A stretch of 64,000 nucleotides of DNA from NCBI GenBank assembly GCA_964187785.1, contig OZ076409.1, positions 23,190,001 to 23,254,000 of the forward strand. The letters run 5' to 3'. Origin of the DNA: Amphiscolops sp. MND2022 (lineage: Eukaryota). The number at the start of each line of letters is the position of its first letter. Positions within the stretch are counted from its first letter, which is position 1. Positions 1 through 64,000 of this stretch are shown here, piece by piece. The notes under the pieces are model-generated. The model searched no databases. It was not told the DNA's origin and was given only the letters and a program-made list of their open reading frames with translations. A program made the position numbers and the translations under genes.

Positions 1-67
1 GTAGTATGCCAATAATTAAAGTTGTCAGGTCGGTTCGGTCTGGACACTTAGTGATACTGTTTTCTTT

Positions 68-2536
68 CTAGTGAGTCGTAGTGATAGCGTCAAGTCGTCT
101 GAAGTCAGGATTAGCGTTAGGTTTAGGATTAGGTCGTAAATTGTATTTTGCTATTTTTCTTGGGTTATATCCGACAGCTGTAGGCGGTGATCTTGGGGGA
201 ATAGGTGGACTTTCAATGGGTGGGGGGCGTCGTATGTATGGGTTATCTCCCACGTCTGTTGTAAGATTTGAAAAGTCCGGAGACAACGGCGCTGTGTCAT
301 TTGTATCTTCGATGTAATTTTTTGGCGTTTGCGACGTTGCGTCTTCGTCATTTGTATTTGTCGCTTCTTGTGTTTCTGCGTGATGGTTGTTTCTTGTGTT
401 TTCTGATGTTTCGTGTTCATCAATCTGTTTACCAAAATCCATTTCCCATGATACTGCATACCATTCATTGTGTGAGATTTTAACGTCTGGATCAGAAAGG
501 TAGTCGTTGGCTCGTACTGTGTCGTCAGGCAAGCGTTGTTCAGGTACGTAAGGTCGTATTCGGACTCTATGTAGCGTTTGTGTGTATCTCGTTCCAAGTT
601 TTCGTATTGTGTAGTTGTTATTTGATAGTGCTTTTATCACAATATACGGTCCTGTCCAAATGCAATCTTGGAACGCGAACTTTGTCGACTGATTGTCGGC
701 TTTCGGGTTCAGAATGTAGCAATAGTCATTTACTTTGAGCGGGGCTGCCGACGCTTTGCGGTCGTAATATTTTTTGTATTTGAGATAAGACAGCATGATG
801 TTGTCCTTCGCTGTCGCCCTCACTTCGTTGATTTGTTTTTGTAGTTGTTCTGCTATGTCCGAGTTAGGGGTGGTTTTCCACTTTGGCTTGATGCCCAGTT
901 TTAAATCAAGAACGTTGTAGGGTATACGTCCATGGAATACTGTGGATGGTTCACAACCTAGTGTTTCATGATACGTTGTATTGTAATTCATGACTGCAAT
1001 TTGGACATATTTGTGCCACATTGAACGTCTTTCACCCATCGATATTTTTAGGGCAGTTTTGATTGAAGCATGAGTTCTCTCCAAAATTCCGATTGTTTGT
1101 GCATGTTTTGTAGACGCGTGGCTAATCTGGATTTCGAGTATCTGAGTTATTTCTGCAACGACTTCTGATCGGAATTGAGATCCCTTATCCGATAATATCA
1201 GTGTTGGCAAGTATGCGTGTCTTGTCATGACGTCGACAATGCAGCGTCCGATTGTTTTCGCTGTGACATTCTGTGTTGGGTATGCGAATAGGTAGCGTGA
1301 AAATACGTCAATCATCGTAACAATGTTTTGGTATCCTGCAGAATTGGGTAGGTTCGGCAATATATCGATTTCGAGAATGTCCTCCGGACCTAGGACGTGT
1401 TCCGTATTGTTGATCATCTTCGGTCTGATTTGACTGTTGTTGATTCGTTTGTATTTGATGCAGTCTTCGCATCGCATCACCCATTGTCTGATCCGTTTTG
1501 CTAGTCCGGGATAATAGTATTTTGATCTGAATTCGAGGATCATTTTTGTGATCCCTGGGTGTTTTCCCATTTGTCCATGGAGTGCTTTCAGAAGTTCAGT
1601 AATCAAATGCTCAGGGATTAGTATTTGGTGATGAGTAACCTGACCGCACTCTCCGTAGTATTTGCGCATGAGTATTCCATCTTTGACTATGAGTCTGTTT
1701 TCATGGACTAGGAGACGTTTTGCTGTCGGGTCAGTTTGTAAAAGATGTTTGTCATATTCTTCGCATATCAACTTCTTTTTGATTGCTTTGAAAACTTGGT
1801 TTGAGTCTTGCTCTACTCTGATGCGTGCGTCTTCTTTTATTGCCCCAAAGGTGTAAGAGGCTTTATTTATCGGGATTGGTGTTGTTTCTTTTATGGCTAG
1901 TTTTATTTTTGTCGTCTCTTCATCGCGCGCATTTTGTCTTGCTTGTTCTTTTTGTAGGAAGATTTCTTCTTCGGTTTCAATTGTTTCATCTGGAAGGAAG
2001 AAAATTTGTTCTTCATCTGCGACGTCAGTAGATTGTAGGTTGACTTGTATTGGTCGGATTGTAATGTCCTCTCTTATTTTCAATTCAACTCGTTCTTTGG
2101 GGGTAAGTTCAATGCGTGATAGAAAATCGGCTGCAGTGTTTTGCGTACCAGCGACGTGCATTATGTGAAAGTTGAATTGTAGCACATAGTCACACGCGTT
2201 CCACAGCGTAGGCGGTATGGCTTTTGTTTGGAAGAAACGCGTGACTGACCTATTATCGGTCATTACGAGTGTCGGTAGCGTCGTTTCCCACAGTATGTGG
2301 CTGTATTCTAGGAATGCATGGTAAATTGCCAAGAATTCTTTGCAATATATAGACATTTTTAGTTGAGCTGGGGAAAATACTTTCGATCCGAATGCGACTG
2401 GGGCGAACGTTTTCTTTTTGGAATTGATATTTTTGTCATTGTCTTCTTCAATCATTAATGCATAGCCGGAGGCTCGAAAGCTGGCATCCGTCATTAGGAC
2501 GTATTGTCGTCCTGTGATTGGTTGCTTGAGAGCCAA
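68..2536 (-). CDS. pol: Element A pol, C-terminal part: RNase H (LMTDAS, ADFLSR) and integrase (HGQMGKHPG...CEDC zinc finger, DDE core, WTGPY)
   Basis: 822-aa ORF with the listed motifs; joins the RT part through a frameshift at the T9 run 2711-2719. Confidence 0.95.
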   Translation of the reverse strand: MALKQPITGRQYVLMTDASFRASGYALMIEEDNDKNINSKKKTFAPVAFGSKVFSPAQLKMSIYCKEFLAIYHAFLEYSHILWETTLPTLVMTDNRSVTRFFQTKAIPPTLWNACDYVLQFNFHIMHVAGTQNTAADFLSRIELTPKERVELKIREDITIRPIQVNLQSTDVADEEQIFFLPDETIETEEEIFLQKEQARQNARDEETTKIKLAIKETTPIPINKASYTFGAIKEDARIRVEQDSNQVFKAIKKKLICEEYDKHLLQTDPTAKRLLVHENRLIVKDGILMRKYYGECGQVTHHQILIPEHLITELLKALHGQMGKHPGITKMILEFRSKYYYPGLAKRIRQWVMRCEDCIKYKRINNSQIRPKMINNTEHVLGPEDILEIDILPNLPNSAGYQNIVTMIDVFSRYLFAYPTQNVTAKTIGRCIVDVMTRHAYLPTLILSDKGSQFRSEVVAEITQILEIQISHASTKHAQTIGILERTHASIKTALKISMGERRSMWHKYVQIAVMNYNTTYHETLGCEPSTVFHGRIPYNVLDLKLGIKPKWKTTPNSDIAEQLQKQINEVRATAKDNIMLSYLKYKKYYDRKASAAPLKVNDYCYILNPKADNQSTKFAFQDCIWTGPYIVIKALSNNNYTIRKLGTRYTQTLHRVRIRPYVPEQRLPDDTVRANDYLSDPDVKISHNEWYAVSWEMDFGKQIDEHETSENTRNNHHAETQEATNTNDEDATSQTPKNYIEDTNDTAPLSPDFSNLTTDVGDNPYIRRPPPIESPPIPPRSPPTAVGYNPRKIAKYNLRPNPKPNANPDFRRLDAITTTH

Positions 2537-2619
2537 TCCGCAGGCTTGCGACAGTGCTGCGTTGATCGCCTTGTAATGGTCTAGTAGCTCTTCAGTGATT
2601 TTGATTTGTTTATCTGCTT

Positions 2620-5013
2620 TCAGCAGCTCATAGAATCCGAGTAATTTTTCAGATAATCGCGGGATGTAGTTGCGATAATATTTGACAAAGCCGATGTATC
2701 TTTGTACTTGTTTTTTTTTGATTTCGGAAATCGTACATTTGCAAAGAATTTTTGTATTTTATGATCTTGGGGGGCGATTCCTTGCGGAGTGATTGTTCTT
2801 CCAAGGAATTCGACTTCAGTTACTCCAAAATGGCATTTGTCAATGGATAGTTTAAGTCCTGCTTGTCTGATGCACTCGAAAACTGCTCGGATGTTACGTA
2901 TTAGCTGCGTCACTGAATTGGCTGCAATCCCGATGTCATCCACGTATTGTGCGCACTGGTCTGCTTTGATCACTTTGTCTAGGTATTCTCTCATGAAACT
3001 TGAGAATGCTGATAAGGCTCTGCTCAGTCCCTGTGCTAGGCGTTTGTAGGCGAACGTCCTGCTTGCGAAGTTGAATGCTAGCATTTCTATGGATCTTTGA
3101 TCAGCCATTTGTAAGCAGCGGTATGCTTGTGAGCAGTCTAATTTGCAAAACAGCTTTTTACCAGCTAGGTGTTGAGCTGCGTCTGACAAGGTACTAACTG
3201 GATGGTTATTGTTGATATAGTCATCTGAGATCAGTGCGTTTATTTTTCGCAGGTCGACAAGTAGACGCAATTTACCGTTTGGTTTGCGTTGGGCGAAAAT
3301 TGGGCTCGCGTATTTTGAAAACGGCAGGGTCGTTATGATGCCGTATCTGTGCATTAGTGCTAATTCAACTGTCAGGTCTTCTTTCAAGTTTATTGGTACT
3401 GGTAGACTTTGTGTGTAGATTGGGCGTTCATCCTTCGGGGTTAGCTTAACCTTGAAGTTGTTGTTGATACCAATGTCAAGTCGATGACGCGCAAAGATGT
3501 CATTGTATTCGATTATTGTTTGTTCAAGCTGTTTCCTGTCATTACCTTCGATTTGGGAGCCTTCCCACTGGAACATGTCAAGGAATTTCTTTCTTGATTC
3601 TTTGTCTTTTGTTGGGTCTAGTTCTTCTTTCTTGATGAGTTCGCGGATTTCTTTCAATATTCGCCGCTGGATTGGCGTATGCTCGTCCTCGTTTCCTGGA
3701 TTCTCAGGTGTGGGAAACCAGAAATTTTCGTCATTCTGTTTAGTTTCGTTGGCTTTCATGAGTTCGTTGACGTACATGTGGGTGTCGTCAGGATCTTCTA
3801 GCAGTTTGAGTGCGGCGGCATCTATTGGTCGTATTTGTTTCGTGTCCTCTGGTTTGAGGATTTGTAGTTCTGCCAGTTTTGTGTGATTCTTTATTGTATG
3901 AGGGAAGTCCGTTAAGTTGGCGATTCGGATGTTGGGCCTTTTGTTGTGGGCTGTCGCTAGTGCTGGTGCGACGATGATTGTTGCTGTTTCATCAAATTGT
4001 GGCAGTGGTTGTACCGCGCCGGTGACGTCATTCATGTTTGTGGTTATTACTATTGCGTTCACTGTTGTTGTTTGTTGTGGCGGTAGTGTTTGGTTTCCTT
4101 CTGCCATTATTTGGAGCGGTTTCGGATTGCATTTTTTCATTTCGTCTGTCATGGCTAGCGTCATTTCGACGTGCGGGAAATTGATGGTTCCGTTGGCAGT
4201 GTCAATCACTGCTTGATGGTTTCTCATGAAGTTCAATCCTATGATAGGAAATGACGTTTTCGATAAGATGACGAAGGTATCTGTGAAAGTGTATGTTCCG
4301 ATGTTGAATTGAATGTCCGCTGTGGCTATTGGTTGCTCTAGTTGTGCGTTTGCGCATTCAATCTTGAAGGGTGGTTGAGGATATTCTTTTATGACGCAGC
4401 TATCGCTGTTCATTTTGATCGCGTTGTAGTCTGACCAGGACATGGCATTGATGAACGCGCCTGAGTCGACGAGTCCATCCATTGTTATCTCGCAGAATTC
4501 GAGTGGCAAATACAGCATTCTCCTTCTATTCTTGAGGACTATGGTGGAGTGGAGGGGTATGTATGTTTCCCCATCTTTTTCGGCTACGTACTCCTTGATT
4601 GAGTTGAGTGATGTGGGAAAATCGTCTGTGGACAGAAATGCTGTGGAGGAGTTGTGGTTATCTCCTTCAATCTGTTGTGACGATAGATGGTCGTCGGGGG
4701 CGTTTTCATTTTGTTCGAACTGGTTTGTAACGGAGAGTTCTCTGTTGATTAGGGGTGGCTTGGTGGGAAGATTTGCATGCTGTTTAGGGTTGTCTCTGTA
4801 ATCTTTATCGTGAGTGTAGGTTTCTGCTTGTTCAGTTTGTGGATATGGCCTTTTTATAGAAGCGAGTGCTTGTCGTCTTAGCCAGTCTTCTGTCGGTGTG
4901 CCGTTGCATTCAATCGTTGTGTTGTTGACATATGTGGTGGGGGGATCCTCGGTTGAATACGCCCTCGCGTCTACTTTTTCCCCAAAACGCAGGCGCGGCG
5001 TAATTAGTTTTTT
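2620..5013 (-). CDS. pol: Element A pol, N-terminal part: aspartic protease, dUTPase-like spacer, reverse transcriptase
   Basis: LVDSGA, YASPIFAQRKPNGKLRLLVDLR, KLDCSQAY, YVDDIG; -1 frame relative to gag. Confidence 0.95.
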   Translation of the reverse strand, partial: KKLITPRLRFGEKVDARAYSTEDPPTTYVNNTTIECNGTPTEDWLRRQALASIKRPYPQTEQAETYTHDKDYRDNPKQHANLPTKPPLINRELSVTNQFEQNENAPDDHLSSQQIEGDNHNSSTAFLSTDDFPTSLNSIKEYVAEKDGETYIPLHSTIVLKNRRRMLYLPLEFCEITMDGLVDSGAFINAMSWSDYNAIKMNSDSCVIKEYPQPPFKIECANAQLEQPIATADIQFNIGTYTFTDTFVILSKTSFPIIGLNFMRNHQAVIDTANGTINFPHVEMTLAMTDEMKKCNPKPLQIMAEGNQTLPPQQTTTVNAIVITTNMNDVTGAVQPLPQFDETATIIVAPALATAHNKRPNIRIANLTDFPHTIKNHTKLAELQILKPEDTKQIRPIDAAALKLLEDPDDTHMYVNELMKANETKQNDENFWFPTPENPGNEDEHTPIQRRILKEIRELIKKEELDPTKDKESRKKFLDMFQWEGSQIEGNDRKQLEQTIIEYNDIFARHRLDIGINNNFKVKLTPKDERPIYTQSLPVPINLKEDLTVELALMHRYGIITTLPFSKYASPIFAQRKPNGKLRLLVDLRKINALISDDYINNNHPVSTLSDAAQHLAGKKLFCKLDCSQAYRCLQMADQRSIEMLAFNFASRTFAYKRLAQGLSRALSAFSSFMREYLDKVIKADQCAQYVDDIGIAANSVTQLIRNIRAVFECIRQAGLKLSIDKCHFGVTEVEFLGRTITPQGIAPQDHKIQKFFANVRFPKSKKNKYKDTSALSNIIATTSRDYLKNYSDSMSC
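4958..5013 (-). promoter_or_regulatory. Programmed -1 ribosomal frameshift signal (A AAA AAC plus downstream stem-loop)
   Basis: CCA AAA AAC TAA ends gag; TACGCC (5002-4997) can pair with GGCGTA (4963-4958), with an inner GC-rich stem. Confidence 0.8.
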
Positions 5014-6443
5014 GGTTCGGTAGCAAAGTCGGTTGTTGTCAACTGGTCTGGGGTGTCCCTTTTTTGTTCCTGTGTAGCGTGGCGCTTGGGACGCGGATCG
5101 TTGGCAGCATTGGCTCCATTCCAACAATTTTCTGTTTTGTGGGGCTTGCCGCACGTGTCACATTTAAGTGGTTTGCCTGAAGTGCTGCTGGCTTGGCCAT
5201 TGTTTCTCTTGGTTTGCATCCATTTATCTCTTTTCATTTTCCTACACTCCGCTTTGTAGTGTCCGAATTTGTTGCAGTGGAAGCAATACCCTTTCTTGGT
5301 GTTTTGCGTCGTGTTGTCGGTCAGTTTGGGCTCAGTGTTTGGTGGGGCTGGTTCTACTTTGTTTAGTGGTACCAGGTTTACTTCATCTGGCGCCCCGAGG
5401 CCGTTAAGTCTCATTTCCCTTTCTAGATGCAGTACGATGTCGTTGTAGGGTTTATCTTCAAGATACGCCCTATTTAATATTTTCTTTACGTGGTCTGGCA
5501 TTTTTGCATAGATCGCCTTATCGATAAATTGTTGGGCTTCAGAGCCGAAGGCTTCTTTGGCTGTTTTTTGAAGTACATCCAGAAATTCGTGGAGTTTCTG
5601 GTTCGAGGGATCGAATTTGAGCGCATCCCATTCGCATCTTGCCTTGGCCATGGACAAATAATCTCCGAAACGTCGTTTGAAAATCGTCATGATTTCATCA
5701 AGGGAATCCTTTTTCGTATCTTCGATATTACAAAATGCTTGTAAAGCATCTCCTCTGAGGAGGGAGTGGAAATAGTTTATTTTTTGGATTTCCGTAAGGT
5801 GTGGGTACATTTTGATATTATTGCGAAAAAGGTCTTCGAAAAGCTCGAATTTTTCCGACTTCCCGTCGAAGGTCGGGAGTGATGCCGTGAGTGCTTTTGG
5901 CATGGGCAGAGTAGTGCCATCATTTTTATCTGTTGCAAATAGAGTCCTTGCCACTACTGGACGTTCTTTTGACGGCGGTTGGCTCTGAGATCTGGCTTTT
6001 GTTCTTTTTGGCTGGTTGGTGGAATCGGTTAGGACTACTGTCACCATGTTACTACTAATACTCAGGTCGTTTTGAGTTGAACTTATTCTCACTGATTTTG
6101 TAGGAGTATAAAAGTTTCTAGTTTCCTCTTCTATTTCTTCCTCAGTATTCTCCTTAATACTTCCCCTTGTTTCAGGTTTCAAGAGCTTCAACATGTCCTT
6201 CTGAGATTCGACAAGAAGATTCTTAATCTCTGATGTTATTTCCTTTTTCAAGGAAGCCCTTAAACTTTCTAAGAGGCTGTTTTCAATCCGGGGGAATTTT
6301 GGGTCAGAAGGCCCCGCTACCTCATCGTCTTGGTTTAAGGAACAAGGATTTCCTACTACTATGGGTGAAATCAAGCCTTCACTTACGTTCTCACTGGTGC
6401 TTTGCTGATCGTTCCTTCTTTTCTGGCTTCTTGTTGTTGACAT
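5004..6443 (-). CDS. gag: Element A gag (likely start MSTTRSQKRR)
   Basis: LPTFDGK, LLRGDALQ capsid-like motifs; knuckles CFHCNKFGHYKAEC and CDTCGKPHKTENC. Confidence 0.9.
   Translation of the reverse strand: MSTTRSQKRRNDQQSTSENVSEGLISPIVVGNPCSLNQDDEVAGPSDPKFPRIENSLLESLRASLKKEITSEIKNLLVESQKDMLKLLKPETRGSIKENTEEEIEEETRNFYTPTKSVRISSTQNDLSISSNMVTVVLTDSTNQPKRTKARSQSQPPSKERPVVARTLFATDKNDGTTLPMPKALTASLPTFDGKSEKFELFEDLFRNNIKMYPHLTEIQKINYFHSLLRGDALQAFCNIEDTKKDSLDEIMTIFKRRFGDYLSMAKARCEWDALKFDPSNQKLHEFLDVLQKTAKEAFGSEAQQFIDKAIYAKMPDHVKKILNRAYLEDKPYNDIVLHLEREMRLNGLGAPDEVNLVPLNKVEPAPPNTEPKLTDNTTQNTKKGYCFHCNKFGHYKAECRKMKRDKWMQTKRNNGQASSTSGKPLKCDTCGKPHKTENCWNGANAANDPRPKRHATQEQKRDTPDQLTTTDFATEPKN
6032..6046 (-). 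promoter_or_regulatory. Primer binding site of element A (TGGTGACAG...)
   Basis: TGG directly after ...AACA; same junction as element D, where the LTR end is fixed by the 3' LTR copy. Confidence 0.7.
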
Positions 6444-8037
6444 TTTGTAGAAAAGTTTGATCTGGAAGAATTGAATTTCTTTCAAAGATATTTTCTGACA
6501 AAGTAGAACAAGACAAGGTTTTGGTGAAATTGAAAATTCAACTGAATTGTACAATTGCGAAAGACTGAGTCCCTTAGTTAGCTAAAATCATCGTATATAT
6601 ACCCTTCTAGCATCATTTGATTACGAGTTAAGTCCTAATTTCCTTCGAATAATTAGTCATTTCCTGTATTTTCGGTGCAAAAATCATTTTGTTCCCAATT
6701 TTGCGTCGACATTCCGTCAAATTTTAAGACACGGCAAATCTAATCTAGCATTAGTCATCAACCGTAATCATATTATTTCAGCTCGGCGTCCTTTTGTTTC
6801 CTCCCAAGCAGGAAGTAGATATTACTTCAGTCCGTCAAACCGGAAATATTTCCCTGTTTTCCTGCCTTGGTTCGTAAGAAACTGACGCTGAGGTGACGCC
6901 GGCATGAACAACTAATGCCTGAATTTTGATATTTCGCTCAAGAAAAATGCTATGACTAATGTTTTCAGCTCTGTAATTTCCAATGATGCTAAGAAGGAAT
7001 GAGATCAAGATTAAAGAATTAGCAACAATCTCAAATTAGTTTCAAATTAAATAATTAATGGTTAACAAAATAAAACAACGACACATTGACGCTTGATGGC
7101 TTGATAGACTAAATTGTCTAATTCAGACTTCTGCCCCAATTTAATAATATTTCAATCACAAATGCTGACTAATATTATTTTAGCATTCATCCGATGAATA
7201 TACATAACACACTGTCAACAGATTTTAACTTGCACGTAAAATAATATTTCGAACAAAAGTTTGACGACGTGAGAACGGCACTTTGTGGATTTTCTGAACA
7301 AGCAAGAGTTCAAAACCTTTTATCATCAGATCTTAATCATTACAAAAATGTACAATAGCAACACAAACATTTATTCTGAATTTATGCACATTGGGGTCAA
7401 AGCAATGACCATCCTGATTAGGGGACGACGACGTGCCGGCGTCCAATTAAACACAACAAGGTAATAGCACACGCTTTATGTAGTACAAAATACAAACATA
7501 GGAAAATACATTTCCAATACGAAAATACTATCGATTTACTTTCGTCATGTCCATAAACTGTGACTTTCACCTACATTATACGGGGATTTCCATTTCAACT
7601 TAAGTTTTAGAGCAGAATTAACCCGGCAAAGGAAATGTTTGACGGAAACGTGGCGTAGGTTTTCAAATTCCCCACTAATTGTCTTGTTAAATCACCAAAC
7701 ACTTTAAACGTATTCCTAGCACTAATTAGTTTGATTGATATTCATCATAACTTTTGGATGGACTAAAACAGCTTGTTTTGATGGAATTTGGACGTACCGT
7801 GGACGTACGTATTAGTATTAGGCCTGGTCCAGAATAGTGGACGTAACGTGGACGCAAATTTGAAGTAAGAATTAGTCCGCGCCTAGAAGACAACACCGTG
7901 ACGTCACTATGGCGGAAAATCGGAATGATTTTAAGTAGTGTCACTAATATAGGCGGTAAATTGGAATGGTTCTCTAGTGAGCGCGGACGGAACGGTGACG
8001 TCACACTATATACTTTCAAGTCTGCTTCTTACCGACA
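6047..8037 (-). repeat. 5' LTR of element A (~2 kb)
   Basis: Starts TGTCGG, ends AACA before the PBS; patches align with 62089-63712 (e.g. 6600-6950 vs 63140-63470, 7898-8004 vs 62140-62270). Confidence 0.7.
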
Positions 8038-8559
8038 TCTAATATACATGTATTCTTTATTTTGTTTACTTAGCGCAGTGCCGACGTCCTAATCCGCACT
8101 AATTGCTGCTCAAAGTGCAATTAAGCTGCCTTTCTTAGAAAAGGAGTGAATATCTCAGTGTGTCATCTCAATGTAGTTTCTATTTTAGATTCAGATAATG
8201 TCCTTTTTCCAATGGTGATTTTGGGTATATTTTCATTTAGATCGGTCTATGGTCTTTATTTCACTGCGTGTTTTAATTTAGTTTTCAGGTGGCGAATGTT
8301 TCTATTTTGGCGCACTAAGGACGTCCTACCGGATGTGCGTGAAATCATCTTATTTCAATTTAGTTTCAGTTCTCATTTTTGTTTAAACTTTTCGTAAGTT
8401 GGGCGTTCGTTTTCGTATTCTTAGTCACAGTTTATTCCAAAGATAAGGTTTTAAAGTTACCAGTTAAAATAAGATTTGGGGAATCTCAGATTGCCTCCGT
8501 GTCCTCTCCCGATCTTCAGTCGTCTGCAACCACAAGCCAGACCGGGAGCGGGCTGTGAC

Positions 8560-9975
8560 AGATGGTATTCATCTGCACTTTGTTCCTGCTTACAAAGCGG
8601 ACGGTTCTGTGAAAAAATGTTACCAATTTTTTTCTGCATGGTAAGTAGCTCAAAAGTCGCACACCTAAATCTAGTCAAGTTTTTACTTTTATGTCGATTC
8701 GAGATTTTCAGATACTTTTCGAGTACTAAGTTATGTTTTCTTTATGTTGGCACAGACTGTTGGGTTATTCATCATTATGTACCATGCATGGTGGCTAAAT
8801 GAGTGCACTGTTTTTTAAAGTACTTCTTGAAGACTTCATCTGAAAATTCTGCTACATACGTGTACAACACCGGGACACCACAGTTAATTAGAATATTATG
8901 AATACCGTTGAGCCATCTATTCGAGGGTTGATGTATCCTAAGGTAACGATAAACCATTTGCGATAGCTTTTCGTTCGAACCATGTAGTTTTTTCCAGAAA
9001 AGAATCGATCGCTGCCAAGCATAGTATTTCAATTCAAATTCCCCTAGTTCACCGTACACCATAGCTTTCGGAGTACTTATCCTTACTCTAAGGATTCGAC
9101 GTAAAAAAGTCCGGGGAAAAATCTCAATTTTTTGACATTTTCAAATCCCCCCAGAGTTCGCTGCCATATAACAATATCGGGGTGATCATTTTGTGGAACA
9201 AGTTTAGTGAAGTTTTAACTGACAGTTCAGTTCTTTCAAAATTTCCTTTTAGTTTAAAGACTGCTTTTCTTGCTTTATCGACATTATGCCTAATTGCATT
9301 GAGAAATGAGTTGTTGTACTTAAACACTACTCCCAGGGAGCAAAAGGTGTCCACACACCCGATAATTTTATCACCATAAAAATTAGGTTTAAACTTACGA
9401 ACTTTTCCCCGCGATAACATCATCTTTTCCGTTTTTTGACATTGTCATTTCAAGATTGTTTTTCGTACAGAATCTCATTGTCGAGTTGACCGCATTCTGC
9501 ATGTCTTCCTCATTCTCGCTAAACAATATAGTGTCATTCGCATACAAGAGTGTGAATAGTTTCAGAGAGACTGCCGCGTCATTGTTGTTGCTGTCAGCAA
9601 AAGTAATGCCATCGCAAAAATTTTTCAAATATGGTTCAAAATCTTTGAGAAATATGTTGAATAACATAGGTGACAATACATCACCTTGTCTTACCCCGAC
9701 TTGGCACATGAAAAACTTAGAGAGATTACTGTTCATCCTTAAGCATGACTTAGTTTTATCGTAAATACTGGTAATGATTCTAAGGAGATAACTAGATATC
9801 TTCGTAGTTTGCAATTTATACCACAACTTCAGTCTGTCAACTGAGTCAAACGCTTTCTCATAATCAACGAAAACGACGAACAGTTTCTTCCTTGCCTGTT
9901 GAAACGCGGACACTATTGCAGATAGAACAAATACATGATTCATGCAACTATAGTTTTTCCTGAACCCAGGAAGGC
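8560..9975 (-). mobile_element. 5'-truncated, frameshifted non-LTR retrotransposon (LINE) RT and C-terminal cysteine region
   Basis: GFRKNYSC, FVDYEKAFDSV, GVRQGDVLSPMLF, LLYANDT, ILLYGSELWG, VYGELG, LTRFRC...DEYH. Confidence 0.9.
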
Positions 9976-11299
9976 TAAGCGTAAGAATTAAATTTCTCAA
10001 GCTGCCGACAATTCGTTTCTCCTGCGATGGAACGAGCGAGTGGTAATTATGCTTTCGTACGCCGAGTTAATGAGATGAAGCGAACGAGTGTTAATTATTC
10101 ATTCGCCGAGAGCTCCGCGTGGATTCAATTGCGAATGCGAAACTTCGTCTACCCTTACTAGTTATATTTTCTTTAGTCCGAGAGGAAATAAAAGCGGTGT
10201 AAACTGGTAGAGTCATTAATTTTGCGCTATTTAAATGAATAAGATATGCTTCTTTTATTGAATATGAAAGCTGAAAGCCTAAAAGCCGAAATGAAACTGT
10301 GCCTCGCAGGGGTCTATTTGGAGAAACTATTACCAATCGGAGAAAGTTGAAAACAAAATTCTTTTTAGCTTATTCCACTCATATAGTTGGAAAACCAAAC
10401 TACTAGAAGAAACTTTTTGGAAACAGAAATACCCAAAATTTGAGATAAATCAATAGAATTGACCTCGTCGCCCCTTGTAGTTCAAAGCCTCTAACGTGTT
10501 GAGCCAATAGAGACCTTTTTGATGTGTTGCTAAAGCCATATGAAGTGTGTTCAATTGCACAAAAAACCAACTTTTTATATGAATCTCAGGTTTAGTTAGT
10601 CTGGTTCAAAGAAAAAGTCAGATTTAGCGAGAATCGGGAGAGCGCTGAATAGAAAAACCTCTCTCGATGCATTGAAAGCAAGCAATTTACTTCGTTTCTG
10701 GTACAACTCTCCATCACTGCAAATACAGAGAGTGGAGAGATTGAATTCTAGTATGAAGAGAACCTGTCAAAATATAAAAAGTGATTTTGCGTTGAGAGTT
10801 GCCACTGCAGAAGGAACTGCCGCTGAACTGATGAAAGCATCTTTGAGAGAACTCGTGATAAAAAATTGTTAGCAAATTGTTTAGATTGCAAATTGCAAGT
10901 CAGTGTACAAATTGGAACGAACTTTTTTAAAAGCAAATTTTACTCCAGTGGTGCCTGCAAGCTTCATGAATTATCAAGCTTACAAAAGAATTGTGACTGA
11001 CAAATTTGGCCATTTTTTTGAACTAGAAGAATAATGAAGATAATCAGTGAAACATTTGCGAAAAAATGGATTGCAATCATGATGTAAAACGAATATGCTA
11101 CAGACCTAATTTCAAGGTAGTCGACTTATGTAGAACAATCTCTATTTCTAGCGGTTAAAACAGAAACATGGCGTTGTTAGGCAAGAAATATCGCGGATCA
11201 AATATTGAACTTCTTTTCACGTATGACTTATGGAAGGAAAAGAAATAATATTCGATATTTGAATGTTGATTAGCGAAAACTGAATTCCGCGTCGGTTTA

Positions 11300-11688
11300 G
11301 CTATGCGCTGTAGTTGGAAACCACTCAAAGTACCGGCAGTATGTCCGTGCAGAGACCCTTTTAGCCTGTCGCATTCCCCTCCAATGCAACAAGGGCGGTT
11401 ATGAACAAATGCGACATGATGAAATCCGAGACACCTTCGCCGCCAGCATGAAGGAGGTCTGTTTTGATGTCGAAATCGAGCCGAAGCTCCAGCCGTTAGA
11501 AGGCGAGTCCTTCGTTCATAAAACCACGTCAACTGAAGACGAAGCAAGAATAGACATTAAAGCCAATGGACTCTGGGATCCACGTTTCTGTCGAATTTTT
11601 ATCGACGTAGAATTTTTTGACCCACTAGTCAAATCATGCCTAAAAGAAATCAACGATGCATACAAGTTCCACGAAACACAAAAGAAAC
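11300..11688 (+). mobile_element. CRE-clade (RLE-type) non-LTR retrotransposon 3' fragment, left part
   Basis: C..GG...MRHDEIRD, VEIEPKLQPLEGE, ARIDIKANGLW, FIDV: zinc knuckle plus restriction-like endonuclease. Confidence 0.8.
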
Positions 11689-11957
11689 TGTACTGACCTA
11701 CATTAATAACCAATAGTATTTAGATGTTTATAGAATGTTCTAGAATGTACATTTATTTGTTATTGAATGATTGTAAATCTCTACTCCTTCAGAGAGAGAA
11801 AACTAATAATCAGTATTCAGTTGACTTCCTTTTTGTTCTACTCCTAACACCTCGGAATAGTTGTAATAAAGTAAGCTAGCTAGCCTGTCTCTCAGCCGCT
11901 TTTAGTAGTTGCGTAGACGACCATCAAAAACAATAACCAACCATTAAAAGCAGCACA
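11689..11957 (+). repeat. 5' LTR of element B (269 bp)
   Basis: TGTACT...GCACA; I count 4 substitutions versus 29895-30163. Confidence 0.97.
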
Positions 11958-11960
11958 ATT

Positions 11961-11975
11961 TGGTGCGACTTGTAA
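11961..11975 (+). promoter_or_regulatory. Primer binding site of element B (TGGTGCGACTTG...)
   Basis: TGG 3 nt after the LTR end; tRNA not identified. Confidence 0.7.
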
Positions 11976-12199
11976 AATTTTTCTTCTGCCTTTTCTCCTG
12001 GATGATTTCTCTTCTCTCAACAATCATACAAATACCACTCTCCATATTTGAAATTCTCTGGAATTGCAGTGAAATCTTTCTAGAATTTCTTGAAAGTTTG
12101 GTCTGTGACTTTCTAAATTTCATTAATAAATACATCATCGTTCGAAACACAATTTCTCCACTACAACAATCAACTTTAATATAACAAAGTTTCTTCACT

Positions 12200-12531
12200 A
12201 CCGGTTTATCACGTTTTCTAACACGTTGACACGGTTCTTCTTCCTGTTCTTCTAGCCATACCGGTTTATCACGTTTTCCAATACGTTGAAACGGTTTCAT
12301 TTCGGACTGATTTATCCATTGTGACACAGTTCTGTTTTTCTTCTTTTTCCAGACTGATTTATCCAAAGTGACACAGTTCTGTTCTCCATACTGATTTATC
12401 ACAGCTAATCCGGAAGCTTGTTGAAACAGTTCTCTGATGTTTGTCTGGTTTATCAAGGTTTTCTAACACCTTTGACACAGCAACATTTGTCTGGTTTATC
12501 AAGGTTTTCTAACACCTTTGACACAGCAACT
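12200..12531 (+). repeat. Degenerate tandem repeats in the leader of element B
   Basis: Recurring GGTTTATCA(C/A)G.TTTTCTAACAC units; near-exact ~46-bp duplication at 12440-12531. Confidence 0.85.
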
Positions 12532-14057
12532 TTCTTCAATCCTGCTATCTTGAACGTCAGGTGGACTCCTGGTGTAATAGTTGACTGAGTGCATGTCCAA
12601 CTCCGCTCACCTATAAGCACATACGTCTCAAGATCAACTTCGTGTTGGCAGAAAACCTGGATTTTCTACTTTTACGTTTCGGATCCCCTTTCTACAAAAT
12701 TTCCTACAAAAAATTTCAGAAATAGACTCTGAAAACAAAAAAAAGGCAACCAAAACTAACTACCAAAAACAACCACGCACTATTCCCTTTCTTTCCCCAT
12801 TGTCGACAAACAATACAAATAAATTCACAAAACTTAAATAATACAAATAACTTCAAAAATGTTTTCAATAACCAACAAAAATAACAATAACAAATAAACT
12901 CAAACTTACCTCAAGTACTTCCAATAATAATAATTTTAACATAATCCTACAAAACAATCATTTTAACAAAATACAACATACAATTTTCACAACTCTTTTG
13001 CTTTAAAACTTAAAATAAGGCATGTAAATAACACAAACAAAGTAAAGTTAGTTTTCTACTTTCAGGCACCCACAATTCCTATCCCCTCCCGTAAGACTTA
13101 GCCAATCAGACAGCCTCACCAGCGTACTCTGATTCTAAGACTGACTAAAAACCTTAGTTAAGTGTAAACGTTTTTAAGGAGAATCGAGAGGACACCGAAC
13201 TACGTTCGAATCTTCAAAATTCTCAGGAAGTAAAAAGGAAGTAAAAGAAACAAAGATCAAATTTTGATCTTGATCAGTATTGATCAGACTTTGGATAGTG
13301 GACGTTGATTGTTCAGAGTTCCACTCCTTTAGTCTTAAAACACACAACCCACTTAAAATTAAAACAACCTTAGTTTTTTCTGGACGTGTCAGTAACCTTA
13401 TGTTAGACACCTTAAAGTGATCCAGACTTAAAATAACATTTAGTTTCTGTTAGCAATCCTTTGAGGTTGAATACAGATCCTACTGCACCCGCTTATTTCT
13501 TCTCTATCCTAAAATATTAACTTCTCAAATAACTTCAAATTACAATACAACTTATATGAACCCAAACCAAGAAATTTATCCTTTCAACTTTTACATTCCA
13601 CCAATTAGCTCACTTCAAAACCCTACACCAAACGATTTTGAAAGATTAATTGAACGATATCAACGATATTTCTTCTTTATCATAAATCAACAAAGAAATT
13701 ACCCAAGAGCTCGAACTTAGAAAATCTTTATACAAGACATTTCAACGTTATAACCTTCACATTATAACATGTGGGAAAAGGTTACCACAGTAGTACTCAT
13801 TACAACATACACGTTTTGTGTCTTACTTATAGTTTGTGTTCTTCTTGAAAAAATACTTACAGTGATAAGAGATAAACTTTCAAAATGTCCTCAACGACAA
13901 CCCCTCTACCTTTCCAAACTCCCGTCATTAAAATGCAAAAGTTGTAAAATTAGAACTAAACCCATTTCTACAAAACATTATTTCACATTATACACAACCA
14001 CTCCCATTTGAAAATGAACCACACACAATTGAAACAATCCCTCTTATTAGAGAACAT

Positions 14058-17000
14058 TTGGACACATACCTTTTCTATATTAGATATAAAGTTTTAACAA
14101 TCACCGAAGAATACCCAACTTTTCAAATATCCTTTCCTCAACAAAGTATTAACTCATCTCATATATACAGAAGAACAATAAACCCAATAAACCTTCAAGT
14201 TCCTAATAAACAAGTTTTTCATGCTTTTCTAAATAATGTAAAAGACCACAATTTAGCACACGAAATTCCAGAATATAGTCCAAATGCACTCGACGATCTT
14301 CAACGATACATAGACAATTTCGACGTAGAAATTATTGAAACATTGGTTACTCCTGAAGACAACCCTCATCATTGGTTACAAGCTGATATATTACGAATTC
14401 AAAATTTCATCTACCACTACTTCAAAGACCTAACATTAAATGACCAAACAATTCCTCAGATCAAAGTAATATCTTTATTTCTCAGAAAATACTTCAGATT
14501 TAATTATCAACTATTATGTTCTCAACAAGATCAATCTGCTTTTACAGCATTTCCAGATCATTTTACATTAAAAGAATGTTTACCATTCATCATCAGTGAA
14601 CAAAATGAACACCCTTACTTTCATAAACCACAATTAATTACAAAACAAACCTTAGATTACATACGTTTCGATCCTCTATTAATTACAGAAAATGATCTAT
14701 TCCCAGATAATAGACCTTACCACTATCAACAAAATTCTCAAGATCAACAAAATTTACATTTTAACACTAACAATTCTACTGAAGATGATAACACCGGTCA
14801 GGAAAATACAACCCAACAACAAAATCAACCTGAAAACTATAACGATAATGAGTTTACTACCCAAGAATCTACAATCTCAACATATAATCCATCACAAACA
14901 GGGACATCAACATCAGTACATACTCACTCCTTTAGAGTTCCCACTAGAGTTGTAAATCAAAGACAAAATATACATAGTCCTCAATCTCATTTAGATACAT
15001 CTCCAAACCGTAATATAACTTTTAACCTTCCACATACAGATGACATAAACGATGAAACCCATGATACATTACAATATAATACTATGACTACATCTAGTGC
15101 TCAGAATACTTCTGCTAATGTTGCATCTCCAACAAGAACTACCTCTGATTCTACAAGATACATTACTCGACCTAGATATGATCCTCCATCAATTCCCTCC
15201 GCCTTTCGCCCAAACAGATCGACCACATCTAGTAACAATTTTAATGATAATCCTCAAACTTCCAACCGATATTACGATCCATTTAATTATAACTTTTATC
15301 CTCCATCAAACACAACTACCAATACAAATATAAACCAAAACCACTCTCAAATTAATACAATTTCAACAACACAAAACCCCTTCATACAATTATCAAATAC
15401 CAATACGTCTCAGAATATATATTCTCAAAATCGAGGAACCTCGTGTACTTCCATTTCTTATTCTAATATTACACAGGATTCTCAAAGAAGACTTCATAAT
15501 CCTCCACTTACACATATCCCAACTGATCCTCTGTATCGAATGCATCCAAATCCAAATCTTAACCCTAATCCTAACCCATTCTCACCAAATACAGTCCAAC
15601 ATATACCTCCACCACTCACACAACAATTAGCTTCTTCACCCCAATATCTACCAATGCCACAAGATACCTTTATAAACATGTCCGCTTCAATACCAGAACC
15701 TATGAAACCTTTTGATGGTTTGGACCATTCTTACACCCCCGAAGAATATCTACAACAAGTCGAAGCAAGATTAACCTTCGCCATAGGTGAAGAACCTCAA
15801 AATAATCCTATAAAATACAAATCTTGGCATAATAGACGCATGGCTTACATACAATGTTCATTAATAGGAACAGCTCTCGATTGGTACACTAACCTCCATA
15901 CATCATATAAACAACAATGGAATTCCTTTGTACAACTATTCAAAAAACAATTCTCATCTCAAAAAACTGCTTACTACGCTCAAGTAGAAGCTATGTCACT
16001 CATAAAAAAGGATAATGAAACAGTTCGCCACTTCGCCCTTAGAGTACAACAATTAGTTAAAAAGGGATGGTGTAATGAAAATGCAGCTACCATAAATCTC
16101 AAAAATAATGAAATCTTTACAAAAGGGTTAGCAAAGAAGTTAAAAGATTTTGCCCATAAACGACAAGTTAAACATGTATCAACATTACTTGAACCTTCAA
16201 TACCATTTCATACACTTGTTAGACATGTCGATTCTGAAGATATTGCTAATGAAAAAATCAGAACTAACGACTTGACCCTAGAAATAAACAAAGTATCGCT
16301 TGAAGAGGATACTAACAAAAAAGAATTTGAATACGAAGATCAGATAATGGTTACTCAAACTGGAGACCCAAATAACAAAAGCAAACCAGCGTATAGAAAA
16401 TATTGTTCCTATTGTCATAAAAATAATCATAGTATTTCAAATTGTTATCAAAAACAACGTGATGACGAATACCAGAAATACAATAACCAAAGATCACGAA
16501 CTCCTCAACAATCCTTTGTACAATATTTTCGCAGTAAACCTAATAATCCTCAGGAAAATCGAAATGAAAATACAAACTCTTATTCCTCAGATAATGATCG
16601 TATTAAATATAATCAAAACTACTATAATGATAGATACAGAAACAATGATAGATATCGTAGCAATAGTAGAAAATATTCGCAAAACACCTATAGATCAAAC
16701 TCTCGACAAAGATATTATAATCGATCCCGAAGTCCGTATAGATCTCGATTTGATAATTATTATCAAAGAAGAACACCATCTAGATCTCCATATAGATCTC
16801 CATACAGAAATAACTCAAATTACAGATATAATTCTCGCTCAAGATACAGATCTCGTTCTCAATCACAAGGAAACTCCTTTAAACGATATAATTATCCATA
16901 TAGATCTCCATCAAGACCTAGAGATTTTAGATCAAGATCTAGAACACCCTCAAGAAACAGACAACAAAACAGAATAAATCAAGTAGACGTTAAATCCCCA

Positions 17001-20000
17001 AAAGAAAATGATAGTACAAAATTTGAAATCCACACCTGTCAAATGACTGAAATAGCTAATACAATCACCCTTTATAGTTGGTTTTATCCACTATATATTC
17101 ACGCCTCTGAAACAAATGACAACATATTACCTTCAAAATTAGAAATCTTATTCCTTTTAGATACTGGAGCTTCCATATCTGTTTTGAATTTACCAACATT
17201 TCATGTAATTTCCAAACAATTAAACATCAATGTTCCAACTAACCTCCAAAACAAAAGAGCCAAAACTCTTACAGTTGCAAACCAAACTGAAGTACCAATA
17301 ATACATTTTATTTCGATGACCTGTTTCACTGAAGTAAATCACAAAACACGATCCTTCAATATCGATTTTGCCGTAGCAAATATCAAATACAACATTCTTG
17401 GAACACCCTTTTTCAAAAAGCACATCCAAAATATTGATTTTCAACAAAACATTATGACGTACACAGAACAACATCCAAAGCTTTCAACAAAAACTACATT
17501 TTCTACATTTACAGAAAAAGATTATCCATATATTTCTTACATTTATACTATTAAATGTAAGGAACCAATTCACTTTAAACCAAGGTCAGGAAAAACCATA
17601 CATTTTCCAATTAAAAACTATTCAAATCTACATTTTGAACTCGAAGATAATACGAAGTTCTACCCAACAAACCCATATACATATTTCTTACAAAAATTTA
17701 AAAATATCTTTCATTTCTTAGATATGATAGTCAATGAAAAAAGCAAAGACTCATGTGCAACCATAATTCAAAACTTTACATCTTACCCAGCTACATTACC
17801 ACGAGGAATTATTGGATATATAGAAATACCTATTACGCAAACAACTCCTCCTCACTACAGAGTTAACGATGTAAATTCACTCACTCACTCTGTAATACAC
17901 GCATATCACCCTGATACCACAACCCCGATTAAACAAATTCCATATACAGATATGAACTTATGTACTAGGGTAATACCACAATCCCTATTAGAAATAAACA
18001 AGATGGAAATTAACGACAAAACACTTCAACTTCCTATACCTTCTGTTACTGGAAACCTTCGACATTCAGATAAAATTCGAAAAGATTTCCCTCCATTAAC
18101 CTATTCTACAGAAAACCAACAATTCATAAAGAAGTTCAATTTCGAATACTCAGATTTAACCGATACAGAAAATGTAAATCTCTGCAATATTCTAATTAAC
18201 AACCAAAGGTGTTACGCCAAACATAAAAACGACGTAGGAAAGATTTCTACTCCTTTTCGAATTATAATAAAAGATAATTGTAAACTTCACACACAAAGAC
18301 CTTCTAAAGTACCTATCCACTATAGAGATAGACTAAATAAACTTTTACTAGAACTCGAAAAATACAACATCATAAAACAAATTGGTTCGACAACAGATGA
18401 AAAACATACTATTGGAACAACATTTTTAAACCCTTTAATTATTATCCCAAAAGGAGACGCAATAAAAGTTGTTTTAGACGCAAGACATCTAAACTCAAAC
18501 ACTAACCAAGAACTTGAATCTTGGCCTATTGAACCTTTAGCTCCTCAATTAGCTAGAGCAAATAAAAAATACAAATCAACTATTGATCTAATGTATGCAT
18601 ATGCTCATACACCATTAGATGAAGAAACAATTAAACTTACAGGATTTTCATCCGGTGACAAATTATACGCCTTTATCCGTGGATTTTACGGATTAAAAGG
18701 ACTTCCAAACTTTTTCACAAAACAAATGTCAACTTTCTTTAGATCACTTATAGACAAACGTTCTGCGTTAGTTTATATAGATGATATTCTATTACTCGCA
18801 AATGAAAAACAAGAAATGTTTGAACTTATAAAAGAATTACATACAATAGCATCTCGAGAAAATCTCAAACTTGCACCTGAAAAATCGTTCTACATGTTAC
18901 TCAAAGTAAAATTCCTTGGACAGGAAATTGGTAACAACACAATTAAACCAATTCCATCCAAAATTGAAGCTATTAAAAGAATCCCATCACCAAAAGAAAA
19001 GAAAGATGTTATGCAATTTCTTGGCAGTGTTAACTTTTATTCAAAATTCATTGAAAAACTTCATATAAACTTTAAACCATTGTATACATTACTACATGAT
19101 GATGTTAAATTTCAATGGACACCTGAATTAGAAAAACTATTTCGAAATGTTAAAAACGCAATGACAGCAGACACTGAATTAACAATACCCAACACCACGC
19201 ATCCATTTTTTATAACAGTAGATGCTTCGTTAGTAGGTTTAGGCGCAGTCTTATTCCAAATGAACGAAGAAAATAAGATGAAAGTAATCTCTTATAACTC
19301 CAGAATTCTCAATACACAAGAACAAAAACTTTCAACTTTAGACAGAGAACTTCTTGCAATAGTTTACGCATTACAAATATATGATTTTTTGATCATTGGA
19401 TCTCCTCATCCTATATATCTCTTCACAGATCACAAGCCTTTACTACATTGTTTCGCAAAGAAAGGAAATCTTAGTCCTAGATTCTATAGAGCACAAATGC
19501 AATTAACCAAATTCTCCAAATTAAAAATCATTCATACCCCTGGAAAAAATTTAACTGTGGCAGATATGCTTTCAAGAACCTTTACAAAAGAACAGCTACA
19601 AGTACACCAATTACGACACAAACAATTACCACCTCAAATAGATTTCTCTATCATGAAAGATAATTAACTCAAACCAGTACATTATTTAGTAAAACATGAA
19701 GAAATAAAATATAATCAAAAGAATGATTGTCATCCTATCCTTGCTGACTACGGAGACGACCAATTCTCCATCCGTATAAATAACAAAGGAGAAGATATAC
19801 ATATAAAGCCTTTAGATTCCTTCTCTTTTCAATCTATTGTTCCATTCGAATCAAAATATAAAAAGCCTACAAAAAAACAAGCAAAATCTCTTTTACAACA
19901 ATCGACAATTCTTAATGATACTGACATTCTTAGTGATGAAGATGAAATAACACCATCAAATAATATCCAACAACAAAACTCGAACATAGTAAAAGAATAC

Positions 20001-21921
20001 ACCCTCGCTATACAATATCCTACCAAATCTGACTATTGTAGACAACAAGTTCCATTTTTTGATCCATCCTTTTTCAAATACAAAAAATATTTTAATTACT
20101 TCTTCCTACCAGAAGATACACAAATAACCATTGAAACAATAAAAGCTCAACAAAATTAAGATACTGTTTTACAAAAGGTTTACCAATGGATACTTAATAA
20201 TGAAAGACCCTTACAAATAGACCCAACAATTGCAGCTAACTCTTTCTTATTAGTATATTACAAACTCTTCAACCAATTATATATTAATCATGATACAAAA
20301 ATTATTCACATAGATTATCCTAATCTTCACGATTCCAACCCGAATCAAAGAGACAAAATATGTCTACCATTTAAACTTTTCCACACAGCTTTTAACAAAC
20401 TTCATGCTCATGGACATTCAGGAATAAAAATATCCATCAAAGCTTTCAACCAATTTTACTTCATACCGTACCTGAATAAATGGATGTCAATATTCATCCA
20501 TGATTGCATTGAATGCCAACAAAATAAACATATTAACCAAAAATTACAAACTGCATCTATACAAACCTTCTCAGAAAATGCTTCATATTTTAATTACCGA
20601 ATATCAATGGATACAAAAGGACCTATAAACCCACCATCAAATCAAAATTCATACATTCACGTTATAGTAGACGCTTTTAGTCACTTTGTAGTAACAGTAC
20701 CCATAAAACAAAATAAAGCTCAAAACGCTGTTAACTCATTACTACATCATTGGATAACAAAATTTGGACCTCCTGTATACCTAGTTACCGACCCTGGAAC
20801 AGAATATATTATTTCAGAATTTGCAAATCTTTGTACCACAATGGGAATTAGACATTCACCAAGAACTCCTCATGCACCATGGACAAATGGTTTAGTTGAA
20901 AATCAAAACAGAAATCTTGGAACTCATCTCAGACTTTTCTTACATAACACTCCAGAAAATTGGTCAACTCAAGTCCATATGTATGCTTATGCACATAATT
21001 CACAACCACTTTCTGAATTAAACTTATCTCCATATGAAATAGTATTCCATACTATACCCAGAATTCCAATCAACTTTGAACTCAATCTCCAAAGAGATAC
21101 ATATAGAAATTGTACTTCTCAATATTGTCAAGAATTACCACTTCATACACACTATGAAAAATCAAATCTAAACCCTTTCTTTCATAAAATTTTATCTAAA
21201 CCAATTCCACAATGGATCTTAGCTACTGAAACTGCTATGATACAGATATACCATACGGTATATGAAAACACAAAAAGAAAGACTAATTCCTATGCTTATT
21301 TTAACAAAACATATCACAATCCAAGACCCTTAGATATTGGTACATTTGTACTAAAAAGAAATTTTCTCCATGTTCATTTTTCCGATTAAATTAAAACCTC
21401 TCAGAATTGGCCCATTCAAAATTATTAACAAACTCTCCGATATAACATATGAAATTGTTAATCAAGATGGTTATACATCGCACATACATAGAAATCATTT
21501 AATTCCTTATTATCCAAAAGAACCAGTTATTTTCCCTTTCATACAACAATATAACCCTCATTTATTTAATGATTGTCATTCAAATACAAACGATCAAATA
21601 ATTAACTCTCATGAAGACAAATTTACAGACGAAGAACAATTTCCTTCCACAACATTTAATAAAGAAACGGATATACCATCCACGATTGACTTACAACCAG
21701 AACCATTTAACCAATATTTTTCATTTCCATATAAACAAAAAGAACAAATTCCTCAAAATACCTCCCTGGATAACCAATCAGATGTTCATGATTATGATAA
21801 TTTTATTAATCCCCGAAGACACTCCTATATTAGATACAATTTCCGCTCACAACCAAGAAAAGACTACCGACTCTTCCTTGGTGAAAAGGATATAATTTCA
21901 CTTTCTCAAAAATCCTGCTGA
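14058..21921 (+). pseudogene. gag-pol: Element B gag-pol polyprotein (single frame; stops at 19665 and ~20158, frameshift at ~21380)
   Basis: MKPFDG, TALDWY, CSYCHKNNHSISNC, LLDTGAS, YIDD, VDAS, TDHKPL, ADMLSR, HAHGHSG/CIEC, ISMDTKGP, VDAFS, IGPF; a disrupted N-terminus probably begins at the ATG at 13556. Confidence 0.93.
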
Positions 21922-22132
21922 AATACGGAATACAGAAAGAAATACACACAAAGAAAGTTTGAAAGAAAGAAAAAGTTTGAAGCTTAATGCGAAAATAAAT
22001 GAAATTTATTTCACGAATGAGAATAAAAGAAAGAAATCCTAATTGATATAAAACTATAACTATTTTACAAGCTGAAACTAACTATCATAACACAACGATT
22101 TCAAAATTGATAGACATATTCACTCACCATCA

Positions 22133-23614
22133 TCAACTACAAATAACTCTTTTTCTAGTTCAACACATTCACTCCAAAGATTACCTGAATATACAGCATA
22201 TTTAAACTCAGATACAGACATACTGGATTCCTCATCCTCAAATCCCAGTCCATCCGCTCCATATACTCCTTATAGAGTACCAACAACACCCACTAATACA
22301 CCTATATCCCAAACTCAACCACAAATATTAACAACTCAATCACAACCTATTTCACGAAATCTAACATTTTTAGAAACAAATTCACCACTTTCTGACTCTA
22401 ATGATGAAACACCTACAATACCAAATACACAAGATACTTCAGATATTTTGAATAGACCTCCTCTTCCACCGATTACTACCACTCGTTCTATTCATATCCC
22501 TGATCCTAGCTCAGTCCTACAATACATAAATCCTTGTCCACACAAAGTACCAACTGCAACGAAAACAAAAAGAAAAACTCCTTTACCTACATTACCACAA
22601 AATCTTGATTTACCATCATCAAGTAATATCCCAATAACATTTTTACCAGAACCTTCATTAAAATCACCAACGAAAAAATCACAACAATACCCAACTCCTC
22701 CACCATCGGAACTAAGTTCCTTCACATTTTCTCAAATATATCCCAAGCTTGAATTACAACGTGTACATTCAACAACTACCTCTTCATTAACAGATTTATA
22801 TCATAAAGATAAAGACTCTGACTCAACTGCTAGTACTAGAGTACCAAGACATAATTATAACCTTCGATCTCAACAACAAAGAGATTCTCAAGAATTACAA
22901 TCCTTAACTAGTTCAAGTACAAACTCAAGACTACTTCGACAACACGCCCAACCCAGATTGGACACTTCTTCTCTTTCCTCATCTCAGCCCACTATACCAT
23001 CTTCTCTATCACTACCATTTCAAATCACATCAGGATTTGAAACAGCCTCTCTTCTTTCTGAAGAGCCAGCAACTATATCAGATAGCGCAGCTAATTTTTC
23101 ATGAGTTTACTCACCTAGTTCAATAGCATCAAACTCCCCTATACAATTACCTGAATATTTTTTAGAAGAATCCTCAAGACCTCCATCGCCAAATCCTCAC
23201 GAATATCCTATTCGTGTTAACTCAAAAATTGTTCGCACGCTTAACGAAGATCCTCGATACACGGTATTACCTGCAAGATTTATAAACAATAGTTCACTCT
23301 CAATTCAAAGAAAACAAAGAGAACTACGAAGATTACAAGAACAACAACTCACATTAAAATTTGAAGTAGAAGTCACATTCAACTCGTTAGGACCTCATCC
23401 ATTCTCTCTTTCAACAAGAGTAGCACATAAAACAACCCCATCACCATTCATTGTTACCTCCATTTCCTACCTTTGTGACGCAGATTTACCTGAGATTAGA
23501 ACAGGACAAATAAACTTTTTAATCCCTACTCAGGACTCAATTATAGATCAATATTTTAACCATGAACCAAATCACCTTTACCTTTCATTTAATATATATA
23601 ATACAAGTTGTTAA
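22133..23614 (+). pseudogene. Element B ORF between pol and env: Ser/Pro/Thr-rich with a more complex C-terminal ~110 aa; function unknown
   Basis: The frame of ORF 22448-23104 is open upstream and continues past one stop (23102); no ATG seen, so it may be spliced. Confidence 0.6.
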
Positions 23615-26134
23615 ATACACGTATATAATAAATATAGTTCACTCTTTAGTTCACCCTTCAACTGTTCCCAAAGTTGACACCACCAATTCCGAAAATCATA
23701 TTTCAGACCAAGATCCTAACATTTTAAACTTAATGGTATCTCATTATGATTGTGCAAAACAAAATAACTTAAGACAATTCAGTTTATTAAATGTAGAACC
23801 ATGTAAACAAGCACCCTCAGATATACAACACACAAAAACCCAAGCAACAGTTTACGTTAGAGCAAAAGCCAAAAGAATAAAAGCCTTTAAATGTGAAGCA
23901 TATATAAAGACTGAGAAAGTCTGGTGTTCACAAACATTCACATCTAGTAGACGATATGATCGTTTACAATGAAGACAAAACACATTAGAACTTCCAAAAA
24001 TATTAGACCCTATTGAATGCAAAAATATGATCAGATATTTAAACGCGACTGATAGCGAAGAATTAAACAACTACAATATACAAAGCTCTTTCTCATTGTT
24101 CGACGATAGTAATTATCAAAACACAATTGAACGAATTCAGACACCATTTAGAGTAAAAAAATTAAATACATGGCATATTGGAACCTTCGTATTTAACGAA
24201 AATTATCCTGATTGGATAATGTTACACAAAATACATACTCTAGATGTCGATCAGACCGCGAACATTTAATTACCCGACAAAGTTGGAAACTTAGAATTGT
24301 TAACACCGCAATAGATTATGACGATAAAAACAATCAATTAATACATAACGGACACATATTACCATGTTATCATTCAGACGGATTTTGTAAACCAACGACC
24401 AAAACTCCATATACATTAACATGGTTTGATGAAAAAGTTTGCCTCATATTTCAACTTCAAGAATTCATTGGTAGAATGACACGAATCAAAGATAGATATT
24501 GGATAGAAACCGATACCTTCATTGAAACTTCAAACATCACACAAAAACTTCAAACCGAAGGAATACAAGGAACAAAATACCCTAATATAAAAACACCACA
24601 ATCAAAAGTAAGCAATCCAAGCCTTTCTCAATTTGAAATATACCCAATTGCACAAACCTTCTGTGGAAAACCTGAACCATTATTTTCAACACAATATGAT
24701 GACATCTTTGTTACATACTTAGATGGTTTTGATATGAACACATGATTACCAAAACCACACTCAATAATTGACCAAACAATTAGTGGAAATATAAAATATG
24801 ATGATTCAAACAAAAGGTATATATTCCCTGCATTGAATATATCAAACAATTTCGCCACTTTAGACTATGATGCCCACATTAATACAAAGATTGATTTCAC
24901 AATAAATCATGTATTTAAATCCATGACAGTACAAGAACTAAACACTCTTCATACAATATGTGAACTAGAAAGAACTCAACTGTTAACAATACTATCAATG
25001 TCAGTTAAAAATCCCCAATTAGCCGGTTTTCTTTTAACTGGAAATCGTAGTAACTTTCTCTACGTTGAAGGATCTACAGCATGGCTGTATGATTGCCCTC
25101 ATTTTATATCACCACTATACAAGGCAGATAAATGCTTTGATAGAATTCCTATACACTACAGAGAAACAATAATGTATGTTGACCCAATAACAAGACAAAC
25201 TTTTAACTACGCAACACCAATTGAATGTGGAAATAACCCACAAAATATAATAGAATTAGATCCAGATTCCAACGACGGAGATTTTTATGTGTTAACACCA
25301 GAACCACTCAAACGAGAAGCACCACAAATGTTTAAACCTACTCAAATTAAAACAACAATCACTCCTGATACATTTACCGCCCAAGATGCCGGTATATACT
25401 CAAATGCAGAATTAGATCAATTCTGGAATAGAGTATTATTTGCTAAACATTCAGACACAACTCTTCAATTACTTGGAAAATCATTAAGCTATGATTTCAT
25501 TTCAATGCATAATGAAAAACACTCATACTCAGGACATAATCCCTATAATCATTTAAGGATTGGAGTACATGACCACTTGTTAAATCTTTTACCACTTTTT
25601 AACCCTGACTGGTTCAGTCAAGCATTCATTAATTTCTTTGGATACCCATGTTATGTTTTAACCCAATGTGGAATTTATTTTTCAACATTCCTTTTCATTA
25701 GAGAAGTTTTAACATTTTTACTCAAATTCTACAGAACAATTAGCATAAAATATAATCTCCAAAGCAACATTTCCATTTTGAGTTCAATAGCCCATGGATT
25801 TTTTAATATAGTTACATCGGAAATTGTAACCGATTTAAATAATACAGGAAAACGAAAACGGATATACACTAAACACAAAATTACAACAAGTGAAAATGAT
25901 AATATCCTATTGCCGGAAAAAGAATTAAACAATAAACGAAGACACTCTGATACTGACTCCCCTTATTTACCTCCTAAATATTCCAGTAAGAACTCAACAT
26001 TTCAATCACCGCAAAAGACACACCCAACTAATGTAAACGATATTAATTCTCAGGACTATGACCCAATAATGTCAAATGTAATAGCTGTACTGGAAAGTCC
26101 TGCTAAAGTCTTTATAAAATTCAATCCCTCCTAG
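23562..26134 (+). pseudogene. env: Element B env-like glycoprotein (~855 aa), resembling class III chuvirus G / gB-type fusogens
   Basis: Hydrophobic N-terminus, SHYDC, Cys-rich ectodomain, TICELERTQLL...NPQLAG...WLYDC...KCFDRIPI...YVDPITR...IEC, C-terminal TM; stops at 23970 and 24743, frameshift ~24215. Confidence 0.85.
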
Positions 26135-26550
26135 CTTAAAAGCAATAACTTAAAAAACAAATTAACCTCAAGAAAAGTTCACAAAATTATCAACCAAATT
26201 CTTCTCAGTTTCAACTTTCATTCACACCCAAATTCTCACTCGGACCGGTCTCTCCTTTTCAACTCAACTCAACTCTCAACCAGAAGACTTCAACTGGATT
26301 TTCAGTCCATCTAAACGACCGAAATCACAGAAGTTTCTATTCCTGGAATAGATGCCACTGTGATTGTTGATGTTTTCAACCCATCATTGACCCAGTATTC
26401 CCATATTGTAAGTACAATTTAAACTTTAATTTTACCAAACAATTTAATGGATAGAAAAGACATAACAAAATTTTTCCTTAGTATTAGAAATAATGTAATC
26501 AAATGTTATAATTATTATTTTAGCTCTACAAAAACACGCAAGTTTAAATA

Positions 26551-27843
26551 ATGGAATCCTTGCCCGAAATTGATGTAGTTAACTCTAATCCCTCTGAATT
26601 GCTTGCAACCCCTTTGAATATAACTATTCAACAAAATGTTAACGAAGATAATAACTCTTCCTCCAACTCTCACGACCCTATAGAAAATATCCCTATTGAA
26701 CAAGTAGATCATGTTAACACAAGATCTCAAAAAAGAAAGTACCCAGATATAACCGCAGATAAACCTTTTATGGAATCTGGCGCTTGCCCTCCTTTCATAA
26801 AACCAATTAAACAAGATGAAGATAGAGATTGTGAATTAGTTCCTATTCTCTCGTCGAAACAATTCACATTTCAATCTCAGTTAACTTCGTTATACATGAT
26901 TCCAACAAAATACAAATTCATCATCAGAGAATTTAAAAATGATTATCATACATCAATTGCTTCAAAACTGATTACCCCATATGATTGGTGGTTAAACAAT
27001 AAAGTGAAAATTTTCTCACTTCAATACAACTTCCTCAGACCATCTCCATATGATCTTCGAACAGAAGAAAATGATGCAAATTTTTTGCCATATCAAATCA
27101 AAAAGGCCCACCATACGACTTATCAAAAGTTCCTTCAATATAAAGAGCCCGATAATTATATATTCTTCAACTCCAAATATACATCGCCATTCACTTTCAA
27201 CTCAGAATATTTAATAGATCATACCAAAACAAAAGGAAAACATAGAAATTATGACCCGCTGAAACAAAGTTTTCTCTTCCTTCCAAATGATAACCCAAAA
27301 AGACCAATCATTGTTCCACAAGAATACCTCATTCTAAACGACGATTCGTTACTACAAGAAGATATACCTCAACATATATCTGATCCTCTTCCTCCACTTC
27401 AACAGATAGCCTCTCAACCATTGGGAGACTGTGAAAAGTCTTATTTCCACGCAATGATCAAAAAGGAATATTCAAATAATGAATTAATTTTCATTATTTC
27501 CCACCTACTTTCACTTATTACAAATGGAAATCACAAAGAAAATAAAAAGGCAAAACAAGAATCGCCTAAGAAATCCAAAAATGATATTCCTCAACCACAA
27601 AGGTTTCGCCCAACAGATGAATTACAGAAATATACAGAAATTCTGAATATCATAAAACCGTATCATCATCCAAACCGAGATATTCTTGTAACAATCGCTG
27701 AAATCGTAAATACCCTTGAACAAGCTCGAAGCATAATACAAAATATCGTATTTGATACGACAAGAATTAGCCAATCAGCTTTGTGCATTCGCACATCCTT
27801 AGACGAATTCAACTACACTATTGAAAAAATGCATCGATCTTAA
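26551..27843 (+). CDS. Element B accessory ORF, 430 aa, unknown function
   Basis: Intact ATG-initiated 430-codon ORF in AT-rich DNA between env and the 3' LTR. Confidence 0.75.
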   Translation: MESLPEIDVVNSNPSELLATPLNITIQQNVNEDNNSSSNSHDPIENIPIEQVDHVNTRSQKRKYPDITADKPFMESGACPPFIKPIKQDEDRDCELVPILSSKQFTFQSQLTSLYMIPTKYKFIIREFKNDYHTSIASKLITPYDWWLNNKVKIFSLQYNFLRPSPYDLRTEENDANFLPYQIKKAHHTTYQKFLQYKEPDNYIFFNSKYTSPFTFNSEYLIDHTKTKGKHRNYDPLKQSFLFLPNDNPKRPIIVPQEYLILNDDSLLQEDIPQHISDPLPPLQQIASQPLGDCEKSYFHAMIKKEYSNNELIFIISHLLSLITNGNHKENKKAKQESPKKSKNDIPQPQRFRPTDELQKYTEILNIIKPYHHPNRDILVTIAEIVNTLEQARSIIQNIVFDTTRISQSALCIRTSLDEFNYTIEKMHRS

Positions 27844-28364
27844 CTGGTAATTATGGGATAATAGCTTTAAAGTTGTTAACACTTATCATTTAATCTCTTA
27901 ACAACCTGTCAAAATTATTTGAATCTACACGCATATGCCTGCTATGCATGATTCTAATACATGCTTGATGTTAAAATACACTTTTAAAATGAAATAACAT
28001 AAAATTTTCAATCACGACATAAAAATTTTCAACGAAATTCTTCAATTGCTCCTCCTTTTAATGGACCGATTTCAACAAATAAGTACTTATATGAAAGATA
28101 TTTAAATACCCTTCAAAAAACTTCCAAAATACAACAACTTAATTCTTAAAATTAAAAAGTTATAACATCACAAAATTCAATAAAAAAATGTCAACTACGA
28201 AATTCTATTTTCAAAGGAACTTTATTGTAAACAAACTAATCTATTTTAGGTGAATATCGTCACAACTGCTTCTTCAGCATTCCTTCCTCCTCTCAGGTCA
28301 CCCATTCAAGAAGAATTCCGAAGTATCTTCTACAGCTTTCAACCAAATTTTCTCATTCTTCAAT

Positions 28365-28841
28365 ATGACAACTATCCACTCTGGCGACATTGACTGCCCG
28401 ATAGCTCCTTTTCTTTCAATCTCTTCAGCTCGATTGCGATCCTTGATCCTGAAAAAGCATTTAACGACATTAAATGCGCAGCTTCGAACAGAAAAAAAGG
28501 CAGACCCACATCTTACAAGGATGATATTGCTTAATATGTTCCAAATATTCCAAATAACAAGAATAAATTTCGACCAATATCTCCATATTCATAAACATCC
28601 TGACACTTATTCAACTCGAAAGGATGCCACTACCCAAACAGAACATACTACCATCAAACCCAAGCGTTTAATACGAACTCTATCCAATAGAATGCGTTCC
28701 GAAATGGAAAAACAACGTCTAAATTCATATTGGCCCTCAGATGACAATGATGACACTGACGAAGACCTTCAAAAAGATCCCCCAGAAGCACTTATAGATG
28801 ATAATTACCCACACAAAACATATACTTACGTTTCCTTCTAA
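28365..28841 (+). CDS. Element B accessory ORF, 158 aa, acidic C-terminus
   Basis: ATG ORF, preceded by an acceptor-like CTATTTTAG|G near 28249. Confidence 0.5.
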   Translation: MTTIHSGDIDCPIAPFLSISSARLRSLILKKHLTTLNAQLRTEKKADPHLTRMILLNMFQIFQITRINFDQYLHIHKHPDTYSTRKDATTQTEHTTIKPKRLIRTLSNRMRSEMEKQRLNSYWPSDDNDDTDEDLQKDPPEALIDDNYPHKTYTYVSF

Positions 28842-29387
28842 TATCAACAGACGCCACCAACAGCACCCGTCTACTCCCATCTTCGAATTCCACATCTTCA
28901 ACGAGCAACAGATCAGCACCCATCTTCAACTTCACCGCCGCCCAACAGTTGCCCACCTTCATTCATCTGCTGACCCTTCTTCTTCCATCTTCCAATCGTC
29001 CATCGTCACCCACATGCTCAGCCGAAGATGATCGATAAGTAATAATAAAGAAAACTCAAAGAAAAACATTGTGCATGATAACATTTCGAAAAAGTTTCAA
29101 ACTCATCTAATATTTCATAGAATTCAAACTCTCATCTAAATTATTCATTATGTAGTTATTATTTCAAATTTCATCCCCACCCACATTTATTTGCCCAAAA
29201 ATTTTTATTCACACCTGTACCGATATTTATTTGCTTTATTTTTAAAGAATAATTAGTAATAAGTATTATTTTTCGGTGCTATCGTACCCAACAAAAAATT
29301 CACAAATATTATCAACAAATCTTTTCAAATTTCAACAAAACCAGCTCCAAATCAGATCACGCACATTGTTCAGATCAAATTCGAATA

Positions 29388-29796
29388 ATGACAGACCCAA
29401 GTTCTCAAAGTTTTCAACATTTGTTACATAACAAACCCGCCAAAGTTAATTACAACCTGGAATCTTTTCAAACGTATTTCACGTTCGATAAAAATTTTTT
29501 CTCAACAATATTATTTCTTTGACTCTTTGACCTCTAACTCGTATGATGTTTGCTCACGTTTGTTCAATGCGAAGTTCATTCAAAACTTCAACAGAAGCAT
29601 AAAATTGAGCATCTACCAGTTCAAAAAACAAGCCGACGAAAGCATAGTGAAAAAGAACACTTTGACGCTTTTGAACTGTAGTCGCACCTACGAGGTGTCA
29701 ATCAAAATTTTGACAATTCGAGGTACACCAATGAGTCGAACTTACACCACTCTTAACGAGACTTATGCCAATCATCCATCAAATGAAAAATGTTAA
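29388..29796 (+). pseudogene. Possible last accessory ORF of element B (frameshifted)
   Basis: ATG at 29388 (MTDPSSQ...) shifts into ORF 29527-29796. Confidence 0.35.
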
Positions 29797-29878
29797 CTAG
29801 CTGAAACGCTAAGAACATTTAAACAAAAAATTTTTCTTCATTTCAATTAATGATGCTACTTTAAAATTTTATTTTATT

Positions 29879-29894
29879 TAAAAACCGGGATGGA
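29879..29894 (+). promoter_or_regulatory. Polypurine tract of element B
   Basis: AAAAACCGGGATGGA abutting the 3' LTR TG. Confidence 0.7.
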
Positions 29895-30163
29895 TGTACT
29901 GACCTACATTAATAACCAATAGTATTTAGATGTTTATAGAATGTTCTAGAATGTACATTTATTTGTTATTGAATGATTGTAAATCTCTACTCCTTCAGAG
30001 AGAGAAAACTAATAATCAGTATTCAGTTGACTTCCTTTTTGTTCTACTCCTAACATCTCGGAATAGTTGTAATAAGGTAAGCTAGCTAGCCTGTCTCTCA
30101 GCCGCTTTTAGTAGTTGCGTATAAGACCATCAAAAACAATAACCAACCATTAAAAGCAGCACA
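29895..30163 (+). repeat. 3' LTR of element B
   Basis: Direct repeat of 11689-11957. Confidence 0.97.
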
Positions 30164-30167
30164 AAAC

Positions 30168-30463
30168 TCAAATATGAGTCGCGAAATATCATCGATGGAA
30201 AGAGCACTTTCAACCCGCTCGTATTGGCCTGCACTGGTGGAGCTGGACCATCAGTCACAGAAGTCATAACCCGACTTGCGTCAAATGTCAACGAAAAAGG
30301 TAATGAAAGCTATTCTGAAGCCATTAGCTATATCCGAACCAAAATAAGTTTCGCCCTACTTCACAGCTGCGTGCTCTGTCTAAGGGGCTGTAGGTCGACG
30401 CGCTGTAAACCAGCCACGGAATCATCGATCAGCGCTGTTGTCAACGAAGGAGGGCTGTCATGA
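30168..30463 (+). mobile_element. CRE-clade non-LTR 3' fragment, right part
   Basis: PLV.ACTGG.GP...RLA...YSEAISYIRTKISFALLHSCVLCLRGCR. Confidence 0.8.
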
Positions 30464-30584
30464 ACCGGACAATACTTCGGGTGGGACTAATTCTAGAATC
30501 AGAACTTTTTTCTTTTCTCTGGACGTTCAGTAAATTTGAGATACGATAACCTAGTTCAAAAATCATCCTCCACTTGCCGTTTTT

Positions 30585-30669
30585 TCAGATTTTGTATTTT
30601 TATGAGACCGTTACTGACACTGTAAGTCCTACAGTGTCAGTAACGGTCTCATAAAAATACAAAATCTGA
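30585..30669. repeat. Perfect 40-bp inverted repeat with a 5-nt loop
   Basis: 30585-30624 is the exact reverse complement of 30630-30669. Confidence 0.95.
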
Positions 30670-31754
30670 GGCGGCTCTGCAGCTTGCAGCGTTTTGACAC
30701 CTGATCTCTTGCCATACACTTTTATATTTAAATTTACCGTCACGCCCCCTCTGCACTATGGCAGATTAGCTTTACAATATTGTAAAATCAACAAAGGTAG
30801 ATTCAGAAAATGTCAAAAAATGAACAAATCAGGCACTTAAAATTTGGAAATACAGTTTAACGTGTAAATATTTTGAGAAAAAAACTGAGCATTTTCTGTT
30901 TCCAAATAGTAATATCCATATGGATCCAAAATAGTTCTACCGAAAGTCCCCTTTGTCCATCTACTTACTTCAATTGAGCAGTAAAGATGTCCCCTTTGAC
31001 AATAACGCACCCATACCAGATTTAACGCAAGCCGGATATAAGTGATACTGGATATAACGTATACCGGATATAGCGTTTCTTTTAGAAAATTTCAATGATA
31101 CCAAAGGGTCCCTCTTTTAATTTTCAGAAACTTTAGAATTGATACAAAATCATTTGAAGACAAAGGGTCCCCCTTTAGATTTTTCTTTGGCGCAAATTGG
31201 GATTAACGAATACCGGAATTAACGTATTACGGACATAACGTTTCTTGGAAAATTTTTCAATATTAGAAAAAGGTCACCTTTCGATTTTCAGGAAGTTTAG
31301 AGTTGATGAAAAATCATATAAAGCCGAAGGATTCCCCTTCGGATTTTCTCCGGTATTGACAGAACGTAATCTTTTTCAACTTAACTGAACAGCTAGTTTC
31401 ATTCTCAATACTTTGAGAATCATGTTTTTCAGAAATTATTGAAACAGAAGAGTCCATAATTTTTTTGGTGTTTTGAGCTACGGGAAACGCGGCTTTCAAG
31501 TCTTATGGGCATTCCTTCGGGTTTTTTGGCACTGTAATCTTGAAGAAGATTTCTGAATAGTGTCCTTAAAGATTGATTTTTGGCACTTTGGGACGTTTTT
31601 CCGAGGAAAACATTTTGAAAAAATAGGTTTTTGTTGTTTGCAGTGGGGGAAAAGGTTGTTCTTGAGCTTTATGTGTATTCCTTTGAGAATTGTTTTACTG
31701 AGAAATTAATAGAATTTCAACCAGGGTGTTTTTTGCATATTTAAGAACCTTGCT

Positions 31755-32333
31755 TTCTAGTCGGCGCTTTTTCTTTTTAAGGAAAAATGCTCGCCTGTTA
31801 CAGTGACCTTTTTTCTTCAGACCACAGACCTCACACTGATCCGTCCACTTTTTAGAGAAACTCGTGAAACCACTAAGGCCAAGTCCGGCCAATGCAAAGT
31901 AAGTGCAAGGGGTCCCCTTTTTTAAGGTAACCTACAAAACCGGACGAGATTAAAGGGTCCCCCTTTTTGATTTTTTTTCGGCACTGTGCGAATTTTTTCC
32001 GAAATTTTTTTAATGTCTCAAAAGGGTCCCCTTTCGAGTATCTTGATATTTTGCAACAGAATGTATGTTATTAAGTCTTAAAGGGCCCCCCTTACATTTT
32101 TCGGCACTATGCAACATTTTCCGAAAAAAATCCGAATTTTTTTTAAAAAGTATTTGTTTTTGTTCCAGTTGTAGGAAAAGTGGTTTTCAAGTCTTATCGA
32201 GCTTGAAAGGCAACCTTTGGGTGACTCGAAACTGTTTTCTGAGCTTTTCATAAATACATCCTGGGCATATTTCAAAAACTTTGCGCTTTTTGAGCCTTAG
32301 ATAGAGCGCCGCCTTTAGACGTTCTCGTCTTGT
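31755..32333 (+). mobile_element. HINE-like (Helentron-associated) non-autonomous element, copy 1
   Basis: 5' AGTCGGCGCT, 3' AGCGCCG(C)CT plus AGACG-TTCT-CGTCT hairpin plus TGTT. Confidence 0.6.
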
Positions 32334-32782
32334 TTATGTTGGAGGGAATACGATACAAATACGAAAAGAGCACGTGTTAAAAGAAAGGCGAGTCGTAGCA
32401 AGTTGAAGAGGGTTTCGTATACGCTGCAAGCTGCAGAGTCGATTAGCGATTCAAACTAGCGACAACTAATAGAGTGTCTAAATTCAAAACTTCCTCGGAA
32501 TATACACGAAGTTTCGAAATGAATTTTGTAAAGTTCCACTGTTAGGCCTGTAATAAAACTCACACTGTATGAGAAATTTTCTTGCAAAAATTGAAAAAAG
32601 TCATCATTGGATTTTGAAACATACTGAATTGAAACAATTTATAGTTACAAGGCGAAGTTTTTCAACGAAATAGCGATTCTGGAATAGCGGTTTAGCGAAT
32701 AGCAAAAAAATAGCGATGTCAAAATCTTTTCTGAATAAGTCGGCAACAAATGTCTGAATAAGCCCTGAAAAGGACACATTTT

Positions 32783-33515
32783 TGGCTCTTGTCTGTTTAG
32801 AACAACCCCCCCCACAACCGCCCCCCCCAGCACCACCAATTTTTATTTGGAAAAATAATGAAAAACAAATCAACAGCTTCCTGTTTTGAGTCATCAATAA
32901 ACACTTAATACGAACATAATTATAATCAAAATGTGTGAACAATGTTTTGTTCAAGCAAAAAACTATTCTAATGGACGTTAACTTCCTGTTATTAAAAAAG
33001 TTGGTTCTTTTCTGTAACCCCCCCCCCCCCCACCACCAAAATTTTTAATAAAAAATTAGTTAAAATCTTATAACAAATAGACTTGAATACAAACCAGAAA
33101 GCTTCATTTTCAAATTTATTCTCAGGGTGATAGCTTAGGATTCAGATACAAACTTTTTTCACCCTTTTTCCTTATGTAGTTACGCATTTTTGATGAAGAA
33201 ATCAACAGCTTCCTGTTTTGAGTCATCAATAAACCGTAAGTGTGACACTTAATACGAACATAATCATAGTCAAAATGTGTGAACAATGTTTTGTTCAAGC
33301 GGAAAACTACTCTAATGGAAGTAAACTTCCTGTTATGAAAGAAGGTTTTACTTTTAATTAGGCTAGTCCAAAGTTTTTAAGGAAAGTTATTTTCAAAAAT
33401 TTTGGTGGTGGGGGGGGGAAACAGAAAAGAGCCAAAAAGTTAATTAGGCTAGTGTAAAGCTTTTAAGGAACTTTACTTCCAAAAATTTTTAGTGGTGGGG
33501 GGCAGAAAAGAGCCC
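32783..33515. repeat. MITE-like cluster of inverted C-run/G-run units with an internal ~130-bp direct repeat
   Basis: TTGG(C/T)TCTTTTCTGT..CnACCACCAAAATTTTT (33001-33046) is inverted at 33395-33434; further copies at ~32783 and ~33481; 32868-32995 repeats at 33200-33335. Confidence 0.65.
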
Positions 33516-33727
33516 ACATTATAGTTAGGCATGAACAAAAAAGTCTATTCAGCGTTACAAACTTTCTTGAGAGTTCTAGAAAAAGCTGGTTTTGAATGAA
33601 CGAGCTGCAAAATGAGAAGTAGAATGTTATCCTTTCAAAGAGTAACCGGTGAAATGTGAAGCAAATTGAGGCCAAATAGTTTTTGTAAACAAAAATTTTC
33701 AATGAAATATTTCATTTGTATTTTTAG

Positions 33728-33942
33728 CACCTGGCTGATCTATCTAGTGAAGTCTTTGATAATGCTCTAGAAGCAACTCTGACAAATTCAGGCCCCACAC
33801 CGACCCCAATGGCAGTTCTCCGCCGGGTCACAGTAAGTCCTCCAACTAAGGGCGTTAAGTCGTCTAGTTCCTGCAACGGGGCTGGCGAAAAAGTTGCAGG
33901 GGTCCCGAGTTGGACTGACATTGGAAGCCAGAGTTTATTGAG
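33728..33942 (+). CDS. Candidate host-gene internal exon (HLADLSSEVFD...SQSLLR)
   Basis: TTTTTAG acceptor, stop-free GC-richer 215 nt, AG|GTG donor-like end at the gap edge. Confidence 0.4.
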
Positions 33943-33945
33943 GTG

Positions 33946-34145
33946 NNNNNNNNNNNNNNNNNNNNNNNNNNNNNNNNNNNNNNNNNNNNNNNNNNNNNNN
34001 NNNNNNNNNNNNNNNNNNNNNNNNNNNNNNNNNNNNNNNNNNNNNNNNNNNNNNNNNNNNNNNNNNNNNNNNNNNNNNNNNNNNNNNNNNNNNNNNNNNN
34101 NNNNNNNNNNNNNNNNNNNNNNNNNNNNNNNNNNNNNNNNNNNNN
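33946..34145. other. Assembly gap (200 N)
   Basis: Run of N. Confidence 1.
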
Positions 34146-37100
34146 AACGCACCGCCACAACAAGATGAAGCGTACGAAGAAGAGTACGTAATTAACAGCA
34201 TAGTACCGCACTACGAATTTGTTTCAAAAATTGGTTGCCTTAGCAACCACTTCGTCCAATCACACGCACACAGCGAAACGTCAAAAGGAACGAAAACAAA
34301 CAAACAGCCGTCAACGGAACGCACACGTGAACAAAACGCCATTAATAGCATTGACCGCATCGAAACAAGCAGCACAAATTGTCAAAATCAGACACACTTT
34401 AAAACAATGGATGCTAAAACAATAGACAATTTGGAACGAATCGACAACTCCCAAGAAACAACAGACCTGATAGAGCGGTGGCGAAATATAGTGAAGCCAG
34501 GAGTATACCGACTCTCAAACGGTAAATGGAAAAAGTACCATGAACCGAAAATCTTACGCGGAGAAAGACGAGACATAGAAGAAAAACTTTCCGAAATAAT
34601 CAGGAGACTAGAAAGCCCGGCCAGGGAAATTCGAAACCGGCCACATCAATCAGACGAATACACTGCTAACTGGCAATTTACCGTACCTGCTCCACAAAAC
34701 TTCCAAGGAGGGTTCGTTCAGCGAACCAATAACGAACAACCGGGGACATCAAAATCATTACCGGCCACCCAAAAGGATATCCCCATGGAAGAAGGAGAGA
34801 TTTCCAGCGACTCCGAACTAGCACCGTCGATACTGGAGGTGCCTACCATTAACTGGACAAACTACATTGGAATAAAGAACGTGCAATACATAAAGACGGG
34901 ACACGCCCCAAGAGTTCAAGCGCTCGAACAAAACAGCTGGGACCTGGAACAAACCGTCCGCGAAACGGAAAAAGAACTCGCCACAGATTTACAGTTACTG
35001 ATGACGGAAACAACAAATGATCCCAAGCTATTAAAAACACTCGTATGCCTGGAGCGCCAACAGTACGACAACATTCCGGACGAATACAACCTTTACAAAG
35101 AGAAACTGTCAACACGCTATGGTCTAGTATTCTTTGAAGACAAAATCATAGTACCAATCAACCTGAGAACAACGGTCATACGCCTGCTACACAAAGGACA
35201 TCCGGCCATCAACAAGATGACTCTTTCCGCGAAGCATTTTTGGTGGCCCAAATTGACAGAAGCTATACAACGAAAGTGCGACATCTGCATACCGTGCAAA
35301 CTTTCCGGTAAGAATTAAAAACCTAACATACCAAAAACGGAACAAAATAGTTTACCTCCATTAGGCGCATCGAACGAAGAAATCCAATTGGACTTCATCG
35401 GACCAATCACGGACCAGAACCGTAGATTTTATATCTTACTCTCCATGGACAGGTGTAGCAAATGGCCAGTCGCCAGTCTGTGCAAAACTACTGACAGTGA
35501 AACGACGACAAAATTTTTGGAACAATACTGTAACTTAAACGGTATACCAAAAACGATAAGAACGGACAAGGCAACAGCCTTTACCGGACAACAATTTAGA
35601 GAATTCTGCAAAAACAAATTCAAAAAACTAATATACGGGACACCGTATATACACATCCCTACCGGCCTAGTAGAACGAGGAGTACGCACTCTGAAAGAAA
35701 ACCTTCTAACTAACATTAAAGACGGAAAACCATTTGGAAAAGCATTGGACTTAGCACTAAACGTGATGCGAACTACACCACACACTAGACTAAGAAAATC
35801 CGCTTTCGAATTACACTTTGGCAGAGAGCCAAACACGGAATGGAGTAATATGTTGAAACTAGACAAAACTAAACCGATAACCAATAATTTCATTTCAGCA
35901 AGGCCAGATACCCTACAGGTATACACATTCAGTGGAGAAGGCGGTAGCTCCGACCATCTACCAATGAAACAAAAGAGAAAAAGAGCAAAAGCGGTAAGTA
36001 AATACCCGTTTCAATTCTTCGAACGAAAAAATCAAAAGGGAAAATTCGAAAGCCCATATTCAGAAAACCTACAAACGGCAGTCACGGGAACGAAACACAC
36101 CGTGACTACTTCAGATAATAAAATATTCCACCGTAAATTGATTAGCAAACCAATTATTACATGTGAACAGGAACCAACAAACAGAGGGACGGGCCCAAGA
36201 GGACCAGACGGGAGATTTGCCAGGAAACAAGACAAATCAAAACACTCCCCCGAAAAATCCCCATCAGAAGAAGATCTGGACACCAGCCCAGAACCGCCCA
36301 CCACTAAACGGACAAGCACAATCGGCAGGGGACGGCCACGGAAAACGCGAGAAAGTACATCGCCAGACAATACACCGGGTCAACAAAACAATACAGGAAA
36401 TGGAATGCTCACAATTACTACAGATCAAATGTCGGAGTTCAACATTGACCAAACAAAAAAAGATTCCACACAATCAGGACAAGAAATCCAAATCAGAGAC
36501 GACTCCGGTAAGGTAACATTTTATAACAACGAAAAAACAGAAATCAAGCTAGACACATCAGAACTAGAATTAGTAAGTAACTTAAGCTCTAGCACCGAAA
36601 TAGAAAATGACTTAGAACAACTAGAAAAGACTAACCTACGCCGGTCAAAGAGGCTAACAAGAACAAACCCAATTGTTAGACTAAATAACCCAGTTATTCA
36701 ATCTGATTACAGGAAACACGGTAAAACGATTCAACCTGCCACTCAACGACTGCAGGAATGCCCAGAGGAGATGCCGGAGCAACACGAAGTGGACAACCAA
36801 TAAAACGCCAAAAGGGTACACATAACCCACAACCGAAAAAACAACAAGCTTCTCACGGAACACCGGAGAAAACACTACCAGACAATGGACGGATAACCGG
36901 ACGCAACGACACAATGGACAGCAACAGACAAGAATACCCATTGGATGACTCTCATCCAATTAAAGAAGGAGGAATGAAGTAGACTGTTGATGAACAACTG
37001 TATATCAATCATTGTTGCTATTTTTAGTTTGAACTTATTATCAATATTGTTTACTAACAACTACATAACCCTTAATCAAAAGCTGATATCATTACAGTAA

Positions 37101-37164
37101 ACATTCAGCTAGAGTAAACATTGATCTTAACTTCTTTTCTCAAGCCTATCTTAGAATAACTTCA
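34146..37164 (+). mobile_element. Ty3/Gypsy element C, 3' part (integrase, PPT, 3' LTR)
   Basis: LHKGHPA...FWWP...CIPC, QLDFIGP, IRTDKATAF, GLVERGVRTLK; frameshift ~35315; long low-complexity tail. Confidence 0.9.
36975..37164 (+). repeat. 3' LTR of element C (~190 bp)
   Basis: Follows the PPT AAAGAAGGAGGAA (36962-36974); ends TGAAGT...ACTTCA are inverted. Confidence 0.75.
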
Positions 37165-37629
37165 CTCATAGTCACCACAGTTTTAAAAATTGTAAAAAAC
37201 ACTGTCGGAATCTGGTACTTTTGTCTTTGTTTTCAAAGTGAGACTTTTCTTGTTAAAAACTGTTTCGCCCTTGAAGTCTGTAGATATTCTAATTCACAGA
37301 AACAAACAAAATTGTGTAAAAATGCCATACATTTGAAACTTGGCAATTTCAACCCTTGTGCTGCATTCTGTGGCGTTTTCCGAACCGTTTTTTTTCTCAA
37401 ACAAATTTCAACTATCTTCAAAAACAAAAATGCTACAGACCTAAATTCAAGGTAGTCGAATTATGTAGAACAATTTCTATTTCTAGCGGTTAAAACAGAA
37501 ACACGGCGTTATTAGGCAAAAAATATCGCGGACCAAATATTGAACTTCTTTTCACGTATGAATTACGGAAGGAAAAGAAATATTACTCGATATTACAATT
37601 TGATTAGCAAAAACTGAATTCCGCAACGG

Positions 37630-38316
37630 TTTAGCTATGCGCTATAGTTGGGAACCACTCAAAGTACCGGCACTATGTCCGCGCAGAGACCCTTTTAGCC
37701 TGTTCCATTCACTCCAATGCAACAAGGGCGGTTATACACAAATGCGACATGATGAAATCCGAGATACCTTCGCCGCCATCATTAAGGAGGTCTGTTTTGA
37801 TGTCGAAATCGAGCCGAAGCTTCAACCGTTAGAAGACGAGTCCTTCGTTCACAAAACCACGTCAACTGAAGACGAAGCAAGACTAGACATTAAAGCCAAT
37901 GGACTCTGGGATCCACTTTTCTGTCGAATTTTTTTCGACGTAGAATTTTTTGACCCACTAGTCATAACATGCCCAAAAGAAATCAACGATGCATACAAGT
38001 TCCACGAAACACAAAGAAACTCGAATATGAGTCGCCAATTATCATCGATGAAAAGAGCACTTTCATCCCGCTCGTATTTGCCTGCACTGGTGGAACTGGA
38101 CCATCAGTCACTGTAGTCATAACCCGACTTGCGTCAAATGTCAACGAAAAAGGTTATGAAAGCTATTCTGAAGCCATTAGGTATATTCGAACCAAAACCA
38201 GTTTCGCCCTACTTCGCAGCTGCGTGCTCTGTCTAAGGGGCTGTAGGTCGACGCGCTGTCAACCAGCCACGGAATCATCGATCAGCGCTGTTGTCCACTA
38301 GGGATGGCTGTCATGA
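37630..38316 (+). mobile_element. CRE-clade non-LTR retrotransposon 3' fragment (zinc knuckle plus RLE endonuclease)
   Basis: ORFs 37637-38116 and 37969-38301 with the same motifs as the split copy. Confidence 0.8.
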
Positions 38317-39533
38317 ACCGGACAATCCTTCGGGTGGGACTAATTCTAGAATCAGTACTTTTTTCTTTTCTCTGGACGTTCAGTAATCTAGTTCGTAAAT
38401 CATCCTCCACTTGCCGATGTTTTCAGAATTTGTATTTTTATGAGACGGTTACTGAAACTGTAATGAGGCTCTGCAGCTTGCAGCGTTTTGACACCTGATC
38501 TCTTGCCATACATTTTATATTTAACTTTACCGTCATGCCCCCTCTGCACTATGGCAGATTAGCATTACAATATTGTAAAATCAATAAAGGTAGTTTCAGA
38601 AAATGTCAAAAAATGAACAAATCAGTCAGTTCAAATTTGGAAATACAATTTAACGTGTGAATAATTTGAGAGTTTTCTGTTTCCAAATAGTAATATCCAT
38701 ATGGATCCAAAATAGTTCTACCGAAAGTCCTCTTTGTCCATCTAGATACTACAATTGAGCAGTAAAGATGTCCCCTTTGACAATAACGCAACCCAAACCA
38801 GATTTAACTCAAACTGGATATAAGTAATACTGGATAGAACGTATACCGGATATAGCGTTTCTTTTAGAAATTTTCAATGATACCAAAGGGTCCCTTTTAA
38901 TTTTTAGAATATTTAGAATTGATACAAAATCATTTGAAGACAAAGGTTCCCCTTTAGATTTTTCTTTCGCGCAAATTGGATTTAACGAATACCGGATTTA
39001 ACGTATTACGGACATAACGTTTCTCCGAAAATTTTTCAATAATACAAAAAAGTCCCCTTTCGATTTTCAGGAAGTTTAGAGTTGATGAAAAATCATATAA
39101 AGCCGAAGGATTCCCCTTCGGATTTTCTCCGGTATTGACAGAACGTAATCTTCTTCACCTTAGCCGAACAGCTAGCTTCATTCTCAATACTTTGAGAATC
39201 ATGTTTCTTTAGAAAAATTGAAACGAAAGAGTCCATAATTTTTTTGGAGTTTTGAGCTACGGGAAACCCGGCTTTCAAGTCTTATGGGTATCCCTTCGGG
39301 AATTTTGGCACTGTAATCTTGTTAGAAGTTTTCTGAATAGTGTCCTTAAACTTTGATTTTCGGCACTTTGAGACGTTTTTCCGAAAAAAACCTTTCGAAA
39401 AAATAGGTTTTTGTTGTTTGCAGTGGGGAAAAAGGTCATTCTTGAGCTTTATGCGTATTCCTCTGGGAATTGTTTTACTGAGAAATTGATAGCATTCAAA
39501 CAAGGGTGTTTCTTGCATATTTAAGTACCTTGC

Positions 39534-40132
39534 TTTTTAGTCGGCGCTTTTTCTTTTTAAGGAAAAATGCTCGACTGTTACAGTGACCTTTTTTGTCTTC
39601 GGACCACAGACCTCACACTGATCCGTCCACTTTTTAGAGAAACTCCTGAAACCACTAACGCCAAGTCCGGCCAATGCAACGTTAGTGCAAAGGGTCCCCT
39701 TTTCTTTTTTTACTTTTTTAAGGTAACCTACAAAACCGGACGAGATAAAAGGGTCCCCTTTTTGATTTTTTTTTCGGCACAGTGCGAAATTTTTCCGAAA
39801 TTTTTTTAATGTCTCAAAAGGGTCCAACTTCAAGTTTCCTGGTATTTTGCAACAGAATGTATGTTATTAAGTCTCAAAGGGTCCCCCTTGCATTTTTCGG
39901 CACTATGTAACATTTTCCGAAAGAAAAAAATCCGATTTTTTGAAAAAATATTTGATTTTGTTCCAGTTGTAGGAAAAGTGGTTTTCGAGTCTTATCGAGC
40001 TTGAAAGGCAACCTTTGGGTGACCCGAAACTGTTTTCTGAGCTTTTCATAAATACGTCCTGGGCATATTTCAAAAACTTTGCGCTTTTTGAGCCTTAGAA
40101 AGAGCGCCGACTTTAGACGTTCTCGTCTTGTT
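39534..40132 (+). mobile_element. HINE-like element, copy 2
   Basis: T-run, AGTCGGCGCT (39539-39548); AGCGCCGACT (40103-40112); hairpin 40115-40128; TGTT end. Confidence 0.65.
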
Positions 40133-41111
40133 TATGTTGAAGCGAATACGAAAAGAGCCCGTGTTAAAAGAAAGGCGAGTCGTAACAAGTTGAAGAGGGT
40201 TTCGTATACGATGCAAGCTGCAGAGTCGATTAGCGATTCACACTAGAGGCAACTAATAGAGTGTCTAAATTCAAAACTTCCTCGGAATAAACACGAAGTT
40301 TCGAAATGAGTTGTGAGTGTCGAAATGAAAAATTCCACTCTTAGGCCTGTAATAGAACTCACACTTTATGAGAATGTTCTTGCCAAAATTGAATTAAGTC
40401 ATCATTGGATTTTGAAACATACTGAATTGAAACAATAAATAGCTACAATGCGAAGTTTTTCAACGAAATAGCGATTCTGGAATTAGCGATTGAGCGATTA
40501 GCGAAAAATAGCGATGTCAAAATCTTTTCTGAATAAGTCAGCCACAAATGTCTGAATAAGCCCTTAAAAGGACACATTTTTGGCTCTTTTCTGTTCAAGA
40601 AACTAGAGCACGACGGATTTTACTACAACTACTGCAGAGTCAACAAAAGCGGAATGAACTCTTGCCGATGTGATGTGGCAGGATGCAAAAGTGTTGCATT
40701 GACTCACTCAACTACCGATGACGTCATTGTCAAAACAAATCACAAGATGAAGTATGTTTTCAACGTGCTATTTTAAATTCTCAGAAATACGTTAAAAAGA
40801 CTGAAAACAAAAGTACCACGTTTCATGCCGAACAACATGATGAAATTAACAACGACACGTCCTAGTCGTCAGAGACTGCAATTGAAGCTCAACACAAACT
40901 AAAAATTCATAAAATATTTTTACAGAAATTAACGACCGGCCCATCCAGTCGTCATTTTACCTAAAATCATTACATGCAGTTCAACATGTATTCAAAAAGT
41001 GCATCGATTAGTAATAAATGAAAGTCTATTCTCATTTATCAAGCAGTATCAACGAATTCATTTTCATTCAGTAGTTGCAATCTACAATCATGTCGTGCAT
41101 CGATTCTAACC

Positions 41112-41642
41112 AACAACCAAAGCAATTAGTTGTCACCAACAATTAGTGCATTGATCTATATTTTTGTATCCATAGTTACCGCCACCCATTTTAATTGTGA
41201 AGTAATCGGAGCTGAAAGTATGAAACTTAGTGATGTAATAACAGGTGCGAAAGTGCTGCGAAAAAAATTTAGCGACGACTGAAGTAACCAGTCGTCTAAC
41301 GTACCTTGAAGTGTGAATTGCCGGATCAATGAAAAACACCAGGTAAGTAGACGCAATCAATTAGGTATAATGTACGCATGACTAGAAAAACTGAGGGTGC
41401 TTAAACGAAGTAGACAATCACCAGGTAATTTGAAAGTTACTTAGGTGAGAATGACGACGAGACAATGAAGTTAATGAAGAGAGACAACGAAAGGCTCAGA
41501 ATAGAGCAGAGATTTATAAATGTGAACAGGCAGATTGGAGAGTTGACTAGTTTTGTGAGAGCCCTTGCTGAGAAAGTTTCAACCAGTAAGGAAGGGAACC
41601 ACCACGACGTCCAAAATTCTGAGACGTCAACTCGTTCTGACA
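41112..41642 (+). repeat. Alignable part of the 5' LTR of element D (lacks ~250 bp relative to the 3' copy)
   Basis: Matches 53911-54688; both end CGTTCTGACA. Confidence 0.85.
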
Positions 41643-42860
41643 TGGTGACAGGAGTCTCGGCAATCCCAATGCCAACTCTTAATACGCAACTACCACGAAG
41701 ATCTCCCCTCGTTCCATTCACCACAAATAGATGACATCATGATGGAAATCCACAACCTGCGTACAACAATTACCGATGGAGTGATGCAATCAAAAATACT
41801 CCAAACCCAGGTCCCTCTCTTCCGCGGAAACCGAGATAAATATAATGAAATCGAGCATCTACTCAAAAACCTTCTACGACCACACCTGAACAAATTGACC
41901 GAAAAACAAAACTGAATTATTTTCAAAGCTTACATTGAATTCTGGAAAACCCAGAAAATCACTACCGAGACGACACTAACCGATTTTCTACCTGCTTTAA
42001 ACAAAGAAAACGCCAAAGAAGACCTCAAATAAGTGTCGAAGTACGAGTTCGACCAATTAAGGTACGACCCAACCACGGAGTCATTTACAGACTTCTTGAC
42101 GAAATTCAACAAAACAGCGAAACAAGCATACGGGGCAGAGCATTCTGTTTTGCTGAAACCATTCCTTTTCGCAAAGCACACGATCCAGCTCCAGAAAGAA
42201 TTGCCCACGGCAGGCAAGCACAATGCCACCCTAGGAGAATTGAAGAAGTTCGTTCATTACCGTTGCCAATACCCCCAATTGCTCCTTGGCACATCTGGCA
42301 TGCAACCTTCAGATCAAGCCTTCAACTACCAACCAAAACAACAAAATGCTCAGCCAGCCTCCAACCACAAAAATGCTGATAAGACGAACACCACCGAAGA
42401 AGTCAAGCGAAGGTTCGAAGGCACTTGCAGATACTGTAACATCCTGGGCCACAAGTGGATTGATTGTCGTAAACGTCTCAGGGACGAAGCTAATGGGATC
42501 AACACCAAGACCCAACAACGTCCACTAAAAGAAAATAACAACGGCCAGCAGCAACAACCTGAAAAACCGCGGTACAACTTGAAGTTGGTGTGCCAGATCT
42601 GTGGGAAAGTAGGGCATTCGGCACGAGACTGCAGAAACAGAGTACCGCGAGCTTCAGCCTACCGCAACGTGCCCTACGAGAAACAATCTACAACACAAAA
42701 TCGCGAGTAGTGCAGGGATTTCGAACAATCCCAAAATAACCGCCAACCAGCCTATCAAGTCACACAGGCGACAGATCAGCCCACCCAAACTGAAATCCAC
42801 CACGACTTTCACGACGTGGATTACAAAGACGAATTCGACTCGAATTCAAAAAACTTGTGA
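41465..42860 (+). pseudogene. gag: Element D gag
   Basis: VPLFRG, AKQAYG, knuckles CRYCNILGHKWIDC and CQICGKVGHSARDC; A AAA AAC at 42848-42854. Confidence 0.85.
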
Positions 42861-45800
42861 AGCAACGTCATCTTCCACTAAACCAGACTAAACGTGCGCG
42901 CAACAAACTACAGGCTAACAACCACTACGACTTTACGGCCAATACATCAGAATGTTGGCAGCATACTGACAGACGGTCTTAACCCTCCAAGAGATACTTC
43001 GTACTAAAGGTGTCTCAACAACTACCACATTCTTCCTGTAGTTGGCGACGACGCCACCTGACGACTACTGACTCTATTCAGAACAAAACCCTCACTGACT
43101 CTAATCGAAAACGAGAAACGAAGACACACCCCACAAGTGACCAGGAGGACCATTCAATCAAAACAGAGACGAGCAACCACAAGAAAAAACTTTCGAAGAA
43201 GAACATAAACATCAGGCCACTGAGCGCTACACTACAACTTGACAGAAGAACAAAACGCTCTACGCCCCCCTCCATTTCAGGGTTTATGAGAACTATGGAT
43301 TGGTAGACACAGGAGCAATCCCAAGCGCAATGTCTGAAAATGAACTGAGACGGATACTCCAAGCACACCCAGCCGCCCAACTTGAAGAGTATCGAGCATC
43401 CGACTTCAAAGTCCAAATTGCCAATGGAAATATCGTACCAGTACGGAAGCAAGTCCTTCTCCAGTTCTTTATTGAGGGAAAGTGTTTGAAGAGACATTCA
43501 TGATCTTGCCTACTTGGGGCAATATCCTGATTGGAATGTCCTTCTTCAAAAAATAATCCGTGACCCTGGACCTCGCAAACAACATTGTAAGATTCCCCGA
43601 GATTACACTCCAACTCAAACCACCAAATGGGAAATTCAAACTACAAATGTTGGAGCTCAGGGCATCACACAAGACAACGATCTCACCCAGACAACAAGTC
43701 TTCCTTCCCGTGGTAGCTGAAAAGGACATTGGCACAGTGACAGGCCCTGTAGAGGCGTTCCCGGCATTCGACTGCAAGACCAAACTACTAGTGTCCCCAT
43801 CGATGTCCGAGATACGGGAACAACAGAGCGATGTCCAAATTACCAACCATCTGGACCACGCCATAAGAATCCCACAAAATACTGACTCCGAACCAAGCCA
43901 GAGCCATACAAACTATGACGAAGGAGCCATTGACCTTGATCTCCAAATTCCCCGATGAAGCCGAAAACGATCAATCAATTGTTCCAAGACCCTGAGGCAT
44001 CCACGGACAAACGTTGGTACCCGACACCCGAAACATGCAACAACCCTGACAAGCTCAACAAAATTTAACGCCGAATATACGACGAGATCATCCAACACTC
44101 CAGAAGCTGGAAAGCTTGATCCCACTTGTGACGACGAGTAACGACAGAGGTTCCTCAAGAATTGCAGCTGGAACGACTCAGTCCTCAACGAGCAAGAGCA
44201 ACAGAGGATTGAAGCACTGCTTGTCAAATACCACATGATTTTTGCACGTCACCGTTTGGACATCGGTATCAATACCGATTTCAAGATCAGGTTACCGCCT
44301 AAACATGATGATCCTGTGTACGCGCAAAGTTTACCCACTCCAACCAACTTGAAGGTTGACCTACTGGTTGAACTGGCCCTGGTGCAGGAATATGGGATCA
44401 TCACGACACTTCCGTACAGCAAATACTCTTCCCCGATATTTGCGTAGCGAAAGCCCGAGGGCAAACTCCGGATACTAGTCGACTTGACACGCATCAATCA
44501 CCTCCTCATGAACAACTACAACCAACACAATCACCCTGTTACCACCATAGCAGACGTGGTCCAACACATGGCAGGCAAGAAGTACTTCCGCCAGCCTAAT
44601 TGTTCACAAGCCTACCACTGCCTCCAGATGGTCGACGAACAATGATTTCAACTTCTTGCATTCAACTTTGGCAGTAGAAACTTACCGTATCTCCGGCTCG
44701 CCCAAGGGTTCAACAGATCATTGTCCGCATTTAACAGCACAATCCGAGAGTACCTGGAGGCACTAGTGAAAGCAGTCAAATGTGCACAGTACGTTGATGA
44801 CATCGGAGTCGCTGCGAACAACGTGGACGAGCTGGTAGACAACATCGAGGCAGTGTTTCAGCAGGTTCAAAAAGCAAGACTGAAGCTCTCAATGCCAAAG
44901 TGCGCTTTTGGACACCCGAAGATTGAATTCCTTGGTCGAAGCATTACAACAAAAGTCATCGCACCCGTCGTAGACCGCATCGACAAGTTTCTCAAAAAAC
45001 TGAAGTTGCCAGACAAGTTTCTCAAAAAACTGAAGTTGCCAATATCAGTCAAAGCGCTCCAGCGATACATCGGATTTTTCCAGTTCTACAGACAGACATC
45101 TCGAAGTTAGCTGAAAATTTCGTACCACTGTACAAACTGCTGCAGAAAGATGTCAAATTTGCACTAACACAAGTACACAAGGATTCGATATTTGACATTA
45201 ACGAGAATCTGGCACGAGCTGCAAAATTGTCACTCAGGTTGCCATTAACCGACGAGCAACTCGTCATCATGTGTGATGCAAGTGACCACTCAGCGGCATA
45301 CGTACTTCTCATCGAAGACTACACGGAAACAAGAAGACGTACGCACCAGTAGCGTTTGCTTCGCAAAGATTCGCCCAAGGCCAGATGTCCTTAACAATGT
45401 ACGCGAAGGAATTCCTCGCGATGCACTTTGCCTTCGACGAAATTGCACACATATTGTGGGGAGTCAAAAAACCCACTATTGTGATGACCGACAACAAAGT
45501 ATTAATTACCCGCTTCTTCCAGTCAAAGCGGATCCCACCGAAACTGTGGAATCATTGCGACCAAGCACTACAGTTCGATTTTGTGCTTGCCCACGTACGA
45601 GGTATGGAGAACCCAGCTGCAGACTATTTGTCTCGACTCGACATCAACCCGGAAGACAGGCCTCACCTGAAAATAAATGACCTGTCCATTACATGGAGAT
45701 CGACCTGGCTGCAAAAACTCCAAAACAAGATGACGATGAAGAAGAATACGACCCAGAACAACAACAACCTGAGACGATTGACCCCCACATTCCATCGCGC

Positions 45801-47665
45801 ACAACTAACACCAGCGTGACGACGACCGTGTCAAGATGATCCAGATCATTAGTCGTCAACTCGAGCCAGTCCTAACAGGCGAAGCTCCCTCCATCATGCT
45901 GGCGAAGTTTACCCGACGCCACCACCTCCACACGGTAAACCAGGTATGCCCGCAAGGGAATTCCCAAATTATCCAGGATCAGTTGTGTAACCAGGAAGTT
46001 CAAAAAATGCTTCGCGTCCTGGAAAACAACGAATCACTGCCTAACCACGTGAACTTTGCTGGTTTTTTTCCAAAAAACTCGTGAAAAACGGAAAACGTCT
46101 CGAGGTAGAAAACAAGGTTTTGTACAGGAACTTTCTTGATAACACTGGTAGAGTTCTATTGAACCAAATTGTAGTACCTCCAGGAACTACTAAGCCCAAA
46201 ATCAAGACGATGCATGGCGACCCCAAGCAGGGACACCCTGGAGCATCGAAAATGTTGGTAGAAGTCCGCAAGTGTTATTACATACCAGGACTTAGTGAAC
46301 ACGTTTCAAAGTAGATAAGTAACTGTACCGATTGTATCAAAGCCAAACCGGTCAACCCAAAGCGACTAATCCCTCCGTTGGAGAAAATCTATGACCCCTG
46401 CAATGGTCCCGAAGACGTACTTGAGATCGATCTTGTAGGCGAACTGCCCCGTTCAAATGGGTATTCGCACATCCTGACGGCGTGCGATTACTTCTCGCAT
46501 TATCTGTTTGCTATCCCGATCCACAAACCAGACAAAAAATCTGTAGTGAACGCCCTCATGCACATATTCACTCAACACGCCTACATCCCAAAGACGATCA
46601 TTACTGACAAAGGCACTGCCTTCACATCCAGCATCATGACCATAATTATGAGAATTGCCGGAATCAAAATCGAACACGCGACTGTAAAACATGCTCAGAC
46701 AATAGGCATGGTAGAACGCTCCCATCAAAGACTGAAACAGGTTCTAAAAATCAACGTTTCAGCTACCTCCCCACAATGGGACAAGTATGTTAATCTAGCA
46801 GTCATGGCACACAACACAACCTACCACCAATCACTTGAGTGTACACCGAGCGAAGTGTTCCGCGGTAGGATTTCGTTTAACGCATTATATCTTAAGTTCA
46901 GTAACCCTCTCAAATGCGAAACAACGGAAACTGACCTAGCCAAGCTAGTCGACCAAAAGAACGAAAAGTATAAACAAGTAAACTACAACATACTGCAAGC
47001 ATACCACAAGTACGAAAGATACTACAACCGAAAAGCGCAGGCGTTACAGCTAAAAGTCTTCACATTTCTGCCTAACCCAAAAATCACCACTCAGTCTGAC
47101 AAAATTGCGTTTAGCCATTTCAAATGGGAAGGCCCTTCCAAGGTTTTAAACGTCTTAACCAGTTTCAACTACATCATTAGGAAAGTCAGCACTTCCCGAA
47201 CTCCGTGCGTTCACAGGATGCGACTACGTCCTTTTACTCCGAACGCACACATACCGGACATTGAAGAAGACCCAAATCTTTTTTTGCCATCCCTGATGCG
47301 TCCGACGATCAAGAGCTCTTCAATGACCACATTCCTCGAAATTTACATTTCGAACCAACGCCCGAAACAGTAGACCGTGAAGAGATTGATACTGAACACG
47401 GCATCATATACGATGTACGTGCACAAAGGTTAACTGATCGATCGCAGTTAAGACCGATCCTTGAAAATTCTCCACAAATTTTAGAGCAACAACCTGACGA
47501 CTCAGTTGTCAGCACTGACTCAAACGACGAATACAGGGTTGAACGTGATGAAACTGCAGCAGACGACAACGAACTGACAAACAGTAGCAACAGAACACAA
47601 GTCACACCGCGCAATAACGGTCCAAACCAAACCCGAAAACTTATCGAGACTTTCTAGTTCTTGAA
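42855..47665 (+). pseudogene. pol: Element D pol (PR, RT, RNase H, IN), many stops and frameshifts
   Basis: LVDTGA, FARHRLDIG, YVDDIG, ADYLSR, HGDPKQGHPG, LEIDLVG, ITDKG, KWEGP. Confidence 0.92.
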
Positions 47666-49499
47666 CTTCAAGTCAAACCTGCTTTACTAAAATTCATGCA
47701 AGACAAGAAAACCAACTAAAAATCATGTAAAATTCTCAAATAAGCCCCCTACGCAAAGAACTCAGAGCGAAAAATCAATAGTTAACTTCATCAGGTAAAC
47801 GTCCTACGTTAGCAACACCTTCCTAAAAAATCACACCATTTATCCTTCCCTGATAATTCGTAGGTTTCGCCCCGTAGCTGACAAAAAATACCAAATCGCC
47901 TGAAAAACAAACCTAAGTACAACAAAACTTCCCCTACACGAAACCAAAATGAGTGTGTTCTACACTTTCCTAAAAAGTACATAAAAACAAAATATTTACC
48001 ATACCCACAAACACTTGCCAAAAATGAACTGTAATGCTACGTGACGACTGCTACTCACCGTCGTCTAACGTTCAAAAGTGCGGAAATAGACAAATGCGAA
48101 GCACCACACTCAAGCAACGCAGTTGTTACAAAGCAATAGTGAGCGCAACGACGCATACCTTTAGTCGTCAAAGAACTTCCGCAAACGCAAAATACATGTA
48201 ATCGAAACTTACCTCGCTGATAATTTTTGCAATTCATGTAAAATCACCTAACAATCACACTCAAACGGAAATGTCCTACATTTCTTGCTACCTTAACTCA
48301 CTGAACGAAAAGAAAGTAAAACTAAGCCACCAAACACGCTGGAATGAAAATTACCACGACTTAACTGGATAGATAAGGTTTTGTTGTTGAAACCTAAACC
48401 TCACCCTCCTTTCACAAGGATCATAATGTCGGCTATGTGGATGCGTCGTCAAAAGCGTGTCTGAGTGGTTGGTTGTGCATATTCAGATAAAGCTTGCTCT
48501 CAAGCGAGTGGATTCGGTGTTAGTTTTGTACGACAACAAAAACCTTTTCCTAGAGACGAATAAAAACCGGAAGAAAATGAGAAAAGCCTAACACGGCAAA
48601 ATACAGTCGTCATAACGTGAATAGAGAAAGTTCATTACTAGAAAACTCCACGTAGACAAGCAAACGAATGATGACAAACACGTATCGACTAAGTTCCAAA
48701 GACGTCAATGACACACATCACGAGTGATGACGTCAAAAGACACACATCAACGATGATGACGTCATAAACAACACGTCCTAGATAGGACACATGCAACTTG
48801 AAAATTGATTGATAAGCGAAAGGCAGAATACAACACTCAGTTAGTAAACACCCGTTCGAATACACGTCGGCCGAGTATAAAACAGAAAACCTAATATGTT
48901 CAAGTCATCTGAAAGAGCGGAGGGCTCCACCCACTCACCAAAAGTCACTCGTGCCGCATGTACTTCAACTGGATAACGTCAAACGGCATTTGGTGAGTGA
49001 GATATTTACAATTGTAGTCGCGAAAATAACTACTGTACCATCTACGAAATGACACGTAAAACTGAGCATGCAACTCCAACAAGTTGAAACCAGCTAAGTA
49101 GAAAACATGCAAATTAGACGAAAAACTTTTGATAATGTAGGCTGACAAGAAGCATGCAATATGCAACAAAATTCAAATTAAATAGCAAAAACAAGTAACA
49201 CTCAGAAGTTCTACTGCAACTCACAAGAAAAGGAGTCAAACGGCAAAAAAGTCAATTAACCTCTAGCCAGCCCACCATCTAATTACTCCAAAAATACTAA
49301 GGATAACAAAAACCCAAAAGAGTCAACACAGCAAAAACATCCAGATATCCAACTCAAATACATGTATATTACGAGAATAAACAAAACACCAGAAGAGTTT
49401 TTTTTCAACAAAGTCACACAAATGCAACAATAACATTGCCCACTGCGATAAAGTCTATTGGGTCCATAACCCAGTTTGATTTTTCAACAGCTCACTACA

Positions 49500-52400
49500 T
49501 AGTCCGCTCCAAACTCTCCAACTGGGCACAAACGGACGAACGGTAATTATCCTCGGTAATAGCAGACGTTCGCTGCACTTCGCCAGACAGCATTCTCTCG
49601 CAAACTATGGGTTCCTGACAGTTTCTTTTGTAGCAACTGTTCCCAGGGATAACAGCGGTCTGCATCTCCCAACCGGTATACCTATAGATCTACTGACTCG
49701 CAATGGCGCAACAAACCAGCCACAGACCGACGGTCACGACCGACAAAGTTTTCTGACAACCAGCTCCAAACGAAACTCGATGTCGACCACACTTCCAACT
49801 CTGAGAGAGCAGTAGCCCCTTTATCCAGGAAATAGTCTTCGTACTGACTACGTAAGAATCCGCTGAATACTAGTTGAATCACCTCCAAAAGCTCAGCACA
49901 GCAATGCTAAGGCGGATGTGTCAACCAAAAACTTAGTACATCATCCGCTACAGGTCCTTCGTTGGATTGGCTCTGCCACTTCTGACGGAAGTACTCACAC
50001 ACCTCCCTATACTGTCTCCAAAGTTGACGCCGGACCAGAACTAGACAAGTTTCTAGAAGCGATTCAACCAATATGTCTTTATTGCCATTGAACACTAAGA
50101 CAGGATCAAACGAAGTCAAGCACAGTTTTTTGTCACTTTTCTCTTTTGTCAACTCCACAAACAATCCTGCAAGAAAACGTTGCACCTCGCGGTATAAGTA
50201 CAGCTGCTGTGAGCGGACGTCGAACTGAAAGTATTGCTCGAACAACGCACGAAATCTTTTCTCATCCGGTGTAGTATCAGTCAACAGCTGCATGTCCACA
50301 ATCGCTGGTAGATCGTACGGCGCGGGCACATTACCAGGAGACTGAATAAGTAGGCGTACCTTACAATGCATAGACAAGCTAAAGTTCTTCAAAAACAATC
50401 CTGTGCGTGTAATCCCTTAGATTCCATAGACATGCCTATAAACGTGCAAAATTGAATAATTTCCACTAGTTTTGTGGAAACCGAGACACCGTCAACGCAA
50501 GTCTGTGGAATCCAAAAACATATACTTAAAACATTAGCGGTGCCGCAGAGCTGTCGACAGGTTTTTGTCTTAGTTTCCGCAGTAGTACTTCACGTATGAA
50601 CTGCACATTCCCGCATGAAACAAACGTCAAGACTCCGGCTTGTCAAACACAGAGTAGGACACTTGGTAGCAACTGAAACAATACACAGTATGTCCCAACA
50701 AAAGTATCAAAAAACTAAGATCTTCCCACCAGAGCCAATTCCTTTTTTCCTTTCGCAACTGCAAATTCCAATCCCCAACACAAATACAAAAACTAAGCTC
50801 CTAACTGCATGTTATACCACAAAAGACAAACAAGCAAAACTACTCACAAATACTCAGCAGATACTTGAGGACGACAAAACGAGGCCGTGATAGGCGGTCT
50901 TCGAACACATGGTATTCGAATTTCGGCTGTGACTTGACCTCGGATGCAGCTGTTAATCGATGCGTTTCGAAGTATAAGCTGACGTCGTTCCATCGCTCTA
51001 CAAGCTCAGAACACACCTCCGGTCAATTCAGCAATAGACACTTCCGGCTCTCGCACAAACTAGAAAAACAACATATTCGATGAATATTATACCACATCTA
51101 CACCACGAGTACACCCAACACCAGGACATAAAAAAACAGTGACACGAAAGACTTACCCTTTGCAATTGAGGCAATCTAGCAAAATACGGATCGTTAAACA
51201 CGCCAGCCAGTTGATATTTCAGAAAGTCCAAGACACTATATGGGTCAAGACCACTGAGCTGCGTCGTAAATCGTTTGCGAATCACGCTTTGAATCCACTG
51301 CACGTCAAATAAGTGCATGACAACAGGCACAGTAGTGTCTGCCACACTGGCTATAGCCCGACCGACTTTCAAATGCTCTTCGACACACACAACATGCGTA
51401 CATGCATACGTGAGATTGAGTCCACACAAGAAATTGTATTCACAACCAAACGAGTAAGTGCTGACTGCCAGTGGTCCCCTGAACGACACATTCCCACAAG
51501 AACACACTTGACATTGCTTCAGTCTAGGAAATTGCAGTCAACTTGCCAAATTGATTTCTCGCACGTCAACCGCACACCAACGTGGGCTCCCCGACTCGTC
51601 AACTCGCTCAACTGATCAACGACGTAAGGGTATAGTCCGTTCAAGATAATACTCTGCAAACACAATTTTTTTCTCAACTAAAGATCGAGTTAAACCACTG
51701 CACATACAAACAACCACCCCCTCCCAGAGCACACACATGATCACCAACAAGGAATCTAGCACAAACAACGTCGTAATACCAACACAGAACTAACCTGACA
51801 TTTCGCATAAGTGAGTGAGCGCTCGAGAAATTCCAGTTCACTTCGCCTGGCGACTGACCACATATGCACAATGCGAAGCACTCCGCGAACATCAGTAACA
51901 GCAGCAAATGCACTGACCACCTATGGGTCAACCATAAGTAGAAAGCACTGTCCTCGTCCAACTTAGGCTTGTTTGCTGCTGCCACTGATGATTTTTCAAT
52001 CGCCATCCGTTCCTCGACTGTCAAAACGCAGTCGTGTTTCCCAATATATGGGTGGCTCCACAATCCGTTCCAGACGAATACAGCGATCTTCGTCGGCGGA
52101 CACTGGTCGAAAGGACTTGTCTAACAAAGGGCCCTGTGTCATAATTCGGAACTTTTTCCCAAGCGCGTGTGCTCGGCACCCTTCCAGTGCCCCCACAGAT
52201 TCCCAAGTCCTCGTCCCGCTATGCTTATGTGCACTGTACACAGCAAGCACCGGGCATATCCGTCCACGACCCACTTGTGTCGGGGGAAGCCAACAAAGAG
52301 GCTCACAACAGATGAAACAAAGTATGTGGGCCTCAACGTTTCGATCTTTTGCTTCCGTACTGAAAAGCCACAAACGATACTTTGACTAACTGACAAACTT

Positions 52401-53591
52401 CGAGTCATCACAACAAAACCAAACTCTGTCTCTCCCCTTTTAAAACCAAAAAAATCATTTTTCGCGTACATAACTTGCTTAGCATTAGAAATCCTCTACC
52501 CCTAAAACCCGTCATGTGATCTTATGAGATTTTTACCAGGTTTTTTTGCTGACGAAGGAGGCAGGTTAGCTGATTTTCCCACCGCTGACAACACAACCTC
52601 ATCTCCAAATGCCGTCGGAACTGAAGAAGCCCTAACAAGGGACTCTGACAACCTAGTCACTGATGGACCACTTGTCACAGAAGCAGTAGGCAACTCCACA
52701 AGTGGCGAAACAGGCTCAACAGACGATGTATGGAAGGCAATTATTTCCCGAAACAACTCTTTCATCTATTGCAAAAAGTCAGCCATAGCCATCGCCCTCG
52801 CGGTTCCTAACAGGCCCATAGTTGACTCAACCACCGCCTTCACCTATCCATGCACATCGCGTTCTAATCTAGCTTCTATGGACGACCAGTGAGATAAAAG
52901 GTTTGCCTGGACAGTCTATTCACCTGCAAACACTAACCAATTATGTTCAGCAAATAATACTGCCTGATTACCAACCCCCTCCCCCACTAACGAAAAAGCC
53001 ACGACCCTAGACTTCAGTTGGGCTTTTTTTACTTTGCTGGATAGTAAGGATACAAGCTACATTACTTACCGGATCGAGGCGAAAGCACTTCGCCTAGCGC
53101 CGAACACCTCGGTTGTGTCTCCGGTCATTGCGGCTTGCTGACAGCGAGGATAATATTGGCTTATAGAACTGAAAAAGTGACCACTCTACGCACACCCTAC
53201 ATTTACAAAACCCGGGTAACTACACAGAAAGAGACACCAAGAGAGAAATTAACGTGACACCAAGCAGCGCAAAACACAGAAGGAGAGAGTCGTCACTTAC
53301 CCCACTCGCTGCCCTAGCAATAAGAAACTGAATCAAAAGTATAGCGCAGAACTTACTAATCTCTTTTGATAGCGCCACGTCCAACAGACACTCGGGCCCG
53401 GGACGTCCTGTACCAGACACCCGAACCGCTAATTCACAACAATTTGGGGCACTGGTGACGTTGGCAGTCAACTGGCCCAGCTCTGAAGAATTTGACCCTG
53501 ACGACATCTTGATCTCCAACAAACAACTCTCAGCTTGCGAAACAATGGAGACAAGCTCAGCATTAGTAATTCCTTCGCCAACGTTGGACAT
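49500..53591 (-). pseudogene. Antisense, intron-containing hAT-transposase-like gene inside element D
   Basis: Zinc finger ARCLLCTVHISIAGRGLGNLWGHWKGAEH; KCQ|SIILNGLYPY; ELVERWNDVSLYF; LSFW..ELLEVIQLVF; GT-AG introns. Confidence 0.65.
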
Positions 53592-53910
53592 AAATCAGTA
53601 TGCTAACAGAGGATATAACTTTAACTGGCAAACAACAGATGACGACTAGAATGAAACATTGTTCATTCCACGTGATTGTGTGGCCTGATCAACTATGCAT
53701 TCTCAAAAAAGTGAAGCTGTACGACCCAAACACAAAGACAAAATTGCTGGAATCAGCCGTTAGTTCGACAGCCTAATCATTCCCTTCTCAAATAGACGAT
53801 AAAACAGTTCGTCGACAACACTTAGTAGTTATCGCAGAAAACTCAGTTATATTCGAAAAACCACTTTAAAATGTTTTGAACAGTGAAAACTCAAACAACC
53901 ACACAACCCA

Positions 53911-54688
53911 AACAACCAAAGCAATTAGTCGTCGCCAACAATTAGTGCATTGATCTACACGTTTGTATTCATAGTTACCGCCACCATTTTAATCGTGGAG
54001 TAATCGGGGCTGAAGGTATGAAAAGTAGTGATGTAATAACAGGTGCGAAAGTGCTGCGAGGGAAATTAGCGACGACTGAAGTAACCAGTCGTCTAACGTA
54101 CCTTGAAGTGTGAATTGCCGGATCAATGAAAAACACCAGGTAAGTGGACGCAATCAATTAGGTATAATGTACGCATGACTAGAAAAACTGGGGGTGCTTA
54201 AACGAATTAGAAAGTCACCAGTTGAAATTGTGCTACCACTGTAACCAGACGAATGTACACGATATTGAAATATCATTACTACCTTGCTTACGTGTCAACA
54301 ACGTTAACATTTTCCCATTCAATATTAATTCAAATCTTATTTAAACTTCTCTATTAACTTGAAAAAAATGGTGAGCACCAGATCGCTAATCCTCAGAGAA
54401 AACAGAATAGAGCAGACGGCAGACTTTCTGATAATGATGATAATGTCAGCGTAACTGATCTTTACCGTGAAAGTTACTTTGGTGAGAATGACGACGAGAC
54501 AATGAGGTCAAAAAGAGAGAGACCACGGAAGGCTCAGAATAAAGCAGAGATTTAGAGATTTATAGATATGAAAAGGCAGATTGGAGAGTTGACTAGTATT
54601 GTGAAAGCCCTTACTGAGAAAATTTCAACCAGTAAGGAAGGGAACCACCAAGACGTCCTAAATTCTGAGACGTCAACTCGTTCTGACA
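53911..54688 (+). repeat. 3' LTR of element D (alignable part)
   Basis: Direct repeat of 41112-41642; contains the MVSTRS ATG at 54368. Confidence 0.85.
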
Positions 54689-54859
54689 CCACGTGGTTTT
54701 GCAAGTTAGGCCGTTGAAGGGTTTCTATTAACAATTAATTTTTTTGGGTTCATTAGAATATTCAAACAACACTTCTTGAAAGTTTGAGTGGGGGGATGGA
54801 AAACAGTTTGCCGTGCATTTTTATTCTGAGCTTGCATTTTCATCTTTTTGCTTTGTTTT

Positions 54860-55500
54860 TTAGAGTCAAACAAGAAATCAAAGGTCGAGCACAAGATAGT
54901 TCAGAGCACACACGTACAATTATACAAGCATCGACATCAGCAATTGACACCGAATACGCAGTAGCTTTGCCTTCATACAGATCAAGGGTGAGAGTTATTG
55001 AACGGCAACGCAACGGGGAAACCTTAAATCCTTGTAACATTAAAGAAGTTGCAATTCCGGTAGAACTACAAGTCACAGAGAAAAATGACCAGTTTCTCGC
55101 TTACGAATCTGGCCCTGATGAAGAAGATCGGGTGTTAATTTTTGCCACACAGACCAACCTTGACATTCTGGGGACAAGCCAAGATTGGCATACTGACAGA
55201 ACGTTCAACGTTTCCCCCAACTTTTCTATAAGATATACTCCGTGCATGCTGTTTACAATGAACACACAGTGCCCTTAGTTTTTATGTTGCTGACATGTAA
55301 GAGCGCAGCTATATATAAAAAGGCGTTCACAGTGAAAATTGCTCGTATACAAGCTGAAGAACAACCACGCAAAGTCAAAAAGTATGTTAAGTCCAACGAA
55401 CAGCTCGAAACCATCTTGAGCACATATCAGAACAACCCCATTCACTCTTTCTCAATGCAAGAAGGTATAGCGAACAATAATGAATTTTACACTCCCTTTG
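54860..55500 (+). mobile_element. Mutator/MULE transposase remnant, internally deleted
   Basis: RVLIFAT..NL..L....WHTDRTF..SP, H.....VPLVFMLLTCKS..IY. Confidence 0.8.
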
Positions 55501-55628
55501 TTCGTTTTAATTACCTAATTAGATAATTTTTTTGTTCCAATTCAATATTGGTATATTTTGTCGCTTTTTCATATTCAATATGAGTTGCCGCTTGATATGA
55601 GTTGTCGCTATGCTATTTAAGACTACTT

Positions 55629-55708
55629 GCTACTTGGCCTAGTGGTTAAGGTGCGTGATTAGAAAGCAAGAGTATCTCGGTTCGAATCCCGCTCGGTACC
55701 GATTTTTT
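55629..55708 (+). pseudogene. tRNA-like sequence (tRNA pseudogene or SINE head), AGA in the anticodon-like loop
   Basis: A box TGGCCTAGTGG, B box GGTTCGAATCC, T6 run; stems pair poorly. Confidence 0.6.
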
Positions 55709-55737
55709 GTGAGCTTTCACTTGTTTGACGATCATAT

Positions 55738-56120
55738 TTTTAGTCGGCGCATTTTAGAAGGAAATGTTGACGACTAATAGTGGCGAGATGTTTCGTCAGA
55801 TAACACAATAAAAACGTAGTGGACACTTTTTCCAGAATTTTTGGACCGGCAAGCGGAAACGCATCTGTTAGTGTAAAAGGTGCCCTTTCGTTTATTCCCT
55901 TTTTAACGTAGGATACAAAATCGGACGAGACAATAGGGTCCCCCTTTTGGTTTTTTCGGCATTGTGAGACGTTTTGCCGAAAATGTTTTATTGTCCTCAA
56001 ATGGGCCCTTTTCATTTTTTGGTATTTCACAACTTCCCCTTTTACAATTTCAAAAATTTGCCTATTTTGAATTTTTCCGTCTTCTTTCTTTTTTCTCCAG
56101 GCCATAGACCTCACACTGAA
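55738..56120 (+). repeat. Partial HINE-family repeat
   Basis: TTTTTAGTCGGCGC start; GGACGAGA..AGGGTCCCC and GACCTCACACTGA blocks. Confidence 0.55.
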
Positions 56121-57272
56121 AGGTCCATTAGCGGGCATAGGCACGCTACATTTTCTCAAAGCACAATTTCCTGATTTCAATACCTCGGATTCCACGACCA
56201 TCCCTTTAACCGTGCAAAAATGGCAAATGCGTCAAAAGTCCTGGATTCCACAGATTTTGTTGTAGATTCCAGCAACAAATGCTTAGCTGTAGGCACTGTC
56301 AGCATGCCGCTTTGTCCCGGATTCCACAAAAACGTAAGTTTTGCAAAACGAACCAATCAGATTGCAGAATTTATGAAATTCCTGGATACCACGACTTTAT
56401 GCATGACGCGATACGCGGCATCTCTTCCTGAATTAATTTCAAGTGGAAGATTGAACAAACAAAATTTTATGCACTACTTTTCGTATAATAATTCAAAATG
56501 ATCCAACACACCAAAATTACAAAAATAATCGTGTTTTTCGAAATTTAGTAAAGTTTTAAACAAACTGCCAGATCATCACAATCTGCCATTATTTGATGAC
56601 ATGCTGCAATTTTGGTACCAGTCATGAGTATCTCTAATCGTACTTTGGTCGGATTTTTTGTGTCAATCAAGACCATTTCAATTGCTACAAAATTGATTTA
56701 ATTTAAGTTCTTCGGCCTTTCCAATAATGATCATGCAAAATGAATAATGAAGTACACAAGTATTCGTAGTTTTCAAAGTTTCCCAAGTGCGCCGATTTTT
56801 TGAATCTAATATATTGTCCTTGTATCACGAAAATATTGATTGAATCTGTTTGGCGTTTCATAATAGTATGACATTTTTATATGTGTCTGCCTTGTCATTA
56901 AAATCTGGCAGATTTTCTTAAAGTTTCATGTTTCTTATTGGTTAGCGTTCTTAGAGGCCTGCATTTTGTCCTCACGTAAGATATATGGACATATTTTGTC
57001 TTTCTGACTTGTAATAGCAACGAAATTCGGTCTCAAAAGTAATTCAAAGGTGAAATTAATCATGAATAATTTTAGTCCCGATCGTTAGCACTTTATTTAC
57101 TCACGATTGGGATCAAAAGATCACAAAATCTTTTTTCATATTAGTATACTATTAGGCCGGCTTTATGTTCGCACGAAAAATATGTTGGACTAATGTTGCC
57201 TCTCTGACTTGTAATTGCAACGAAATTCGTCCCAAAAGTAATTCCAAGGTGAAATTAATCATAAATAATTTA

Positions 57273-58360
57273 GGTGCCAATCGGGAGTTTCAAAAGTTTT
57301 CAAACCAGTAGACACAAATAACATCAGCTTGAAAAGCGAGAAGTGCAGTTTCGCTCTAACATCAGCGCGAATAGGACAGAAATCAACAAGATGCCAGAAA
57401 CAGTTAATCACGCGGCACACATAAACAATAACAGCCAATCACACGGCAGATCAGATGAAAGAAACGAATATTACGAAAATAATTTGCCCAAATCAAAGCA
57501 CAACGCCAACATTCTCAAGTGGCTCAATCAGATCATCCGCCATTTAGTGAATTGGCACAAAATATTCAACTGATTAAATCAGCAGCAATGTCACAAATCC
57601 TTTCGACCTCTGCAATGTCATTAACGTTTCACTTATATTATTTTTTAAATTTTTGAGACCCGATGGAGGCCACGTTCTTGTCGTGGGTCTTGTCAAGTGT
57701 GATACTATGTATCCCATGAGCTGAGTGCCTCCCTAAAAATACAGCATAAGGACCTTGGGAACCAAACTCTGTGAACTTTGTTCATAGGTGGATGTCGTGT
57801 CCGACATTTCCCCATTTTAATTTCAACAGGACACGCGTCAAAATTTCAAGTCATTGACAGTGTAGAAATTAAATTAAACGTGTCATTCATTCACAAACGG
57901 TTCAATATTATAAATCGGCAAAGTTTGCTGAACTGCTATTTTTGGATAGGTTGGCCTTCAACCATTGAGCCTAATGATATAAATAATCCGGCGTTCAATT
58001 CGAATAAAAATTCATTGGTAGACATTCATCACTGTAGTGATTAGACTGACGCTTTGTTTTTGTGTACATCGATCACCGAGAATGTTTGGATTTTTTACGT
58101 AATTATAAAGCATAACCTAAACCCATAAACTCTCACTGTTTTTCACTGTTTCAAACATTGGATGAACATCAAAGTCCATATAGATTCTGAATGACCCAAA
58201 CAACAATTGTCGTGGTTTCCACCAAAATAGCATTCATTGTTCAATGGCCATGAAAACAACTAAGGAAATTATGACCATATCTGTATACATGTGTCGTGAA
58301 AACCACATACATATCTTAAACTGTAAGATAACAACTACCAAAGGAGCTAGTACGTCAATA
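57273..58360 (+). repeat. Left arm of a long inverted repeat
   Basis: Reverse complement of ~59520-60624. Confidence 0.9.
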
Positions 58361-59321
58361 TGTAAAGATTAATTTACCGTATATACCATTATGTAAAGTT
58401 TGATATACCGTAAATCCGGGTATTCGATTTTATTTTTATGTTATATGAAACTAATTCCTTTTTTATGTTAAAGGGGGCCTAATTTCGTGTTTATGCTATT
58501 TGCTCTTATGTTATTTGGTACGTGATCGTCTGGTTTTGACTCGCTCTCGCTTACTTTTGACGATTGGCTGCATTTTCTTGAAGTGGCGGTTTGTTTACTT
58601 TTGCACTCCGCTCTCACTTGCCATATTTGCTCCACCTTGCAACTCGCTACCTGTTGTCACTTTTGCTTCTATTGGTTGGTTCTCCGCACTGTGCGTGTTC
58701 TGTTTTGCTGTTGCTGAAACAATTGAATTACGTTTAGTTATTTCATTTACTGTGAACCAATTTTTCCACAATACCTCTTTAGTTTTTTTCCTGAATACTA
58801 CTATTTTCAGAGAGATGCCTCGACAAAAAGTCGGCCATTCCCATTGTCCTGCCAAGTACATGTACTACATTAAATTTAAAGGGTAAAAACGGTCGACCAA
58901 TTGAGTTCATTTTGATGAAAATGTTTTTTTTTGCTCTATTGCCTTTGAAAATGGAAGGTAAAGCCTTAAGGTCCGAAACTACTTCAAATTCTGTGCCATA
59001 AACGAAATTGCGGAAGTTTTCGATTGTCCATACTACAACTGAAAACTAAGCACTTACTGTAGTTGTTCTTTAGCATCAGTACACAATCAACGACTCAGAT
59101 ACGAAAGAAGGAGTTTGAAAGCAACTGTAAATTACTACGAATTTCACTTTATGGCTATTAACATCTAAGACTTAGATGCGAACGACGAATTTGATAGCAA
59201 CTGTAAATTAGTATGAATTTCACTTTATGGCAACAGATGTTGTTTTGCCACTTGGGCAAAATTTGACAGTTTGTTAATTTTTATGTAAATAAATATTTTC
59301 TCACTTCTGTTTTCTCACGTT

Positions 59322-60624
59322 TCAATATTGACGTACGACCCTCTTTGGTAGTTGTTTTCTCACAGTTAAAGATATGTATGTAGTTTCCACGACACATGTA
59401 TAAAGATGTGGTCTTGCTTTCCATAGTTGTTTTCATGGCCATTGAACAATGAATGCTATTTTGGTGGAAACAACGACAATATGCTAAAAATGGTGGAATT
59501 CAGGACATTATAGTCAGATTTAAATATTGAGGTACTACCTCCTCTGGTATTTGTTATTTTACAGTTTAAGATAAGTATGTGGTTTCCACGACACATGTTC
59601 AAAGATATGGTCTTAATTTCCATAGTTGTTTTCATGGCCATTGAACAAAAAGTGCTTTTTTGGTGTAAACGATGACAATGTATCAAATTGTTGTTTGCGT
59701 CAGTCAGAATCGACATCTACTTTGATTTTCATCCAATGTTCGAAAAAGTGAAAATGGTAGAAGTTATGGGCTTAGGTTATGCTATATAAATACGTAAAAA
59801 TTCCAAACACTCTCTGTGGTCGATGAACGGAAAAAATTGCGTCAGGTTGAATACTACAGTGATCAATGTTTACCAATAAATATTTATTCGAATTGAACTC
59901 CGGAACAACTATATTATTTAGCTCATTGGTTGAAGGCCAACCTACCTATCGAAAAAAAGCAGTTCAGCAAAATTTGCCAAATTATAATGTTGAGCCGTTT
60001 GTGAATGAATGCCATGTTTATTTTTAATTCGTACACTGTCAATGACTTGAAATTTGACGCCTGTTCTGTTGAAAATAAAACGGGGAAAATGTCGGACACG
60101 ACATCCACCTAAGAACAAAGTTCACAGAGTTTGATTGGTTGCCAAGGTCCTTATGCTGTATTACTAGGGAGGCACTCAGCTCGTGAGGTACATAGTATCA
60201 TACTTGACAAGACCTTCAACAAGAACGTGGCCTCCATCGGGTCTCAAAAGTTTAAAATAATATAAGTGAAACGTTAATGACATTGCAGAGGTCGAAGGGA
60301 TTTGTGACATTGTTTCTGATTCAATCAGTTGAATATTTTGTGCCAATTCACTGTTTGGCGGCTGATCTGATTGAGCCACTTGAGGATGTTGGCGTTGTGC
60401 TTTGATTTGAGCAATTATTTTCGTATTATTCGTTTCTTTCATCTGAGCTGCCGTGTGATTGCCTGTTATTGTTTATGTGTGCCGCGTGATTGGCTGGGTC
60501 TGGCATCTTGTTGATTTCTGTCCTATTCGCGCTGATGTTCCAGCAAATTTGCACTTCTGGCTTTTCAAACTGATGTTCTTTGTGTCTACTGGTTTGAAAA
60601 ATTTTGAAACTCCCGATTGGCACC
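59322..60624 (-). repeat. Right arm of the long inverted repeat, with its inner ~160 bp duplicated (59322-59480)
   Basis: GGTGCCAATCGGGAGTTTC at 57273 vs GAAACTCCCGATTGGCACC ending 60624. Confidence 0.9.
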
Positions 60625-60649
60625 ACTGGAGTCCACTTTGCACGGAAAT

Positions 60650-62088
60650 TCCATAGGCCCTACTGTGTTACTAGAGAGCAAACACGGGTGCCACCTTTGG
60701 GTACTATAGTTTTTAAAACTTTTTTTCGTTACTAGACATAATAGAAGGTATTGTTTCACTGTTTTTTCGGCATTGAGATTTTCCCGAGTTTTTATTTTCT
60801 CGCCAAAGGATCCCCTCTTTGGTTATTTTAATTTTTTTTGAACCCAACCAGAGGATGAGATGCCCGAATGGTGCTCTCCCGTTTTTCGGCACAGTGAGAC
60901 TTCATTTTTTTTGATCCTGTGAAACCGATGAGTTTTATCAATATTCGTGGAAAATATCTACAGTTTTTTTTCAACACTGTGCGACTTTTTTTCAATATAT
61001 TTTTTCACTTGGTGACAGGGTATCCCCCTTCATTTTGATAATTTTTTTCAGCCTGAAAAAAAGTTTGGCCACCATAAAGCTTCTTTTTTGGCACTATGAG
61101 GCTCTTGCCCGAAGAAAAAAAAATCGAAAAGCCTTTTTTAAAAAACTGTTTTTTGATGTTTCAGGTGCACGAAAAAAGGTGTTCAAGTCTTATGCGTATC
61201 CGTTCTGGTATTTTTTGGCACAGTAAATTTGATAATCTTTTGACAAAAATGTCCCTTGCATATTTAAGAAACTACTCTTTTGAACCTTGAGCTGTTCACT
61301 AGTTGCTGTGAGTGGTAACTATATCATTGACAGAAAGCGAGTTTTGACTATTTACCAACCGAACTTTTCAAGAGCTTTGACTACTGTAGAAGGAGTGAAT
61401 ACAAAAGGTCATTGTCATTTTTTAATTCCCCTTCAATCAAGTAAATAGTTTCAACTCTAATTCGAGTAACCTAGTTGATGCTTGTTCAGTTGTAACTCAC
61501 TTAATTGAACTGTTAATCTGTTATTGTTAATCAGTATTTTGCTGTTCCAAAAATATCATTACCTCCGAGTGGCTGAGTTCGTGATATCGCTTTTCTTTTC
61601 GCAAATTTGAAGTTTTTTGTTGGAGTTTCGGTATGCTAATGCTAGATAGTTTTAGGCGATCCTGGAAATATTTTTACTTTTCACCAAAGTTTTTGAGCTG
61701 AAAGCTGTCGTAGTTGGTTGGTTTTCGTCAAAATGTTGGATTTCAAGCAACATTTCAAGCTGCGATTTTTGTTATACACCGTACCTTAATTTTTCTGGAG
61801 TTTCTTATTTTTAGTCGGCGCTTTTTGTGAAACGAAAAATGCCTGACTATTTTAGTGACCTTCTTTCTCCAGGCCACAGACATCACACTGAAAGGTCTAC
61901 TTTTTACAAAACTTCAGTAGGCCTTCCTATTTTACTCGAAAGCATAGTTGAGTGTTTCCAAAGGGTGCCAGATTTTTTGAAACATTTTTCGTTACTAGAC
62001 AACACAGGTTTAGACCGTTGTTTCGGGTTTACCGTTTTTCCGGCATTGTGAGACTTCCTGATTTTTTTTGATGTCGCCAAAGGGTCCC
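60650..62088 (+). repeat. Degenerate HINE-family fragments (60650-61290 and 61807-62088)
   Basis: TTTTCGGCA(C/T)TGTGAGACT and AAAGGGTCCC subrepeats; TTTTTAGTCGGCGC at ~61808. Confidence 0.5.
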
Positions 62089-64000
62089 TATCACAGTCCG
62101 CGCCCGGACTGGATTGAAATAAAAGCAAACTAAAACTAATTTACGTCACCGCTTCGCCAATACGATTGAATCAGCCTCGTCTACGCATACCAGAAAATCA
62201 TTCCGATTATCCGCCTATACTAATAGCTTACTAGAAGTCATTCCAATTTTCCGCCAATGTGACGTCACAGCGCTGGCAGCTAACTAGCTAAAGTTTAATT
62301 CTAAATACTCGTCAGCATCACGTCAAACTAGTCAAAATCTCATTTCTGCCAAGAAAACTCGTCAACATGACGTTGACAAGTTTATGAAGCTTAAATTCTG
62401 CCAAGAAAACGCGTCAACATGACGTTGACAAGTTTATGAAATTAGACGTAATTGAGTATTTTCCATCAAAATAGCTGTTTCAATCCATTCAAAATACCAA
62501 ATTTACGTCCACTATAATGGCGGACTAAGTCTAATAAAAAGTTACGTCCACACTACGTCCCAAAGTTATGAAATTAGGCGTTTTAGTCAGTATTGAATTT
62601 GAAAGAAGCCTTAGTTTAATACGGTAAAACTAATCGAAGCTAGAATATGAATCAACGTCAACACTACGTCGCAATTCAACTAACCAAGCCAAATTTTGAA
62701 TCTACGTCAACGCTACGTCAACTAATATACTAGAGTTGAGAAAATACATTTCTACGTCAGTATTGCGTCGACTAAGATTGAATTCGAACGGAATATGGTA
62801 TTTAGGCCAGGATTTTTCAGACTAACTAAAAATAAAAGTGTTTTAACAATATTTAAATTGGAGAGTAACAGTTCATTTTCAATTTGTGTTAATAAAGTGC
62901 AGTCTAAGCAGGCTTTTAAAATGTATGATTTGATTACCTAATTTATTAAATTCATTGACTGTTTGACGTTGTCACGTCGTCTTCTATTGTTGCTCAAAGG
63001 TGTTGCTCTTAACTTTAATCAGATAAATAATTATCAATTGTTGATAGATTTAATTGTTTAGCCTCATGTAAATCAGTCACTCTCTTAGCATCACCAAATT
63101 GTCTAAATCAAGAAAATTAGTCATAATTTTCTTCAAGTGAAAATTCAAAAATCAGGTATTAGTTGTTCACGTCAGCGTCATCTCCTCGTCGGTTTCTTAC
63201 GAACCAAAGCAGTAAAACGGGGAAATATTTCCGGTTTGGCAGACTGAAGTAATATCTACTTCCTGCTTGGGAGGAACAAAAAGACGCCGGAATGAAATGA
63301 TATGATCATGGTTGATGACTAATACTAGATTAGAATTGCCGTGTCTTAAAAATTGACGAAATGCTAACGCAGATAAAACTTTTTCCGCAAAATTACTGGA
63401 AGTGACTAATATCTCGAAGGAAATTAAAGTACCCGAGTATGAACAGATGATGCTAGGAGGGTAAATATACCTTCTACCTGTAAAATTATTCATTCAATTT
63501 GTTATTCAACCTGCGTTTCAGTTTTGTTCCCAATTTTGATTGAATATCTACCTTTGTAAAACTCAAGACTCAAAATTTACATTTCAAATACATTGTTCAA
63601 AACAATCATATCTTCATCAAGATGTCAACTAGAGGTCGGAAAACAGTCCAGCAGGAGATTAGCAAAAAACACCCAAAATAGCCAAAGTAGCGATTGAACA
63701 TAGTTCGTAACATGGTGACACGAGTTTTGGACCTTTTAACAAATGTACCCAAGAACACCTCAGCATAAACTACCGTCCAAACATCGTCCCTCCACATTGT
63801 GGATGCTTTTCTCCCCGGAAATGAAAACAAACCTACACCAACCCAACGCCAAACTGTCAAAGAAACTTCGCGAACTCGTCAACCGTGAGAATCTTGACCC
63901 AAGACGCAGCTCCACCAAAAAACGATATTGGAATCACGAACAACATTTTCAAAGTGAAATTAACCCTTAAGAACGACAGCTTCGTCTACATACAAAGACT
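62089..64000 (+). mobile_element. Decayed, internally deleted Gypsy element E of the A family (LTR 62089-63712, PBS at 63713, short gag and pol remnants)
   Basis: LTR homology to 6047-8037; AACA|TGGTGACA; window ends in FKVKLT.KND..VYIQ.L matching element A pol. Confidence 0.8.

Follow-up and report, generated by a model that had tools for sequence, protein, structure and literature searches.

Accessory genes and polycistronic expression are regarded as marks of the complex vertebrate retroviruses, and env-bearing gypsy elements are regarded as three-gene elements. The 64-kb stretch of Amphiscolops DNA analyzed here (the window) contains an 18.5-kb provirus-like insertion, and the question is whether an env-bearing gypsy element of an animal genome can have such a complex plan. 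The original prediction was an infectious-type invertebrate retrovirus lineage with several accessory genes after env. Our favored answer, which we consider reasonably probable, is that the locus holds the degraded remains of a Ty3/gypsy element that multiplied recently, has a gB-type fusion gene and three selected extra genes, and likely spreads between cells as enveloped particles, with ORF3 as a predicted budding helper made from the RNA of Env.

The element spans positions 11689-30163 of the window, with all features on the + strand, and was inserted recently. As predicted, the 5' LTR (11689..11957) and the 3' LTR (29895..30163) are each 269 nt long and differ at 4 sites; they have TG...CA ends and are flanked by a 4-nt target site duplication (TSD), AAAC (11685..11688 and 30164-30167). 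A paralogous host repeat within the window (~37700-38300) represents the empty site (near 38010), and 4-nt TSDs, within the 4-6 nt usual for Ty3/gypsy, were found in all 10 measurable copies of the family. The claimed primer binding site (PBS) and polypurine tract are present, the former with the core TGGTGCGAC (11961..11969) and the latter at 29880..29894. The identical 9-nt core occurs in both sister copies examined and in 9 of 10 family copies, and a similar purine tract precedes the sister 3' LTRs. No tRNA gene matching the PBS was found in the 64-kb window. The expected leader of ~1.6-2 kb is present and measures 1.93 kb to the family gag ATG at 13885. Of the A/C bias noted earlier, the A-richness stands, and the sense strand (A 38.5%, C 21.8%, G 10.8%, T 28.9%) is better described as A-rich and G-poor. 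The single-frame gag-pol, env, and the 430-aa and 158-aa ORFs, all in the sense direction, were likewise recovered.

The copy in the window is decayed. Stop codons interrupt it at 19665, 20157, 23102, 23970, and 24743, and the frame changes between 13885 and 13932, around 21370 and 24240, and close to the end of ORF3, so that gag-pol, ORF3, and env are all broken. ORF A has at least 98 matches in the genome, and all 98 that were scored are at least 96% identical to it; the LTR pairs of all 10 measurable copies are 98.1-100% identical. The copies compared were picked as top ORF A matches, and the openness of ORF A among them is therefore inflated. Three further families of 17-18.5 kb, with RT identities of 71-92%, share the plan gag-pol / ORF3 / env / A / B in the same gene order; in a tree of elements from this genome only, the families form one supported RT clade. 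A more distant clade of this genome also has a gB-type env, but its selected extra genes are different ones and include a TRAF/MATH gene.

The gag-pol gene (13885..21921) encodes capsid, CCHC, protease, RT, RNase H, and integrase domains, with pol in the order PR-RT-RH-IN (Pfam PF03732, PF00078, PF17917/17919, PF17921, and PF00665). Its landmarks are a single CCHC knuckle at 16404, an Arg/Ser-rich tract, a protease DTG at 17160, and an RT YIDD at 18774. Between the RNase H and the zinc finger of the integrase, about 280 residues received no domain assignment; in gB-type errantiviruses the type of this bridge region (mini or pseudo RNase H) separates ancient from insect groups. A candidate dUTPase-like domain between PR and RT was rejected, having no PDB support. 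Among solved structures, Ty3 is the best match of the RT (E 1e-37), followed by foamy virus (2e-18) and MLV-type enzymes (3e-12 to 2e-11); Pfam and PDB sequence searches detected one Ty3-type RNase H and no second one. Because of the Ty3 match and the single Ty3-type RNase H, the element is, as far as sequence can assign it, Ty3/gypsy (Metaviridae-type) and not a member of the Retroviridae. Thus, the predicted gypsy element with env stands, whereas the predicted retrovirus lineage does not. Wnt genes identify the host as an animal, and the predicted invertebrate origin is likely. The element resembles foamy and other complex retroviruses in having gag-pol-env with 3' accessory genes, late domains, and a Tyr-x-x-Arg motif, and differs from them in RT lineage, in the lack of a detectable second RNase H, and in having a class III rather than a class I fusogen. 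Its complex plan, its length of ~18 kb, and the foamy-like motif would also suit a member of the Retroviridae or of the lokiretrovirus/Odin branch, and the available text of one report describes a lokiretrovirus env that was also acquired from negative-strand RNA viruses (PMC7947760). However, Env in those groups is class I (retroviral or, as the lokiretrovirus F-type protein, paramyxovirus-F-like) and is absent from Odin, whereas the Env of the element matches PF24664; together with an RT and RNase H nearest to Ty3, this makes such a placement very improbable. Troyka elements have CG...CG ends and 3-nt TSDs, in contrast to the TG...CA ends and 4-nt TSD found here.

The env gene (23562..26134) lies 1.64 kb from pol and encodes 856 aa where it is open (4 of 15 copies). 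The PF24664 match (E 1.2e-20) is above the cut-off in both the window env and the sister env, and on this homology Env is classed as a gB/chuvirus-G-type class III fusogen. The env proteins have 16-19 Cys residues by count, and the C-terminal tail carries a PPxY motif in all four families. The predicted signal peptide and transmembrane segment are weakly hydrophobic, and an R-x-[KR]-R furin site was not seen in two sister env proteins. The weak membrane anchor, the small share of open env copies, and the fact that a high copy number requires no infection would fit an element that copies itself in germ cells, in which Env no longer mediates spread between cells and the extra genes serve only intracellular replication or counter-silencing. 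However, env dN/dS is 0.08-0.09 between families and 0.12 in variants shared within the family, indicating that Env is needed throughout, and gag-pol is disrupted about as often as env among the copies. We regard a purely germ-cell life as quite unlikely, and the spread of enveloped particles remains our preferred reading.

Conservation and purifying selection of the extra ORFs among copies and families were borne out for ORF3, ORF A, and ORF B, with dN/dS values of 0.06-0.43 that identify them as selected genes in these codon comparisons. Between sister subfamilies, dN/dS is 0.04 for pol, 0.08 for env, 0.10 for ORF3, 0.06 for A, 0.25 for B, and 0.23 for the upstream ORF (uORF), against 0.7-5.5 for off-frame controls; between the window and intermediate families it is 0.16 for A, 0.18 for B, and 0.43/0.15 for ORF3. 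ORF A (26551..27843; 430 aa) belongs to no known protein family; each of the four element families has a homolog, at 35-79% identity and with dN/dS of 0.06-0.16. ORF B (28365..28841; 158 aa; 10 of 15 copies) is lineage-specific and also of no known family; it is 62% identical in the intermediate family, with a ratio of 0.13 for shared variants, and homology between the window and sister B proteins is not detectable. Searches of Pfam, PDB sequences, and the Atlas returned nothing usable for ORF A or ORF3, and ORF B, scanned against Pfam only, matched no family there. Metagenome and viral contigs yielded no relatives of ORF A, and viral contigs none of ORF3; the protein-database relatives of ORF A, ORF3, and env are all without names. 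The AlphaFold model of ORF A is poor (mean pLDDT 34). In the distant clade, the first ORF after env resembles ORF A residues 213-257, but the match was not significant (hhalign E 0.16) and failed a decoy ranking, and it is rejected for now. The missing Pfam, PDB, and Atlas assignments, the low-complexity composition, and the fact that ORF B is not common to all families would be expected if the extra ORFs were passive cargo or by-products of an A-rich, G-poor strand. Since their dN/dS is far below 1 while off-frame and spacer-frame controls give 0.45-5.5, this explanation is refuted for ORF3, A, and B and has a negligible probability.

The same explanation does apply to two further frames of the original prediction. 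The ORF proposed from the ATG at 26069 begins at the last Met of env and shares its stop at 26134, and the shared variants of the one at 29388 comprise 10 non-synonymous changes and no synonymous change; no ATG-started ORF of at least 55 aa recurs at either position in 15 copies. The frames at 28798/28805 and 29392 were likewise rejected as genes. The proposed set of several post-env accessory genes is thus reduced from four to two selected ORFs, A and B, with ORF3 preceding env.

Small ORFs also occupy the leader. A 60-aa hydrophobic ORF (12002..12184) is found in all 15 copies, with a dN/dS of 0.31 against one intermediate-family copy, a weak indication of selection. A 37-aa ORF with one predicted transmembrane (TM) helix (13769..13882; 14 of 16 copies) gave dN/dS values of 0.18 and 0.36; it ends 2 nt before the family gag ATG and continues to 14011 in the window copy. 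The 54-aa ORF at 13556..13720 (15 of 16 copies) is doubtful; comparison with the intermediate family gave dN/dS values of 0.54 and 0.82. Different small TM ORFs also precede gag in other families.

ORF3 (22223..23559), broken in the window copy, comprises ~445 codons from a CTG and contains no Met. It had been predicted at 22133-23614; the gene stands, without an ATG, and its end does not, as an end equivalent to 23559 is found in 8 of 15 aligned copies. Met is absent from ORF3 in every family (410-451 codons). The start reads ATA-CTG-G in all 19 window-family sequences, ATC-CTG-G in all 10 sisters, and ANN-CTG-G in all 8 further loci; CTG is otherwise rare (1 of 150 Leu codons in gag-pol). 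Conservation begins precisely at CTG-G, and in two families an in-frame stop lies 2-7 codons upstream with no AG in between. Two of the three sister copies have no AG within 150 nt upstream of the CTG, and the third has one 58 nt away, outside the open frame. Out-of-frame ATGs in ORF3 numbered 0, 1, 3, and 3, against 6.7, 7.6, 8.0, and 6.9, respectively, in codon shuffles, and none of 8 control regions showed such a depletion. The deficit is weaker with synonymous shuffles (p 0.007-0.38). It is also incomplete in the window family, whose two ORF3 pieces gave p 0.16 and 0.11 and where out-of-frame ATGs at 22401 and 22404 occur in 19 of 19 sequences. The env start abuts the end of ORF3.

The ORF3 protein has a Ser/Thr/Pro-rich N-terminal part with PSAP, YPxL, and YNLR motifs, and a conserved 140-aa C-terminal domain. 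YPxL and YNLR are unchanged in all 7 aligned ORF3s, with a shuffle chance of 0.3-1.8% in each family, and PSAP is found in three of the four families, being absent from the sister family (shuffle chance ~4%); these motifs are short and were noticed post hoc, and the families share ancestry. YNLR/YNFR is also found at the end of Pol and is thus not special to ORF3. Late domains of this kind occur in matrix and Gag proteins (PMC8402826, available text). The model of the C-terminal domain is poor (mean pLDDT 52), and fold searches on it, which bear on a possible matrix-protein fold, gave a best Z of 3.5 and no Foldseek E below 0.001. As an alternative, ORF3 could be a nuclear regulator (Rev/Tas/CERV-like or chromatin-tethering), perhaps the second exon of a spliced gene. 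The invariant YNLR with its following basic residues resembles the Tyr-x-x-Arg nucleosome anchor of foamy Gag (PMC12125541, available text), and in Cer1, the available text describes the post-pol ORF of the accessory protein CERV as the second half of a gene assembled by splicing (PMC10309623). However, conservation starting at CTG-G, the stop just upstream, and the general lack of an AG argue against a nuclear regulator, and its spliced-exon form leaves the AUG deficit and the abutting env start unexplained. We consider a nuclear regulator unlikely and prefer a budding helper.

We infer from these features that a CUG start and leaky scanning would deliver an ESCRT-recruiting ORF3 alongside Env. 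Full-length RNA would yield Gag-Pol, with ribosomes passing the small TM uORFs by leaky scanning or stop-restart. A putative subgenomic RNA from downstream of pol, made by splicing or from an internal promoter, would be scanned by ribosomes, some of which would initiate ORF3 at the CUG in its strong context; the remainder would continue through ~1.2-1.4 kb with few AUGs as far as the start of env, and this would set the ORF3:Env ratio. ORF3 may recruit ESCRT through YPxL/PSAP and the Env tail NEDD4-type ligases through PPxY, as a matrix-glycoprotein-like pair, and YNLR may tether ORF3 to nucleosomes. ORF A, conserved and core-like, and ORF B, which turns over between lineages, would come from further subgenomic RNAs; their position and the analogy with accessory genes suggest regulatory or host-antagonising proteins. 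The spacers showed no enrichment of splice-acceptor-like words, as counted with a pattern that missed some sites picked by eye. A parallel is RTBV, in which, in the available text, a non-AUG start of the first ORF is followed by an AUG-free stretch that lets leaky-scanning ribosomes reach the next ORF (PMC5902531). RTBV differs in being a plant pararetrovirus that uses an AUU start on pregenomic RNA, as shown experimentally, whereas the case of the element is inferred.

The closest known systems are the HSV/gB-type errantiviruses, env-carrying Ty3/gypsy elements described in the available text with three ORFs (Chary and Hayashi, PMC13524379). The element shares their operational traits, a gB/chuvirus G-homologous env by a gypsy pol and multiple near-identical copies, as well as LTRs and an animal host. 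It differs from those described there in its 18.5-kb length, its pol-env distance of 1.64 kb, and its three additional selected genes. Chuvirus glycoproteins of the same class occur in Anakin / BEL-Pao elements (PMC12440569, PMC13524379; available text), which have a BEL-Pao pol, in contrast to the Ty3-type RT and RNase H found here. The Tor elements of Oikopleura are also gypsy elements with env, and the env RNA of Tor4b begins at an internal promoter located downstream of pol, which offers a model for the putative subgenomic RNA; the available text describes no extra ORFs or non-AUG gene in Tor (PMC4402516). C. elegans Cer1 likewise has an accessory gene after pol, as described in the available text a single Rev-like gene expressed via spliced RNA, with an ORF that is not an Env (PMC10309623). 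The giant planarian gypsy element Burro (PMC6431247) and rotifer extra-ORF elements (PMC5408684) are similarly large with env-like and accessory content, and Burro has a MATH/TRAF domain like the distant gB-env clade of this genome. In the available texts, however, the Burro env and extras lie within one polyprotein, the rotifer elements have a single ORF3 as their extra, coding for an enzyme or env, and neither has known similarity to A, B, or ORF3. Errantiviruses with a gB-type env are thus already published, and the multi-gene plan was not found in the literature searched, a scope outside which Repbase, Dfam, and subscription journals fall; a search of the PMC13524379 supplements on six taxon names only gave 0 matches.

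A broader reading, which we put forward tentatively and with more doubt than confidence, is an independent radiation of complex invertebrate retroviruses within Ty3/gypsy. These would bud by a rhabdovirus-like matrix-glycoprotein module, a CUG-started late-domain ORF3 co-translated with a class III fusogen, and would counter host defence with a shifting set of accessory genes, among them TRAF-like signalling decoys in the sister clade. In one animal, strong selection maintains five main genes and small membrane ORFs in several active families, and this suggests that the complex plan evolved convergently. The available text of PMC13524379 asks how a gB-type Env functions in retroelements, where its herpesvirus partners are missing, and ORF3, coupled to env and bearing budding motifs, is a concrete candidate for such a partner. 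The homology screen described there covered regions of up to 10 kb with pol-env gaps of up to 1 kb and a manual look 3-5 kb downstream of pol; length and gap filters of this kind in current screens would tend to miss such elements, and more of them may therefore exist.

The Ty3/gypsy insertion lies where the original prediction had placed it, at 11689-30163, and the length of its LTRs (269 nt, at 11689-11957 and 29895-30163, both with TG...CA ends) and the four differences between them were likewise confirmed. A 4-nt target-site duplication (AAAC) flanks the element, whose PBS core is TGGTGCGAC (at 11961) and whose purine tract spans 29880-29894; the insertion splits a host repeat, of which a second copy near 37700-38300 is intact. 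Pfam domains in the element comprise Retrotrans_gag, RT, Ty3-type RNase H and the zinc finger and core of integrase, and env matches the Monjiviricetes fusion glycoprotein PF24664 (E 1.2e-20). The RT and RNase H are nearest to those of Ty3, evidence against a place in Retroviridae, the lokiretroviruses or Odin; Troyka was excluded by the element ends. The copy in the window has decayed: it carries five premature stops, and its frame changes at several points. Its gag has a single CCHC knuckle and, behind it, a long tract rich in Arg, Ser and Tyr (16570-17050; 33 Arg and 28 Ser among 160 aa), reminiscent of the nucleic-acid-binding tails of hepadnaviral core or foamy Gag. Two conserved pol segments have no domain assignment: one of ~200 aa (17500-18200) separates protease from RT, and the other, of ~280 aa (19520-20370), separates RNase H from integrase.

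The window also holds three other decayed gypsy-like elements at 68-6581 (minus strand; RT 23% identical to that of the main element), 33942-36803 and 42033-47373 (both plus strand), and a non-LTR-type reverse transcriptase fragment (PF00078) at 9395-10066 (minus strand). The interrupted host repeat is present twice (11070-11688 with 30164-32528, and 37405-40315; the copies share 89-95% identity) and has a ~165-nt tandem array within it. At 30585-30669 there is a perfect 40-nt inverted repeat, and a large imperfect palindrome at 57273-60624 (arms of ~1.2 kb, 82-92% complementary) is possibly a foldback or DNA transposon.

The 1.07-Gb host genome contains Wnt genes, indicating an animal host. 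Searching it with ORF A (430 aa, 26551-27843) gave 7721 first-look candidates, a figure that is not a copy number, and all 98 scored candidates were at least 96% identical. The 3' halves were retrieved for 20 of these 98 matches and the 5' halves for 15 of the 20; the copies matched the window at 95-99% identity and were for the most part colinear with it. Both LTRs were measurable in 10 of 15 copies, being 98.1-100% identical, with 4-nt target-site duplications in all ten. In an alignment of fifteen 3' halves, counting that of the window, ORF3 (22223-23559) was open to its end at 23559 in 8, env (23562-26134; ATG at 23562, 856 aa) in 4, ORF B (158 aa, 28365-28841) in 10, and A in 13, the sample being biased toward intact A because copies were picked by ORF A match. 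Two further ORFs proposed originally, starting at 26069 and 29388, did not recur across these halves.

Divergent A homologs led to three further groups in the same genome: an older intermediate family (~78% nucleotide and 92% RT identity to the window), family 3 (RT 76-78%) and a sister family of two subfamilies (RT 71-72%). The related families span ~17.2-18.5 kb from LTR to LTR, where both LTRs were seen, and all families have a common gene order: one or more small transmembrane ORFs ahead of gag (uORF), single-frame gag-pol, ORF3, env, A and, in most cases, B. Frames for B were listed in 9/10 sister, 2/4 family-3 and 6/6 intermediate loci, some of them broken. Identity of A across families is 35-79%; B is homologous between the window and intermediate families only (62% identical), and family 3 and the sister family have unrelated B genes in the corresponding place. 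In an RT tree of 17 rows, built from elements of this genome alone without named references, the four families formed one clade with support of 100/100 against the other elements with a PF24664-type env (gB-env). In the sister family the uORF stop and the gag start share nucleotides in TAATG; by eye, its LTRs seem to be TG...TA rather than TG...CA, with the PBS core unchanged (L045, reverse complement, 1254-1574; L037, 1273 to about 1610).

For the two sister subfamilies, pairwise dN/dS (Nei-Gojobori) was 0.04 for pol, 0.13 for gag, 0.08 for env, 0.10 for ORF3, 0.06 for A, 0.25 for B and 0.23 for the uORF, versus 0.7-5.5 in shifted-frame controls. Between the window and intermediate families it was 0.05 for RT, 0.09 for env, 0.16 for A and 0.18 for B, and in ORF3 0.43 for the N-terminal and 0.15 for the C-terminal part. 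Within the window family, ratios from variants common to at least two copies were 0.07 (gag), 0.06 (RT), 0.12 (env), 0.24-0.28 (ORF3), 0.13 (B) and a biased 0.04 (A), with 0.45-1.23 in spacer-frame controls. The frame at 29388, with no synonymous versus 10 non-synonymous shared changes, was rejected as a gene. The selection results identify ORF3, A and B as real genes, which replicating copies require; we are close to certain of the element's identity and of the selection on its genes.

ORF3 has no Met across 410-451 codons in every family. Its conserved part opens at a CTG flanked by A (-3) and G (+4), from which the protein counts 410-451 aa in all families. This context was kept in 19/19 window-family sequences, 10/10 sisters and 8/8 further loci; a ninth, L060, is broken at the ORF3 start and the CTG was not seen there. 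Elsewhere CTG is scarce, accounting for 1/150, 1/239 and 2/240 of the Leu codons in three gag-pol frames. From the start of the ORF3 frame to env, five sister loci have 0-1 ATGs versus 6.5-8.5 expected from dinucleotides, and other loci 2-3 versus 9-10. Codon shuffles gave p <0.0005, 0.002, 0.018 and 0.053 for this deficit in four loci and 0.16 and 0.11 in two window ORF3 pieces; it was weaker under synonymous shuffles, and depletion was absent in 8/8 control regions. The env ATG lies 1-8 nt past the ORF3 stop in three families; in family 3 it overlaps the ORF3 end. This arrangement matches the leaky-scanning design of RTBV (PMC5902531). ORF3-env is likely a non-AUG bicistronic unit, judged from sequence: ORF3 would be begun at the CTG, and scanning ribosomes would go on to the env AUG, a translation model that we consider probable. 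Its RNA could arise from an internal promoter, as is known after pol in Tor4b (PMC4402516), or from a splice, the sequence favouring neither.

The Ser/Thr/Pro-rich part of ORF3 is variable, yet YPxL and YNLR were invariant in 7/7 aligned proteins; PSAP occurs in ORF3 of 3/4 families and PPxY in the env tail of 4/4. In rhabdoviruses, M lies directly before G. Late domains fall into three classes (PT/SAP, YPXnL and PPxY) and occur in Gag and rhabdovirus matrix proteins (PMC8402826). A YNLR-type motif is also found at the end of Pol in these elements, which weakens YNLR as a special sign of ORF3. The foamy Gag motif at Tyr537-Arg540 reads YNLR. Foamy Gag binds nucleosomes via invariant Tyr537 and Arg540, and the word YNLR appears once in the paper describing this (PMC12125541). 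A budding helper is plausible for ORF3 and ranks above a nuclear regulator; a budding role together with cell-to-cell spread may hold with about even chances. A has a predicted helical C-terminus, its structure model being unusable, and neither A nor B was assigned to a known family.

A PF24664 search of the genome yielded further env types, and seven such loci were retrieved, whose RT shares 45-48% identity with the window. Six form a second clade (L078-L089, e.g. L079:3157-3909 and L081:3083-4057), with small selected ORFs, several of 70-176 aa, in a 3.5-4.8-kb pol-env gap and two post-env ORFs. The second of these encodes a MATH-domain protein of the TRAF type (Pfam E as low as 4e-22 among the five loci scanned; no RING match). 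Two families of this clade, when compared, gave dN/dS of at most 0.12 for three pre-env ORFs and 0.13 and 0.06 for the post-env ORFs. The pre-env ORFs of 106-168 aa look like a duplicated family. The seventh locus (L076-L077) is an 11.7-kb gB-env gypsy in which gag and pol occupy separate frames; its LTRs are 508 nt long, and env is followed by one 519-aa ORF that belongs to no known family. The extra ORFs of all seven loci showed no detectable relation to A, B or ORF3. Multi-gene plans are therefore the rule among the gB-env elements sampled in this genome.

Widespread gB-type errantiviruses are already published (PMC13524379), and env capture as such is therefore no novelty; that work covers three-ORF elements with filters that disfavour the present layout. 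Other known cases are elements with a single extra ORF near env, the MATH-domain polyproteins of Burro, and CERV. Searches of the literature, as distinct from repeat libraries, turned up neither this layout nor an env-coupled CUG-started gene. The feature is real: a Ty3/gypsy lineage with a gB-type env, whose five-gene plan is under selection. At least one second-clade extra gene, the TRAF/MATH gene, resembles a host signalling adaptor and is possibly a signalling decoy, and purely by analogy an accessory, host-directed role of the extra genes is supported.

What the first reader, a model, noticed from the sequence alone, without database searches (positions are those of the whole stretch)
23562..26134. 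Env of element B looks like a class III (chuvirus G / gB-type) fusogen, not errantivirus F-type
Seen: an ~855-aa frame with three lesions: signal-like N-terminus, HYDC, spaced cysteines, the block CELERTQLL..NPQLAG..G.....VEG..AWLYDC..KCFDRIPI.Y....YVDPITR..ATPIEC, then a TM segment and tail. Established: errantivirus Env is related to baculovirus F, while chuvirus-like or gB-like glycoproteins are known mainly in BEL/Pao elements. Inference from remembered motif pattern only: an independent capture of a class III fusogen by a Gypsy lineage.
Basis: partly seen in the sequence, partly recalled or inferred. Interest (0 to 1): 0.75.

Follow-up and report, generated by a model that had tools for sequence, protein, structure and literature searches.

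The report
Gypsy retrotransposon with chuvirus-like envelope
This is a broken copy of a large, abundant jumping gene that carries an envelope gene predicted to fold like the membrane-fusion proteins of chuviruses and herpesviruses; the pairing is real but already published across many animal groups, so this is most likely a new member of a known kind.

Summary
Observation confirmed: 23562-26134 holds about 858 codons with three breaks, the quoted motifs and 14 conserved cysteines, inside an 18.5-kb Ty3/Gypsy element with paired LTRs. Class III is well supported: Pfam Monjiviricetes_fusion (E 2e-20). A model of a 96-97% identical natural relative matches chuvirus, xinmovirus and qinvirus G (E to 1e-30) and herpes gB, though with low TM-scores. 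The novelty claim fails. Chary & Hayashi (eLife 2026, PMC13524379) report gB/chuvirus-type env beside Gypsy pol; their table of 1,512 elements carries the ENV_HSV label 221 times. This scan also found the kind before on other DNA. A local capture is unlikely: two metagenome loci carry the same env family behind a pol 45-49% identical to this RT, against 23-25% for other Gypsy RTs in the window. What may be new: the size, extra ORFs on both sides of env, and the host group (an acoel worm according to one unchecked note; no acoel names in the paper's supplements). Fusion activity is untested.

The parts
11685..11688 (.). left target-site duplication (AAAC; repeated at 30164-30167)
   Evidence: empty site in the paralogous repeat near 38017. 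A 3-bp reading with a 1-nt longer LTR fits the letters as well
11689..11957 (+). 5' LTR, TG...CA
   Evidence: 4 differences in 270 aligned positions against the 3' LTR
11961..11972 (+). probable tRNA primer-binding site (TGG start, 3 nt after the LTR); tRNA not identified
   Evidence: motif absent from the supplements of PMC13524379
13932..19667 (+). gag-PR-RT-RNase H frame, 1911 codons stop to stop (first Met at codon 385), ended by an in-frame stop
   Evidence: Retrotrans_gag, RVT_1, RT_RNaseH; best PDB hit Ty3 RT, E 1.4e-37; CCHC knuckle, LDTGA, YIDD
19668..21921 (+). rest of pol: bridge, integrase (H2C2, rve) and C-terminal GPF/SH3-like part, broken by a further stop and a frameshift
22091..23614 (+). 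Ser/Thr/Pro-rich frame of about 506 codons between pol and env, one internal stop, no Met, no family
23562..24266 (+). env, first piece: weak signal-like helix, HYDC, 5 conserved cysteines; in-frame stop at 23970-23972
24212..26134 (+). env, second piece after the frameshift: 9 conserved cysteines, in-frame stop at 24743-24745, predicted central helix (about 24866-25000), beta-rich crown, membrane-proximal helix, TM-like segment (about 25667-25723), low-complexity tail
26548..27843 (+). accessory ORF after env, 431 codons, open; no family, no confident fold
   Evidence: 297 homologues; pLDDT 35
28254..28841 (+). second frame after env, 195 codons, no family
29895..30163 (+). 3' LTR, preceded by a short purine-rich tract

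Best explanation
The region is the broken env gene of an 18.5-kb Ty3/Gypsy LTR element, and its intact relatives encode a protein predicted to be a class III membrane-fusion glycoprotein that would likely coat the element's particles and fuse them with another cell, moving the element between cells of the host. Shown: the element's anatomy, the three breaks, the protein family, and the link of this env family with a related pol at two other loci. Predicted: the class III fold (model of a 96-97% identical relative). Inferred from known class III fusogens and from Drosophila gypsy: entry into the secretory pathway, trimer formation, display on budding Gag particles, fusion without furin cleavage (probably set off by low pH, as in rhabdovirus G and GP64; recalled), and spread from soma to germ or stem cells. 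The env-pol pairing is likely old and inherited together, not a fresh capture. This copy cannot make a whole Env or a whole Pol, so it is a decaying copy that could at most be moved by intact sisters.
For: Pfam PF24664 on the window's own pieces and on the env ORFs of L001 and L007 (E 7e-38, 4e-32). Foldseek PDB: 36 of 36 rows shown are herpesvirus gB, best E 1.4e-12. BFVD: the top 10 are chuvirus-like, xinmovirus, qinvirus and related negative-strand-virus glycoproteins (1 unnamed), E 1e-30 to 3e-21, against 3.7e-16 for the best gB. VIA-wide: the top 9 rows are gB, rabies G or Chandipura G (Z 8.6-5.6), with domain-level fits to PRV gB domain IV (Z 6.5, rmsd 3.7, 156 aligned), HCMV gB (Z 6.7, rmsd 2.8, 79 aligned) and rabies G PHD-FD (Z 7.1, rmsd 5.2, 140 aligned). 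14 cysteines nearly invariant (lowest 34 of 36 rows) across an alignment reaching 21% identity. Full-length open env in several subfamilies at 50-68% identity. L001 and L007 hold Gypsy pol, then this env family, then extra ORFs; RT-RNase H identity 49% and 45%, against 23-25% for the two other RT matches in the window. Same kind published in PMC13524379.
Against: The model is modest (mean pLDDT 64, pTM 0.39), global fits are poor (TM-score 0.24-0.38, rmsd above 10 A), and the best VIA Z of 8.6 is near the background of 7-8 that the tool warns of. The fold was computed on a relative, not on the window copy. Signal and TM segments are weakly hydrophobic in this subfamily, and the stretches where fusion loops would lie are largely polar. 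Only 2 of 9 metagenome loci reach as far as pol; the other 7 show no pol. The env tree has no viral or published rows, its careful search did not finish, and deep branches are weak.
Confidence: 0.8

Rival explanations
1. Class III fusogen, but captured separately from a chuvirus-like virus at the root of this Gypsy lineage (window, L001, L007 and kin), independently of the published gB-type errantiviruses.
For: Best structural hits are chuvirus/xinmovirus/qinvirus G rather than gB. [quoted passage not shown]
Against: The paper describes its gB-type class as resembling Chuviridae envelope genes, so the same hits are expected for published members. No viral protein is closer than 17%, while retroelement-type relatives reach 38%.
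Confidence: 0.2
2. A recent, local capture in this host alone.
For: The window env and its four close relatives form one clade on a long branch (support 100, length 0.79).
Against: The same env family follows a related pol in two loci from other collections; 2,681 cluster representatives match the profile at E <= 0.001.
Confidence: 0.04
3. The protein keeps the class III fold but no longer drives infection in this subfamily; it serves in budding, receptor blocking or particle transfer by another route.
For: Weak signal and TM hydrophobicity; polar or basic residues where the loops are expected; the mechanism is unknown for published gB-type elements too.
Against: All 14 cysteines and the central helix region are conserved over long distances; distant relatives have similarly polar loops, so polarity is a family trait; close relatives have clearer hydrophobic N-termini.
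Confidence: 0.12
4. A one-off non-retroviral endogenous viral element, or a BEL/Pao (Anakin-type) fragment, that landed inside a Gypsy copy.
For: Chuvirus glycoprotein EVEs and Pao-borne copies are common in mosquitoes (abstract of 10.1101/2020.02.15.950899).
Against: 1,585 sequences in the 90% cluster; same strand and base composition as the element (A 0.40, G 0.12 against 0.38, 0.11); no BEL/Pao or viral polymerase/nucleoprotein family among the 10 element frames scanned; pol-linked elsewhere.
Confidence: 0.02

Closest known systems
HSV/gB-type env-carrying Ty3/gypsy 'errantiviruses' (Chary & Hayashi, eLife 2026, PMC13524379; read: abstract, sections 3, 6, 7, 8, 14, 22, first parts of 5 and 9, passages, about 100 of 1,512 rows of Supplementary file 1, term searches of all 7 supplements; figures not held)
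   Same: LTR-gag-pol-env order, Gypsy pol, class III env likened to chuvirus G and gB, conserved cysteine frame, furin site not always kept, many copies.
   Different: 18.5 kb against at most about 13.3 kb LTR to LTR in the rows I saw; 1.6 kb and an extra frame between pol and env, two more frames after env; this copy is broken; host group possibly not sampled (no acoel or xenacoelomorph names found).
Anakin: mosquito BEL/Pao elements with chuvirus-derived glycoprotein (Dezordi et al., 10.1101/2020.02.15.950899; abstract and outline only)
   Same: Chuvirus-like class III glycoprotein inside an LTR element.
   Different: Carrier here is Ty3/Gypsy, not Pao.
Glycoproteins of chuviruses, xinmoviruses and qinviruses (Pfam PF24664 Monjiviricetes_fusion; BFVD hits such as A0A7T3R0N6, A0A0B5KJV8, A0A8K1XCH1)
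   Same: Sequence family and best structural matches.
   Different: Only 11-17% identity in the top rows; encoded by a retroelement; long low-complexity tail.
Herpesvirus glycoprotein B (e.g. PDB 2gum, 9e5v, 9uv4) and rhabdovirus G (9kep, 4d6w)
   Same: Predicted domain set: PH-like domains, long central helix, beta crown, membrane-proximal helix.
   Different: About 10% identity; gB needs partner glycoproteins for entry, none recognised here.
Drosophila errantivirus F-type Env (gypsy, ZAM; baculovirus F-like)
   Same: Same place in the element and the model for soma-to-germline spread.
   Different: Different fold class; no F-type Pfam hit at E <= 1; no R-x-K/R-R furin motif in 31 of 31 long relatives.

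Membership tests
Class III viral fusogens | PH-like domains I/II carrying the fusion domain | tested here: met
   rabies G PHD-FD Z 7.1 (model 87-387), HCMV gB piece Z 6.7, rmsd 2.8; on a model of relative P0131
Class III viral fusogens | Long central helix (domain III) and beta-rich crown (domain IV) | tested here: met
   helix 437-481 at pLDDT about 70-80; PRV gB domain IV Z 6.5, rmsd 3.7, 156 aligned
Class III viral fusogens | Conserved cysteine framework | tested here: met
   14 positions nearly invariant; all present in the window copy; pairing not determined
Class III viral fusogens | Two hydrophobic fusion loops | tested here: inconclusive
   the expected loop stretches are largely polar; loop 123-135 has low pLDDT; positions assigned by analogy (recalled)
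Class III viral fusogens | Signal peptide and C-terminal membrane anchor | tested here: inconclusive
   terminal helices present, hydrophobicity weak in this subfamily, clearer in relatives; no signal-peptide predictor on hand
Class III viral fusogens | Trimer | not tested
   no complex prediction run; a pass would follow from likeness to solved gB
Class III viral fusogens | Membrane-fusion activity | not testable with these tools
   bench question
Ty3/Gypsy (Metaviridae) | gag with CX2CX4HX4C, pol order PR-RT-RH-IN, GPF/Y motif after integrase | tested here: met
   GPF/Y named as a hallmark in PMC12440569
Ty3/Gypsy (Metaviridae) | RT closest to Ty3/Gypsy | tested here: met
   Ty3 RT E 1.4e-37, then caulimovirus-type and retroviral RTs; the PDB set is small, so no subclade can be named
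Ty3/Gypsy (Metaviridae) | TG...CA LTRs, 4-6 bp target duplication, primer-binding site | tested here: met
HSV/gB-type errantiviruses (PMC13524379) | Gypsy pol plus gB/chuvirus-like env between LTRs | tested here: met
   Intact frames were the survey's filter, not a trait of the kind; this copy is broken, env is open in relatives
HSV/gB-type errantiviruses (PMC13524379) | Place in the published pol tree and cysteine configuration (C1/C2 types) | not testable with these tools
   figures are not held and the published sequences could not be loaded
F-type errantivirus Env | Baculovirus-F-like class I protein with furin site and fusion peptide | tested here: not met
   family is PF24664, no F-type hit at E <= 1; 0 of 31 long relatives with R-x-K/R-R; positive class III assignment
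BEL/Pao with chuvirus glycoprotein (Anakin) | BEL/Pao-type gag and pol | tested here: not met
   Gypsy-type Pfam set, no BEL-specific family in the element's frames (names of those families recalled)
Troyka | CG...CG termini, no GPF/Y, no env | tested here: not met
   against PMC12440569 (first two of five parts read)

The most novel reading that the evidence does not exclude
A little-sampled lineage of 'complex' enveloped Gypsy elements: 13-18 kb, a chuvirus-like class III env flanked by accessory genes (one unnamed domain plus coiled coil follows env in 4 of 9 outside loci), missed by a survey whose filters capped region size and the pol-env gap, and expanded to more than a thousand copies in an acoel worm. 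It would be the first enveloped retroelement reported from that phylum and could stem from its own capture of a negative-strand RNA virus glycoprotein.
Probability: 0.3. Interest if true: 0.5.

Novelty: new member of a known kind. Interest (0 to 1): 0.27.

Why it matters
It adds a large, very abundant family to the gB/chuvirus-type enveloped Gypsy elements, whose way of entering cells is still unknown (PMC13524379). If the host is an acoel, it fills a gap near the base of bilaterian animals and tests the paper's claim of a pre-Cambrian env-pol pairing. The accessory genes around env suggest regulation like that of complex retroviruses.

Tried and rejected
No whole genome is held, so copy number and dN/dS could not be measured on DNA. 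IMG/VR scans with two env alignments: 36 and 28 pattern matches, none confirmed. Sequence-only PDB searches with env profiles found nothing credible. ESM Atlas for env gave leads only (0.89-0.85; the top three clusters carry GP64, Monjiviricetes or rhabdovirus G families, but flavivirus E, ISAV HE and arenavirus GP also appear at 0.85-0.87). A third protein search with the distant profile returned 4 proteins, none named; 0 named members were read in 14 clusters, so hosts of relatives are unknown. Sequencing runs: no RNA holder listed; two DNA-like runs at small shares hold further copies in short contigs; nothing on expression. Accessory ORF 26548-27843: no Pfam family, no Atlas hit, failed fold. 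Its homology to the domain after env in L001/L002/L006/L007 looked plausible by eye but was not shown: hhalign E 0.2 whole, 0.04-0.47 on hand-picked regions, HMM 4.8 bits with 6 of 1000 shuffles as high. Troyka and BEL/Pao rejected (see membership). Literature searches for acoel or xenacoelomorph env-bearing retrotransposons and for Monjiviricetes plus retrotransposon listed no such report; listings only, and most subscription journals are missing.

Full report
Observation. The frame starts with ATG at 23562 and ends at the stop 26132-26134. It is broken three times: an in-frame stop at 23970-23972, a frameshift near 24,220 and an in-frame stop at 24743-24745. Both pieces align without gaps to a natural 858-aa relative, P0131 (96.4% over 220 aa, 97.3% over 638 aa), which fixes the length and the number of breaks. 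The quoted motifs are there letter for letter. The N-terminus is only weakly signal-like (best 19-mer hydropathy 1.45) and the TM segment is weak (1.59), with a second short hydrophobic stretch after it.

The element. Env lies in an 18,475-bp element with LTRs at 11689-11957 and 29895-30163 (4 differences in 270 positions), TG...CA ends, a 4-bp target duplication, a TGG primer site and a purine tract. It sits in a repeat whose empty copy is at 37421-40595. Gag has a CX2CX4HX4C knuckle; pol runs PR-RT-RNase H-integrase with a GPF motif; the best PDB match of RT is Ty3 (E 1.4e-37). Pol is also broken, by two stops and a frameshift. Three unassigned frames lie around env: a Ser/Thr/Pro-rich one before it and 431- and 195-codon ones after it.

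What env is. Pfam puts both window pieces in PF24664 Monjiviricetes_fusion (E 1.7e-5, below the curated cut-off, and 2.3e-20) and gives no F-type family at E <= 1. A 44-row alignment reaching 21% identity keeps 14 ectodomain cysteines, all present in the window copy; none of its 31 long rows has an R-x-K/R-R furin motif. The AlphaFold2 model of P0131 (pLDDT 64, pTM 0.39) shows long beta strands, a 45-residue central helix, a beta-rich region, a second long helix and terminal membrane-type helices. Foldseek against the PDB shows herpesvirus gB in 36 of 36 rows, best E 1.4e-12. Against BFVD the top rows are chuvirus-like, xinmovirus and qinvirus glycoproteins (E 1e-30 to 1e-26, 11-17% identity), ahead of rhabdovirus G and gB (best 3.7e-16); one lower row is an orthomyxo-related 'hemagglutinin', which I recall as GP64-like. 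The Foldseek-independent search ranks gB, rabies G and Chandipura G in its top 9 rows, with domain-level fits at rmsd 2.8-5.2 A. Against this: global TM-scores are 0.24-0.38, the top Z of 8.6 is not far above the tool's stated background, and the model is of a relative. Three methods agree, so I put class III at about 0.95.

Is it an independent capture? The family is large: 296 hits, and 1,585 sequences in the 90% cluster, fragments included; 2,681 representatives at 50% clustering match the profile. A metagenome scan gave 9 loci from 29 pattern matches. Two reach pol: L001 (gag, pol, env, two more ORFs) and L007 (pol, two ORFs, env, one ORF); the other 7 show no pol, most being short. The window RT-RNase H is 49% and 45% identical to these two, and 23-25% to the other RT matches in the window. 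So env travels with one pol lineage across collections. In a quick tree of 35 env cores the window copy groups with its four close relatives (support 100) inside a wide set of 24-38% identical proteins; deep branches are weak, the careful search did not finish, and no viral or published rows were included. A fresh local capture is unlikely; a separate old capture at the root of this lineage stays open.

What is known. [quoted passage not shown] Their table of 1,512 elements has 221 ENV_HSV cells. Their first-pass filters limited regions to 10 kb and the pol-env gap to 0.5-1 kb, with wider windows for some phyla; among about 100 rows I saw, the longest LTR-to-LTR span was about 13.3 kb. Searches of all 7 supplements found no acoel or xenacoelomorph name, while the control Macrostomum was found; figures could not be read and long cells are cut. 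The host label 'acoel worm' comes only from an unchecked AI note on this genome (e1-9526668); I did not verify it. Three earlier notes of this scan reached the same verdict on other genomes.

Mechanism. Shown: anatomy, breaks, family, pol linkage. Predicted: class III fold. Inferred: intact copies make Env in the secretory pathway, trimers sit on budding Gag particles and fuse with a target membrane without furin cleavage, probably at low pH (recalled from rhabdovirus G and GP64), carrying the element to germ or stem cells as Drosophila gypsy does. The polar loop regions and weak membrane segments leave room for a non-fusion role (0.12). This copy's Env stops at codon 137 and its Pol before integrase, so it is not autonomous.

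Accessory genes. In L001 (two ORFs), L002, L006 and L007 the ORF after env shares a short unnamed domain followed by a coiled coil (pairwise E 2e-26 within L001, 2e-5 to 3e-3 between loci), with no Pfam or PDB match. The window's 431-codon ORF has 297 close homologues and a C-terminal helix, but its homology to that domain was not shown.

Verdict. Real, correctly classed as class III, and already known as a kind. New member; interest 0.27. The size, accessory genes and possible host phylum are the parts worth a further look.

Noticed in passing
L001:9651-12092, L002:2541-3137, L006:2318-4060, L007:13515-15365: ORFs directly after env share an unnamed domain of about 80 aa followed by a coiled coil; duplicated in L001; no Pfam or PDB match. 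A possible lineage-wide accessory gene.
   Followed up: partly
window 26548-27843 (+): Open 431-codon accessory ORF with 297 homologues (68-97% among the 120 listed), a conserved central core and a C-terminal helix; no family or fold.
   Followed up: partly
window 22091-23614 (+): Met-less Ser/Thr/Pro-rich frame between integrase and env, overlapping the env start; may be a pol extension or a spliced exon. L007 has 295- and 1032-codon frames at this place, with no detected similarity.
   Followed up: partly
window 23516-23533 (+): T-run followed by a pyrimidine-rich stretch ending in CAG, 28 nt before the env ATG: looks like a splice acceptor; untested.
   Followed up: no
window 13932-15083 (+): The gag-pol frame is open for 384 codons before its first Met, and about 2 kb lies between the 5' LTR and this frame.
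   Followed up: no
window 11689-30163: Strong strand bias: A 38%, G 11% on the coding strand, env included.
   Followed up: no
window 11086-11688 + 30164-32797 and 37421-40595: The element interrupts a 3.2-kb repeat with an uninterrupted copy nearby (89-93% alike); its frames at 11301-11693 and 30143-30460 resemble the end of a non-LTR retrotransposon protein (recalled, untested).
   Followed up: no
window 68-6581 (-), 33942-36803 (+), 42033-47373 (+): At least three other LTR-element remains with gag, RT or integrase families; a 200-N gap at 33946-34145.
   Followed up: no
window 57273-60624: Long inverted repeat, arms of about 1.1 kb at 87% identity: a foldback-like element.
   Followed up: no
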